The notes below the pieces were generated by a model. It ran no database searches and had not been told where the DNA came from. It saw only the letters and a program-made list of their open reading frames with translations. 64,000 bases of DNA from Mobula hypostoma. Its lineage: Eukaryota. Below, in pieces: positions 1 to 64,000 of the stretch. The position numbers were made by a program, and so were the translations under genes. Numbering within the stretch: the stretch's first letter is position 1; the number at the start of each line of letters is the position of its first letter. The stretch is taken from NCBI RefSeq assembly GCF_963921235.1, contig NC_086097.1, positions 129,458,001 to 129,522,000 on the forward strand. Reading direction: 5' to 3'.

Positions 1-445
1 ACCCCAGAACTAAAGAGGCAGTTAGCCTGCAGAGAGTGGTACACACTGCCCGATCCATCACAGGCTCATCACATCCTTGCATCCAGCCCATCTTCACAGT
101 GTGTTACTTCAGGAAGGCAAGTAGTATCATCAAAGTTACCTGCATTTCCAGCCAATACATTTCCTGTCTTCAGCTTCTGGGAGAAGATATAGGATCTTCA
201 AAGCCCAGGCATGCAGATTTAAGAAATACTATTAAACCTCTGAATCAGACTTTACATCCCTTTCCAGATGATGCTGTACATTCTCAGGCTTCTTTTGCTA
301 CTCAGTTACTCTGGCATCGCACCATTCTGCTTCTTTGCATTTGTTGTATTTATTAATATTATTTCTGCTGTTTACTCTGTGAGTTTCACATGAACAAAGG
401 ATTTCATTGCACACTGGTATGTTTGACAATAAATTAAATTAAACT
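1..445 (+). mobile_element. Rex1/Babar-type LINE 3' fragment
   Basis: Translates to LQRVVHTARSITG...RKASSIIK, matching the C-terminus of the better preserved copies at 37.5 and 48.2 kb; followed by an AT-rich tail with AATAAA. Confidence 0.7.
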
Positions 446-891
446 AAGTGTCTACCATGTTGGTGGGTGTAGAGTCACATAGAGTTCAGGGGAGGTAAGG
501 GCTGGATGAGCAAATGGGCCTTTACAACAATCCAGAGGTTAGCTCTTGATAGTGTTTATGTTTTGACAAGAATATTTGCAGGGAAAAAAAAGCCTAGCAG
601 GCAAGGACACCAATTTAAAGGAATGAAAATGATAGACTAGACTGTTCATACTTTAAAATGAGAGAAACTAAGATATAAGGCACACCACCAGCTTTGTAAG
701 AGAAGTTTGAATTATGAAACATACAATAAGAGATCACACACTCTAAGGAAATAGTGAGGTATCTACTGTATATGGCTGTTCTTCAGTGGCACAGGCAACA
801 ACTTTCCTTTAGAATTATCTCACATTAAAAACAGAGTTTTTGAACTTACAGCATACTGCCTGACTTTATGAATAGAGGATTAATTCTCCTT

Positions 892-1438
892 ATACACTGT
901 GGCCATTTCATTAGTACCCCCTGTACCTCATTTTGTGGCTACTGAGTGTATGCTCATGGTCGTCTGATGCTGTAGCCCATCCACTTCAAGGTTCGACATG
1001 TTGTGCATTCAGAGATGCTCTTTTGCATGCCACTGTTATAACACATGGTTATTTGAGTTACTGTTACCTTCCTGTCAGCTTAAGTTAGCCTGGTCGTTCT
1101 CCTCTGACCTGTCTCATTAACAGAGCATTTTTGCCCACAGAACTGCCACTGATTGGATGTTTTTTGTTTTCCGCACCATTCTCTATAAACCAGAGACCGT
1201 TGTGCATGAAAATCTCGGGAGATCAGGAGTTTCTGACATATTCAAAGTACCACATCACCAATGATCATTCCACTGTCAAAGTTACAAAGATCATAGCTTT
1301 TCCCCATTCTTATGTTTGGTCTGAACAACTGAACCTCTTGGCCACGTCTGCATGTTTTTATGCATTGAGTGCTGCCACATGATTGGCTGATGAGATATTT
1401 GCATTATTGAGCAGGTGTACCTAATAAAGTGGCCACAG
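892..1438 (-). mobile_element. Tc1/mariner-derived non-autonomous element (MITE)
   Basis: Terminal inverted repeats (GTGGCCATTTCATTAG-TAC / GTACCTAATAAAGTGGCCAC); same family as 16237 and 59955. Confidence 0.8.
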
Positions 1439-2809
1439 AATTTAGAATCTGATTCAAAATGAAAAATGCTAATTTTGCCAAAGGAGATTTTCTTGTTTTC
1501 CAAAAAAAAATCTTTTAAACTCACTTATACATTACCACAGTACAGTAAATTTATTTTCCAATATAGGGATAACAAGCTCAATCTAGGAATAAGTCTAGCA
1601 CAAGTTGAGTCATGTCGACGTTAACCATTGTGAGGACATGGGAGAATATCAACAAGACTTTTATCCCTGGAAACTAGGCGGAGTGAGGCTATAATTCTCT
1701 CTTAATGTAGGGACGGAAATAAAGTATGTGGGTGAAGTTGGAGGGTTAAACAAAATAACAAAAAGATTTTGCGAACTGATGAATCTTTAAACGTCATCAA
1801 CAATTTTTAATATGAAATAAAAAGGAGATATAAGTGGGAGTTTTGATAAATGATTTGTACAACGTCATGGATACAAAGAGGAATATTAAGAATTTATTGA
1901 GAATTTCCATTTATTAGAATGTGGCAGAATGTCTAAAGGCATTCCACAGAAGTGTTGCCAAATGAAGTTTGACACCAAACAATTAGAGATATCAGTACAG
2001 GTGACCAAAAGCTTGGTCAACAATGCAGGTCTTAAGGGATGTCTTGAAGAAGGAAAGAGAGGTAGTGCAGGAGAGAAGTTTAGCAAAAAAATTCTAGAGC
2101 TTATGGGCAAGGCAGCTGAAGACACTCAGGTGTTGGAAACTAAATTAGGAAGCGATCTAGTGGCCAATATTAGTGGAGCGTAGTCATCTTGGAGGGGTGT
2201 TGAGATGTGGAGGTATTGGGATGAACAGGAGTTTTTGATGGACTATAGATCATGTTCTTTTGGGGATTGTTTTTGTTTGCATAGTGGATAGTGGGGTGTC
2301 TGATGCTTCTTGCTGGAACAATTTGGGGGAGAGGGTTGATGCTTTATTGCTGATTGTGCGTGGGAGGGGGAGAGGGGCTTTGGGTTCTAACGTTTTTCTC
2401 TCATTCCTTCTTTGTTTTTGGTTCCCTCTCTGTTTTGTGGATGTCTGCTAAGAGTAAAGATTTCAGGTTGTAAACTATATACTTTCTCTGAAAATGAATT
2501 GAACGATTGGACCATTGTGAGATGAGGGATCAATAAAGATAAGGAAAGCCAAGTCCAGAGGCATTGCTTAACTATCACCAATATAGGTCATTACCAATCT
2601 GTACTGATTGTGGTCTCCCAATATGAAAGTTGAGAATCTACTTGTTCTCCTCGTTATTCTTTTTTTTTTGCATTATTTATTTATTTTGTAATTTGTAGTA
2701 ACGTTTATATGCTCGCACTGTACTGTTGCTGTGAAACAACAAATTTCATGTCATATAAGTTATTGAGCTAAACTTGATTCTAATTCTATAGGATAGCAAT
2801 CATTAATAT

Positions 2810-3200
2810 GATGGTTGAATTGGATGCGGTCTGAGTTAGGTCACAGAGTTAGCTTAAGGACTCCAGAGTGAGATCAGTTAGGAATGCATTGGAATAGTCA
2901 AGTCTAAAGGTAACAAAAATGGAATCAGGCTTCAGCACAGTGCCAAATATAGAATGGATTCGGATAATAATAATATAGGCAGTCTGAGTGTGACACAGTG
3001 CGTGTCGTCTGGAACTCATCTTAGGGGGGAATACGCCACTGTTTTGGCAAGCAGTATAGTTCAGTTTGAGACAGATGCCAGAGGGAGGATGGAAAACCAT
3101 GAAAGAAGCACAGATTTAAATCTGAGATCACCATGTATCTCACAGAGTATCAAAGCGTATCTTTTGATGGTAGGAATTTGCACTTATATATTCATTTGGA
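2810..3200 (-). mobile_element. Old L2-clade LINE RT fragment
   Basis: Minus-strand FVTFRLDYSNAFL resembles the L2 motif FVTSRLDYxNxLL. Confidence 0.55.
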
Positions 3201-3397
3201 ATTCATGGTGATCTTAAGTTGAACTCAAATTTCCACTAAAAGTTTGTTAAATACCAGAATGAAACAATAAATTGACATAACGCAAGCAATAGCATCACAA
3301 AAAGGAGATAGCTGGTAAGTAAATAGGTTTCTTATCCATGAAGATCTCTAATTCACAAATGTTGGGAATGCAAACTTCCGGTAGGTGCTACACTGAA

Positions 3398-3835
3398 GGA
3401 ATCAGAAACAGGTTTAGTATCACTGGCATATGTCGTGAAATTTGTGGTTTTGCAGTGACAGTATATTGCTTTACAGTACATAATAATTTTTAAAAACTAT
3501 GAATTACAATTAATATATATTTTTAAAATTAAATTGAATAAGTAGTGCAAAAAGAGAGAGAAAAAATTGAGGAGATGTCCATTCACAAATCTGATAGCGG
3601 AGGGGAAAAAAGCTGAACCTGAACCATGAGTGTGTGTCTTTAGGTTCCTGTACCTCCTTCTTGATGGTAGCAATGATGGTAGCATGTTCTGGGTGTTGGG
3701 GTCACGAATGATGCCGCCTTTTTGAGGTATCATCTTTTGAAGGTGTCCTCAATGCTATGGAGGCTAGTGCCCCTAAAGGGGATGGCTAAGTTTACAACTT
3801 TCTGCAGCTTTTTCCAGTCCTGTGCAATGGCTCCT
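3398..3835 (-). mobile_element. Rex1/Babar LINE 3' fragment
   Basis: LLPSRRRYRNLKTHT...FFPSAIRFVN plus a tail matching the one at 48560-48615. Confidence 0.75.
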
Positions 3836-4838
3836 CCCCTGAATGCTGCACTGTCACATACTTTGCTTGCCATGTTAAATCACGACACTGTCCATCCACT
3901 GAGATGGAAATAAAAGACCCCAAGTTCCAATTATACGGAGAGGAGTAACCTATCCACTACCTATCACTTAATTAACATCACTGAATTGGATGAACACACA
4001 CAAAATTCTAGAGGAACTTAGCAGGTCAAGCAACATCTACGGAAAGGAATAATGAGCCAACATTTTGGGCCAAAACCTTTCATTAAGACCAACGATCTGC
4101 ATCACCATTGCTGTCTACCGAACCTCACAGCAGAAAGACTAGCCACTTACTTTACGACATTGTTTCAGGAAACAAATTTCAAAAATTCTTTGTGTGAGGC
4201 AACTTGATGTGTTTTAAATTCATGAAAGATGGTAAGTAAATGTAATCATTGAGTATCTGATTATAAGAATCACATTGTGTTTCCAAAAACAAAAATAACC
4301 ACACAAGAGCTTTGTAGCTCGTGTAATGAAACTGCTATATGGAGATGGCGATGTGTAGTTATTAATAATGTCCCATCTGTTGTCTTCACAAGCATCAAGA
4401 AGCCAGTGATCTTCAGAGAGCAGCTGAACAGATGGGACAACACCAAATGTCATCTGCACCCACATTTCTACCAAAAAGAAGCCCAATACATGATTTGTGA
4501 TGAGGATGTAAAAGTATTACTCACTGGTGCAGAATATTAAGCAGATCTGTTGACTGCTGAAGAGCTCCACAGCTCCGAAGAGTTGATTTAAGATACTAAC
4601 TTTGTATTCCAGCAGTTGATTTTACTACACGTACACAGTGTTCTGTAGGCATTTGTTTTCATACCTGGTGGGGTGATAATGATAGGCAAATCTTTGTCTG
4701 CACTGCTATATTGCATGGCAAAAGCAATGCTGTCATCAGCAGCAACATTGTTAATCATAATGCTGATGAATAAGAACATATCCCCTACATTTACTGATAT
4801 TGCTCTTCTACATTCTTTTGGGACCAAAATACAACAGC

Positions 4839-5194
4839 ATTCCTCCAAGAACACCACCATCTTGTTATAGGCTTTGGAGACTTGCATGCCTCTGTGACCC
4901 TGAGGGTTATGTTGGCTGGAGTCAAGGCTTTATGCTTTGGCTCTTGGTAGGGTCGCCCATGCCAAACATGTCAAATGGTAGAGGACAGACTAAGAGTGGT
5001 CCACAGGTATACCAAGTTCGGAGGTTCAGCTCAGGGCTAACAACCCTGACTGATGGTGAAAAAGTAAGTTGTTATGGAAACAGCAATGAAGAATTCTTCT
5101 ATATCTGTATGCGACAGTATATGGCCCAGGATAGACAGAGATTGAAGACCTTCACTGCTGCCCTAAATGCCAGCAGTCTAACAGGCAATAACTA
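4839..5194 (+). mobile_element. Non-autonomous RTE derivative (5' UTR joined to 3' end)
   Basis: RTE-like 5' UTR motifs (GGTAGGGTCGCCCATGCC; GGGCTAACAACCC) fused to an RTE-like 3' end (AQDRQRLKTFTAAL); candidate TSD ACAACAGC at 4831-4838 and 5195-5202. Confidence 0.6.
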
Positions 5195-5299
5195 ACAACA
5201 GCCTTTTTGAATACTGCTTACAAGATACAAACTCCAAGCTTTCTTAGAATCCCGCTGTCTCAAACTATTCAATGGGCCTTTTGATGCTAGAATCTGGTG

Positions 5300-5397
5300 C
5301 AACACATGAGGTGCTTAAGTAACTCAGTGGGTCAGACACCATCTGTGGAGGGAAATGGATAGTCGACGTTTCAAGTTGAGACCCTTCATCTGGACTC
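5300..5397 (-). mobile_element. Penelope-like terminal repeat fragment with degenerate hammerhead motif
   Basis: Homologous to 14899-15034 and 54100-54238; minus strand reads AGTC-CAGATGA-AGGGTCTCAACTT-GAAA-CGTC-GACT. Confidence 0.7.
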
Positions 5398-6063
5398 AGG
5401 AAGTTGAAATGTGGACATGAATTATTTCATTTGCTGAGGATTTGAGAATGGGATTGAACATTGCGCAAATATCAGTGAAATTCTCCTCTTCTGGGTAGTT
5501 GAAGGAAGAAAGATAATTGATGAAGCAGGTGAAGATGGTTGGACCTAGACCATAAGGTTTGTGTGGTGGTCACATCAGCCAAGGTTGGAAAGGGCAGATG
5601 CATCTGCTGCAGGTAGTCAGGTGAGAATGAGGCCAAGCAGCCTCATCTCCAGTGTTGGTTTACTCACTCAATCCAACAGATGTATCCTTCAGGATTTAGC
5701 CAATGTATTAAGGGATGGTTCTACTGACCCAATTTTCATGATGGCCATTTGGTGTGGCCTTGTTACTTTCACAGCAGCTTCTAAGTAAGGTTCAATATGG
5801 AGGAAACTGGTTCATCATCGGGAGGAGAATAGTAGGTGGCAATCAAGAGGAGCAAGAGATGAGTTTATTGTCATATGCTCTAGTATATCTCTGAACAGAT
5901 ACAAAGAAAAATTTCTTGTAACAGCATCACATACACATAGCATCAGACACACAATGTTCACAAGAAAAACATTACTGTAAGTGATGCACAATTTTTACAA
6001 AAAAGAACGTAATTAGAACAAAAGAAAAGGCCATTGTAGGGCAAAATGGTCAAGTGGAAACAG

Positions 6064-6296
6064 TGAACATAGAACATAGAATAGTACAGCACAGTACAGG
6101 CCTTTCGGCCCACAATGTTGTGCTGACCCTTAAACCCTGCCTTCCATATAACCCCCCATCTTAAATTCCTCCATTACCTGTCTAGTAGTCTCTTAAATTT
6201 CATTAGTGTATCTGCCTCCACCACTGACTCAGGCAGTGCATTCCATGCACCATCCACTCTCTCAGTAAAATACCTTCCTCTAATATCCCCCTTGAA
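6064..6296 (-). mobile_element. CR1 LINE 3' end
   Basis: (GAACATA)n tail and the CR1 3' UTR seen repeatedly in this window. Confidence 0.8.
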
Positions 6297-6543
6297 TAAA
6301 ACATCAAGGGTAGGTTTCCTTCCCCATGTTTGACCGGTTACCATGAGATTTCATGGGCTGTAGAGTCAAGGTTATGAGCTCCATGGGTTAATTCTTCCTC
6401 TCTGTATACCACTGTACCACCCTCTTTGGTAAATATACCCTGAAGTAGGATATGAAGGGAATTATGATGAAGGAGATGGGAACATTTTCTGTTAGGTTGT
6501 TGTTTGACTAGTCTGTCGGTCAGCCCTTCCAACGTAGGCACCA

Positions 6544-8160
6544 CGATGCCTATAAGAAGTATTCATTCCCCTTGGAAGTTTTCAGGTTTTATTGATTTAC
6601 AACATTGAGTTACAGCAGATTTAATTTGGCTTCTTTGACACTGATCAACAGAAAAAGACTCATTCATGTCAAAATGAAAACATCTCCACAAAGTGATCTA
6701 AATTAATTACGAATATAAAACACAAAATGATTGATTGCATAAGTATTCACTCCCCCCTGCCCTTTAATATGACACACCAAATCACAGATGCAGCAGACTG
6801 GTTTTAGAAGTCACATAATTAGTTAATAGAGATCTGACTTTGGAGACCTGTGTGCAGTCAAGGCGTTTCAATTGATTGTAGTAAAAACACACCTGTACCT
6901 GGAAGGTCCAATTGCTGGTGAGTCAGTATCCTGGCAAAAGCTACACCATGAAGAAAAAAGAACACTCCAAGCAACTACACAAAAGGTTATTGAAAAGCAC
7001 AAGTCAGGAGATGGATACAAGAAAATTTCCAAGTCACCAAATATCCCTTGAGTCAATCATCAAGAAATGGAAAGAATATGGCAAAGCTGTAAATCTGCCT
7101 AGAACAGGCTGTCCTCAAAAACTGAGTCACCGTGCAAGAAGGGGACTAGTGAGGGAGATCACCAAGAGGCCTACGACAACTCTGGAGAAGTTACAAGCTT
7201 CAGTAGCTGACATGGGAGAGACTGCACATACAACAACTGTTGCCCAGGTACTTCACCAGTCGCAGCTCTATGGGAGATTGGCAAAGAGACTGTTGAAAAA
7301 AACTCACAAGAAATCTCGGCTCAAGTTTGCCAGAAGGCATGTGGGAGACTCTGAAGTAAGCTGGAAGAAGGTTCTATGGTCTGATGAAACCAAAATTGAG
7401 CTTTTTGGCCATCAGACTAAATGCTATGTTTGGTGTAAGCCAAACACCACACATCATCAAAGACATACCATCGCTACCGTGAAGCATGGTGGTGGTTGCA
7501 TCATGCTGTGGGGATGCTTCACTGCAGCAGACCCTAGAAGGGTTGTGAAGGTAGAGGGTAAATGAATACAGAAAAATACAGGGAATCCTGGAGAAAAGCC
7601 TGATGCATTCTGCAAGAGAACTGCAACTTGGGAGAAGATTTGTTTCCCAGCAAGACGATGATCCCAAGCATAAAGCCAAAGCCACACAGGAATGGCTTTA
7701 AAACAACAAAGTTAATGTCCTGGAGTAGCCAAGTCAGAGTCCAGACCTCAATCCAATTGAGAAATTATAACTAGACTTGAAAAGGGCTGTTCACTCATGA
7801 TCTCCATGCATTCTGACAGAGCTTGAGCAGTTTTGTAAAGAAGAATGGGGAAAAATTGCAGTGTCCAGATGTGCAAAGCTGTTAGAGACCTATCCACACA
7901 GACTCAAGGCTGTAATTGCTGCCAAAGGTGCATCTACTAAATACTGACTTGAAGGAGGTAAATACATGTGACCAATCATTCATGGTAATAAATTTAGGCC
8001 AATTTGTAGAAATTTGGTCTTACTTTGAATTGGAAGAGTTTTTTTCTGTTGATCAGTGTCAATTTAAATCCACTGTGATTCAATGTTGTAAAACAATAAA
8101 AGTATGCAAACTTCCAAGGGTGGGGGGGGGGTGGTTGTGAATAACTTTTATAGGCGATGT
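6544..8160 (+). mobile_element. Full-length Tc1-family DNA transposon with long (~200 bp) inverted repeats
   Basis: Left end GCCTATAAGAAGTATTCA...TTGGAAGTTT...GACACTGATCAACAGAAAAA is mirrored at 7980-8160; ~1.6 kb; internal transposase. Confidence 0.92.
6948..7947 (+). pseudogene. Disrupted Tc1 DD34E transposase
   Basis: [41 protein letters not shown] motifs; frameshifts and in-frame stops. Confidence 0.92.
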
Positions 8161-8829
8161 ATATGTTTCCATGAGAGACTAGGCTGGGAGAGACGGCTGT
8201 GTCTGAATTTGATGCTTAGATTGATGCTAGATGGTTAGTTTATTGTTATCCCCTCTGGGTTTCAATGTATGAGTTATAGCATAACTCATGAGGCAATTTC
8301 AGAATGCATTTAAAAGCCAGCCACATTGGGAGCATTGGGGTCACAAACATACCAAATTGTGTAAGGATAGCAAATTTTCTCTCTGAGCGAACCAACCACC
8401 TGTAAGACTTAGAACATCAATTAAAAATTTTTCTGCCTTCAATCATTGACTTGTGTCACACTATTCACCCCTTTTGAAGATATGAAAATATGATTTCATC
8501 AGGACTAATGGATCAACTGACTGAACACAATATTGATTTACCGTTCAGACCCAATTGAACCTTATTCTATCGTCAATCCTTCAATAACATACCAACAGCA
8601 AATTAAACTTATTGTTTTCAACCAGAATGAAGTATATCAAAAAAGAATTAACAATGTTCTTATTTCATATATGCTAAAAGAAGAAATAAAAATAAGAGGC
8701 AAAATTCACCTCCAAGGTATTACTACATTTTCTTGGTTCTGTTATGGCTCAGTTAATGAAGTGAATGACAAAGAAATTCTTATGGTCTACAATAATGTGT
8801 GATTATAAAGTATTTCGATGTGTTTTCAG

Positions 8830-8970
8830 AAATTTTACGACATACTTCCAGCACCATGTATAGATCTGGTTTCACAAACCCTAGGAAAAGTAATGCATTA
8901 GATTTAGGGCTCCTTAAAGGTCCAGAAGGGAACCCCAATGAACCTCTTTACTTCAAAGCTCTACTTCACG
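8830..8970 (+). other. Candidate isolated coding exon (141 nt, phase 1-1)
   Basis: tgttttcag acceptor, ACG|gtaagc donor, one open frame ILRHTSSTMYRSGFTNPRKSNALDLGLLKGPEGNPNEPLYFKALLH in non-repetitive DNA; protein not recognised. Confidence 0.3.
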
Positions 8971-9277
8971 GTAAGCTTTTTTTACACTCACATGGCACCC
9001 ACACAATATTGGTGTAAAGTATCATTGAAAAGGCAGAGGCTTCAATATTGTTCGAGTATTGTACCCAATGATCACAGCACAGTGCTTAAAACCAGAATTT
9101 CTGATCCACAAGCAAATAGGTCCCCAAGCGACAAGATTATTATGCCTTAAAATGCTATGGGCTTGACAGAGTACCCACCTTGAGAATGTTTTACCTCACA
9201 GGGGAATCATGAACTGGTGACAGTGTGCCAGGTGAGAAGTTAATCAATTAGAGATTGAGATAGAGAAGAATTTTCTA

Positions 9278-9830
9278 GAATCAGAATCACACTTACAAGA
9301 TTCAATTAGTGGTTTAGCAGCAGCAGTACAATGCAAAGACACAAAACATTATAAATTGCAAAACTAAATATTGCAAAAACTATTGAACCATTCAGAAATC
9401 TGATGGCAATGGGGAAAAGTAGTTTCTGGTTCACCGAGTATGGATCTTCAGGCTTTTATACTTCTTTCCTAATGGCAGGAACAAAAAGATGGTGTGTTCT
9501 GGATGGTGAGAGTCCTTAGTGATGGATGCCTCCTTTCTAAGGCACCACCTCTTGAAGATAGCCTCAGTGGTGTGGAGCATTGTGCCTGTGATGGAGCTAT
9601 GTGAGTCTAACACCACCTGCAGCATCTTGTGATCCTGTACTTTGGAGCCTCATGCCAGGTTGTGATGCAAACCAGTCAGAAAGCTCTCCACCATACATCT
9701 GTAGAAATTTGTAAGTCTTGGGTGACGTACTGATTCTCCTCACACTTCTAACCAGGTAGGGCCACTGGCAACAATCTGTTGGACCCAGGGAAGATCTTCT
9801 GAAATACTGATACTGAGAGACTTGAAGCTA
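9278..9830 (-). mobile_element. Rex1/Babar LINE 3' fragment inserted in a CR1 3' end
   Basis: LQVVLDS...CLRKEASITKDSHHP...PLGKKYKSLKIHT; CR1-like sequence on both sides (9150-9277, 9830-10060). Confidence 0.7.
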
Positions 9831-10404
9831 GAGGAGAAGATGAAGGAGAATGTCTTCTTTTAAAGGGTTGTGAATCTATGAGATTCTGAAGCCTCAATCA
9901 TTAAATTTACTCAAGTTTGAGATACACAGATTTTCAGACAGCTGGGAAATTAAGAGCTACAGGGAAATATATATTGAGACCTAGATTAAATCATGATTTT
10001 ATTGAATGCCAGAGCAGGCTTGAGGGACATATGGCCAACAGTTACTCATATTTCTTATGTTCTTAAGCATGGCCAATAGACTGTCACTTCTGACCACAGT
10101 AATAAATCTAAACCGTCCTTTGAGTTTATGCTACTGATAGCCATAGAGTCATAGTGTTACACAGCACCTAAACAGACTCTTGGGTTCACCCTGCCCATGC
10201 CAACTATCATTCATATTAATTCCATTTACCAGCATTTGATCGATACCCTTCTACACCTTGGTGATTCAAGTATTCATCCAGATACTTCTTAAATGTTGTA
10301 AGAGTACCTGCCTCCATTGCCCTCTTAGATAGTGTTTACCAAAGAATGGTCACAGTCTAGGAGAAAAATTCTTCCTTATATCTCCTCTAAATCTCTTATT
10401 CATT

Positions 10405-10688
10405 TGGGAACCATGATAGTGTAGTGGTTAGCACAATGCCGTAACAGTTTGGGACAATGGCGTTCAGAGTTCAATTCCGACACAGTCTTTAAGGAGATTG
10501 CACATTCTATCTGTGACTGCGTGGGTTTCCTCTGGGTGCTCCAGTTTCCGGCCACAGTCGAAAGATGTACTGGTTAGTAGGTTAATTGCTCATTGTATAT
10601 TGTCCCTTGGTTAGGCTAAATAGGTGAGTCATAAGGCTGGAAGAGCTTGTTCTGAGCTGTAAATAAATAAATAGATAGATAGATAGAC
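10405..10688 (+). mobile_element. tRNA-derived V-SINE (HE1-like) inserted in a minus-strand CR1 3' end
   Basis: A box TAGTGTAGTGG, B box GAGTTCAATTCC, V-domain TGCGTGGGTTTCCTCTGGGTGCTCCAGTTTCC, (TAAA)/(TAGA)n tail; CR1 flanks at 10145-10400 and 10690-10870. Confidence 0.8.
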
Positions 10689-12195
10689 TTAAACTGATCT
10701 CTGCTCAGCGGAGAGCTTTACCACTCTCCACCCTATCAATGCCCCCTTTGTGCACATCTTTCGATCCTCGCTCACACTGCTCCATTCCAATGAAAACAAA
10801 CCTAGCCTCTCCATTCTCTCCTCATAACTGAAATGCTCCATCCCAGGCAGCGTCTTGAATCTCCTCCAAGTTGGATTTACTGTCATATGCACAGGTGCAG
10901 TGAAATCCAGTACCATCGTGTTTTTTTTTTTGACATTGTGGTGACCAAACACATTACAGTGATGACCTCCTACCCTTAGGGGCACTGGAGGTGGCCAAAG
11001 GAAGGCAAAATATCACAGACGTTGGAGAATCTGTAATAAAAATGGAGAATGCTAGAAACACTCATCACGTCAAACAGCAGGTGTGGAGAGAGAAGCAGGT
11101 TTCACAACCTATGAGCTCACTTTCAAGGATTCTACAACTCAGATTCTCAATATTATTTATTTACTTGTTTATTTTTATTATTTGTTTTTTATATATGCAC
11201 AGTTTTTCTTCTTTTAGGAATTATTTGTCAGTCTTTGTGTGTAGTTTTCCATTGACTCTATTGTAATTCTTTGTTTTGCCATGAATGCTTACAGGAAAAT
11301 GAATCTCAAGCTAGAATATGGTGACATACTTCGATAACAACTTTACCTTGAAATTACCTTGAACTTTGAAATTTGTGCACAGTATTCTAGATGAGGCCTC
11401 AAATTTATAATCCTTTAAGGTCTATGCAGAGCAACTTCTCTTCATCACCCTCATCCTCTACCCTCCAAGTTTGGTCATTGCAACAATTCCAAGGCAATAT
11501 ATCTCATCTGGCCTCAACTAAGAAATGGTAAGTTGTGAAGCCCAGCCATTGATTTGGCGATGACCAAGGTCAAGACAAACACATTATCAAAGTGTACCAC
11601 CCACTTTAAGCTATAGCATTAAAAAAAGTCTCCATTCCTTTTAAATACAAGAGCAAACACAGCCTACCATTATATTTTCACTTTGCCAATAAATGCTGCT
11701 TCCGAAAAGCCCAATGCTTTAGATGATTATACAGAAATTCTACTCTTTCTTTTTTTCTTTCATATGAGAATTAACAACCATTGTATTTAATTCTTTGAAG
11801 TGACCTTAACTGGATAAAAGAAAGAACATTTCTTGTTCTGATAGCTTTTATTCCTGTATTGCCCTTTCCAAATATGCCTTATTATACTTTGTTAACAATG
11901 TCAAGTAGAAGGGAAATGGGGCTTAAAAATTGAGATGTTGCCATATTCACTTAATAACACTTAATGCATTAAGAAGTTATCCATTAATATTGCACTGAGC
12001 AATTATAGGCAAAAGAACATCGGAGACATTAACTGTAAGTATAAATGAAAATGATAATCTGCATTTGGATTCCAATTGTCAGTAGTGTCAATTGGAATCC
12101 AAATGCACTTATTTTTATTTCCATTTACCGCTGTTTTCACTCAGGAAGCACTGCTGTTTTGAACAATATTTATAATAATGTCCCATCCTTTTTAC

Positions 12196-12321
12196 GGCGG
12201 TCAGTCCACCTTTGGTCCCCACCTGGCACTCAGCTGTCACCTGTGGCTCCTCGTAGCTGTTTGCATGCGACAGCGGCCACACCTCGGGCAATGGCTTTGA
12301 CAAGCCGGCTAAACCAGGTGA
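12196..12321 (+). ncRNA. Candidate HDV-like self-cleaving ribozyme
   Basis: P2 TCACCTG/CAGGTGA, P3 TGGC/GCCA, L3 starting TCC, GGGCAA junction, P4 TGGCTT/AAGCCG, J4/2 GCTAAAC; P1 imperfect. Confidence 0.5.
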
Positions 12322-12653
12322 GGGTAGCCGATGGGCTCCAAACCCTTGGTGAGATAGGGAGTTGTCTATCCCAGCATGTGAAGACAGACTCCAGCGGATT
12401 GAGTGGACGAGACCAAGGGAAGGTCCAACGGTCAAGAAGGCAGTCTCTGCAAGCGTCACGGAATGTGTGGAGCACAACAAGACACAGAAGACATACTGGT
12501 CATCCACTGCACTTAGTCCCATCTCCAGCCGTCTGGACTCTTGTCTTGCCACTAGGTCCAGATGGGAATTGGGAAGAGAGAGAGAGGCTGACGCTGTGCA
12601 ACTCTCCCTCACTTAAATCCAAATCAAGCGCTAGTCTCGACACCATCATAAAT

Positions 12654-12790
12654 AGCCGGCTGGTGGCATAGTGACATCAGCGCAGGACTTCAGGGCAAGA
12701 GATCCCGAGTTCAAATCCAGCCAAATCCCTTGCACGCTCTACATCTGTGCTGGGTTGAGCGTCGAGCTAGCAACTCGACCTCGTAAAAAG
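12654..12790 (+). mobile_element. Short tRNA-derived SINE nested in the 12181-12833 element
   Basis: A box TGGCATAGTGA, B box GAGTTCAAATCC, tail GGGTTGAGCGTCGAGCTAGCAACTC...CGTAAAAA; AATAG on both sides. Confidence 0.7.
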
Positions 12791-13164
12791 TACTAATAGT
12801 GTTGAGGTCTTCATTGATGACTATGGACAAACCTTATAATAATGCTATAACTTAGAGAGTCACAGAGACAGGGTCCTCAGCCCATCTAGTCTAGTCTCAA
12901 CCCACACCTGGACCATAGCCCTCAATACACCTTGCATCTATGCATTTATCCAAACTTCTCTTAGATGTTGATATCAAACCCACATTCACCATTAACACTG
13001 ACCTACTATTGGTTTTATTTTCTAGTTAGTATCATAAAGAAAACTCAATTGCTTCATTCGTTTTCATTTTTCATCTCTGTAAATGGGGCAATATGATAAA
13101 ACTTTCCATGCATGAGCATTCTTAATTTTGGCTATACTTTATTGCAAGATTAATTCTCATGGAA

Positions 13165-13410
13165 CACACAAGAAACTGCAGACACAGGAATCTGGAGCAA
13201 CAAACAAAAAATTGGAGGAACTCAGTGCGTCAGGCAGCAACCATGGAGGCAAATGGACAGTCAGACATTTCCAGTCGAGATCCCTCTCTGAACAGTCCTC
13301 TCCAACAAATCTAGTCCAGATGAAAGATCTTGACCTGAAATATCAATTTGTCCTCTTCCCTCCGCAGATGCTGCCTGACCTGTTAAATTCCTCCAGCATT
13401 TTGTTTGTTA
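13165..13410. mobile_element. Two Penelope-like termini in inverted orientation
   Basis: GGAGGAACTCAG..GTCAGGCAGCA arm followed by the reverse-complement arm TGCTGCCTGACCTG..TTCCTCCAGCA. Confidence 0.7.
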
Positions 13411-14379
13411 TCTCTGATGTATCAATTACCTTCTCCACTTTAAACCCCAATTCCAAGCTGCAACAGTCACATACAGGTCCTCCCCAAATTATGACAAAGT
13501 TCAATTCCTGAGAACTCTTCATAACCTGAATAGTCCATTAGTCAAAAATGTGACCACCCAGCGATGTACTTAAATAAAAGCATAGACCAACCAAGTGTAA
13601 TGTGTAGTTAAACAAGGTCATTTAACTCAGCCATTCAAATATTGCCACAAACCATGTTCCCACACTGCAGAACATGCCTACAGTAGCCAGCAAATGAGAT
13701 TAACATATTTTGGCATCTTGGTCTGCATGGTCAAATTAGGCCATAATGCCTGTATCTGCACTGTACAGCTCTTTGTCTCTCTGACTCTGGTTTTCTGCTT
13801 CCAGTCCTTAATTGTTGACAGATTTGTGTCGCTGCACCATTAAATTCCCAGAAGAAAGTCAAAGGCTACTGGAGGTATTGAAGATGAAGAAGTACAAGAA
13901 CATATATCAGTTCAACTTTTGCCAAGTCATTCACCCTTCCATCATACACTTTTCTGATTGTCAGAGAAAGACATAATAAATACTTGTGGCATATAAATGC
14001 TACTCTACAGGAAATCATCCCAAGCATTTCTCTCTCACACCTCAGTACCAAGAGATGCATATCTCAGCATTCAAGCTGTCGTCAGTGAACCATGGCGATG
14101 TTCTGCGGGCTGCATTCAAGAGTACCAATACTTTTGTGTCATATATTTCCACTCCCTCTGACCCAGTCTAGGGAGATCCAGTGAGAATTAAAGAATAAAG
14201 CTAAGCTGGAGGTAGAATGTACGGATTCAGGTGACGAAGCATTTAGGAAGAGAGAAGCAAAGGAGAAGATAGTAATGCGGTACAATGACAGAAGCAATGA
14301 TAACCAAAGTGGATCAGAAAGGGGCAGAGCATACAAGCGGATGAGTGCACCAGCAAACAGGATGAGAGCATCAGGTAAA

Positions 14380-15110
14380 ACTAGAGGCTTTTTATCTGAA
14401 TGCAAGCAGCATCTGTAAAAAGATAAATGAGCTTACCACACAAATTAAATAAATGGGATTGATCTGATAGCCATTACCGAGATGCAGTTGTATGGTGCCA
14501 AGGTGAATATTAAGGCGTATCTGACATTTCAGAAGATCAGACAGCAAGACAAAACAAGTGAAGCAACGCTTTTAACAAAGGATACATCATGGCTGTGGTG
14601 AGGAATGACAGCAGCACAGAAGCTCAAGACGTGGAACCAATTTGGATGAAGACAAGAAGTATAAACTGCGAGAAGTCACTGCTGGGAATCATATAGGGAT
14701 TGCACTTTGTAAGCAATACAAATCTAGGAATAATCAGGTCTAGTAAGAAAGCTCTTGCAATAATCATGGGTAATTTGAATCATCATTTAGATTGGACAAG
14801 TTAATTTGGCGACATAGCATCTGTTCATAGAACAGTAACCAGCCCTTCTAGCCCAAAAACAAGATAAATAAAAGGGAAACCAGTAGATGTAATATATTCG
14901 CAAACACGAGGAAATCTGCAGATGCTGGAATTTCAAGCAACACACATAGAAGTTGCTGGTGAACGCAGCAGGCCAGGCAGCATCTCTAGGAAGAGGTACA
15001 GTCGACGTTTCGGGCCGAGACCCTTCGTCAGGTCAGATGTAATATATTAGGATTTTCAGAAGGTGTTCGATAAAATGCCCCATAAAAGTCATTGTACAAG
15101 ATAGCATAAG
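14380..15110 (+). mobile_element. Old, internally deleted CR1 fragment (endonuclease to RT start)
   Basis: LIAITE, IIMGNLN and PVDVIY..DFQKVFDKMP remnants. Confidence 0.6.
14899..15034 (-). mobile_element. Young 136-bp Penelope-like terminus with hammerhead core
   Basis: Perfect 14-bp TSD AGATGTAATATATT (14885-14898, 15035-15048); minus strand reads CTGACGA-AGGGTCTCGGCCC-GAAA-CGTC. Confidence 0.85.
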
Positions 15111-16680
15111 GTTAGGTATGGAAGAGGAGTGGGGAAATTTGATGGGATGCTAAATGGGGTAAGCAAAAACAACCTTAAGTGCCACCAACAGAGCACTCTA
15201 TATTAAAAGGCATTTTACATTACTTAACCTCATCAAGTGTTACTGCAGCATTTCAAAGGGTGGCTCAAATAGAGATGTACGCATTGCATGATCTAACAAC
15301 ATTGTACGGAACCTACTAAAAGTGTTAATGGGCTACAGACAGCTCTTTAGCCTTCTGGAAGGTTTCACCAGGCAGCTAGCACTGAAGCCTCGGGTATGTA
15401 CTTTGTTGTTTCTGGTTTAGTTGACTTAAGCAATTAATTGCCAGAAATCATTTCATTTTGCAGATCTTTTAGAAGTAATCTATATATCACAGAGCAGCAA
15501 TCAGTGATGTCAAAGTTACATAGGATATCAATTCCATGGGAGTAAAATTGTTTCTTCTTCCATTTGTTTAACAGTAGTATCACTAACCACAAGTTAGGTA
15601 TATTGATTTGTCTCATGTTATCCCTTACGATCTTCAAATTTTGGTTTCATGCCCATTCTGCTGTAATTACTCCACCACTGACAGTCAAGTCCTCAATGCC
15701 ACAGCCCTATGATCTGGAATTTCCACAGATCTCCCTCAATCTTACCTTTCAGACACTCCCATAAACTTACCTCTTGGGCTCAATGTCTACCTTTGTTTGA
15801 AATGCTATGCTGAACCATTCTGGGACATTCAGTTTCCAATTACATGGTTAAAAAGATAAGGTGTACATTTTACCAGAGTCTCCATTGGAAGACAGGAATG
15901 ACACTGACATAGAAATTGAGGCTTTTGTTATCCTAACAGGTCTGTAGAGAAGAGACAGACAATTGGTCTGCCTGTAGGATGATGTTTGGCGACTGTTTCC
16001 GTTTAGTGGTGAACCCTTTTTCTTTTTTGTTGAAGGTATAACATTCATCTAATATTCTGTAGCCTGGATTTACAAGAGCTTTTCTATTGCAATCTCATGG
16101 TCCTCACTTTTTTTCTTTGCCTTCCAGAATGTAAAATCACAGAGAAATCTCCAATAGATAGCTGATTGTTCTTTGACATAAAACCGTAGTGGGTTTGGGG
16201 TGTGTGAAAGACAACTCTTCAAATAAACGAGGAGTAATACACTCAGTTGCCACTTTATTCAGTACACCTTTACACCTGTGCATTAATGCAAATATCTAAT
16301 CAGCCAATCATGTGGCAGCAACTCAATGCTTAAATGTGCACAGACATGGTCTAGAGGTTCGGTTGTTATTCAGACCAAATATCAGAATGGGAAAGAAATG
16401 TGAACTAAGTGACTTTGACTGTGGAATAATTGCTGATGCCAGTATCTCAGAAATTGCTGAACTCCTGGGATTTTCGCACACAACTGTCTCTAGAGTTAAC
16501 AGATAATGGTGCAAAAAAACAAAAAAAAAATCCAGTGAGTGGCAGTTCTGTGGGTGAAAATGCCATGTTAATGAGAGAGGTCAGAGGAGAAAGACCAGAC
16601 TGGTTCAAGCTGACAGGAACGCAACAGTAACTCAAATAACCACTCATTACAAAAGTGGTTTGCAGAAGAACATTTCTGAA

Positions 16681-16928
16681 TGTTATATTTTGTAACTCCA
16701 GAGCATTAAACTAATTGAAACGAACGAATGACAGTCTGAAATGTGAGTCTAACTTAGTCTTTACTTTAAACAAGGTGTGCACATATCACCTGGTGACGTG
16801 ATGACATATGCCATTTACGTACTTTTACAGATAACCTACAATTCGTAATGGAAACAACGAAGAATGCTTAATCAAACAATATATTTACAATATTACTCAA
16901 ATATTACTGAAAGATTAAATACATAACA
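16681..16928 (-). repeat. 3' LTR of the Gypsy element
   Basis: Direct repeat of 21066-21481. Confidence 0.88.
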
Positions 16929-19900
16929 CTCTGCCCTAATTAGCTATAAACTCCAACTCAATATAGAATACTTCTCAACTATATACACAATATACTATAT
17001 AATACAACTACTATACAGATGTGTACAGCAGAATAAATTTTAATTTGACCTATTCTGACCTAAAGGCGAATCCCGACAAGGGGTTTCCTCTGCTTGGCTA
17101 CTGAGACATGTGGTTCTGACAGCAGTAGTCACCTTTCTTCCCTAACAATTGGCTCTGTTCTCCTCATCTGATCAAGGTATTGCCTCCAGATGATATCCGA
17201 TGCAATCTCCACCATGTAGGAGAGTGGTCTAGCTCTGTCCTTAATTTTTCCAAGTACTCATGTTTGATCACCCCTGTAGTTCCTCACCAGAACTGCTTGT
17301 CCAGGAGTGAAACATCTAACCTTCTTGTTTGAAGACCTTTCAATTTGTCTCAGCTGTCTGTCCTGCATTCTCTCTTCTGAGACTGGGCATGAGAAGATCC
17401 AATCTTAATGCAAGGAATGATGCATGAACAACATAGCAGAATGTAAAATGAAACTGTTGGCTTGATGCTTTGACTGGTGGCCTGGGGTATTTCAAGCAGC
17501 TTGTAGAGTGCACTCCATTATGATATGCAAAGAAAAAAGTTTGTGAATTTCTGACCCAGTGTCAGTGCTGTGTGTTCTGATGACAATGCTCGCAGTACAT
17601 TCTTTAGATTCTGGGCAAATCTTTCCACAAAGCCATTTCTAGCTGGGTGGTTGGGTGCAGATGTAACATGCCTTACTCCATTCAATTTTAGGAATGAATG
17701 AAATTGTTCTGCAACAAATTGCGGTCCATTGTCACTGACCATCAGTCCTTGAGAAGAGGCTTCTCAATACATCGACAGTGTGTGAGGATGTAATGGAGGC
17801 TATTGGGAACACTATTGGCCTCTTCGTAGTTGCATTCACTACCACTAAGAAATTTGTGCCCATGAGTGGTCCAGAAAAATCAAAATGAATCCTACACTGG
17901 GGCAATGCAGACCACTCCCAGGGATGAAAAGATGCTGCTCCTGGCATCTTCTGGACATGCTGGCATCCTAAACAGTGCATGACAAGCTGCTTGAAATATC
18001 CCAAGCCACCAGACAAAACATCAAGCCAACAGTTTCACTTTGATCACGCCTAGATAACCAGCATGTTGCTCCCTCTACAATTTTGCTCTCAGGTTGAATG
18101 GTACAACAACTCTCAATCCCCACATAAAGGGCATGTTCATCCCAGCACTGGCAAAAATGGGGAACTGCGATTTGTGCTGTACATTCCAGCCATTTTGGGT
18201 GGCCATGAAGACATGAGATAGTGTAGAGTCTTTTCTGATCTCCCTTTGGATCATTTCTGCTGTAGTAGAGAGAGTTCCGATTTGCACCAAGAGAAGTATC
18301 CTTGTTTGTAAATTTTTCAGTTATTTCCTATTCCAAGGGTAACTGGGACAATCCAACAGGATTTCCATGACTAGTCATTCTCTTGAATTCAATCTTGTAA
18401 TTGTGTCCTCCAAGAAACAAAGCCCATTACTGCATATGTGCTGCTGATGTGGATTGAAAATGGACACTCTCTCATACATGCACTGGATAAAGTATTTTAC
18501 AATCCTCTCTGTCAATCTGCATAATTTTTCACTGCAGTGGTAAGGGAATGTGATACAAAGGCTATAGGATGTTCGGTTCCATCACTCATGGCGTGACATG
18601 TCTGCACCTGTACCACAAGGCGAGCTGGCACAGGCAAGCTTCAATGGTCGATGTCGATTTTAATGTGTGAGTACAGTGTTTGACACCACCATTTCCATTT
18701 CCTTTTGGAAAGCCACCTCACATTGCCATTTCTTCCTGATCTGTAGTAATGAGTTCAAGGGGTGGAGCACATTAGCCAGGTTTGACAGAAATCAGTTAAA
18801 GTAATCAACAAATCCTAAAAAGGACCACAACTGTGACACGTTCTTTGGCCTTGGAGCATCCACCACTGCTTGAATTTTCTCAATGCACTTGTTTAATCTT
18901 TGGGTGTCAGTAGTGTGACCACAGTAAGTGATGCTATGTTTAAAGAATTCACACTTGTTGTGTTATACCCTGAGCCCATAACCTTCAAATCTTTTTAACA
19001 GATATTTTGCAGATGTTCCAGGCTGCACTGAGTGCCTGGGCAATCTTGCAGCACCTTCTCCATACCTTTCTGCAAGAGTCCAGGTGCAGATGCTGTGTCA
19101 AAAATAATCCTACTATAGCAATAAAGCCCTTTATGAGTGTTTGTGGTGAGAAACACTTTGGAACCTTCTATCATCTGCATCTGTAGGCAGGCCTCAGCTA
19201 GGTCCACTTTGCTGAAGTGTTTCCTCCAGACAAGTCTGCAAAGATATCCTCTATCCTGGGCAGAGGATATTGATCTACTTTCAGTACTGGATTGATGGTG
19301 ACATTAAGATCACTACAGATCCTGACAGACCAATTGTCCTTGGCTACTGGGACCATTGGCATTTCACATGGGTTCCAGTCAAGTTTGGAAAGAATTCCTT
19401 CAGCTTCCATGTGACTTAGCTTATTGGCTACATTATCACAGTTGGTATAAGGAACCGAACAGGCTTCGCAAAACTTGGGTGTGGCTTTTTCATTTAATGG
19501 TACTTTCCCCTTGATATGTTCGAGTTTTCCAGTGCCATCATCCAGTATCTTTCTTAATTTGTTTTTAGTTGACACTATTACAGGGGATGTCGCAAGCAAA
19601 TGATGGATGGATCTCCAATTAAGTTATAGTTATCTCAGCCAACCATGATCCCACAATGGTGACCCTCCTGTTCTTACCAATGTGGTTTGCTTGTTGTTGT
19701 ATCTCACTGTTATAAATAATATTCCCACAGGAGTTATCTTTTCCTCAGTGCAAGTTCTTAGTTGGATATCTGCAGGCTTCAGTTTACAAACTTTGAAATG
19801 CTGTTCATACTCACTTTGTGGAATGATTGAAACAGCCAAGCCAGTGTCCAATTTCATTTTAATTAATTCACTTCTGCTGTAAACTATATTGCTTGTCTAT

Positions 19901-21065
19901 CACAGTACACCAAATGCTGGAGGAAGTCAGCAAGTCAGGCAGTATCTATGGAAATGAATAAACAATCAATGTTTCAGGTTGGGATTGTCTGTCATTAGTT
20001 TTCACATTTTAAACCTCAAGTCTACCCAGTCCGGTATCACTCTCAATATTATCAGATTTTTCATCAACAGCACACAGTTTAGTGCTCATTTTGAAACTGC
20101 AACTGGACTTTTTATCTTTTTCTCTTCCCTGTGCAGTCCATTTATTTTTGTCTGCCCAAGATGTTCTTTGTACGTAACCTACTTTGTTACACTCTTTGCG
20201 AGTTTCACCTTTAAAGCAACATTGAGCCCCTGCCACAATTTGCTCAGCCAGGCCAGTTCCTGTATTGATGCTGTAATTTTGTTCACACTCACTATCATTC
20301 CTGACTGCAACTTAATTACTTCTCGGTCTGTTGTTTCCATTGATACATCTATTTCAACTGCTCTTTTAAATGTAAGTTGTGCTTCAGTTAGGAGCCATTC
20401 TTAATGCATTCCTCTAAAACTCCACAAACTAAACAATCTCTCAGTGCACCATTAAGCCTATTATTGAACTGACAATGCTCAGTCTCTTCAATTCAGACAC
20501 ATATGCTGAAATAGACTCCCCTTCCTTTGGATTCTGGTTATGAAACTAAAGAGTTCTGCCATCAACAATGGTTTCAGTTCTAAATATTTCTGCCTTAGTT
20601 TGTCAAAATCATCAAAGCTCATGTCAGCTGGTTTGGTTGGAGCAGTTAAACCTCAATGCAAACTATATGCCTATAAACCCAATGCAGTCAGCAAAGTCGG
20701 AACTTGTTTCTCATTGGCTATTTCATTTGCTTTAAAGCACTACTGAATCCACTCTGTATATAACATCCAGTTATCTGTTGTGTAATCAAGTGCATTAATC
20801 TTTCCAATGCAGCCATTTATGTTCTTTTTTATTATTATTATCACCCAGTACTCACTGTTTATAAGTTTGTCCATTTTCTGCCATTTTTAACTCAACCGCC
20901 TTTCCTTTTTCAAAGATAACGCACTGCTCTGAAGGGAAAATAAATGTACTGCACTTTTTTTAACATGACCATTTCTTGCTGCACTTTTTAAAAAATCAAA
21001 CATCTCACTGTGCTTCAACAAGTAGGTAGTCGCTTCATGCTTGTTTACAGTTTCATCATCGCCAT

Positions 21066-21481
21066 TGTTATGATTTATAACTCCAAAACATTAAACTAAT
21101 TTAAAAGAAAAGACCAGAGTCCAAAATTTGAGGCTAACTTAGTTTTTACTTTAAGTGAGGGCACTAACGTATCATGTGGCGATGTGATCACATATGGCCT
21201 TAAAGTGCTTTTAGAGATAACCCACAATGGTTTAAGTGTATTCTATGTTACATTGACTGTTCTGTTTATTATAAATTATTATAAATTACTATGATTGCAC
21301 ATTGCACATTTAGACAGAGACATATGTAAAGATTTTTTACCCTTCATGTATGTGAAGGATGTAAGAAATAAAGTCGATTCATTCATTCAGTCAATGCATT
21401 ATGTGAACAACGGAAAATGCTTAATCAAACAATATATTAACAATATTACTCACATATTACTGAAGTATTAAGCACACATCA
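21066..21481 (-). repeat. 5' LTR of the Gypsy element, carrying a ~165-bp LINE-tail insertion (~21230-21396)
   Basis: Aligns to the other LTR except for an AATAAA/(ATTC)n-ending insert with CAATG on both sides. Confidence 0.82.
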
Positions 21482-22164
21482 CTGAATGCATAACACGTCA
21501 AACCTTGAAGTGGAAGGGCTACAGCAGCAGAAGGTCATGAACATACACTCAGTACCTAGTAAGGTGGGCACTAAGTGTAGAATGTAAAAAGGAATTCCTA
21601 ATAACTGCATGATAATATTATCAAGCAAACAAAACTAAAGCTCCTTGTATTCTGGTGTTGTGTTGTCAAACCTTGGCTTTCTCTCCATGGGAGGTTGTAG
21701 ATCTTCAGCCAGTGGCTCAGGTGAATGAATGTTTTGGCACTAAGATATCCAAGGGATATGGGGGCTAAGGCACGGAAGAGTAGCTGATGTAAAAGTTCAG
21801 CCACATTCTTGTTAAAGGCACCGCAGGCCTAAGGATGCAATTTGTCCCGCTCTGCTCTTATTTCCTTTCCTCCTTGGTTCTGATGAAGGCATGACAGGAA
21901 TTAAGACATAGAGTTTGCAACATGTACTTCCCCAAAATTACGCAGGCATTCCTTGGACCCTTTGTCTCTTCCCACCCAAAGACTTACTAGACAGTGTGTT
22001 CAGCAGAGGAAGATTAAATTAGCAGAATGAAGTTCCTGAGCAATTCAAAAACATACTTGGAAGTCAATAATAGTTTGAGTTTATGAAAGAAACATTGTAA
22101 GTTCATGGGAACACATTGTGGAAACATGAAATTATACCCCATCTTTCACTTCAACATTCAGGAA

Positions 22165-23270
22165 ATATACTAGAAGATTGGTTGACTGGCAGGAGGAAAG
22201 GAGTGGAAATGAAGGGGGCCTTTTCTGGTTGGCTGTGGTGTTAGTGGTGTTCCATAGGTGTCGCTGTGGGAGCTACTTCTTTTCACATTATACGTCAATG
22301 ATTTGGATGACAGAATTGATGGCTTCACGACCAAGTTTGCAGACAATCTGAAGCTATATAGATGGGCAGGTAATGTTGAGGATGCAAGGAGTCTGCAGAA
22401 GGATTTAGACAGCTTAGCAGAATGGAGAAAGAAGTGGCAGATGGATGTAGTGTAGGGAAGTGTATGGTCATTCACTTTGGTAGAAAGAATAAAGTTGTAC
22501 ACTATTTTCTAAACAGGGAGAAAATTCAGAAATCAGAAGTGCAAAGGGACTTGGGAGTCCTTGTGAAGGATTCCCTGAAGATTAACTTCAGGTTAAGTCA
22601 GAGCTAAGGAATGAAAATGCAATGTTAACATTCATTTTGAGAGGACGAGAACATAAAAGCAAAAATGTAATACTGAAGCATTATAAGATATTGGTCAGAC
22701 TGCACTTGGAATATGGTGAGCAGCTTTGGCCCCTTATCTAAGAAAGGATGTGCTGCTACTGTAGAGGGTCCAGAGGAGTTTCATAAGGTTCTAGGGAATA
22801 AAAGGATTAACATGTGAGAAGTGTTTGATGGCTGTGGGCCTGTACCCACGGGAGATTAGAAAACTGAGGGGGAATCTCATTGAAACCTATCAAATATTGA
22901 AAGACCTAGACAAAGTGGACGTAGAGTGGATGTTTCCAAGAGTGAGGGAATCCAAGACCTGAGGGCACAGCCTCAGAATAGAATGATGTCCCATTAGAAC
23001 AGAGATGAGGAGGAATTTCTTTCAGTAGAGGGTGTTAAATCTATAGAGTTAATTGCCACAGACAACTGTGGAGGCTAGGTCATTGGATAAATATTTAGAG
23101 GGAAGTTGACTGAGTCTTGCTTACTTACTATTGCCATCAAAGGTTATGGGGAGAAGGCTGGAGAATGGGGGTGAGAGGGATGTTAAATCAGACATGAAGA
23201 AATGGCAGAGCAGGCTCGATGGGCTGAATGGCCTAATTCTCCTCCTGTATCTTATGATCTAATGGTCTCA
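22165..23270 (+). mobile_element. CR1 LINE 3' part (RT C-terminus and 3' UTR)
   Basis: LLFTLYVNDLD...KFADNLK; KCMVIHFGRKN; QRDLGV. Confidence 0.88.
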
Positions 23271-23614
23271 TAATCACTGGATTAAAACAGTCACAAAAAT
23301 AAGTGGAATTGTTCCACTAACTGGGTTCTTCCCTAAGCATTAGTTACCCCACAATGCATTTTAATCAATCCCATCCAGGCAATTAATATGTAGTAAGCAC
23401 AACTGTTTACACGTCATCTTTGTACAGCTATTGATGGATCAATATTGTTCATGTTCATCACTCTCTCTTTCTAATAAAAGCAACTCTGAACATTAGATTT
23501 GGCCTTGAAGAGCTCTTAGGCGACAAAAGTTTACCAAGGCTCACTATTAAGTACTTTTTCCTTGTCTAAAGATACTTATCACATTGCTCCCCATTTCTAG
23601 AAAATACAGACCTT

Positions 23615-25400
23615 TAGTAGTAGTGCAATCACTTGAGTTGAGTAAGATGTTCTCACGTTGTCTACTGGTGGATCCTCAGGTGGCTGTAGTGACCGATCCA
23701 GGATCTACATACCCTGGTGCACTGTGGGCAAGAGTAAGTTGTGGCTCTGGTTAGTGGTTGGAACTTTTGGTTGTTCAGTCTCTCTTTTTGCAGATGCCAC
23801 TCTGTGGCACAGCGGAGGCCGCTGTCATGTACCATTTCTCCCTCTTGAACAGATTTCCTCCAGGTGCATCTATTGAGTGTAATGTCTTCCCAGTTTTCAG
23901 AAGTAACGTTGAACTTCTTCAGGCTGAATTTGATGCTATCTTTGAAGTGTTTCCTTTGCCCACCAAGAGCATGCTAGCCTTCCTTCACCAAGGAGTAAAG
24001 GTTCAGTTTGGGGAGATGTGGTTAGGCATCTGAATGACATAACCTATCCATCAGAGTTTATGCTTTATCGTGGTGGAGATGCTGTTCATGTTGGCCTCTT
24101 CCAGTACACTGTTGTGTTAGTGTGTCTCTCCTTCCAGCTGATCAACAAAATCTTTTGTAAGGATCTTTGGTGGTATTGTTCCAGGGCTTTCCGGTGGCTA
24201 CTGTAGGTGGTCCATGATTCAGATCCATACTGTAATTTAGGAAGGACGACTACTCTATAAACCAAAAGTTTTGTTTGAACAAGTAGATCACGGTCTTCAA
24301 TGACAATTTTCCTTCATCTTGCAGAGGCTACATTAATGTTGCTCAGATGGTGGTTGATCTCTGAGTCGATGTCCGCTGTGAGAATGTCACCAAGGTACAG
24401 AAAGTAGTCTACATTTTCAAGGGTGATATTGCCAACTTTGACAGAGAGCTGGTTGGGTAGTAGCTGATATAGGACCCATGTCTTTTGTTATATTCAAAAC
24501 AAGACCCAGGATGCTAAGTGACTTGGTAAAAACATTCAGAATACATTGGAGGTCTTTCTTCAGAGAGAGCTGTCATTAGCATATCAATGCTTCATGATAG
24601 TTGTGGTGCTGCCTTGTTCTTGGCCCTGAATCGGTTGGGATTGAAAAGCCTGTTGTCCATTCTACACATAGTTGGGATTCCCTGTAGCAGGACTAGGCCA
24701 GTGAGGTGAAGGACGCAGCAATAAAGATGGCAACAAGGGTGAGCGCAATGATACACCCCTGTTAGACTTCTGCCTTGACAATGAAGGGTTCTGATTCAGT
24801 GCCACTATTGCTGAGTACTGTGGTTGACATGGCATCATGCAGTAGCCTCAGTATTTGTAAGTACTTATCAGAACAACCATTCCAGAGAGTTTGGCAGTCT
24901 ACTGTATTAAATGCCTTTGTCAAATCTATGAAGGGCAAGTACAAGAGTTGTCTTTGTTCACAGCATTCTCCTGTAATTGGCATGTTGTGAAGATCATGTC
25001 TGTGGTACTTCTAAATGGGCAGAAACCACACAGTGATTCAGGGATTTTGCCTTCAGATAGCGGAAGCAGTCAGTTGACAACTACATGTGCAAGCACTTTT
25101 CCTGTTGTTGACAGTAAGGAGATGCCTCTGTAAAAGCCACAACCTGACTTGTCTCCCTTCTTGAATATGGTCACTATTAGAGCACCCCTGACCTCTAATG
25201 GCATTTACTCATTTTCCCAGACTTTCAGGAGCAAGTCATGAATGTGGTGTAGAAGTGCTGGTCCAACTTCCTTGAGGATCTCTGCTGGGATCATCTCAGA
25301 AGCAAGAGCTTGGTTGCATTTCAGACTCCTGGTGGCATCATGAACTTCTTTCATACTGCATCTTCTTCTTGCTGTATCAGAGGGAAATGAGACATTGTTA
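23615..25400 (-). mobile_element. RTE-clade LINE, 5'-truncated, decayed RT
   Basis: CCEQRQLLYLPFIDLTKAFNTVD, IPAEILK, YRGISLLS remnants; (TAC)n-like tail. Confidence 0.8.
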
Positions 25401-25439
25401 TGTTCTATGTTGGAATGAGACATAGCTTACTTCCAGTAT

Positions 25440-26522
25440 GTTAGGTACCAGAAGGCTTCTCGGTTCACAAAATAAACCAAACTGCTGAAAAGGCAAAAGG
25501 TGGAGATGTGTATTTCGTGATAAGCTCTCAGTGGTGCTCCGATGTGGCGGTTTCATCAAACTCATGTTCCCCCAACTTTAGACGTATAATGATCAAACAC
25601 TATCCATTCTATTTACCAAGGAGTTGTCCTCCATTATCCTGACCACAGTTTACATACCATCAGTGACCGAATATAATCAAGTGTTTGAGATACTGTATGA
25701 TGTCGTCTCCAAACAAAAAACAGCCCAAAGCATTTCAAATTATAGTCAGGGACTTCAACCAGGCTTGCTTGAAGAAAATCCTGCCCAATTACCATCAGAA
25801 CCAGAGGTTTCAACACACTAGACCACTGTTACACTAAGATAAGGAATGCCTCATGTTCCATGCCTCAAATGCATTTTGGTAAATCTGATTACTTGGCTGT
25901 CCTCCTCCTACCTGCAAAGCTCCAGAGATTAGGACAACAAAGAGGTGGTCACAGGAGGCAAAGGAATTGCTATGGGAATACTTCAAGGTGGTGGTCTGGG
26001 CCATGTTCAAGGATTCATCTATGGATCTAATGAATACACCATGGTTGTCATAGACTTTATTAAAACAGTTGTTGATGAGGGTGTCATTCAGAGTCTTCCC
26101 CAACCAAAAGCCCTGGATGAAGCAGGAGATCCCAAATCTACTGAGGGCCAGATCAGAGGCACCCAAGTCTGGTGACCAAGCAAGTTACAAGAGGTCCAGG
26201 TAAATCTTTGGAAAACCATCTCATGGGTGAAGTAGCAATTCTGGACTAAACTAGCATCAATGTAGGATGCTCAACAGTTGTGGCAGGGCTTGAATATTAT
26301 CACCTCTTATAAAGTTAAGTCAAGCAAAATTTGAGACAGCAGGGCTTCACTTCCAGATGAGCTCAATGCCCTCTATGCCTACTTTGCCATCAAAATATGG
26401 AGGAACCATCATGAACTGCCACAGCCTTTGATGGTCCTGTGGTTTCAGTCTCTGTGGCCAACATGCAAGCAGCTTTCAGGAGGGTGAACCCCCGAAACCA
26501 TCAGCCCAGACGGGGTACCTGG
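25440..26522 (+). mobile_element. Rex1/Babar LINE fragment (AP endonuclease region)
   Basis: PFYLPRELSSIILTTVYIP and downstream linker remnants. Confidence 0.72.
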
Positions 26523-26890
26523 TTTGATTTGATGACTCAATGGATATATTGATTTGATGGGATACTCGTATCATTTCGGGGCCATCCCTCCCCCTCCTGT
26601 CTTCTCCTATCATTTCGGGACGATCTCTCCCCCTCCAGTCTTCTCCTATCATTTCGGGACCATCTCTCCCCCTCCGGTCTTCTCCTATCATTTCGGGACC
26701 ATCTCTCCCCCTCCAGTCTTCTCCTATCTTTTTTGGTCTCCCCGTCCCCCTCCCACTTTCAAATCTCTTACTAGCTCTTCTTTCAGTTAGTCCTGACGAA
26801 GGGTCTTGGCCCGAAACGTCAACTGCACCTCTTCCTATAGATGCTGCCTGGCCTGCTGCGTTCACCAGCACTTTTTGTGTGTGTTGCTTC
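26523..26890 (+). mobile_element. Penelope-like 3' terminus with hammerhead motif
   Basis: Same young subfamily as 14899-15034; CTGACGA at 26793-26799 and GAAACGTC at 26813-26820. Confidence 0.82.
26569..26728 (+). repeat. 39-bp tandem repeat, 4 copies
   Basis: Unit TATCATTTCGGGACCATCTCTCCCCCTCCAGTCTTCTCC starting at 26569, 26608, 26647, 26686. Confidence 0.9.
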
Positions 26891-27394
26891 AAAGACTTGT
26901 GCTGATTGTTTGATATTTCCTGTACATATTTTGTGAATAAACTTTATTTCTTAAAATGAAAAATGCAACACCTTTGAATAGCTCTCAGCAGTGGAAATGC
27001 TGTCTGAATGTTGCTTTTCTGTAGCCTATGTGTACTGAGGCCAAGTTAAGATCTCCATGCAGTCTTAGGATGTCCTTCCCTGATACTAAGCACTATTCCA
27101 CACAAGGAAGTGGATTCACCAACTTAGCTATCAGGAAAATGAGTCACAACTGCTATCTGCTATCTTAAAATGTTCCAGATCTTAACATGATCCTTTTATA
27201 TCTGTGTGTGTCTTTGTGCAGATTTTCTGTATAGCTGTGCTCTCAGTTACCAGCATACAAAAATGTTCACTCTGGAAGAATAACTATCATAATATCATCA
27301 CTTCTTTAGAGAAAGAACTTTTGTTGGTTCGTTGGGAAATTTGTGTCCAGAATTGAACTCATAGATGGACATCACACACTATTTTTTTCATTAA

Positions 27395-28015
27395 AAATCC
27401 TACAGCACAATACAGGCCCTTTGGCCCACAATGCTGTGTCAAACATGTACTTACTTAGAAATTACCTAGAGTTCCACATAGCCCTCTATTCTTCTAAGCT
27501 CCATGTACCTATTCAGAGTCTCTTAAAAGCCCCTATCATATCCACCTCCAGCACCACCGCTGCTGGCAGCCCATTCCACGCACTCACCACTCTCTGTGTA
27601 AAAAACTTACCCCTGACATCTCCTCTGCACCTTCTTCCAAGCACCTTAAAACTGTTCCCTCTCGTGCTAGCCATTTCAGCCCTGGGAAAAAGCTTCTGAC
27701 TATCCACATGATCAATGCCTCTCATCATCTTATACACCTCTATCAGGTCACCTCCCATCCTCCACCGCTCCAAGGAGAAAAGGCCAAGTTCACCCAACCT
27801 ATTCTCATAAGGCATGCTCCCCAATCCAGGCAACATCCTTGTAAATCTACTCTACACCCTTTCTATAGTTTTTGCATCCTTCCTGTAGTGAGGTGAACAG
27901 AACTGAGCACAGTACTCCAAGTGGCTCTCCTAATTTCATTCTTAAGCTCCTTCCTGCTAGCCTTATAATCTTGTAGATCTCTATCATTCCTTAGTTTTTT
28001 GAACCTTCCCATCTT
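27395..28015 (-). mobile_element. CR1 3' end joined to an internal CR1 fragment
   Basis: MLPGLGSMPYENRLGELGLFSLE...FFTQRVVSAWNGLP. Confidence 0.85.
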
Positions 28016-28039
28016 GCGGCTTGGATTATAAGTAGCCTT

Positions 28040-29200
28040 GGGGTTGAGTGTGGGCTGCTGGTTTCTCTTGTCAGGATTGCCTGAGAGCAACCTGCCCGTG
28101 GAAGGCTAGAGCGGCCTCTTGTCATCTTTAGGCCGTGTTGAAGAACCGTTGCTTCATGGAGCCTTGCTGTCGGTAGTCGGAGTTGTCTCTGCGGTATGGA
28201 TTCGGCTGTTTCCCAGGCCAGCTGAGTGGCTGCCAGCCGCTCCGAGCTAGGTAGGGATCCGGCTGTTTCTGTAGCCAGCTGAGGTTGCAGGCCGTAACTG
28301 CGACTCAGAGCAACCCCAATGCAGAGATGGAACTGTCTGTCATTCTTCAGTGTTTGTCTTGTCTTATCCTTGCCTCTGTGGGGTAAGTCAGGCCATTCTG
28401 CAGTTGTCCTGCGGGGAATCTGTCTTGTCTTGCCCTCACCATGGGGTAAGTCAGGCCGTTCTGCTGTTGTCCTGCGGGGAATCTGTCTTGTCTTGTCCTC
28501 GCCTCCATTTGGTAAGTCAGGCCGTTCTGCCGTTGCCCTGTGGGGGGCGGGGGGGGGGTCCTGACCTATCTTGTCTTGTCTTTGTCTCTGTTGGGTAAGT
28601 CCGGCCGTTCTGCCGTTACCGGATGGATAGTCCTGTCCCAACTTGGTGTGGAGTTAAAGTTGAGTCCCGGTTTGTCCAAGTATAAGTCCTGGCTCTATGT
28701 TTATGTACTGTCTAGTCTTGTGTTAGTGTTGTATTAAAGATGAGTCCTGGCTTTTCGAAGGATAAGTCCCAGCTCTATGTTGATGGACAGTTCCCAGTCT
28801 CCAAGCTCCAGCCTCCGAGTTATCAGCCTCAAGCCTCAAGAGCCAAGACTCCAGCCACGTCCTGTCCTGTAGCCATGTCATGTCCTTACCTAGTTCTGGG
28901 GTCCAAGCCCAAGGCAAGACCCAGGTCCTGGGTCCTTGTCCAGTCTTTGGCTCAGAGTCCAAGCCCAGGCTCCTAGTTCATTGTTCCTTGTCCGGGATCA
29001 ACGGGTATGGGGTGAATGCAGCAGAGTGGGGATGACTGGAAGAATTGGATCAGCCCATGATTGTCACGGGGGGGGGGGTGGGCGTTGATGGCGGACCCAA
29101 ATGCAAGACACAGACACTGAAGTACTGGGAACAGAACTTGACTAGAGTAGGGACGTAACAGGATACAGACAAGGAGCAGGGACAAGAACGCAGACTGGGC
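28040..29200. mobile_element. LTR-like element with internal ~60-bp tandem repeats, rearranged
   Basis: GGTAAGTCAGGCCGTTCTGC...TGTCTTGTCTTG repeated 4 times (28350-28620); minus-strand ...TTGGGTCCGCC...CGTGACA end at 29062 resembles a Gypsy LTR terminus. Confidence 0.45.
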
Positions 29201-31110
29201 TGGTTTTCCTCATCCACTTTCATGTTAAAATCCCAGCGATTATCATGACATTGCCTTTCTGACATGTCTTTTCTATCTCCTGCTGTAATTTGTAATCAAC
29301 ATCCCGGCTGCTGTTTGGAGGCCTGTATACAACTGCCATTAGGGTCCTTTTACCCTTACCATTTCTTAACTCAACCCATAGAGACTCTACACCTTCCAAT
29401 CCTATGTCATCCCTTTCCAATGATTTAATATTATTTCTTGTACACAGAGCCACACCAGCCCCTCTGTCTACTAACCTATCATTCCGGTATACCGTATATC
29501 CTTGGGCATTCAGCTCCCAATGGCAGCCATCCTTTAGCTAAATTTTAGAGAATGCCAGAAGGTCATATTTACCAATCTGTTGCTGAATTTCAAGATTGTC
29601 CATTTTATTCCTTATGCTGCGTGCATTCAAATACAACACTCTCAGTCCAGTATCTGTTGCTTTCTGTTTTAACTGCATCACACCTCTATTGTCCTGTATC
29701 CACTGCCCTGCCACTGGCTTTGAATAAGCTTCATCTTCTGCCTATCCTTTCTATAATCTCTGTTGCATGCTATCTTTTATTTAGTTCTGTCTTCCCCTTC
29801 CTTAGCCCTATCACTCTGGTTCCCATCCCCCTGCCAAATTAGTTTAAACCCTCCCTAACAGGTCTATTAAATGTGCCCACGAGGATATTGGACCCCTTTG
29901 GGTTCAGGTGTAACCTGTTCTTTTTGTACAGGTCGTACCTCCCCCAGAAGACAACCCAGTGATCCAGGAATCCGGAGCCCTGCCCCTACACCAGTCTCTC
30001 AGTCACACATTAATATGCCTGATCATGTTATTCTTGCACTCACTAGCACGTGGCACAGGCAGCAATCGTGAGATTACTACGCCAAAGGTCCTGCCTTTCA
30101 GCTTCCTACCTCTGAATTCTCTCTTCAGGACCTCCTCCCTTTTTCTACCTATGTCATTGGTACCAACATGTACCAAGACTTCTGGCTGTTCATCCTTGCC
30201 CTTCAGAATACTCTGCACCCGATTAGAAACATCCCGTACCCTGGCACCTGGGAGGCAACACACCATGCAGCAATCTCTAGCAGGCTGACAGAACGTCCTG
30301 TCTGTTCCCCTCATTATGGAATCCCCTATGACTACTGCATTCCTCATCTTCCTCTTTCCCTTCTGCTCCACAGAACCAGGCTCAGTGCCAGAGATCCAGT
30401 TGCCGTGGTCGTTCTCTGTCAGGTCATTCCCCTCAACCGCATCCAAAACGAGATAACGATTATTGAGGGGGATGGCCACAGGGGTGCCCTCTACTATCTG
30501 AGCTCTTTCCCTCGCTTCCCTGACAGTCACCCACTTATCGAACTCCTGCAGCCTCGGGGTGACTAACTCCCTGTAGCTCCTCTCTATCTCCTGTTCACTC
30601 TCCCTAATAAGCTGTAGGTCATCGAGCTGCAGCTCCAGATCCCTAACATGGTCCCTCAGAAACTGCATCTCAGTGCACTTGGCGCAGATGTGGCCATCTG
30701 GGAGACTGGAAGATTCCCAGGATTCCCACATCTGACACCCAGAGCAAATACTAACCCTACCAACATGCTTGCTATTCCTCAAAACAAATATGCGAAGAAA
30801 AACTAAAAACGAAGTCAACTTACCCACTTACCTTGATGAAGCCTGAATGAGCAAAAGCCTGTTGCTTCTACTCTTGGCACTGGCTTACTCCAGACAATGG
30901 CCACTCCGCTTATCCCTTCTGTACTTTTATTTAGTTCATAGAGCTCTGTTGATCCCACTGATAGGCCACATACAATGGACTAACACCCACGAAGCTCTCG
31001 TTTTAAATCACCAACTCTGACCTGCGAGAAGCTCATCGAGCTCAGTTGCCACCACTGATAGGCCCCGCACAATGGAATGACAGCCACGAAGCTCTCGTTT
31101 TTAATCACCT
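29200..31110 (-). mobile_element. CR1 LINE 5' portion (5' UTR, ORF1, start of ORF2 endonuclease)
   Basis: ORF1 below; ORF2 VESLWVELRN...VVYRPPNS...GDFN. Confidence 0.88.
30003..30766 (-). pseudogene. CR1 ORF1: Cys-rich zinc finger/leucine zipper plus SGNH/GDSL esterase domain
   Basis: CSGC...CAKC, heptad leucines, VVIGDSI, CLPGARV, VHVGTNDI; C-terminus frameshifted. Confidence 0.85.
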
Positions 31111-31885
31111 GAACATTTGCCATATTTCTGCTGTACATTTCCCTGAGAACATCTATTCCCAATTAATGCTTCCAAGTTGCTGCCTGATAGCTTCATATTT
31201 CCCCTTACTCCAATTAAACGCTTTCCTAGCATGTCTGTTCCTATCCCTCTCCAATTTTATGGTAAAGGAGATAGAATTGTGATCTCTAGCTCCAAAATGT
31301 TCTCCCACTAAGAGATCTGACACCTGACCAGGTTCACTTCCCAATACCAGATCAAGTACAGCCTCTCCTCTTGTAGGCTTACCTACATATTGTGTCAGGA
31401 AACCTTCCTGAACACACCTAACAAACTCCAACCCATCTAAACCCCTGGTTCTAGGGAGATGCCAATCAATACTTGGGAAATTAAAATCTCCCACCACGAC
31501 AACCCTGTTATTATTACACCTTTCCAGAATCTGTCTCCCTATCTGCTCATTGATGCCCTGTTACTATTGGGTGGTCTATAAAAAACACCCAGTAGAGTTA
31601 TTGACCCCCTCCTGTTCCTAACTTCCACCCACAGAGACTCAGTAGACAATCCCTCCCTGACTTCCTTCTTTTCTGCAGTCGTGACACTATCTCTGATCAG
31701 CAGTGCCACGCCCCAACCTCGTTTGCCTCCTTCGCTGTCTTTTCTGAAACATCTAAAACCTGGCACTCTATAACCATTCCTGCCCCTGAGCCATCCAAGT
31801 CTCTGTAATGGCCACAACATCATACCTCCAAGTACTGACCCACGCTCTAAGCTCATCCACTTTGTTCATGGTGCTTCTTGCATTT
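31111..31885 (-). mobile_element. CR1 ORF2 endonuclease fragment
   Basis: GKRGWGVALLI, ESLWVEV, GVFYRPPNS, VGDFNFPSIDW, PTRGEAVLDLVL. Confidence 0.85.
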
Positions 31886-33554
31886 TCATACAATGTATTA
31901 AGAAAACCCATGTATTTCCAAAGAGCTGCAGCACAATCTCATTGTGTTATGCTACATAAAGCAACAAAGAAGAAGACTCAAAATCCATTGATATCTCATT
32001 TATATTGACAGAGCAATAAATCAATGTAAAGGCTTTGATGAAAGCCAGAAGGTTTTCTCTTTGTTACTGATCAAAAATCATTTTGAATTTGTTACATTTC
32101 CTGTTTGCTCTTTCCTCTCACCAATCTTTGCAAGGTAGCCATGAGCACAATACAACAACATTCTGGTTGTTGACACCTGAAATCTTAACCTTTCCATCAA
32201 AATATCTGGAACACTGAGGGAGTTCCATCCCCTCAGTGACATTCAGACTCTCCTGGTTATAAGAGCCCTCTTTCACTCCGAGGAATCCTTCAACTAACTT
32301 CTGAAAGGAAATGTCAGCTACCTATGAAAAATGATTCTTGGTTGCATGTAATGTGTATCTTATTATCATTCAACAGGAGATTCACAATGCTAGCAAATCA
32401 ATACAGATCTGATATAAACGTACATGAGGATCTGATCACAGATCCCTTGAGATCTGGGAATTACATTTATGACTCTGATTTTACACCCAAGATCTGCACA
32501 ATAACCTTTACTACAGCATGTGTACTTTCCACGTCATCTATCTCAGTTACACAACTGCAGTGATGAAAGCCAATTTAACCAATATTTTGAGTCATTTCAT
32601 TCTATGGGCTTCCAACCTCCATTCAGCATGTTGGATCTAAGCGTAATTATTTTGGTTTTTTTATGTTGTTCCCCTATTACTGAGGAAGGTTTTTCTTGGG
32701 GGAATGTCTTGCACATGTCCCTTGGGTTTTTAATCCCTTGAGTTAAATGCTACCACAGTCTGAAATGCCTATTGTGTAGTCCATTGAGACAGTGCAGCAG
32801 GATATTTGATGACCTCAAGTACACAGAGTTGACTGAATGAGGCCAGACAGGGGTGTATTGGAATAGTTGAGTCTTGAGGTTAGAAGAAAGCATGTGTGAG
32901 GACATTGACTGAGGACAGGACTAGAACTGGGTGACGTAACCAAGGCAAAAATAGACAGTCTTAGTGATATGTGGTCAGGCACTCACTTTGAGATCAGAAA
33001 ATGTGCTAAGATTGTAAGTAGTCTAGTTAGTTTTTCACGGAGGTGTTACATTTCTTAACGTAGCCTGGGTTTGGCCAGCTGTCTTGCTCCAGCTGCCAAA
33101 GAGAACTTAAAATACCAGGAACCTAATTTACACCATTTGATAGTCATAGTCATAGTCATACTTTATTGATCACGGGTGAAATTGGTTTTCGTTACAGTTG
33201 CACCATAAATAATAAATAGTAATAGAACCATAAATAGTTAAAATATTGGCATAAGTATCAGTCTTCTCAATGGGATTGAAATGAACCTCATCACAAATAT
33301 TTACTTTATGGATTAAGCAGCATAAATGCTATAATTCCTTGCCCTTCCAAACCCTTCGACCACTGTGCCCTGTGATATCATGGTAGACTTTGCACCTCAG
33401 ACATACATGTATGTTTCTCTCTTCCCCTCTTCTGTCCCAAACACTTCACATAAAACTATCCGGAATGAAGTGTTGACAGCACATAGCACTCTACTTCCAA
33501 TACTGAGGAAAACTCCATAAGTAAATAAAGAGAAATGGTTTCCATTGGCTGATG

Positions 33555-33830
33555 CAGGGGTATGGTAACATAGTGGTTAAATTATTGGCTTAGTAAAGAG
33601 TCCTGGATTAGTGAATCAGAGTTCATATCCCAGCATGGAGTCTGGGAACTTGAATTCAAGTAATTAAATAAAGATGGAATTTTCTCTTTTTTAAAAATGT
33701 TTACCCCACCGGCAGTAACAATGAAACCAGATTTTAGTAGCAACCCATCTGGCTTACTCATGTGCATTCTGGAAGGAAATCGGCCTCCTGTACCCTGGTT
33801 GGCATAAATGTGGCTCCAAAGATCACTCAG
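33555..33830 (+). mobile_element. Old tRNA-derived SINE
   Basis: A box AACATAGTGG, B box GAGTTCATATCC; body shared with minus-strand copies near 470-550, 8325-8400 and 54585-54790. Confidence 0.6.
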
Positions 33831-33835
33831 ACATA

Positions 33836-36800
33836 TATAGAACATAGAACAGGAAAGCTCCGTTCAGACCCTCCAGCCTACGATATTGTGCAGGCCATTT
33901 AACCTACCCTGAGATCAACCTAATACTTCCCTCACACATGTCCCTCCATTTTTTCAAGCATGTGTTTATCTAAGAATCCCTTAAATGTCACTGATGTATC
34001 TGCCTCTACTGTCACCCCTGGAAGAGTGTTCTATACATCCACCACTCTCTGTGTAAAAAACCCACCTCTGACATCTCCCTAAATTTTCCTTCAATCACCT
34101 TAAAATAATGCACTCTCAAATTATTTATTTGCACCCAGTCTATCAATGCCTCTTATCATCTTATACACTTCTATCAAGTCACCTCTCATCTCACTTCAGT
34201 CCAAAGAGAAAACCCTCATAGAAACATAGAAACATAGAAAATAGGTGCAGGAGTAGGCCATTCGGCCCTTCGAGCCTGCACCGCCATTTATTATGATCAT
34301 GGCTGATCATCCAACTCAGAACCCAGCCTTCCCTCCATACCCCCTGACCCCTGTAGCCACAAGGGCCATATCTAACTTCCTTTTAAACATAGCTAATGAA
34401 CTGGCCTCAACAGTTTGCTGTGGCAGAGAATTCCACAGATTCACCACTCTCTGTGTGAAGAAGTTTTTCCTAACCTCGGTCCTAAAAGGCTTCCCCTCTA
34501 TCCTCAAACTGTGACCCCTCGTTCTAGACCTCCCCAACATCGGGAACAATCTTCCCGCATCTAGCCTGTCCAATCCCTTTAGGATCTTATACGTTTCAAT
34601 CAGATCCCCCCTCAATCTTCTAAATTCCAACGAGTACAAGCCCAGTTCATCCAGTCTTTCTTCATATGAAAGACCTGCCATCCCAGGAATCAATCTGGTG
34701 AACCTTCTTTGTACTCCCTCTATGGCAAGGATGTCTTTCCTCAGATTAGGGGACCAAAACTGCACACAATACTCCAGGTATGGTCTCACCAAGGCCTTGT
34801 ACAACTGCAGTAGTACCTCTCTGCTCCTGTACTCGAATCCTCTCGCTATAAATGCCAGCATACCGTTCGCCTTTTTCACCGCCTGCTGTACCTGCATGCC
34901 CACTTTCAATGACTGGTGTATAATGACACCCAGGTCTCGTTGCACCTCCCCTTTTCCTAATCGGCCACCATTCAGATAATAATCTGTTTTCCTATTTTTG
35001 CCACCAAAGTGGATAACTTCACATTTATCCACATTAAATTGCATCTGCCATGAGTTTGCCCACTCACCCAACCTATCCAAGTCACCCTGCATCCTCTTAG
35101 CATCCTCCTCACTGCTAACACTGCCACCCAGCTTTGTGTCATCCGCAAACTTGGAGATGCTGCATTTAATTCCCTCATCCAAGTCATTAATATATATTGT
35201 AAACAACTGGGGTCCCAGCACTGAGCCTTGCGGTACCCCACTAGTCACCGCCTGCCATTCTGAAAAGGTCCCGTTTATTCCCACTCTTTGCTTCCTGTCT
35301 GCTAACCAATTCTCCACCCACACCAATACCTTACCCCCAATACCGTGTGCTTTAAGTTTGCACACTAATCTCCTGTGTGGGACCTTGTCAAAAGCCTTTT
35401 GAAAATCCAAATATACCACATCCACTGGTTCTCCCCTATCCACTCTACTAGTTACATCCTCAAAAAATTCTATGAGATTCGTCAGACATGATTTTCCTTT
35501 CACAAATCCATGCTGACTTTGTCCGATCATTTCACCGCTTTCCAAATGTGCTGTTATCACATCCTTGATAACTGACTCCAGCAGTTTCCCCACCACCGAC
35601 GTTAGGCTAACCGGCCTATAATTCCCCGGTTTCTCTCTCCCTCCTTTTTTAAAAAGTGGGGTTACATTAGCCACCCTCCAATCCTCAGGAACTAGTCCAG
35701 AATCTAACGAGTTTTGAAAAATTAAGGCGCACTCTCTAATCCAGGCAACATCTGGGTAAATCTCCTCTGCACCATCCATACAGCTTCACAAGAGTCCTAT
35801 GATGAAGCAATCAGAAATGAACACACTGCTCCAAGTGTAGTCTAACCATAGTTTTACATAGCTGCAACATTACCTCATGGTTCTTGAACTTATATCCCCC
35901 AACTAATGAAGGCCAGCATATCATACACCTTCTTAATAACCTTATCAGTTTGAGGATGAATGGATGTGGACTCCAATATCCCTCTGTTCCTCCACACTAC
36001 TAAGACTCCTGTTTTTAACCTTGTATTTTGCCTTCATTTTCGACCTTCAAATTTGTATCCCTTTACACTTCTCCAGATTGAACTCCATCTGCCACTTCTC
36101 AGCCCAGCTCTGCATCCTAAGAATGCCCCGCTGTAACCTGCAACAACCTTCTACACCAACCACAGCACCACCAACCTTTGCATCATCTGCAAACTTACTC
36201 ACCTACAGTACCGTTCCATTTTCTCGTCCACGTCATTTATAAAAATCACAAAGAGGATCAGTCTCAGAACAGATTCTTGTGGAACACAACTAGTCACTAA
36301 TCTCTGGGTAGAATAAACTCCATGTTCAACCAAACTCTGCCTTCTATGGCAGGCCAGTTCTGAATCCATGCAGCAAAATTTCCCTGGATTCCATGCCTCC
36401 TAAATTTCTCTACAAGCGTACCATGGAGAACTTTGTTAAATGCCTTACTAAAATCCATATCCACTCTCTCCCCTCATCAGTATGTTTTCTCTCTTCCTTG
36501 AAGAATTCAATCAAGCTCATGAAGTACAATCTGCCTATCACAAAGCCATGTTGACCAACCCTAATTAGTGTACGCTTCTCCAAACGTTTGTAAATCTTGC
36601 CTCTAGGAATCCTTTCCAATAGCTTGCTCACCTCTGATGTAAGACTCACTGCTCTCGAATTCCAGGATTATCCCTATTACCTTTCTTGAACAAAGGAATA
36701 ACATTTGCAACCCTCCAATCTTCTGGTACTACACCTGACGAGAGAGAATGCAAAGATCATCACCAAAGATCTCTTCCTTCGCTATCCGTGGTAATCTGGG

Positions 36801-36995
36801 GAAATTCCCATCAAGCCCTGGGGACTTATCTATCCTAACGTTTTTTAAAAGTTCCAACACATCCTCTTTTTTAATATTGACATGTTCCAGCACATTAGCC
36901 TGCTCTACACGGTCCTCATATTCTTCAAGATCCCTCTCATTAGTGAATTCTGAAACAAAGCATTCATCAGGACCACCCTACCTCCTCTGCCTCTG
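33836..36995 (-). mobile_element. Older CR1 LINE interrupted by a young CR1
   Basis: CR1 tail at 33836; coding remnants resume at ~35725 (GQHGFVIGRLYFMSLIEFF). Confidence 0.8.
34316..35724 (-). CDS. Uninterrupted CR1 ORF2 reverse transcriptase domain of a young, 5'-truncated copy (element ~34217-35724)
   Basis: NYRPVSLTS, QHGFVKGKSC, YLDFQKAFDKV, GVPQGSVLGP, FADD; no stops over ~470 codons; (CATAGAAA)n tail; no endonuclease and no native start. Confidence 0.9.
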
Positions 36996-37268
36996 AGCGT
37001 ATGTCTTCGACCTGAAATATTAACTCCCTACTTCCTTCCACAGATGCTGCCTGACCTGCTGAATATTTCCAACAAATTTTTTGCTTTTATTCAATGCCGC
37101 CAATGTGGTTGACTCTAGATTGCCATCTTAGGTGGGGCAGTTGGAGTTTGACAATTGGGAAAAATGTTCATAACCAGTGGATTAAAATTCCAATGTCTGG
37201 TGAAGTAATTAACATGAAGAAAAGATTATCTTGACAATGAGGGTGGACTGAAATTCAATTGTAGACTT

Positions 37269-38722
37269 CAAGTCAAGTCAAGTCACTTTTTATTGTTACT
37301 TCAACCATAACTGCCGGTACAGTACACAGTAAAAACGAGACATTTTTCAGGACTATGGAGCTACATGAAACAATACAAAAACTACACTGAACTATGTAAA
37401 AACAACACAAAAACTACACTAGACTACAGACCTACCCAGGACTGCATAAAGTGCACAAAACAGTGCAGGCATTACTATAAATAATAAACAAGACAATCGG
37501 CACAGTAGAGGGCAGTAGGTTGGTGTCAATCCAGGCTCTGGGTATTGAGGAGTCTGATAGCTTGGGGGAAGAAGCTGTTACATAATCTGGTTGTGTGAGC
37601 CCGAATGCTTCGGTGCCTTTTGCCAGATGGCAGGAGGGAGAAGAGTTTGTATGAGGGGTATGTGGGTTCCTTCATAATCCTGTTTGCTTTACGGATGCAG
37701 CGTGTGGTGTAAATGGCTGTAATGGCGGGAAGAGAGACCCTGATGATCTTCTCAGCTGACCTCACTATCCGCTGCAGGGTCTTGCGATCTAAGATGGCGA
37801 AATTTCCGAACCAGGCAGTGATGCAGCTGCTCAGGATGCTCTCAGTACAACCTCTGTAGAATGTGGTGAGGATGGGGGGTGGGAAATGGACTTTTCTCAG
37901 CCTTCGCAGAAAGTAGAGACACTGCTGGGTTTTCTTTGCTAGGGAGATGGTGTTGAGGGACCAGGTGAGATTCTCCGCCAGGTGAACACCAAGAAATTTA
38001 GTGCTCTTAACGATCTCTACGGAGGAGTCGTCCATGTTCAGTGGAGAGAGTGGTCGCTCTGTGTCCTCCCAAAGTTAACAACCATCTCTTTTGTTTTGTT
38101 CACATTCAGAGACAGGTTGTTGGCTCTGCACCAGTCCGTTAGCCACTGCACCTCCTCTCTGTATGCTGACTCATTGTTCTTGCTGATGAGACCCACCACG
38201 GTTGTGTCATCAGTGAACTTAATGATGTGGTTCAAGCTGTGTGTTGCAGCACAGCCGTGGGTCAGCAGAGTGAACAGCAGTGGACTGAGCACACAGCCCT
38301 GGGGACCCCCCCCCCGTGCTCAGTGTGATGGTGTTGGAGATGCTGCTCCCGATCCGGACTGACTGAGGTCTCCCAGTCAGGAAGCCTAGGATCCAGTTGC
38401 AGAGGGAGGTGTTCAGGCCCAGTAGGCTCAGCTTTCCAATCAGTTTCTGAGGAATGATTGTGTTGAATGCTGAACTGAAGTCTATGAACGGCATTCGAGC
38501 TTACATGTCTTTTTTGTCCAGGTGGATTAGGGCTAGGAGGAGGGTGACGACAATGGCGTCATCTGTTGAACGGTTGGGACGGTACGCAAACTGCAGGGGG
38601 TCCAGTGATGGGGGCAGCAGGGTCTTGATGTGCCTCATGATGAGCCTCTCGAAACACTTCATGATGGTGGATGTGAGTGCAACGGGACGGTAGTCGTTGA
38701 GGCAGGACACTGAAGACTTCTT
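37269..38722 (-). mobile_element. Rex1/Babar LINE, 5'-truncated (RT to 3' end)
   Basis: [53 protein letters not shown]; (GACTT)n tail. Confidence 0.9.
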
Positions 38723-39428
38723 CAGAAGAGAATGGAGAAACAGGTGAAGCATACAACATTCCACAGATCTGAGGTAAGAGTGGAGAAGAAAGACTACCTG
38801 GATTGTTCATTAAAGGAGGAATGGTGATTCTTTTTCTCTCAACTTGACATGCTAAATGTTTCCAGTGCTTTCTGTGTTTTTTATTATTCTTTGCAGGAGT
38901 TGGTTCAAACTCAACGTGCTGGATGGCTTGATCTTGGGCTGTGAAAGAAAGAATCAGACTTACATATGTAGGGTCTTTCTCAGTCTTGGGATGTGCCAAA
39001 GAGTTCACAGCCAAGGAATTGCCTTACATATTGCAGCCAGTGTTGGAGCTCAAATATACCTAGCAACATCTCTCAATCAATAATCAGGTGAACAACCTGA
39101 TTAACCCTTTCTGGGTCAGCGCACCTCAAGATCTTTTCACTTCTTCGAAAGTGCTATGCAGTCTACTTGAGTGGTAAACACATCTTGGTTAATGTCTCTT
39201 TGGAAAAAAAAACACAAAATTAGGCCCTCATAACCAATAGGTATTATCCACTCAGAATTTTTTTTAACAATATAGCATTAATTTAGTCTATTTTATTTCC
39301 AAAGAGATAGCAATTACTTCTTTGTATTTTGTATATTCTCCTTGCTGGTATCTATTGGTTTTACAAATCCCTGTTACTGCATCATTGCTCAGATTTACAT
39401 CCGAAAATAATGAGGTATAGAATGGCAT

Positions 39429-39819
39429 CGGTGGCATCCGTTAGTCTCACAAGACCATGGATCTGTGCCTGGAAAGTCTTCCTTCTCCTCTCCAGGGCAC
39501 AAGCCTGGGCAAGGTTGTATGGAAGACCGGTAGTTGCCCACGCAGCAAGACTCCCCTCTCCACGACATCCATGTTGTCCAAGGGAAGGCCAAGGGCCAAT
39601 ACAGCTTGGCACCAATGTCGTCGCAGGAGTTGTCAGAACGAGGTTGAAGGCAACGTCGGACTGCCTTAGGGACTCCAGCTCCGGATTTGTCCTCAGGGTT
39701 TACTCCCGAAGCCTTTCCCATGAGTGGGTATGGCCGCAAGGCAGCGGAGGTTTGAAATCAGAGTTTTCCCTCTCTTAGATGGACTGCCTTCCCAGGCTGA
39801 CGAGCTCCATCTACCCGAA
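39429..39819 (-). mobile_element. Short non-coding retroelement (probably RTE-mobilised)
   Basis: 10-bp TSD AGAATGGCAT (39419-39428, 39820-39829); close copy at 62948-63320. Confidence 0.8.
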
Positions 39820-41763
39820 AGAATGGCATAAGATATTAGTTAAAACATTTCAGTAATGGAAAATAATTTTAAAGTAAGGTGATTATTGATTAGCATCTCA
39901 AAGTTGCACAAAATCATGGCAGTTTATCACTTAAGAGAAAATGCAGTTGCATTTCACCAGTGCTATATCATAAGCACTAACCTTATGGAAGCTTCAGAGT
40001 GATATGTATGAATATAGTTCTTAACTTCTGTCAGAAATCAGTCTTTCATCCCATTCAGGCAATGTTTGATTCCAGGTATGTTGAGCTGAAAGGACAACAT
40101 TTTTGAGCAACTTCCAGGGTAACCAGGAAACTATTGTGACAGTCTGTGACATCAAACACACTTCTTGAACCTGTTCTACTATGGATTTGGCATCACTGTG
40201 TTTGACTTAAATCCCCCTTTAGAACTCCTTTGCTGTCAGATGGGAAGATGCTGTGAGTGCTGTTGGCATTCCCTCTCAAGTGAGGGAGCTCTGAAGTGTT
40301 CTGTATTGAATACTTAAATAATATTTGAGTACTATTGCAAATATATTGTTTGATTAAGCATTCTTTATTGTTTACATAATTCCTAATGAGTTATATGTAC
40401 GAAGTATGTGAATGGCTTATGTATACCATCCATCATCTTGCCATCATGTCATAAGTGTGCGCCTCACTACAAGTAAAAACTAAGAGTACATAAGTATCCC
40501 TAGTCCTGTTTTTCTTTCAATTAGTTTTATGTTTTGGAGTTACTCACCATAACAGTGGTGAAGAGTAAATTTTAAAACAAACCCAAGATAACTACCTACC
40601 TGTTGATGCACAGCGAGATATTCAAGTTTAAAAAAAAACACAGTATGTGGTTTCTTTGGAAAAGGAGAAAGGCAGTGAGTTCAGAAAACTGGCAGAAAAC
40701 AGCCAAAATTAATGGCTTCATAAACAGTGAGTACTAGGTGTTAATAAAAATGAATTTTTAAAAAGTAGATATGGCTGCCTAGATTGGAAGATAAACACAT
40801 TCGATTCCACAAGAAATAACTGGCTGAAGTATATTGAAGGAATTGAGCATTATTTTGAAGCAAATGAAATAGCCAATGAGAAATGAGCACCAGTTTTGCT
40901 GAGTGTAATAGGTGGAAAGACATACAATTTGCTGAGAAGTTTAACTACTCCAAGCAATCCAGCCGAAGTGAGCTTTGCTGATATTTTGAAAGTAATGCAC
41001 AAACATTTGGAACCAAAACCATTGTTGATTGTAGAATGCTCTAGGTTTCATAAACAGAATCAAAGGAAGGAAAGTCCATTTTAGCTTACATGGCTAAATT
41101 GAAGAGATTGTCCGAGCATTGTCAGTTCAGTGATAGGCTTAATGATGCACTGAGAGGTCATTTAGTTTGTGGAATCATACAAGAAAACATTCAAAAACAG
41201 CTCCTAGCTGAAACACAACTCACATTTAAAAGAGCAGTTGAATTTACTGTATCAATGGAAACAGCAGACAGAGACACAAGTGAGTGCCAGTCAAGAATGA
41301 AAGTGAGCATGAACAAAATTGCAACATCTAAAAAAGAAGCCAGTCTGAATGAATAAATGGTATTACCATTGTGACAGGGGCTCACATACACCAAACCAAA
41401 GCAGATTTAAAGGTGAAGCTTGCAGAAAATGCAACAAAGGAGGATACATACAAAGAGCACGTCAGGCGGACAAAAATAAATAGTGTGCACAGGGAAGAGG
41501 AAAAGATAAAAGTCAAGCTGCAGTTTCAAAAACAGCACTATTCGTCACACAGGACTGAATCACCTTGAGATTTACAATGTGAAAACAAACAAGAGACATT
41601 CAATGTGGCTTACACCAGAAACGAATGGCAAATTAATTAAAATAGAAATGGACACCAGCTCAGCTGTTTCAGTCATTTCACAAAATGAGTTTGAATAGGA
41701 TTTCAAAGAAAATTAACATAAGCCTGCAGATATCCAACTAAGAATTTACACTGGAGAAAAGTA

Positions 41764-42445
41764 ATTGGGAAGGGAAGATGGCAGTGCGACGCAGCTCTCA
41801 GCGGCCACTCCGGTGGTAATGTCCGTTATTTATCAAGTAGGGTGCCGTGCACAATCCTGGTTTGATGGAGACGGACGTGAGAGCACGGAGGAACATCTGG
41901 TGAAGCTTCTGAAATGCCCGCTTCGCTGCCGCTGCTACTGTGTGGTCCAGAATCTCCGGAGGAGAAGGCCCTGAGTCCTTGGCTTTGCTTGTTTCTCGGT
42001 GGCTGGGGTGGGGTTGAAGCACTCGGCAGAGGAAGGTGCTCAGAGAGGCTGTGTCGGAGGGGCTGGTTGAAAGCTCGAAGTTTTCAGACGGACTCAGAGT
42101 CCGCTGCGGTCGGGTGCTTCCAATGGTACTGCATCGGCAAGTTGGCGGCGCTTTGAGGTTCATGACGGGGAGAGTTCCTCCCTTCTGCCGCCTGCGTGAG
42201 ATGATGAGTCTATCGGGACTTTGAGACTTTTTTTTACCGTGCCCATGGTCTGCTCTTTATCAAATTATGGTATTGCTTTGCACTGTTGTAACTATATGTT
42301 ATAATTATGTGGTTTTTGTCAGTTTTAGTCTTGATTTGTCCAGTGTTTTCTTGTGATATCATTCTGGAGGAACGTTGTATCATTTTTTAATGCATGCATT
42401 TCTAAATGACAATAAACGAGGACTGAGTGTCCTCATAATCTAATA
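41764..42445 (+). mobile_element. Young non-coding LINE-derived element inside the Gypsy protease
   Basis: CpG-rich head starting AAGATGGC, GT-rich LINE-type tail with AATAAA; Gypsy coding sequence resumes after it. Confidence 0.65.
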
Positions 42446-43619
42446 AAAAATAACTGAAATACAACAGCCAACAAGTCACACTGGGCTTGCTTGTGGTAAA
42501 AGCACAAGGGCCAACATTGTGCGGATGTGATTGGCTGAGACTACAACCTGATTTGGGATCCATCCACTATTTGCATGCCACACTCCTCGCAATAGAGTCA
42601 ACTGAAAGCAAATTTAAAAAGATACTGGATGATGCCACAGTGGTGTTCAAGGATGGCACTGGAAAACTCAAACATATCAAGGGTAAATGAAAATTCCACA
42701 CCCAAGTTTTACAAAGCCCATTCAGTTCCACATACCATCCGTCATAAAGCAGCCAGTGAGCTAAATTGCATGAGTGCTGAAGGAATTCTTTCCAAAACTG
42801 AGTGGAACCCATGGGCAAAGAAATGGTCCCAGTAATCAAGAAGAATGGGTTAGTCAGGATCTGTGGTGATTTTAAGGTCACTATCAACCCAGTACTGAAA
42901 GTAGATCGAAACACTTTGCCGAGGATAAAAGATATCTTTGCAAACTTTTCTGGAGGGAAACACTTCAGCAGAGTGGACTTGGCTGAGGCCTACCTATAGA
43001 TGGAAATGGAAGAAGAGGAGGTGGTGGCTAAGTCCATGCGTATACTTAAGGTAGAAGTTGATAGTTTCCTGATGAGTCAAGGCTTCGATGGATACAGTGA
43101 GAAGCAGCTGTGCGAGGTTGAGTGAGATCCAGGATCAGCCATGATGGAATAGCAGAGCAGACTCGATGGGTGGAATGGCCTAGTTCTTCTCCTATGTCTT
43201 ATGGTCTTATGGTTTAAGAGTCCAAAGTGTTCTCACCAAAAGACACACAAAGGGCTTTATCACTATAATAGGCCTATTTTTGGAGTAGCATCTGCACCTG
43301 CAATCTGACAGAAAGCTATGGACCAGGAGCTACAAGGCTGTTCAGGCGCTCAGTGTTACCTAGATGACAGTGATGATGACAAGGAGTATCTCCAAAAATT
43401 CAAGACAGTGCTAAAAAGATTAGAAGGTTATGGTCTCAGAGCACAAAACAACATGTGTGAATTCATTGAAAGAAGCATCATGTACTTTGGTCACACTATT
43501 GACACACACAATTTACAAAAGTGTGCTGAGAAGATTCAAGCATTCATGGATGTCCCAAGGCTAAAGCACGTGTCACACTGCAGTCCTTTTTAAGGTTTGT
43601 CAATTACTATAACAGTTTC

Positions 43620-44968
43620 AATAGACAATAGACAATAGATGCAGGAGTAGGCTATTCGGCCCTTCGAGCCAGCACCACCATTCACTGTGATCATGGCTGA
43701 TTATCCACAATCAGTATCCAGTTCCTGCTTTATCCCCATAACCTTTGATTCCACTATCTTTAAGAGCTCTATCCATCTCTTTCTTGAAAGCATCCAGAGA
43801 CTTGGCCTCCACAGCCTTCTGGGGCAGAGCATTCCATATATCCACCACTCTCTGGGTGAAAAAGTTTTTCCTCAACTCCATTCTAAATGGCCTACCCCTT
43901 ATTCTTAAACAGTGGCCTCTAGTTCTGGACTCACCCATCAGCGGGAACATGCTTCCTGCCTGCAGCGTGTCCAATCCCTTAATAATCTTATATGTTTCAA
44001 TAAGATCCCCTCTCAGCCTTCTAAATTCCAGAGTATACAAGCCCAGTTGCTCAAATCTTTCAACATATGACAGTCCTGCCATCCCGGGAATTAACCTTGT
44101 GAACCTACTCTGCACTCCCTCAATACCAAGAATGTCCTTCCTCAAATTTGGAGACCAAAACTGCACACAGTACTCCAGGTGTGGTCTCACCAGGGCCCTG
44201 TACAGCTGCAGAAGGACCTCTTTGCTCTTATACTCAATTCCCCTTGTTATGAAGGCCAGCATGCCATTAGATTTCTTCACTGCTTGCTGTACTTGCATGC
44301 TTGCTTTCAGTGACTGATGTACAAGAACACCTAGATCTTGTTGTACTTCCCTTTTTCCTAACTTGACTCCATTTAGATAATAATCTGCCTTCCTGTTCTT
44401 ACCACCAAAGTGGATAACCTCACATTTATCCACATTAAACTGCATCTGCCATGCATCTGCCCACTCACCCAGCCTGTCCAAGTTACCCTGCATTCTCATA
44501 ACATCCTCTTTACATTTCACACTGTCACCCAGCTTTGTGTCATCGGCAAATTTGCTAATGTTACTTTTAATTCCCTCATCTAAATCATTTATATTGTAAA
44601 CAGCTGCGGTCCCAGCACTGAACCCTGCGGTACCCCATTGGTCACCACCTGCCATTCCAAAAGGGACCCGTTAGTCGCTACTGTTTGTTTTCTGTCAGCC
44701 AGCCAATTTTCAATCCATGTCTGTACTCTGCCCACTAATCTCCTATGTGGGACTTTATCAAAGGCTTTCTGAAAGTCCAGGTACACTACATCTACTGGCT
44801 CTTCCCTCCCTTGTCCATTTTCATAGTTACATCCTCAAAAAATTCCAGAAGATTAGTCAAGCACGATTTCCCCTTCATAAATCCATGCTGACTCAAACCG
44901 ATCCTGTTACTGCCATCCAGATGTGTCATAATTTCATCTTTGATAATTGACTCCAGCATCTTTCCTAC
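43620..44968 (-). mobile_element. CR1 LINE 3' part inserted in the Gypsy RT
   Basis: YLDFQKAFDKV, GVPQGSVLGP, FADDTKLG; (CAATAGA)n tail; few frameshifts. Confidence 0.92.
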
Positions 44969-45164
44969 CAAACCTGGCTACTGTGATCTACCCACTGAAT
45001 TCATTACTACAGATTAGGAAGAAATGGCAAAGAACGAAGCAGTGTAAGGTAGCTTTCCAAAAGGGAAAGGACATTCTCCAGACTGGATTATGATCCAGTG
45101 AAGCTTTGCCTGTAACACCTCACTTAATGGTATGATCATGCAGTCATGTCTGTTCTTCCTTTGA

Positions 45165-47005
45165 TTAGTTCTTTTGATTTGCAGATGACACCAAGAATCG
45201 GGTGTAGTAGACAGTGAGGAAGGCTATCATGGCTTGCAGAGAGATCTGCATCAGCTAGGAAAATGGGCTGAAAAATGGCAGACGGAATTTAATGCAGCCA
45301 AGTGCAAAGTTTTGCACTTTGGAGGGCCAACCGGGGTAGGTCTTACACAGTGAATGGTAGAGCATTGAGGAGTGTGTAGAATGGAGGGATCTGGGAAATG
45401 CAGGTCCATAATTCATTGAAAGGGCGTCACAAGTAGATAAGGTCATAAAGGAGGCTTTTTGCACGTTGGTCTCATAAATCAATGTATTGAGTCCAGGAGA
45501 TGGAATGTTATGTTGAAGTTGTATAAGATATTGGGGAGGGCTAATTTGGAGTATTGTGTGCAGTTTTGATCACCTACCTACAGGAAGGATGTAAACAAGG
45601 TTGAAAGAATTCAGAGAAAGTTTACAAGGATGTTGTCGGGTCTGAAAGACCTGAATTACAAGGAAAGATAGAATAGGTTAAGACTGTATTCTTTAGAACG
45701 TAGAAGATTGAGAGAAGATTTGATAGAGGTATACAAAATTATAGGGTAAATGCAAGCAGGCTTTTTCCAATTAGATTGGATGGTACGAGAACCAGAGGTC
45801 ATGTCTTAAGGGTGAAAGATGAGAAGTTTAAAGGGAACATGAGGGGAAACTTCTTTCTTTTCAAATCTTTTTATTATTATTATCCAAAATTAACAGGAGC
45901 ACATCGAAGTAGGCAACACTTACAACGTCTCAAGAAAAAGAAATTGTTTTAAGGATTGAAAAAATTTTGGTGACCAAAAAAAGAGGGAAAAAAACCATTA
46001 GGTGTTCAACCCTGGAGCCATGCGTCACACAAAAAGCTTCTAAAGATAAACATCAAACCTCCAGCAAGAAAAAAAATGTACCAAAAATTTACAGTTAGCT
46101 CGTGGAGGAAATCTATCAATTAACTCAAATGGTAGTAACGAGCAAATGAACCCCATCTTTTCTCAAAATCAAACATAGGTTCAAAGATTTGACTTCTAAT
46201 TTTCTCCAAACTAAGACATAGCATAACTTGAGAGAACCATTGTGACAAAATGGGAGCCGACGTATCCTTCCACTTCAACAAAATGGCCCTCCTAGCTATC
46301 AATGTAACAAATGCAATAACATATTGGTCAGACAAATAGATACCGTGGATATTTTGAGGAATTATTCTAAATAGCACAGTTAATTTGTTAGGTTGTAAAT
46401 TAATTTTAAGTGCTTTAGAAATTGTAGAAAAAACTGACTTCCAGAACTGTTCCAGTATAGGACAGGACCAAAACATGTGTCAGTGTAGCTGTTTCAGTTT
46501 TACATCTATCGCAATAACTATCAACATTAGGAAACATTTTAGACAATCTCTCCTTCGTCAAATAGTAATGATGTACAATTTTAAATTGAATCAGTGAATG
46601 ACTAGCACAGATCGAAGAAGAGTTAACCAACTTCAGAATCCGCGTCCAGTCCTCCGTCATAAAAGTCAAATTAAGTTCCTTTTCCCAATCTTGTTTAATC
46701 TTAAATAAAGGACACTTATCCCATTGTAATAGTAAAGTATAAATTCTTCCAGTGGAACTCTTCACGAGGGGAAACTTCATCACTCAGAGGGTGGTGAGAG
46801 AGTGGATTGAGCTGCAACACAAGTGGTGCTTGTGAGCTCAATTTCAACATTTAAGAGAAGCTTGGATAGACACATGGATAGTAGGGATATGGAGGGGCAC
46901 TGGTCCTGATGCAGGTCAATGGGATTAGGCAGTTTAAATAGTTTTGGCATGGACTAGATGGACTGAAGGGCTTGTTTCCGTGCTGTACTGTATGACTATG
47001 TTCTG
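45165..47005 (+). mobile_element. CR1 3' part interrupted by an L1-clade insertion
   Basis: FADDTK, KCKVLHFG, LEYCVQF; resumes at 46766. Confidence 0.85.
45854..46765 (-). mobile_element. L1/Tx1-clade LINE 3' end
   Basis: C-terminal CCHC motif CDRCKTETATLTH-MFWSC; QFKIVHHYY; TSD GAGGGGAAACTTC (45841-45853, 46766-46778). Confidence 0.85.
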
Positions 47006-47159
47006 AAGTTACAAAACGTAACATGAGGCAGCTGACAAATAAAAAAGAAAAGCAGAGCGTTATAACTTCAGGATTAAGTAGATGACATTTTTTGTCATGG
47101 ATGACTGCAAGCATGTCTGTGTCTCTTTAAAACAACAACAAAATTTGACCTGATTTCCT

Positions 47160-48615
47160 GCATTCCTGTGCCAACCAACTGGCGGGTGTGTTCAAAGACA
47201 TTTTCAGTTTCTCATTACTACAGTCGGAAGTTCCCACCTGCTTCAAAAGGGCAACATACCAGTGCCCTAGAAGAGCAGCGTGAGCTGCCTTAACGAGTAT
47301 CATCCAATAGCACCCACATCTACAGTGATGAAATGCTTTGGGAGGTTGTTTATGGCTTAAATTAACTCTTGTCTCAGCAAGGACCTGGATCCACTGCAAC
47401 TTGCCTATCACCACAATAGGTAAATGGCGAATGTTATCTTACTGGCTCTTCACTTGGCCTTGGATCACCTGGACAACAGTAATAACTATGTCCGGATGCT
47501 GTTTATTGACCAGAGCTCAGCATTTGACTTAATCATTCCTACAGTTCTGATTGAAAAGCTCCAAAACCTGGGCCTCTGGAAATCCTTCTGCAGCTGCATC
47601 CTCGACTTCTTAACCAGAAAACCACAGTCTGTGCAGATCAGAAATAAAGCCTCCACCTCGCTGACAATCAGCACCGGCACACCTCAGGGATGTGTGCTTA
47701 GCCCATTGCACTACTCTCTCTACACCCATGACTGTGTGGCTAGGCACAGCTCAACTTCCATCTATAAACTTGCTGACAACACAACTATTGTTGGCAGAAT
47801 TTCAGATGGTTGCAAGAGGGCATACGGGAATGAGATGTATCAGCCAGTTGAGTAGTGTCACAGCAACAACCTTACACTCAATGTCAGTAAGACCAAACAA
47901 CCAATCTGTGGATTTCACAAAGGGTAAAATGAGGGAACAAACACCTGTCCTCATAGAGGGATCAGAAGTGAAAGGAGTGAGCAATTTCTTGATCCTGGTT
48001 GTCAACATCTCTGAGGATGTATCCCAACATATCGATGCAACTACAAAGAAGGCATGGGAGTGGCTATATTTCATTTGGAACTTGAGGAGATTTGGTATGT
48101 CACTAAAGACACCCACAAATTTCTACAGGTGCACCATGGACAGCATTCTAACTGGGTGCATCGCCGTCTCGTGCGGCGGAGGGCACTACTGCACAGGATC
48201 AAAATAAGCTGCAGAGAGTTGTAAACTTACCTCCATCATGGCCACTTAAGTCTGTAGTATCCAGGACATCTTCATGGAGCAATACCTCAAAAAGGCAGCA
48301 TCCATCTTCAAGGAGCCCTGACATGCCCTATTTTCATTGCTACCATTGGGAAGGAGGTACAGACCCAACAATTCAGGAGCAGCTTCTTCCCCTCTGCCAT
48401 CCGATTTCTGAATGGACATTGAACCCACTACTTTTTTACTTTTATTTTTGCACTACTTATTTAATTTAACTATTGTATATATATATATATATATATATAT
48501 TTACTGAGAGTTACAGTTGTTTCTGTCTATTATTATGTATTGCTTTGTACTGCTGATGCAAAGACAACCAATTTCACGACATATGCCAGTGATATTAAAC
48601 CTGATTCTGAATCTG
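47160..48615 (+). mobile_element. Rex1/Babar LINE RT to 3' end
   Basis: [34 protein letters not shown]; tail contains (AT)n at 48476-48500. Confidence 0.88.
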
Positions 48616-49131
48616 ATTTCCAGGTCTATCCTGCTAACAATTCTCCCATACATGTTCATTTGTAGGTAGCGTTAACAGATGTCACTAATTTTTAGATAGG
48701 GTTAGGAATTGTGGATGGTTATGACAGAGGAGCCTTCATCAGCCTTTTCTCCATGTCACAGCCACAGCCTAACATTAGACCGGAATATAGAGCAGGTATT
48801 TGTAAGGTGCTTCAGAGCACAGCAGGAGGAGGGGTTGTTGTGGGGAGGTGGGGGAGAGATTATCTGACCTAAGCATTGACAGTACTTCCCACTTCAACCC
48901 ATTGGGCCCCAGGGAGGTTGCTCTGCTATTGCCTGCCTGAAGCAATTGAACCTCTTTATCACTCTAATCTGTTCATTGTAAACCCACAATTGCCACATGG
49001 TGGCTTCATATTCTAAGAACTAAAATATCCCAGTCTGAATAAAGAAAAGTGGTGTGTGAGTGCTCTTACAGCTAAACAAATGTTATCAATACAGTATTTT
49101 TCCAGGGACCACATTTTCTCCTTGGCCTTAC

Positions 49132-49265
49132 CGTGGCTATTGCATTGTGCTTTAATGTGGTCATTTTAGGATTAGTTACTTCCCTTTGAAATGGATGAAA
49201 CACTCCATCAGTTTGTTGGGAATGCAGTTCCTCTCCTTTGTTACACAGGTCCAGAACCAATCAGA
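49132..49265 (-). other. Candidate exon (134 nt; non-coding or 5' UTR plus start MTTLKHNAIAT)
   Basis: Acceptor tttttttctcctcccag, donor ACG|gtaagg; stops in all three frames. Confidence 0.3.
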
Positions 49266-49962
49266 CTGGGAGGAGAAAAAAACTCCTGACTTATTTTAAA
49301 AACCTCCCCAAATTCCTCTCTCCAATGTCTCTTTTCTTCCATTTGCTTCCTGACCAAAACAAATTGTGTTTGTTTTCAGAAGCAAAGTTGATATGCAGCA
49401 GTAACCTAATGGGATTCTCCTTTAATGAATTGCAAGAAAAATAAACAGTATTTTTTTGGTGAAATAATTCCCCCTGTTCTGTACTAGGTGAAGGTATAAC
49501 ACTGTGAAGAAACAGAATTTGCTTCACACCCATGTAAAAATTACTAAAAAAAACTCAAGGTTTTTTTTTCATTGGGGTGTCTGAACATTAGCTGGGGAGA
49601 ATGCAGTTGATTTGAAAATTATAATTTCGACTGAAAGAATATTACCCCTTCTGTGTGTGAAAATTCAATTTTTTTTCATACTTTCCTTCCCAACTGAAAA
49701 TAATATTGTGGTTGGAATATATGTGAGACGAGTAATTGTTCTTCAATGATGAAATAAATCATTGATGGGTGAAATTACACATGCTCATTTAGGCTGTAAT
49801 GTGATTAGCAGATGATGGGATGTGGTTAATATATTGTCTCACAGCTCTGAGACTCCAAATCCTTGACACCAGAAATCCATCAACTACAACTGTCTTTAAC
49901 TTTACAAACGTGATTGTCGATGACATAGAATCGGATGGCGAGGCCCCTTTTTGTTGCTACAG

Positions 49963-50100
49963 GACAAAGGCAGAAGGTGAAAGAGAAATGGATAAGAAGC
50001 TTTGGCAGAAAGTTAGCTGGGGAAAAAAAAATGCAAGCTGTTTCAGTGGCTGCAGCTGATTACCAGTCGTCTCAAAGCTACTCCATCTTCCGCACACTGG
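49963..50100 (+). other. Candidate coding exon (138 nt, phase 1-1)
   Basis: Acceptor cccctttttgttgctacag, donor TGG|gtaagt, open frame QRQKVKEKWIRSFGRKLAGEKKMQAVSVAAADYQSSQSYSIFRTL; ATG at 50031; protein not recognised. Confidence 0.4.
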
Positions 50101-51611
50101 GTAAGTCCTTTATCATGGGCAGCACTGGTTTTGCCTGAAGCTATAGCTACCCTAAAGGTAAGTGCTTAGATGGCAGAGGGATTCTATCATCGAACTTCAT
50201 AATAACACAGGGTTTGCCACAGCTGTGGTATGACGCTTTGTGATGGAGCAGCTAGCATTTAGATGAAATAGTGTCCTTCTTTGGTTTGAAATTATCATGT
50301 CTATTAATTTAGACAGACACTGGGTGCTGTATTTTTTTACCATATAATAATTGCTGTGGTGATTGTGGTGGGGGGTGGCGGTTGATGTATGAAGAGTCCT
50401 TCCCCATGCCTACTGATATCTCTCAGATGTAGATAACACCTACAAGCTGCCGTGAATGAAATCTTGGCATTACAAAATGTTACTGCGTGCTTCAGAGTTT
50501 ATGATGCTGCTACAATTGTATGAATGCAGGAGATTTTTATAAATACCTGCCTGGATACAGGAATAATTGCTTCAGGAATTAAAAGAGAAAATGTAGAGAA
50601 GCTCCCACAGCATTTGAGAAAAGTAAAGACAATTTAACTCTTTGAAAGCCTGTTGTAAACTGGGGCTGAGTGAGTGATATTTAGTATTATTCTCATAGCT
50701 TGTGTTTCTTGAGGATCTTCATTCAGCTCAATTGAGAAGGTCTCTTGGAGATAATTTATCGGTGCCCATAGTTAGAGCGGATGTCCTAAAGTTATCCAGC
50801 ACAGATGGAGGCTATTCAGCCCATTGTGTAAATGCTGGCTTCCTGAAAGAGCTTTAGATTTCATTCTAATTATCTTTGCTGTTACTAATGTAATCTAATA
50901 TATCAGATTTTCATTTATGGTGTTAAAAGGGCTTCAATCCTGTACTGAACACACTTTGGCCCCAAAAAGGTGCCATAAGGAAGATAGTGGGGAATATAGA
51001 AGCAAGGCCAAAGTGTCAATCTGGGTCTGAAGTTGGCTCAGTGGCAGGAAGTAAAGGGTCCCAGTTGAGAGCTGTTTCTGGTGACTGGAGTTCTGTAGAG
51101 TCAATGGTCATTGACGAGGTTCGTATAATTTCCATTAATGGTTAAGAGGTTAATGGAGGAGAAGGACAAAGATATTTGCAGGAGATGGTTTGGGTGATTG
51201 GAAAAACGATTGCAAATTGAATATAATCCAAAGAAAATGAAAATGGGGATTTGAAAGAAGGCAAGAGAATACACAATAACTAGGAAGTTATTCATTATCG
51301 TGGGCGAACAAAGTGGCCTTGGAATCAAATAGCTGGTAGTTAATTGATAAATTGCTTTATTATTTTCACATGTATCAAGGTGTAGTGAAAAACCATACCT
51401 TGCATATCATGTCATGTATACAGATCATTTCATCACAAGAGAGGGTATGGAAGAGAGTTATGAGTGTTGCTGGGACGGTAAGATTATAGCTATCAGAAAA
51501 GACTGGATTAATTTCTCTGTAACAGAGAAGGCGAAGAGAAGAGTTCACTATGCATGAGGGGTCAATTTAAAGTTAAGTAGGAAGGAACTTAACAGAGGGG
51601 CCGCTTGATTA

Positions 51612-54238
51612 CAAACAGGAGAAAATCTGCAGATGCTGGAAATCCAAGCAATACACACAAAATGCTGGAGGAACTCCGCAGGCCAGGCAGCATCTATGGA
51701 AAAGAGTAGAGTCGATGTTTTGGGCCGTCAACCTTCATCAGGACTGGTGAAACAAAAGATGAGGAGTCAGAGTAAGAAGGTGGGGGGGGGGAGGGGAGGA
51801 AGAAACACAAAGTGATAGGTGAAACCAGGTTGGGGGGGAGGAAGGATGAAGTAAAAAAGCTGAGGAGTGGATTGGTGAAAGAGAAACAGGGTTGGAGAAG
51901 AGGGAATCTGATAGGAGAGGACAGAAGGCCACAGAAGAAAGAAAAGGGGGAGGAGAACCAGAGGGAGGTGATGGACAGGTTAGAAGATAAGGTGAGAGAG
52001 GGAAATGGGATGGGGGAAGGGGGGAGGCACTACCAGAAGTTCAAAAATTGATGTTCATGCCATCAGGTTGGAGGCTACCCACTGCTCTCTACTCTCTCCG
52101 CACTAACCCTCACCTCGTCATTAAACCCACAGATAAGAGGGGTGCGGTAGTAGTCCAGCGGACTGATCTCTACCTTGCTGAGGCCCGGCGACAACTGTCT
52201 GACACCTCCTCTTACTTCCCCTCTAACAGGACCCTGATAAGGAGCACCAGACAATCGTCTCCCACACCATCACTGACCTTATGAATAGTGGGGATCGCGC
52301 ATCCACTATCATCAACCTTATAGTTCCCTTATCCCACATCTCCCTTTTCTACCTCCTATCCAAGATCCACAAATCTGCCTGTCCAGGTAGAACCATTGCT
52401 TCCGCTTGTTCCTGCCCCTCTGAACTTATATCTGCGTACCTCAACTCCGTTTTATCTCCCCTGGTTTGGTCCCTTCCTACCTACCTCCATGACACTTCAC
52501 ATGCTCTTGATCTTTTCAATGATTTCAAGTTCCCTGACCCCAATCATCTCATTTTCACTATGGATCTCCAGTCCCTATGCACCTCCATCATCCACCAGGA
52601 AGGCCTCAAAGCTGTCTACCAGACCACCACTCTCCTTTGTCTAGCGGAATGCTCTCTCAATAATTTCTCCTTTGGCTTTTCCCACTTCCTTCAAACAAAA
52701 GGTGTAGCCATGGGCACTCACATGGACCCCAGCTATGCCTGCCTGTTTGTTGGTTATGTGGAACAGTCTGTGCTCCGAACCTACACTGGTGTCACTTACC
52801 AACTTTTCCTATGCCACATCAATAACTGCATTAGTACTGCTTCCTTCACCCATGTGGAGCTTGTCGACTTTGTCAACTTCACCTCCAGCTTCCACCCTGC
52901 ATTCAAATTTAGCTGATCCATTTCCAGCACCTCACTCCCCTTTCTTGGTCTCTCTGTCTCTATCTCTGGAGACAACTTATCTACTGGTGTCTATTATAAA
53001 CCTACTGACTCTCACAGCTACCTGGACTATACATCTTCCTACATTATTACATGTAAAAATGCCATCCCCTTCTCTCAATTCCTCAGCCTCCGTCGCATCT
53101 GCTCTCAGGATGAAGCTCTTCATTCCAGAGCTAAAGAGGTGTCCTCCTTCTTCAAAGAAAGGGGCTTCCTGCCTCCACCATCTTCGCTGTCCTCAACTAT
53201 ATCTCTTCTGTTTCGCTCACATCTGCCCTCACCCGTCCTCCCACCACCCTACCAGGGATAGGGTTCATCTTGTCCTCACCTACCACCCCACCAGCCTCCA
53301 TGTCAAACACATAATTCTCTGTAACTTCCAACATCTCCAACGGGATCCCACGATCAATCAAATCTTTCTGTCCCCGCCACTTTCCACAGGGATCACTCCC
53401 TACTTGACTCCTCGTCCATCCGTCCTTCCCCACTGATCTCCCTCTTGGCACTTATCCCTGCAAGCAGAACAAGTGCTACATCTTCCCGTACACCTCCTCC
53501 CTCACCACCATTCAGGGCCCCAAACGGTCCGTCCAGGTGAGGCAACACTTCACATGTGAGTCGGCTGGGGTGATATACTGTGTTCGGTGCTCCCAGTGTA
53601 GCAGTGAGACCCGGCATAGACTGGGAGACTGCATTGCTGAGCACCTACCCTCCACCCACTAGAAAATGCGGGATCTCCAGTAACCAGCCATTTTAATTCC
53701 ACTTCCCACTCCCATTCCGACATGTCAGTTCATGGCCTCCTCTACTGTCGCGATGAGGGCACACCCAGGTTGAAGGAGCAACACCCTATATATCATCTGG
53801 GTAGCCTCCAACCTGATGGCATGAACATCAATTTCTTGATCTTCCGGTAATGACCCCCCTCCTTCACCATTCCCCATTCCATTTCCCTTCCTCACCTCAT
53901 CTTCTTCCCTGCCCATCACCTCCCCCTGGTGCTCCTCCCCCTTTTCTTTCATCCATGTCATTTTGTCTTCTCCTGTCAGATTCCACAATCTCCAGCCTGT
54001 ATCTTTTTCACCAATCAACTTCCCAGCTCTTTATACCCCCCACCCCCCCCCCCCCGGTTTCACCTATCACCTTGTGTTTCTTCTTCCCCTCACCCTCTCC
54101 CATCTTTTTACTCTGACTCCTCATCTTTTCTTCTCCAGTCCTGATGAAGGGTTTTGGCCCGAACCGTCAACTGTTTACTCTTTCCAATGGATGCTGCCTG
54201 GCCTGCTGAGTTACTCCAGCATTTTGTGTATGTAGCTT
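51612..54238 (+). mobile_element. Penelope-like retroelement: inverted terminal copy, RT, GIY-YIG endonuclease, pseudo-LTR
   Basis: VIKPTDKRGAVVV, FYLLSKIHK, FTMDLQSL, QTKGVAMGT, YYKPTDSHSYL, FTCESAGVIYCVRCSQC, HFNSTSH, GSLQPDGMN; 51640-52080 is the reverse complement of ~53799-54238; inserted in a CR1 3' end. Confidence 0.92.
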
Positions 54239-56294
54239 GAGGTATAGTTTGAAAAGAATTGGTAAAAAGGAGGGAGGTAAGGAAAAATATTTTCACCCAG
54301 AGGTGTTCGTGGTTAGAACTCAATGTCTGAATCATTGGTGGAGGCAGAAATTCTCTGACCTTTAAAAGTTCCTCGGTAGTGTACAATGTACTCGATGTGA
54401 CCTGCAGGTCTACAGACCTAATGCAAAAATATTAGATCAAGTCACATCACATTACTTCAACTGGCATGGATATGATGGGCCCAATGGCCTCCATCTTTAT
54501 CTGATTTCATAGTTGCTGCCACCTGATCTCCCTTTCATCCACTGCCAAGAAGCAACACTTATTATCCATCCTTTATTTCTCTTGAACAGGCTGGGACTGG
54601 AGTCATACATAGCCCAAGGCCAGGATGGCAGATTTCCTTCCTTGAAGCACTTGGATGCAACAGAAGTTCTCCAATGGCAATACAGTCTTTTCATGGTTGC
54701 AATTGCTAGCTTTTTAATTCATATTTATTTAATTAGCTCATTTTAAATTCTTCAACTGTCATGGTGGGATTTGAACTTACAACTCTTAGACAACAGCTCT
54801 ATTGATGACAAAGTCTGGCCTTGCTAGTATGCAAGATAGTCTGCTGATGGTTATGTGAATAGTGGCTACCTTGCTTGTTATACTGTTAGAGAACCATACA
54901 CTACATAATCAGGCCCTTCTGTCCATATTGTCAATGCCAACCATCTATACTAATCCCATCTAACTTTCTCAGCCAATAGATAAATTGTCTGCTGTAAAGT
55001 TAAATTGGTATTTTCATAAATTAGTTTATTACTGTCACATGTACAGAGGTATTGATAAATTGGTTTAATATTGTCACATTCAAAAACTTGTCTTGCATAC
55101 TGCCATACATATCAGTTCATTACAACAATATATTGAGGCAATAGTAAGTGGAACGGTAACAGAGTTCAGAATAAAGTGTCACAGTACAGGGATTGTGCAG
55201 CACAGGCAGACAATAAGGTGCAAAGTCACAAAGCAGATTGTTAAGGAGTCATAGGGTTATACAGCACAGAAATAGACCCTTCGGCCTACATGTTCATGCC
55301 ATCCTTTTTGTCCACTAATCCCATTTATACTAATCCTATTGTCCACATTAGAATATTCTATGCTTTGCCTCTATAACAATTCTATACCTCGTTATCATAT
55401 CTGATTCCAACACCTCCTCTGGCAGTACATTCTAGATATCGGTCACTCTGTGGAAACTTTCCTTTCAGAACCCCCTTAAATCTCCTTCTGCTCACCTTAA
55501 GTCTATACTATCTCCTTCATGATGGCAATATCATGGGAAAATCATTCTGGCAAACTGACCTATCTATGCCTCTCATAATCTTATGTATTTCTATAAGATT
55601 ATATAGCTTGTTTTGCTTCAAGGAAGACAAGCTCAGCCTATTCATACTATAGAAAGGATAGGTTTATGCTGGAGAGAGTACAGCGGTTCACCAGAATGTT
55701 GCCAGGAATGGAGGACTTCAGTGATGGAGAAACATTGGATGGGCTGAGCTTGTTTTCCATGGAGCAAAGGAGACTGCTCTACCATTTCTACAATGAGGCA
55801 CAATCAATTCAACTCTTCTGCCAGTGGCTTTCCCTCCACATCTTGCATTCTAACATCTCCATAACACGTTGTTTCCAGCTCTGGTTTCAGCCTTCCCAGT
55901 TCAATCCTAGCTGCAATCTTAGGTATGTGCAATCTATTCACACCTGTCCCAATGGTATTCCTTCATATATTCTTTTATCTGCTCAAATCATCCCTTTACC
56001 TCCACTAATGCTGCTTAATTTGCCAAGTTCTTCCATCCATTTTCATTTTGCTCTGGATTTCTGCATTTGCACTCTCTTGTGTCTCACAGCCTAGGGGTTA
56101 TGATTCTAGGCTAACAACTCAAAGGTCAGGAATTCAAGACAAGCTAATTTTATTTACCAATAGGATGTAGATATCTCTGGCATGGCCAAAAGTTATTGTT
56201 CCGTGCCCCCGCGCCCCCCCCGCGCGAAAAGTTTGCTTCTTGAAATACTCTAGTTCTTGTGGTGAAAGTGCTCCCATTGTTGGTGCTAAGTTCT

Positions 56295-56620
56295 AGGAGA
56301 CACAGGAAATGCTGGAATCTGGAGCAAGAAACAAGCTGTTGGAGGAATCAGAGTCAGGCAGCATCCGTGGAGGAAAATGAACCATCAGTGCTTCAAGTGA
56401 GGTCCTTCATCTAGACTGGATGAATAGAGGGGAGATGAAGAGGTGAGGAGGAGGAGCGGGGCAAGACTGGAAAGCGAATGGTGGATTCAGATGAGGAAGG
56501 TTAGGGAGATGGAGTCAAGAGGGGGAGGGAAGGGTGAAGATAGCTTCAGAAGTTGGCAAGTGGTAAGTGAAGGCAACTAAGGAATTATGGAATCGACCAA
56601 GAAAGGAATGTGAAGAACCA
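56295..56620 (-). mobile_element. Older Penelope-like terminal repeat
   Basis: ATGCTGGAATCTGGAGCAA...GTCAGGCAGCATC followed by a purine-rich tract as at 51640-52020. Confidence 0.65.
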
Positions 56621-56689
56621 AATAAGAATGTGGTTTGTCTCTGAGGCATGGGATGTTGTAGCAATAACAGATACATAGTTGAGAGAAGG

Positions 56690-59600
56690 GCAGCATTGCC
56701 TTATGAGGATAAGTTGAGCGAGTTAGAGCTTTCTTCTTAGGAGCGAAGGAGGTAGAGCGGCGATTGATGGAGGTGTACAAGATTATAAGTCATAGATCAA
56801 GTGGATGTCTGGGGACTTTTTGCCAGGGCAGAAATGGTTAATGTGAGGGGACATAATTAAGGTGATTGGAGGAAAGTACAGAGAGAATGTTAGAGATGAG
56901 CTTGTTAACACAGAGAGTCATGGAATGCCCTGCCAGGAGTGGTTGTAGAGGCAGATACATTGGGGGTATTTAAGAAGCTCTTCGATAGATGTATGGATGA
57001 TAGAAAAATAGAGGGCTAGTAAGAGGAACAGGTTAGCTTGATGTTAGAGAAGATTAAAAGGTTGGCTCACTATCATGGGCCAAAGGGCCTGGACTGTGCT
57101 GTGGTGCTGTATGTTCTATGTTCAACATCACCTCAGTATTCCAGGGTACAGGTGCTACAGGCATGACAGATGTACAGGGAAGAAGGAGGGAGTATAGCCT
57201 TTTTGATAAGGGAGGGTGTAACAGCAGATATGTTTGGAGGTCTTCCAGTCAGGCCGTATGGGTAGAACCTAGAAGCAAGAAGGGGAGGGTCATTCTAGTG
57301 AGGCTGTATTATAGATGCCCCAAAAGTGAGCGAAAACTTGAGCAGCAAATGTGGAGAGAAATTACTCATAGTTGAAGAATTACGGGGCTGTATTAAGTGG
57401 GAGATTTTAATTTCCCCTGTATTGACCAGCACACCCAAGCTGTTAAGGGCCTTGAAATATATCCAGCAAAGTTTCCTGACTCAGTACAGAGGAACCATTT
57501 CAGGAGGGTGCAATATTGGAGTTCCTCTTAAGAAACAAGACAGGACAAATAACTGAAGTGGAAATAGGGGTCCCTTTGTCTCCAATGACCATAGTACTAT
57601 ATTATGTGATGGAAAAGAATAGCACTGGCCCACAGGAGAGGATGCCAGGGTTAATTTTGGGGGAATTTGACAAGATCAAGCTGAGGTTAATTAGGTGAGT
57701 CTGTCTGAAGGGAAAGGAATGAACAGCAAGTGGGAGGCCTTTAAGAATGTGATAACAAGTGTCCAGAAGCAGCATGTTCCTGCTGGGGTGAAAATTAAAC
57801 CTTGCAAGTCCAAGGAACATTGGCAGATAAGAGATATTAAGGTTCTGATCAAGAAAAAAGAAGGAAGCATACATTGGGTTTAGGAGATTGGACTGAGCAA
57901 ATCCCTTGATGACTATAAAAATAAATTACTCTTCAAAGGGAAATTGGGAAGGCAAGGAGTGGTATGAGATGGAAATGGCAGGAAATGTTAAGGAAATTCC
58001 CAAGATGTTCTAAGCTATAATAAGAGTAACAGGGTGGTTAGAGAGGGAGTTGGTCCCCTTGGAGTTCAGCAGGGCTGTCCATGCCTTGAGCCACAGGAGA
58101 TGGCTGGAATTTTTAACAAATATTTCTCCTTGGTGCTTACTGAGGAAAACATAATGGTTACTAAAGAAATAAGAGAAACAAGTTGAGATGCTTTGGAGGA
58201 CATTTGTATTACCAGAAGGAGGTAATTTCAGTCTTACACTACATTAAAATGGATAAATACAAAATGACAAAATGCATCCTCAGACTTTGTAGGAGGTAAG
58301 AAAGGAAATTGCAAAGGCCCTTGTGGAGATATTTGCTTCATTTTTAACCACTGGTGATGTTCCCAAGGTGGCTAGTTATATTCCATTGTCTAAAAATGGT
58401 AGCAAAGACAAGCCAAGTAACTACAGGCTAGTCAGCATGACATCACTAGTGGGGAAGTTATGGAGGAAATTTTAAAGGACAGGATTTACCAGCATTTAGG
58501 TAGAAATATCTTGATTAGGAGGAGTCTGCATGGCTTTGTGCATGGGAAGTCATGTTTATCAAGCCTTTTAAAGTTTTTGAAGAGGTAACCAAAAAGGTAG
58601 ATGAGGTAGGGCAGTGTATGTTATGTATCTGGAATTTAGCAAGGCCTTTTACAAGGTCCAACGTGATAGGGTGGTCTGGAAGTTTAGATCCCATGTAATC
58701 CAGGGAGAGCTAGTAAGGTGGATTCAAAACCAGCTCAGGGGGAGGAAACCAGCTCAGAATGGAGGCTGGTGCTAAACCCTTGCTTTACATTATGTCTAGG
58801 AATGACTTGGGAGGAAATGTATGAGGCCTGATCAGCAAGTTTGTGAATGGCCCAAAATTAGGACATGTTGTTGAGAGTGAAGAAGTTTATCAAGGAGTGG
58901 CAAAGAGATTTTAATACAGATAACTGTGAGGTGATGCATTTTGCAAAGTCAATCCAGTGTAGGACTAATACTATGAATGGTAGGGCACAAGAGACTGTAA
59001 TGGAATAGAGGGACCTAGGAGTACAAATCAATAGTTCATTGAAAGCAGCGTCACAGGTAGGCAGGGTGGTGAGCACGCAGGACTTCATCATTCAGCATAC
59101 TAAGTATGGGAGTTGGGACATAATGTTGCCGTTATATATGTTGCAAAAGTGAAGCCACCCTTCAAGTACTGCACGGTATATCGTTTTGGATACGCTATTT
59201 TAGAAAAGACATGGTTAAACAGGAAAGAAAGCAGAACAAATTTGTGAAGATATGCCATGACTAAAGGCATGAGTTACAGGGAGAGTTTGGCCAGGGTAGG
59301 TCTTTATTCCTTATAAAACCTCAGCATTACATCCTTGCTTTTATTTTCCATTTAAAATCTAGGATGTAAAACCAAGGCTTTATAAGGCAGTGCTCAGACA
59401 ACATTTGGAGTATTGTGAGCAGTTTTGGGCCCCATTTCTAAGGAAGGATGAAGAAGGTCCAGAGGAGGTTTACAAGAATCATTCCGGAATGAAAGGGCTA
59501 ATGTTTGAGAAGCTTTTAGTGGCTCTGGGCCTGTATTCGCTGGAGTTTCGTAGAATGAGGTGGATTTCATTGAAACCTACCAAATATTAAAAAGCCGAGA

Positions 59601-59930
59601 TAGAGTGGATGTGCAGTGGATATTACAAATTGTGGGACAGTCTAGAACCAAAGGGCACAGACTCAGAGTGAAAGGGTGTCCCTTTGGAACAGAGATGAGG
59701 AGGAATTTCTTTATCAGAGGGTAGTGAATCTATCGAATTTAATGCCACAGACAGCTATAGAAGCCAAGGTTAATAGGTTCTTGATTAGTAAAGGGTGTCA
59801 ATGGTTATGGGGAGAAGGCAGAAGAATTAGGTTGAGAGGGAAAATAAAAATATATCAGTCATGATTGAAAGGAAGAGCGGAGTAGTTGGGTCAAATGACT
59901 TAATTCTGCTCCTATGCTTTATGGTTTTAT
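56690..59930 (+). mobile_element. Cluster of decayed CR1 LINEs (3' end 56690-57120; EN-RT 57140-59310; 3' part 59355-59930)
   Basis: VWVEPRSKKG...YYRCP, NYRLVSMTS, HGFVHGKSCL, YLEFSKAF, LEYCEQFW. Confidence 0.8.
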
Positions 59931-59954
59931 AGACCTATAAGTGCCTTGCACATA

Positions 59955-60473
59955 TATTCAGTGGCCATTTTATTAGGTACAGAAGTGGAACCCAGAGTGG
60001 GCTTCTGCTGCTGTCACCCATCCACTTCAAGGTTCAACATGTTGTGCATTCAAGATGTTCTTCTGCACACCACAGTCGTAACGTGTGGTTATTTGAGTAA
60101 CTTCCTGTCAGCTTGAACTAGTCTGGTTATTCTCCTCTGATCTCCCTCATTACCGAGTAGCTTTCACCCACAGAACTGCCACTCACTGGATTTTTTTTTT
60201 GTTTTTCACACCATTCGCTGTAAACTCTGGAGACCGTTGTTTGCGAAGATCCCAGGAGATGAGCAGTTTCTGAGATACTCAAACTATCCCATCAGGTACC
60301 AACAATCATTCCATGGCCAAAGTCACTTAGATTCCTATTCTGATGTTTGGTCTGAACAACAACAGACTCTCTTGACTGTGTCTGCATGCTTTTATGCATT
60401 GAGTTGCTGCCGCCTGATTGGCTGATTAGATATTTGCTTTAATGAGCAGGTGTACCTAATAAAATGGCCACTG
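59955..60473 (-). mobile_element. Tc1-type MITE (third copy)
   Basis: TIRs CAGTGGCCATTTTATTAGGTACA / TGTACCTAATAAAATGGCCACTG. Confidence 0.85.
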
Positions 60474-60829
60474 TTTGTGAGACTGGTGAGATGGGTGTGG
60501 ATTTGCCGGATGGTAAGGGGCTGCAGGCATCTACTGCTGAGCGGTAACAGGACATTTCCTAGTCTCTCCTCTTCCCCAAGCCTGGGTCTGCAACATTCAA
60601 GGTCTGGGTCAAACCCAGCAGAGCTGAGAACACTGAGCAGACTCACTTACCCATTGTCAGTGAGGCTGCACTTCCTGTGTCTACTTGCTCTACCATCACA
60701 ACTACTTGTGTGATCCACTCCCACCCATTGTACTTGTTCGTTTCCAACTTACGAGCAGATCTTGTGAATGGAACCCTATGGACTTCATGCAGATGAAATT
60801 CAATGAACTATAAAGAAAATTATTGTTTC

Positions 60830-61480
60830 AAAGTCAGGATCGTTTGTTGTCATATGCACGCATACAGGTACAATGAAAAATTTACTTGCAACAGCATCAC
60901 ACACATGACATCATATAAGCAGCATCCACAAGAAAAACATAAATTATACATAATTTATATACATTTTTTACAAGAAAGAACACAATTTGGACAAAAAATG
61001 TAAGTCCTTGGCAACGCGGAGAAGTTAAAGTGCTGCGATACTGAGGTAGTGATTAAGACTGATCAGTTCAGTTCAAGGATGAAATGGTTGAGGACAAGTA
61101 ACTGTTCTTGAACCTGATGGTGAGGGACTTCAGCTTCTGTGCTTCCTTCCCAATGGAAGATGGTGAGAAGATAGCATGCCTTGGGTGGTGAGGATCATTG
61201 ATGTTAGATGTTGCCTTCTTGAGGCACCCCATGAAGATGCTTTTGATGGTAGGGAGAGTTGTGTCCATGATGTATTGGACTAAGTCCATTACTCCTTGCA
61301 GCTTCTTACATTCTTTCACATCTGAATTGCCACACCAGACCATGATGCAACCAGTCAGGACATTTTCAACAGTATATCTGTGGAAGTTTGTTTCGAGTAT
61401 TCAATGACATGCCGAACCTCCTTAAACTACTAAGGAAGTAGAGACGCTGTTACACCATCCTTGTGGTTGCATGTTTGTGC
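60830..61480 (-). mobile_element. Rex1/Babar LINE 3' fragment
   Basis: KKLQGVMDLVQYIMDTTLPTI...CLKKATSNINDPHHP. Confidence 0.72.
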
Positions 61481-62689
61481 TGGTGGGAGTGCTCAGAGGT
61501 GAGAAGGAAGGAGGTAAAAGGGTTATGGTTGGAGAGAGGGTGAATAGAGGCAAGAGGAGTGGTAGAGGAGTGAACCCAGCCTTTGTAACATTGCAAGGGG
61601 TATGAGAAAGGGGAAGTTGTATCTTATGGTGGAGGAATCTGAAATTATGGTGAATGATTCACTGGATGTGGAGGCTAGTGGACCACCAGAGGAAAAGGGG
61701 ACCTTTTGCTATTTCGAGGCAGCAGGAGCGGGATTAAGAGCTGACTTGTCCTCTGGGCAGTTGGAAAAGTGAAAGTAAGGGAAACATTCTTAAATATGCA
61801 TGTAAGTTTGTCTGAATTTTCTGCAAGATTGCTGTTTTCTTATCCATATAATTTAGTTTTGGCAAGGAAAAAATATGATCTGTCTGCAGTCATAGTTCCA
61901 GGGAAAGGCGTATAACCTTGCATCAAAATGTGCTGAATGAAATCCCATAGTCATTTGTAGCCAGTGGGAGTGTAGGCCCATGAGTTAGGCCAAAGCGCTG
62001 TCAACCACCTCCAACCTCTGACCTATGAACCAACTCTTCATTGCAAGAATGTGAGTTAGAAAACTCATCCTCAAATTCTTCTATCAACACCATCTTGAAG
62101 AAATGATAAAAGTTGCACAAAATCAATCTGCTACATAACCCATGATATAATGGTTGTGGGAGAGATTACGAGAAAGAAAGATTCATGCAAATAAGAAAAG
62201 GAACAATCCATTGCTATCAATGTTCATGAGGGTTGGGTAAAGAAAACCCATTTAAAGCAAAACATTGAGAAACCTGATTAATCTTGAGTCATGTTTCATT
62301 TTGTTATTCATTATTGACACACAATGAAAGTTAAGCAGGACTGATGGGAGTTTGGGCAAAGGTGATATAATTGTCAAACTGGAGTCCAGGGTTCACTTAC
62401 ATTGTCATCGTAAAGTGGAGGAGAGGATCTCCTGTCTGTTGGAAAAGCAGCTCTGTATTTAATCTATTACAAAAGAGGAGCTTTTCTACAACTGGTGAAA
62501 CAAAAAAAAACTGCAAGGCTGAAAACCCAAAGTAATGCTGAAGTACTCAGCAGGCCAGGCAGCATATGTGGAAAAAAAACACTTCAAACTGACAATCTTT
62601 CATCAGAATTGTTTTTTCATCTCTCCAGATGCTAAGTATCTCCATTATTTACCTGCACTTTTACCTGTTGTTAGTGCTCCAAAATCAGT

Positions 62690-63490
62690 ATATATGCACA
62701 CCAACACTCTCTGTAGCTCCCTCTACTACACACACTGTCTAATCCACACTCACATGCACAGAAGTACAAATTGTCTCTCTTTCTTTCACACACACACACA
62801 CAAACACTCTTTCAAACAAACACGTACACAGACATGCAATCTCGTCCACACACACACCCACACCCACAGAGTCTCATATACATTCACACGCTCTCTCTGT
62901 CTCATTCATATTTACATACATACAAACACACACTCCCATCACAAGGTGGGTAGATGGAGCTCATCAGACTGGGAAGGCAGTCCATCTAAGAGAGGGAAAA
63001 CTCCGATTTCAAACCTCCGCTGCCTTGCAGCCATACCCACTCATGGGAAAGGCTTTGGGAGTAAACCCTGAGGACAAATTCGGAGCTGGAGTCCCTAAGG
63101 CAGTCCGACGTGGCCTTCAACCTCGTTCTGGCAACTCCTGCGACTACACTGGTGCCAAGCTGTATCGGCCTTTGCCCTTCCCTTGGACAAGATCGGTGTC
63201 GTGGAGAGGGGAGACTTGCTGCATGGGCAACTGCCAGTCTTCCATACAACCTTGCCCAGGCCTGCACCCTGGAGAATCCAGGCACGGATCCATGGTCTCG
63301 AGAGGCTAACAGATGCCACCACACACACACTCATTCACACTCATACACGCACTCAGTCTCATACACACACATAAGCACAAACCCTCGTATTGTCTCATAT
63401 ACACCCATAGAGATTCATATGCACACACAAACACACGCATTCTCTTTCCTACTATCTCATGCACACACTGTCTGTTTCATATACACTTAA
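62690..63490 (+). repeat. Degenerate CA-rich low-complexity tract split by an insertion
   Basis: (CA)n/CT-rich sequence at 62690-62945 and 63320-63490. Confidence 0.85.
62948..63320 (+). mobile_element. Second copy of the short non-coding retroelement at 39429-39819
   Basis: Near end-to-end reverse-complement match, with a small deletion near the 3' end. Confidence 0.85.
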
Positions 63491-64000
63491 ACGCAGTCAC
63501 AGCTTGCTTCTAATATGTTATTCTAGTGTGCTAATAATGATCCACAAAGTCTGACAACAGGTCATCTTTCCACACAGGTAACCAAAATCTTGCTTAAAGA
63601 AGGTAGATTTGGGGGATTGTCTTTAAAGAGAGGAAGAGAGTTTTAGAACCAGGGAGTTTTAGGAAGAGAATTCTGGAGCTTTGGGTCTGGGCTCCTGAAG
63701 ACATAGTTGTCAAAGGTGAAGTGATTAAAATCAGAAAAGTAAAAGAAATGAGACATGAAGGACAAGGGGTTCACAGAGGACTTCGGATCTAAGTCCTCCT
63801 GGCTTTAATTCGTATGTCCTTATACAAGAACACTAACTCAGGAGGGCAACATTCTTCAAAAGTCTGTTCTGCCATTCAATGTGACTCTGCCTTATGTGTA
63901 TCCTTAACTCCATCCTCCAATCTTGGCTCCATTTCCAGCAATACCCTTGAGCAAAGAGTTCTATTTCAGAGCTCAGATGACATTTATGAATCACACAAGC

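What the first reader, a model, noticed from the sequence alone, without database searches (positions are those of the whole stretch)
12196..12321. HDV-like ribozyme fold heading a non-coding, TSD-flanked retroelement
Seen, in HDV order: P2 TCACCTG (12237-43), P3 TGGC (12244-47), L3 starting TCC and holding an extra hairpin GCTGT/ACAGC (12256-74), P3' GCCA, P1' CACCTC, GGG-CAA (P1.1 partner), P4 TGGCTT/AAGCCG, J4/2 GCTAAAC with a putative catalytic C at 12309, P2' CAGGTGA (12315-21). GGGCAA...GGCTAA mirrors the HDV ribozymes. Established: HDV-like ribozymes process the 5' ends of R2, RTE and Ingi/L1Tc non-LTR elements. Caveats: P1 (GCGGTC, 12197-12202) has two mismatches here, and ~16 nt separate the TSD from the predicted +1. 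Inference: a ribozyme-headed non-autonomous element with no Pol III head of its own.
Basis: partly seen in the sequence, partly recalled or inferred. Interest (0 to 1): 0.72.

Follow-up and report, generated by a model that had tools for sequence, protein, structure and literature searches.

The report
Beheaded RTE ribozyme with extra hairpin
This is a worn copy of an abundant short jumping element whose intact relatives begin with a predicted hepatitis-delta-type self-cutting RNA carrying an unusual extra hairpin; this copy has lost its first 47 bases, including the strand that would be cut, so it likely cannot cut itself.

Summary
The window holds a 5'-truncated copy (starting at family base +48) of a ~560-nt two-ended non-autonomous RTE-clade retroelement with at least 596 copies. 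Intact copies begin at GGGGTGT, which pairs 7/7 with P1' (ACACCCC); 18 of 30 copies picked by their 3' end start within 3 bases of it. Across distant relatives, three of them heading endonuclease or RT frames, P1, P2, P4, a J1/2 helix and the L3 hairpin covary. Two sister families in this genome lack the 21-nt L3 insert. Ribozyme-headed RTEs are known; I found no paper on the L3 hairpin, and the published search descriptors I saw would miss it. No cleavage is shown. This copy also belongs to a composite form with a tRNA-like SINE joined at one fixed site through variable junction bases (76 or more sites).

The parts
12170..12180 (+). Left target-site duplication TTATAATAATG; its last ATG overlaps the first element bases (microhomology)
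12178..12233 (+). Remnant of the J1/2 domain; copy begins at family base +48, so P1 and the 5' strand of the J1/2 helix are lost.
12237..12243 (+). P2 5' strand (extends to 12234 with one mismatch at 12236)
12245..12254 (+). P3 5' strand GGC and L3 core TCCTCGT (CC 12249-50 = P1.1)
12255..12275 (+). 21-nt L3 insertion with a 5-bp hairpin; absent from sister families B and C
12276..12287 (+). P3' GCC, P1' ACACCTC (family ACACCCC), GG of P1.1
12292..12307 (+). P4 hairpin, 6 bp
12308..12321 (+). J4/2 with predicted catalytic C12309, then P2' CAGGTGA
12322..12649 (+). Rest of the RTE 5'-UTR-derived part; 12487-12646 matches RTE-11_PSi nt 370-529 at 140 of 160 bases without gaps (counted by eye); 12636-46 is the 5' arm of a predicted end-to-end helix
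12650..12653 (+). Four junction bases (AAAT) that vary among composite copies
12654..12793 (+). Internal tRNA-like SINE segment (A- and B-box-like motifs by eye; ARAGORN calls no tRNA)
12794..12833 (+). RTE-type 3' tail, of the variant that travels with the SINE
12834..12844 (+). Right target-site duplication, closing the whole composite

Best explanation
The stretch is the core of a predicted HDV-like ribozyme, with an extra hairpin in L3, at the front of a two-ended non-autonomous RTE-clade retroelement; intact copies likely cut themselves out of read-through transcripts at their first G, while this copy has lost P1 and likely cannot cut itself. Shown by sequence: the family, its sharp 5' border at the first base of P1, covariation of the helices, the link to endonuclease+RT elements, the truncation. 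Inferred: in an intact copy P1 (bases 1-7) pairs with P1' across a ~98-nt J1/2 closed by a 10-bp helix; the C in J4/2 catalyses cleavage 5' of G1; an autonomous RTE protein (family B here is a candidate) binds the shared 3' tail and inserts the RNA by target-primed reverse transcription. This insertion stopped 47 bases short, at an ATG microhomology. The L3 hairpin is inferred to project from the 3' end of L3 and leave the U-C-C-N-N-G core intact.
For: Border: 18 of 30 copies chosen by a 3'-end pattern start at +1..+4; among 42 full-length copies the majority base holds 31-52% of copies per position in the 20 nt upstream and 67-100% from +1 on; TSDs abut +1 in many copies; in 2 of 4 outside runs, contigs join unrelated flanks just before +1. 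P1: 65 of 70 Watson-Crick pairs over 10 family representatives, two-sided changes at positions 1, 2, 5, 6, permutation p=0.00015. Other helices: 18 of 36 pairs change on both sides, 0 of 500 shuffles as high, slid partners 2-6. 12 of 14 metagenome hits are homologues; L095 (78% identical over the 5' part) and L098 carry 1109- and 1102-aa endonuclease+RT frames. Families B and C have the same scaffold with a plain 7-nt L3. Truncation at +48 and no usable P1 within 200 nt.
Against: No cleavage data, and Rfam gives no match. The intact head folds no better than shuffles (z -0.15) and the MFE omits P1, though the program cannot fold pseudoknots. About a third of full-length copies have A at +6 with no change in P1'. 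A second GGGGTGT at +10 pairs perfectly with P1' in 26 of 32 copies, the outer one in only 12 of 32. P3, P1.1 and J4/2 were fixed by my search pattern, so their conservation in metagenome hits is no evidence. I placed P1 in single contigs partly by its pairing. The two-sided changes in the L3 hairpin come from two related sequences. Related sequences can beat the shuffle control without any structure. The direct parent was not found.
Confidence: 0.8

Rival explanations
1. The fold is inherited but no longer active in this family: the L3 insert or the drift in P1 disabled it, and the 5' border is set by an internal Pol II promoter starting at +1.
For: Uncompensated A6 variant in about a third of copies. 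The L3 insert is outside the published descriptors seen. L1Tc's first 77 nt are both promoter and ribozyme (PMC3383444, search listing).
Against: The insert, P1, P2 and P4 keep pairing through two-sided changes in distant families, including ones heading intact 1100-aa frames. About a quarter of R2 ribozymes carry 1-2 P1 mismatches (PMC3774820 section 16).
Confidence: 0.12
2. The working P1 is the inner GGGGTGT at +10, or both sites are used; cleavage at +10 gives the shorter copies.
For: The inner repeat matches P1' perfectly in 26 of 32 copies; 4 of 30 copies start at +5..+15. Alternative tandem P1 sites are proposed for R2 (PMC3774820 section 18).
Against: Most copies keep bases 1-9, which cutting at +10 would remove. 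The inner repeat lies in the 10-pair J1/2 helix, where 5 pairs covary. In L095 and L096 P1' covaries with the outer segment.
Confidence: 0.05
3. This P1-less copy still works, in cis with a chance P1 in the flank or in trans on an RNA that supplies the P1 strand.
For: P2, P3, P1.1, P4 and C12309 are intact. Chance partners with 6 of 7 pairs lie at 11932 and 10988.
Against: Those sites are 298 and 1242 nt away, and the J1/2 helix is gone; such a helix is worth almost 1000-fold in drz-Agam-2-1 (PMC4908430 abstract and passages). The 10 differences from the family majority look like ordinary decay, several at CpG. Transcription of the locus was not shown.
Confidence: 0.03

Closest known systems
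HDV-like ribozymes at RTE 5' ends (Ruminski 2011; not held, seen only through PMC5786205, PMC3774820, PMC6765202) and drz-Agam-2-1 (PMC4908430)
   Same: Nested double pseudoknot, predicted cut at the element's first base, large J1/2 closed by a helix next to P1 and P2.
   Different: A 19-22-nt hairpin insert in L3 (loop of 26-29 nt); the RNArobo descriptors seen fix L3 at 7-8 nt and J1/2 at 51 nt or less (PMC4870747 supplement). Activity untested here.
Bipartite non-autonomous RTEs: WALLSI3, RTESINE2, MAR4_MD, RTE-N2_Lch, Bov-A (Kojima 2018, PMC5786205)
   Same: Only the 5' UTR and the last ~45 nt of an RTE; shared 5'-UTR block and 3' tail motifs. Kojima notes that such elements keep the true 5' end and links this to the ribozyme.
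   Different: The composite form has the SINE inside, between the RTE 5' part and the tail. In the RTE-derived SINEs Kojima lists, the small-RNA head is in front.
NARTc / NARTco / SIDER of trypanosomatids (PMC4035085)
   Same: Short non-autonomous elements headed by an HDV-like ribozyme; cleavage was shown there for NARTco and several SIDERs.
   Different: Ingi/L1Tc clade; compact ~77-nt ribozyme without these inserts as far as the passages read show.

Membership tests
HDV-like ribozyme | 7-bp P1 beginning at the cut site | tested here: met
   Met for the family; see next row for this copy
HDV-like ribozyme (this window copy) | P1 5' strand present in cis | tested here: not met
   Copy starts at +48; no P1 within 200 nt
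HDV-like ribozyme | P2 pseudoknot of 6 or more bp | tested here: met
   7/7 here; 5 of 10 pairs covary
HDV-like ribozyme | 3-bp P3 and CC/GG P1.1 | tested here: met
   Invariance in metagenome hits is circular; families B and C, found by other searches, keep P3, but C has GT at P1.1 in most copies shown
HDV-like ribozyme | L3 of 7-8 nt, TYYHCG(N)Y | tested here: not met
   First 7 nt fit (TCCTCGT), but the loop is 28 nt; descriptor from PMC4870747 supplement
HDV-like ribozyme | J4/2 CNRA with catalytic C | tested here: met
   CTAA at 12309-12; homologous C in all 11 rows
HDV-like ribozyme | Self-cleavage dependent on that C | not testable with these tools
   Needs an in vitro assay
Rfam HDV-type families | Covariance-model match | tested here: not met
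   No such family at E<=10 on the truncated window copy; an intact copy was not scanned
Bipartite non-autonomous RTE | 5' UTR and 3' end of an RTE joined, no RT frame | tested here: met
   no long frame inside the element
Bipartite non-autonomous RTE | TSDs and short tandem-repeat tail | tested here: met
   TSDs mostly 7-15 nt and (AAC)n-type tails
Bipartite non-autonomous RTE | Autonomous partner sharing both ends in the same genome | tested here: inconclusive
   Family B shares 74-76% over ~280 nt of 5' UTR and a similar tail, but is not the direct parent
RTE clade | Placement of the partner RT in the RTE clade by phylogeny | not tested
   Assigned from UTR similarity to named RTEs and the single endonuclease+RT frame; no tree built

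The most novel reading that the evidence does not exclude
The ribozyme head is a detachable module. A Pol III SINE RNA carrying the RTE 3' arm pairs in trans with the 5' arm of the ribozyme-headed RNA, rebuilding the end-to-end helix from two molecules; the RT copies the SINE, adds untemplated bases and jumps to the partner at the end of that helix. Each composite, this one included, would then be assembled anew at insertion, and the L3-hairpin ribozymes would be an active subclass hidden from standard searches.
Probability: 0.2. Interest if true: 0.7.

Novelty: new variant of a known kind. Interest (0 to 1): 0.38.

Why it matters
If active, a covarying hairpin inside L3 shows that the catalytic loop of the HDV fold tolerates a large insert. 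Descriptor searches that fix L3 at 7-8 nt would then have missed a widespread group of RTE ribozymes. Sister families with and without the insert in one genome give a ready test pair. The composite form bears on why only a few LINE clades make two-ended derivatives, which Kojima 2018 leaves open. This particular copy is a likely dead fragment, and ribozyme-headed RTEs are an established arrangement.

Tried and rejected
DUF6451-bearing elements as partner (the Pfam choice was recalled): no similarity to the element in 33 loci; the homologue search with one of them gave only that kind. Hunt for the direct parent by a junction-excluding pattern: 6 hits, all small changes in the short element; all 30 loci from the 3'-end pattern were the short form. 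Metagenome hits L099 and L100 dropped as chance (no BLAST or model match). Thermodynamic signal: none. Expression: no RNA holder on record was listed; the four runs laid are contigs whose RNA status is a guess, so they say nothing on transcription or RNA ends. One search's upstream P1 scan used a P1' shifted by one base and was redone; its copy tallies are unaffected. End-to-end helix: L098 was not picked up by my pattern, the two L018 test stretches overlap, and family B's 5' arm pairs better with L095's tail than with its own, so specificity is partial. 'SINE inserted into genomic copies, tail left from the host copy' is disfavoured, not excluded: the tail variant follows the SINE. Ruminski 2011 and Webb and Luptak 2011 were not held; they or their supplements may already show an L3 insert.

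Full report
Observation. A descriptor that allows a long L3 finds this site and no other in the window; 12 shuffled windows gave 5 such cores at P2>=6 bp and 1 at P2>=7 bp. Rfam gave no HDV-type match. The proposed P1 pairs 4 of 6, and no P1 with at most one mismatch lies within 200 nt.

The family. The element is a high-copy repeat of the own genome: 4500 candidates, 40 scored, the 39 others 91-92% identical; 596 exact hits of a 30-nt tail pattern, 0 for the reversed control. Aligned copies run 47 bases further 5' than the window copy, which starts at family +48 at an ATG shared with its TSD. The family begins GGGGTGT, the full complement of P1' ACACCCC. Of 30 copies chosen only by their tail, 18 start at +1..+4, 4 at +5..+15 and 8 later; conservation among 42 full-length copies falls from 67-100% inside to 31-52% upstream of +1. 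TSDs abut +1 in many copies. Contigs of 2 of 4 outside runs join unrelated flanks at the same base. 38 of 51 copies with the 5' region pass the core descriptor. The window copy differs from the family majority at 10 positions in 12178-12330, among them one in the outer part of P2 and one in P1'.

Clade. Window 12487-12646 matches RTE-11_PSi nt 370-529 at 140 of 160 bases without gaps, counted by eye from the supplement of PMC5786205, and the tail resembles the 3' ends of RTE-1_PSi and RTE-3_AMi. A pattern for the core alone found 14 metagenome stretches; 12 are homologues and 2 are chance. L095 is 78% identical over the element's 5' part and continues into an 1109-aa endonuclease+RT frame; L098 has an 1102-aa frame and L107 an endonuclease frame. 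L095's protein finds an abundant family B in the own genome with frames up to 1129 aa, 74-76% identity over ~280 nt of 5' UTR and a similar tail. It is a candidate mobiliser, not the direct parent, which I did not find. No RT tree was built.

Covariation. Eight representatives (one own, seven of the 12 metagenome homologues; near-duplicates left out) were aligned by sequence. Of 36 named pairs, 18 change on both sides, against 9.6 in shuffles (0 of 500 as high) and 2-6 with slid partners; by helix, J1/2 helix 5 of 10, P2 5 of 10, L3 hairpin 4 of 5, P4 4 of 6. P3 and P1.1 were fixed by the search pattern and carry no weight; the L3 changes come from L106 and L101, which are related, and L094 pairs in a register shifted by one. 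P1, counted apart because the aligner misplaced it, gives 65 of 70 Watson-Crick pairs over 10 representatives (a second family-B copy left out), with two-sided changes at positions 1, 2, 5 and 6; permuting partners gives a mean of 57, p=0.00015. Families B and C of the own genome share the scaffold but have a 7-nt L3; a model built from the eight finds them at 72-93 bits with the insert deleted. The insert is therefore a discrete 21-nt unit at the 3' end of L3.

Against. No activity is shown. The intact head has z -0.15. About a third of copies have an uncompensated A at +6, and a second GGGGTGT at +10 matches P1' more often (26 of 32) than the outer one (12 of 32), partly because 5' junctions are ragged. 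The inner repeat is, however, part of the covarying J1/2 helix, and cutting there would remove bases that most copies keep.

Mechanism. Inferred from R2, L1Tc and RTE precedent: a read-through transcript folds P1 across a helix-closed J1/2, cleaves 5' of G1, and the freed RNA is inserted by an RTE protein through the shared tail. This copy is a truncated product without the substrate strand or the 5' strand of the J1/2 helix; chance P1 partners lie 298 and 1242 nt upstream. It is likely inert in cis.

The composite. A tRNA-like segment (12654-12793; boxes judged by eye, no ARAGORN call) lies between the RTE 5' part and the tail, with one TSD round the whole. 76 genomic sites show this SINE head joined right after GACACCATCA with 0-7 variable bases, while its 3' junction hardly varies (183 hits). 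28 of 30 SINEs with this tail have the RTE 5' part in front. Of 30 loci with the tail variant, 25 follow the SINE (3 of them reassigned by eye), 2 are plain elements and 3 belong to another repeat. Composite 5' parts are mostly an older haplotype (A at +496 in 29 of 36, against 3 of 51), but several carry the young one with the SINE-type tail; the plain set was selected for low divergence, so ages are not comparable. The join lies in the loop of a predicted helix between the end of the 5' part and the tail, which L095 and family B could also form across 3.6 kb (shuffles as good in 11 and 20 of 500). One old composite subfamily with a mutable junction, or repeated template switching, both remain open.

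What is known. PMC5786205 (parts 1-4 of 5 and supplement passages read) describes two-ended RTE derivatives and cites ribozymes at RTE 5' ends. PMC4908430 (abstract, introduction, passages) shows activation by a J1/2 helix. PMC3774820 (sections 15, 16, 18, passages) gives the R2 range of variation. PMC4035085 and PMC6765202 (passages) cover ribozymes in non-autonomous elements. PMC4870747 (passages, supplement descriptors) fixes L3 at 7-8 nt; PMC6326823 (one passage) names the L3 U-G pair as crucial. Searches for an L3 hairpin or insert and for RTE ribozymes in sharks found no description; three of these returned no paper at all, and the two most relevant papers were not held. One search on such chimeras listed nothing specific (listing only). 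Earlier notes of this scan report the same ribozyme type on other DNA, seven holding all search words, six of them in this genome; none matched the composite or this sequence.

Verdict. A real feature and a known arrangement with one apparently undescribed structural variant; this copy is a beheaded, SINE-bearing member. Interest 0.38.

Noticed in passing
window 12060-12107: Perfect 20-bp inverted repeat with an 8-nt spacer just upstream of the insertion; only weak miRNA-like Rfam scores far below gathering thresholds. Possibly a small MITE remnant.
   Followed up: no
L142-L146 (G000), about 1455-1510: Five family-B copies share a pyrimidine-rich leader in place of the first three P1 bases, so they lack a full P1 and seem to come from another repeat fused in front.
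   Followed up: no
L150-L156 (G000), from about 1498: Family C: another abundant ribozyme-headed family, P1 GGGGTAT/ATACCCY, 7-nt L3, GT in place of GG at P1.1 in most copies shown.
   Followed up: partly
L132:4109-4217 and 5141-5257 (-): An older L3-hairpin head split by about 900 nt of inserted DNA, a more divergent subfamily in the same genome.
   Followed up: partly
L215, L218, L220 near 1500: A third repeat that ends in the same RTE tail variant but has a different body.
   Followed up: no
L046:1760-4813 (-): Uninterrupted 1018-aa endonuclease+RT+DUF6451 frame, unrelated in its ends to this element; no HDV core found by my descriptor.
   Followed up: partly
window 12487-12646: 87.5% ungapped identity to a turtle RTE 5' UTR (RTE-11_PSi); strong constraint or horizontal transfer, not tested.
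   Followed up: no
window 26565-26759 and 28355-28628: Short tandem arrays, 39-nt and about 63-nt units.
   Followed up: no

Follow-up and report, generated by a model that had tools for sequence, protein, structure and literature searches.

A minimal type I hammerhead motif in the terminal repeat of a high-copy, likely Neptune-type Penelope-like element of the ray Mobula hypostoma

Minimal hammerhead ribozymes (min-HHRs) have been described in the terminal repeats (pLTRs) of metazoan Penelope-like elements (PLEs), including Xena, Poseidon, and Neptune of fishes, and the kind of motif reported here is already known from that work (Cervera and De la Pena 2014, PMC4209133). Motifs without stem III have been modelled to gain it by the pairing of 2 copies (PMC4209133; PMC6765202), and in vitro monomers did not cleave and multimers cleaved weakly (PMC4209133). 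In a Poseidon element of Anolis, the motif cleaved only with the element's own protein, insertion used uncut RNA, and 2 RT start sites define the tail (PMC11167929). A C-x(2-5)-C-x2-C linker is given for Neptune and Nematis and as absent from Penelope/Poseidon in the accessible text of PMC8557442, and only Neptune and Poseidon were found among vertebrate PLEs in the available part of a recent preprint (Li et al. 2026, bioRxiv 10.64898/2026.07.22.740005), which also reports retrozymes in one chondrichthyan genome with a mean unit of 363 bp.

The window analyzed here, a stretch of 64,000 nucleotides (64 kb) of M. hypostoma DNA, contains a motif of this kind (Table 1). The min-HHR core C3-U4-G5-A6-N7-G8-A9...G12-A13-A14-A15.1...U16.1-H17 is complete in the focal copy (26793-26799, 26813-26816, and 26819-26820), stem II is closed by G10.1-C11.1 with one extra base (A26800) after A9, and loop III is absent, positions 15.2-16.2 being palindromic (ACGT, 26816-26819). 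A first-pass annotation, made from the letters alone, had claimed a minimal type I hammerhead with this core, the extra A, a 4-bp stem II, and the palindromic ACGU, and each of these parts was read directly; its cut site after GUC at 26820 also agrees with our reading, and its end at 26825 is right, whereas the motif starts at 26788 and not at 26784. The extra A after A9 belongs to the published PLE hammerhead consensus (PMC4209133). The mismatch it noted at the first stem I pair was seen as C26792 against A26821; 4 outer pairs are still possible. A min-HHR has at least 3 core-adjacent stem I pairs, and the descriptor gives 0 contiguous pairs for this copy.

Table 1. Features of the hammerhead-bearing repeat family in the window; C3 is the first core nucleotide of each motif.
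Feature	Position	Strand	Remarks
Minimal type I hammerhead motif	26788..26825	+	Core intact, first stem I pair broken, predicted cut after 26820
Stem I 5' strand TAGTC	26788-26792	+	Direct reading
C3-A9 core CTGACGA	26793-26799	+	Direct reading
Extra A after A9	26800	+	Direct reading
Stem II, 4 bp: GGGT / GCCC, loop CTTG	26801-26804 / 26809-26812	+	
G12-A15.1 GAAA	26813-26816	+	Direct reading
C15.2-G16.2-U16.1-C17 (CGTC)	26817-26820	+	Direct reading
Stem I 3' strand AACTG	26821-26825	+	Direct reading
Solo 3' terminal repeat (pLTR) fragment with focal motif	26565..26890	+	3' end of the short, tail-less kind, 97 nt past C3
39-bp tandem unit, 4.3 copies, 93% matches	26565..26732	+	
PLE ORF, 5'-truncated, frameshifted: RT, degraded Cys linker, GIY-YIG	52078..53850	+	69% identical over 322 aa to P0021
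3' pLTR of the 52078-53850 element, hammerhead homologue	53851..54240	+	C3 at 54141; A15.1 and 1.1 changed; short end +99
Inverted arm of the same insertion	51611..52081	-	81% over 448 nt to forward end; C3 at 51741; tail to +130
Young copy, ~135 nt	14899..15034	-	Core and stem II unbroken; 5' end 1-3 nt ahead of C3; tail complete
Two old copies arranged head to head	13163..13409	.	C3 near 13291 - and 13317 +
Old decayed copy	3992..4091	-	
Old copy, A at core position 4	5282..5397	-	
Old copy, ~200 nt upstream pLTR, A at core position 4	56294..56620	-	
Old fragment, begins within stem II	19906..19983	-	
Old fragment, begins within stem II	37004..37087	+	
Strongly decayed copy	62534..62607	-	

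We analyzed the element that carries the motif. A broken RT-GIY-YIG element in the same window (52078-54240) has a 3' pLTR to which the focal copy can be aligned at 73% over ~200 nt, which upholds the earlier proposal that the repeat is a ribozyme-bearing PLE end, and by its sequence the focal copy is a solo PLE end. The accompanying description of the repeat as SINE-like holds for its size and abundance only; from end to end the unit shows homology to the PLE pLTR. No target-site duplication was found for the focal copy (26565..26890), the best flank match being 7 nt, and the 39-bp tandem upstream, where a stretch of the pLTR has been amplified locally, ends at 26732, ahead of the ribozyme, and excludes the motif. 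Searches by tblastn with shark and ray PLE proteins matched 52084-53653, from RT through endonuclease, with E values to 7e-141, and the ORF is 66% identical to a Mobula gene model and 56-58% to shark models; a single ORF with RT and C-terminal GIY-YIG, as in EN+ PLEs, was thereby found in the sister copy 52078-53850. Its motif has C3 ~290 nt 3' of the stop codons (~53850) of the broken ORF, and an inverted ~470-nt arm lies directly 5' of the ORF remnant, its own hammerhead homologue changed at G12 and G16.2. The further EN+ PLE layout of pLTR, inverted 5'-truncated arm, and 30-40 bp tail at one end was likewise found (51611-52081). Both of the 2 inverted pairs in the window have the tail on one side only (+130 vs +99 and +128 vs +92 from C3), and 2 kinds of 3' end, about 30-40 nt apart, occur among the window copies.

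Pfam RVT_1 and GIY-YIG domains were identified in intact relatives, with GIY-YIG in the close relatives P0028, P0026, and P0029, and the C-x(2-5)-C-x2-C linker between RT and endonuclease is intact in these 3 and in P0031; the window copy retains 2 of the 3 cysteines, the third being missing. Pfam gave no match on the window's own broken PLE frames. From the linker cysteines the element is likely, though not conclusively, of Neptune type. Gene models P0025 and P0026, named as host-gene isoforms in 2 rays, consist almost wholly of the RT and endonuclease of this PLE and are probable annotation artefacts.

We identified 12 copies of the motif-bearing repeat in the window with nhmmer at E of 1.4e-9 or better, the next match being at E 0.11; the profile had been seeded with 8 of these copies, and the other 4 were independent of it. 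All 8 homologues listed in the first-pass annotation were recovered, along with 3 that it had not listed (about 13291 -, 19994 -, and 36993 +), and its consensus matches the majority line of the 12 copies except for the T at 11.1. Core and stem II are intact in 2 of the 12, and in neither does the surrounding genomic sequence close stem I. The copy at 14899..15034 is bracketed by a 14-bp target-site duplication (14885-14898 and 15035-15048) that fixes its start, and in the 13163..13409 pair each arm begins at the stem I edge, with the tail on the minus arm and the short end on the plus arm. A at core position 4 together with a similar downstream flank was found in 4 of the 12 copies (13317 +, 13291 -, 5392 -, and 56413 -); these probably represent, from their sequences, an older subfamily whose source had a non-canonical core, and a lineage with such a core thus appears to have spread. 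The accessible part of Perreault 2011 contains no U4A and describes U4C as weak in vitro and tolerated in vivo.

Covariation in stems I and II and conservation of core over flanks had been suggested as checks on the ribozyme, and neither came out in favor among the window copies: the covariation score across the 12 was 0.205, with 441 of 500 shuffles as high, and the 3' flank, better conserved than the core, holds the majority of the best-kept columns. Both results are what neutrally decaying dead copies would give. The check is informative only between source lineages, where it lends modest support, whereas the dead copies of the window fail it.

Genome-wide figures for the family rest on contigs of 4 public runs (52,947, 34,412, 19,260, and 4,445 contigs aligned per run) that were aligned to 26700-26910 at 80% likeness, with contig depth biased toward the window reference sequence and 40 of 44 variant rows listed. 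G at 26821, which restores the stem I pair, accounts for 78, 75, 46, and 85% of depth in the 4 runs, and C instead of T26807 for 73, 73, 54, and 90%; in both places the focal copy thus departs from the majority by a CpG-type transition. Among the rows listed, variation at the remaining stem I bases stays below 4%, except at 26824 in one run, and with G at 26821 and these bases stable the family has at least 3 core-adjacent stem I pairs. The earlier expectation that a family consensus restores stem I therefore holds, as the majority in public runs closes the pair. Within the 38-nt motif, 11 places vary (at least 4% in some run), and 10 of the 11 fall within its five CpG dinucleotides among the rows listed. 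Outside CpG, 1 of 28 motif places and 17 of 80 flank places vary (p=0.02, from 40 of 44 rows), or 15 of 78 flank places with 26826-27 counted as CpG (p=0.04), and p would be 0.47-0.56 if all 4 unlisted rows fell in the motif; this comparison leaves out 26700-26744, where depth is low and changes are private to the focal copy. Summed depth gives motif/flank ratios of about 5x10^5, 3x10^5, and 3x10^4, which are orders of magnitude and not copy numbers.

U at 11.1 (window 26812) reaches 52, 48, and 65% in 3 runs, with its partner change G12A at 4.5-8.5%, and in the fourth run both stand at about 25%. From run to run the U11.1 share moves with the share of C at 26781, the 2 places being unphased, which suggests a subfamily with a G-U wobble; U11.1 likely marks one large subfamily with this closing wobble, missing from a more distant species and far above the level of CpG decay. 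We also observed G8A (26798) at 1.3% in run X15, whereas the DNA runs have it at 6.9, 6.8, and 10.7%; for the remaining CpG changes, X15 is lower only by about a third to half; this is a single run of contigs, RNA by guess and uninformative on strand, ends, and level. No sites where many molecules begin or end were reported on the aligned stretch in these contig data, nor any splice-like joints, for which the donor probably lies outside that stretch.

Related-protein loci were recovered from metagenome contigs (the best 80 of 85). Of 81 loci, all but one PLE-related, 7 gave a total of 8 matches to the hammerhead descriptor, and none of the 10 Markov controls gave any. Two loci, L010 and L012, whose proteins are 46-49% identical to the query, have this core with its extra A at 70-130 nt 3' of the ORF match; stem II there is nearly identical, and their stem I strands are quite different in sequence yet still paired. 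Among 20 related loci inspected 3' of the ORF, a descriptor match lies within 600 nt in 2 and at ~655 nt in one more, with 2 near misses, and most have no motif within 600 nt. In one PLE-related contig the same hammerhead-like motif occurs twice, at a distance of 3.5 kb, once in each flanking repeat (L059:31 and L059:3519). The flank-pattern scan returned 0 matches in metagenome contigs and 1 match, without a hammerhead, in viral contigs, and protein-based scans of viral and prokaryote contigs found no relatives.

Taken as a whole, the locus very probably derives from a high-copy PLE, likely Neptune, whose 3' terminal repeat carries a minimal type I hammerhead; the focal copy is a solo end fragment that likely does not cleave. 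By analogy, the ribozyme of the source element is likely dimer-type and protein-assisted. In tandem source-element RNA, 2 motifs would pair through the palindromic ACGU and so build stem III, and the dimer would cut after GUC, slowly and probably helped by the element's protein, as published PLE work suggests. The structure of the copies suggests that reverse transcription likely begins at either ~97 or ~130 nt behind C3 and would run through the uncut motif; the absence of cut-site starts and the two 3' ends in the window fit the Anolis-type model. Most genomic copies would be short 3' ends that afterwards decay chiefly at the motif's five CpG sites, and A26821, a likely CpG transition, costs the focal copy its core-closing pair and strengthens its predicted misfold.

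Chance resemblance to a hammerhead was considered and is refuted, its remaining probability being negligible. No Rfam hammerhead family matched in the window at E up to 10, likely because the stem-III-less form fits curated models poorly, and the focal fold is not unusually stable against shuffles (z -1.8); however, the core-plus-stem-II pattern occurs twice in the 64-kb window against 0.00 expected (100 shuffles), has homologues there, sits in a PLE pLTR, is laid out identically to the consensus in the accessible literature, and recurs in distant PLE loci. It is very improbable that the focal copy is an active ribozyme cutting a host transcript. Its core nucleotides and stem II are all intact and the outer stem I pairs could form, but the first pair is broken, stem III cannot form without a partner, and the nearest intact-core copy is 11.8 kb off, on the other strand, and without the stem I 5' strand; monomers of this class, as cited above, did not cleave in vitro (PMC4209133). 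Folding predictions also place the copy in a misfold, which at -11.6 kcal/mol is favored over the hammerhead layout at -5.7 and ties up the core: U4-G8 of the lone motif pairs with C15.2-1.1, and A26821 turns a U-G pair into U-A while removing the stem I closing pair. For 2 copies, the cofold minimum differs from the active dimer layout. The copy is likely inactive, and the ORF lists identified no host gene around it. A less remote, though still doubtful, reading is that the motif derives from a hammerhead but is catalytically dispensable, kept as a structural, promoter, or protein-binding element while retrotransposition proceeds via uncut RNA. Not one of the 12 copies in the window has its start at the cut site, and the 6 rows listed per run include no pile-up of loose ends at 26821, with a further 881 loose-end rows unlisted; absent cut-site copies do not test cleavage, because cut RNA may not serve as template. 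The A common at position 4 in the old group and the excess of U11.1 over its partner CpG change would also agree with dispensability, as would the in vitro insertion of ribozyme mutants of the Anolis element (PMC11167929) and the spread of Naiads without canonical hammerheads (PMC8557442). Yet distant relatives keep core and pairing despite a different stem I sequence, and the G10.1-U11.1 wobble occurs in several published PLE motifs (PMC4209133 and its supplement).

The outer edge of stem I deserves mention in its own right. The stem I 5' strand (26788-26792 and homologues) doubles as an initiator-like heptamer at which many short copies start, and the same strand also reads as AG behind a pyrimidine tract with a branch-point-like sequence. 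A second pyrimidine tract and AG, followed by an ATG ~20 nt behind the cut site, lies at 26826-26845 and in homologues, where the part of the repeat with the strongest conservation begins. This ATG, at 21 nt from the cut site, is a candidate ORF start whose frame differs between subfamilies.

We think it unlikely that motif and tail together make up a non-autonomous element in its own right, of a SINE-like or retrozyme-like kind, whose RNA starts at the outer stem I edge and which is moved in trans by PLE protein. Five to 6 of the 12 window copies begin 1-5 nt before C3 (2 others begin inside stem II and 4 far upstream), one such start is proven by the 14-bp target-site duplication, contigs of the public runs show recurrent joints to 26788-26790, and the A of an initiator-like heptamer stands at -4 in 4 of the 4 copies that keep the upstream part. 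These heptamers are common in the pLTR (5-10 in each), however, and the bases at this place are already fixed by stem I; loose ends at 26789 also come from other subfamilies with different upstream sequence, the same ends would result if RT halted where the structure begins, the focal copy reaches ~230 nt further upstream, and the window has no tandem motif-bearing units. The Penelope element of Drosophila virilis has been described with an internal promoter and an intron that ends at helix I. A quite speculative extension, which we consider improbable, is that the outer stem I edge is a true RNA 5' boundary, either because transcription begins there at the initiator-like YYAGTCY or because AG/UC acts as a 3' splice site, as in the D. 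virilis element, so that a ~135-nt hammerhead-plus-tail RNA would be non-autonomous and copied uncut by Neptune protein, altered-core lineages (A4 and U11.1) spreading as well. As such motifs are frequent in this pLTR, the stem I edge start serves as a lead only; if it were true, a family of ~10^5 copies would let population statistics test what the PLE hammerhead is for.

Other repeats were also annotated in the window. LINE fragments lie at 34316-35785 -, 43711-44670 -, and 30003-31560 -, the first with Pfam RVT_1 at E 4e-34, and by their motifs they are CR1-like. Fragments of another LINE family (RVT_1 and an ALKBH8_N-type domain) lie at 37526-38074 - and 47424-48207 +, a Tc1/mariner-type transposase fragment at 6885-7565 + (Pfam HTH_Tnp_Tc3_2), and 2 similar copies of a further repeat, with near-identical spurious reading frames, at 39311-39778 and 62743-63490. 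A long AT-rich inverted repeat at 59301-59392, with a weak sub-threshold microRNA match, is possibly a MITE-like hairpin.

To the question of what PLE hammerheads do, the focal copy contributes nothing. The family, in contrast, with its several subfamilies, its discrete copy ends on both the 5' and the 3' side, and a natural sample of unusual size, is suited to studying whether retrotransposition depends on cleavage, and if cleavage were demonstrated, min-HHRs would extend to cartilaginous fishes, an expected extension. Literature on Penelope and Neptune in rays, sharks, and Chondrichthyes contained no paper naming this ray family, with Repbase, Dfam, and the supplement of the 2026 preprint beyond reach.

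In comparison with the non-LTR retrozymes of animals (accessible part of Li et al. 2026, bioRxiv 10.64898/2026.07.22.740005), the ray family shares the type I hammerhead and the origin from a PLE pLTR, whereas retrozymes are tandem with a motif per unit and the ray copies are dispersed or inverted; the 12 copies include no head-to-tail motif pair, and the 39-bp tandem lacks the motif. The Poseidon element PAc of Anolis carolinensis, as far as the available text of Frangieh et al. 2024 (PMC11167929) goes, is alike in its pLTR hammerhead, in 2 RT start sites defining the tail, and in having no reads or copies that start at the cut site; it belongs to another clade, and its ORF starts inside the ribozyme, whereas the window holds no ORF 5' end. 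With the Neptune-clade EN+ PLEs of Craig et al. 2021 (PMC8557442, accessible sections), the ray element has in common the RT, Cys linker, and C-terminal GIY-YIG, as well as the pLTR with an adjacent inverted 5'-truncated arm and a 30-40 bp tail at one end, a likeness by features and not by phylogeny; Nematis also has a reduced linker, and the window copy is broken. A further match is with the PLE min-HHRs of PMC4209133, among whose examined Table S1 and Figure S3 rows there is no cartilaginous fish: both are type I, with CUGANGA and one extra base before stem II, G10.1-C11.1, GAAAC-GUH without loop III, and a short stem I, the 4-bp stem II of the ray lying at the short end of the range. In both, the motifs are mostly solo copies of truncated elements numbering thousands per genome, and with 12 copies per 64 kb, only 2 of them with intact cores, the ray family seemingly stands far above the 4,000-9,000 motifs of coelacanth and Xenopus.
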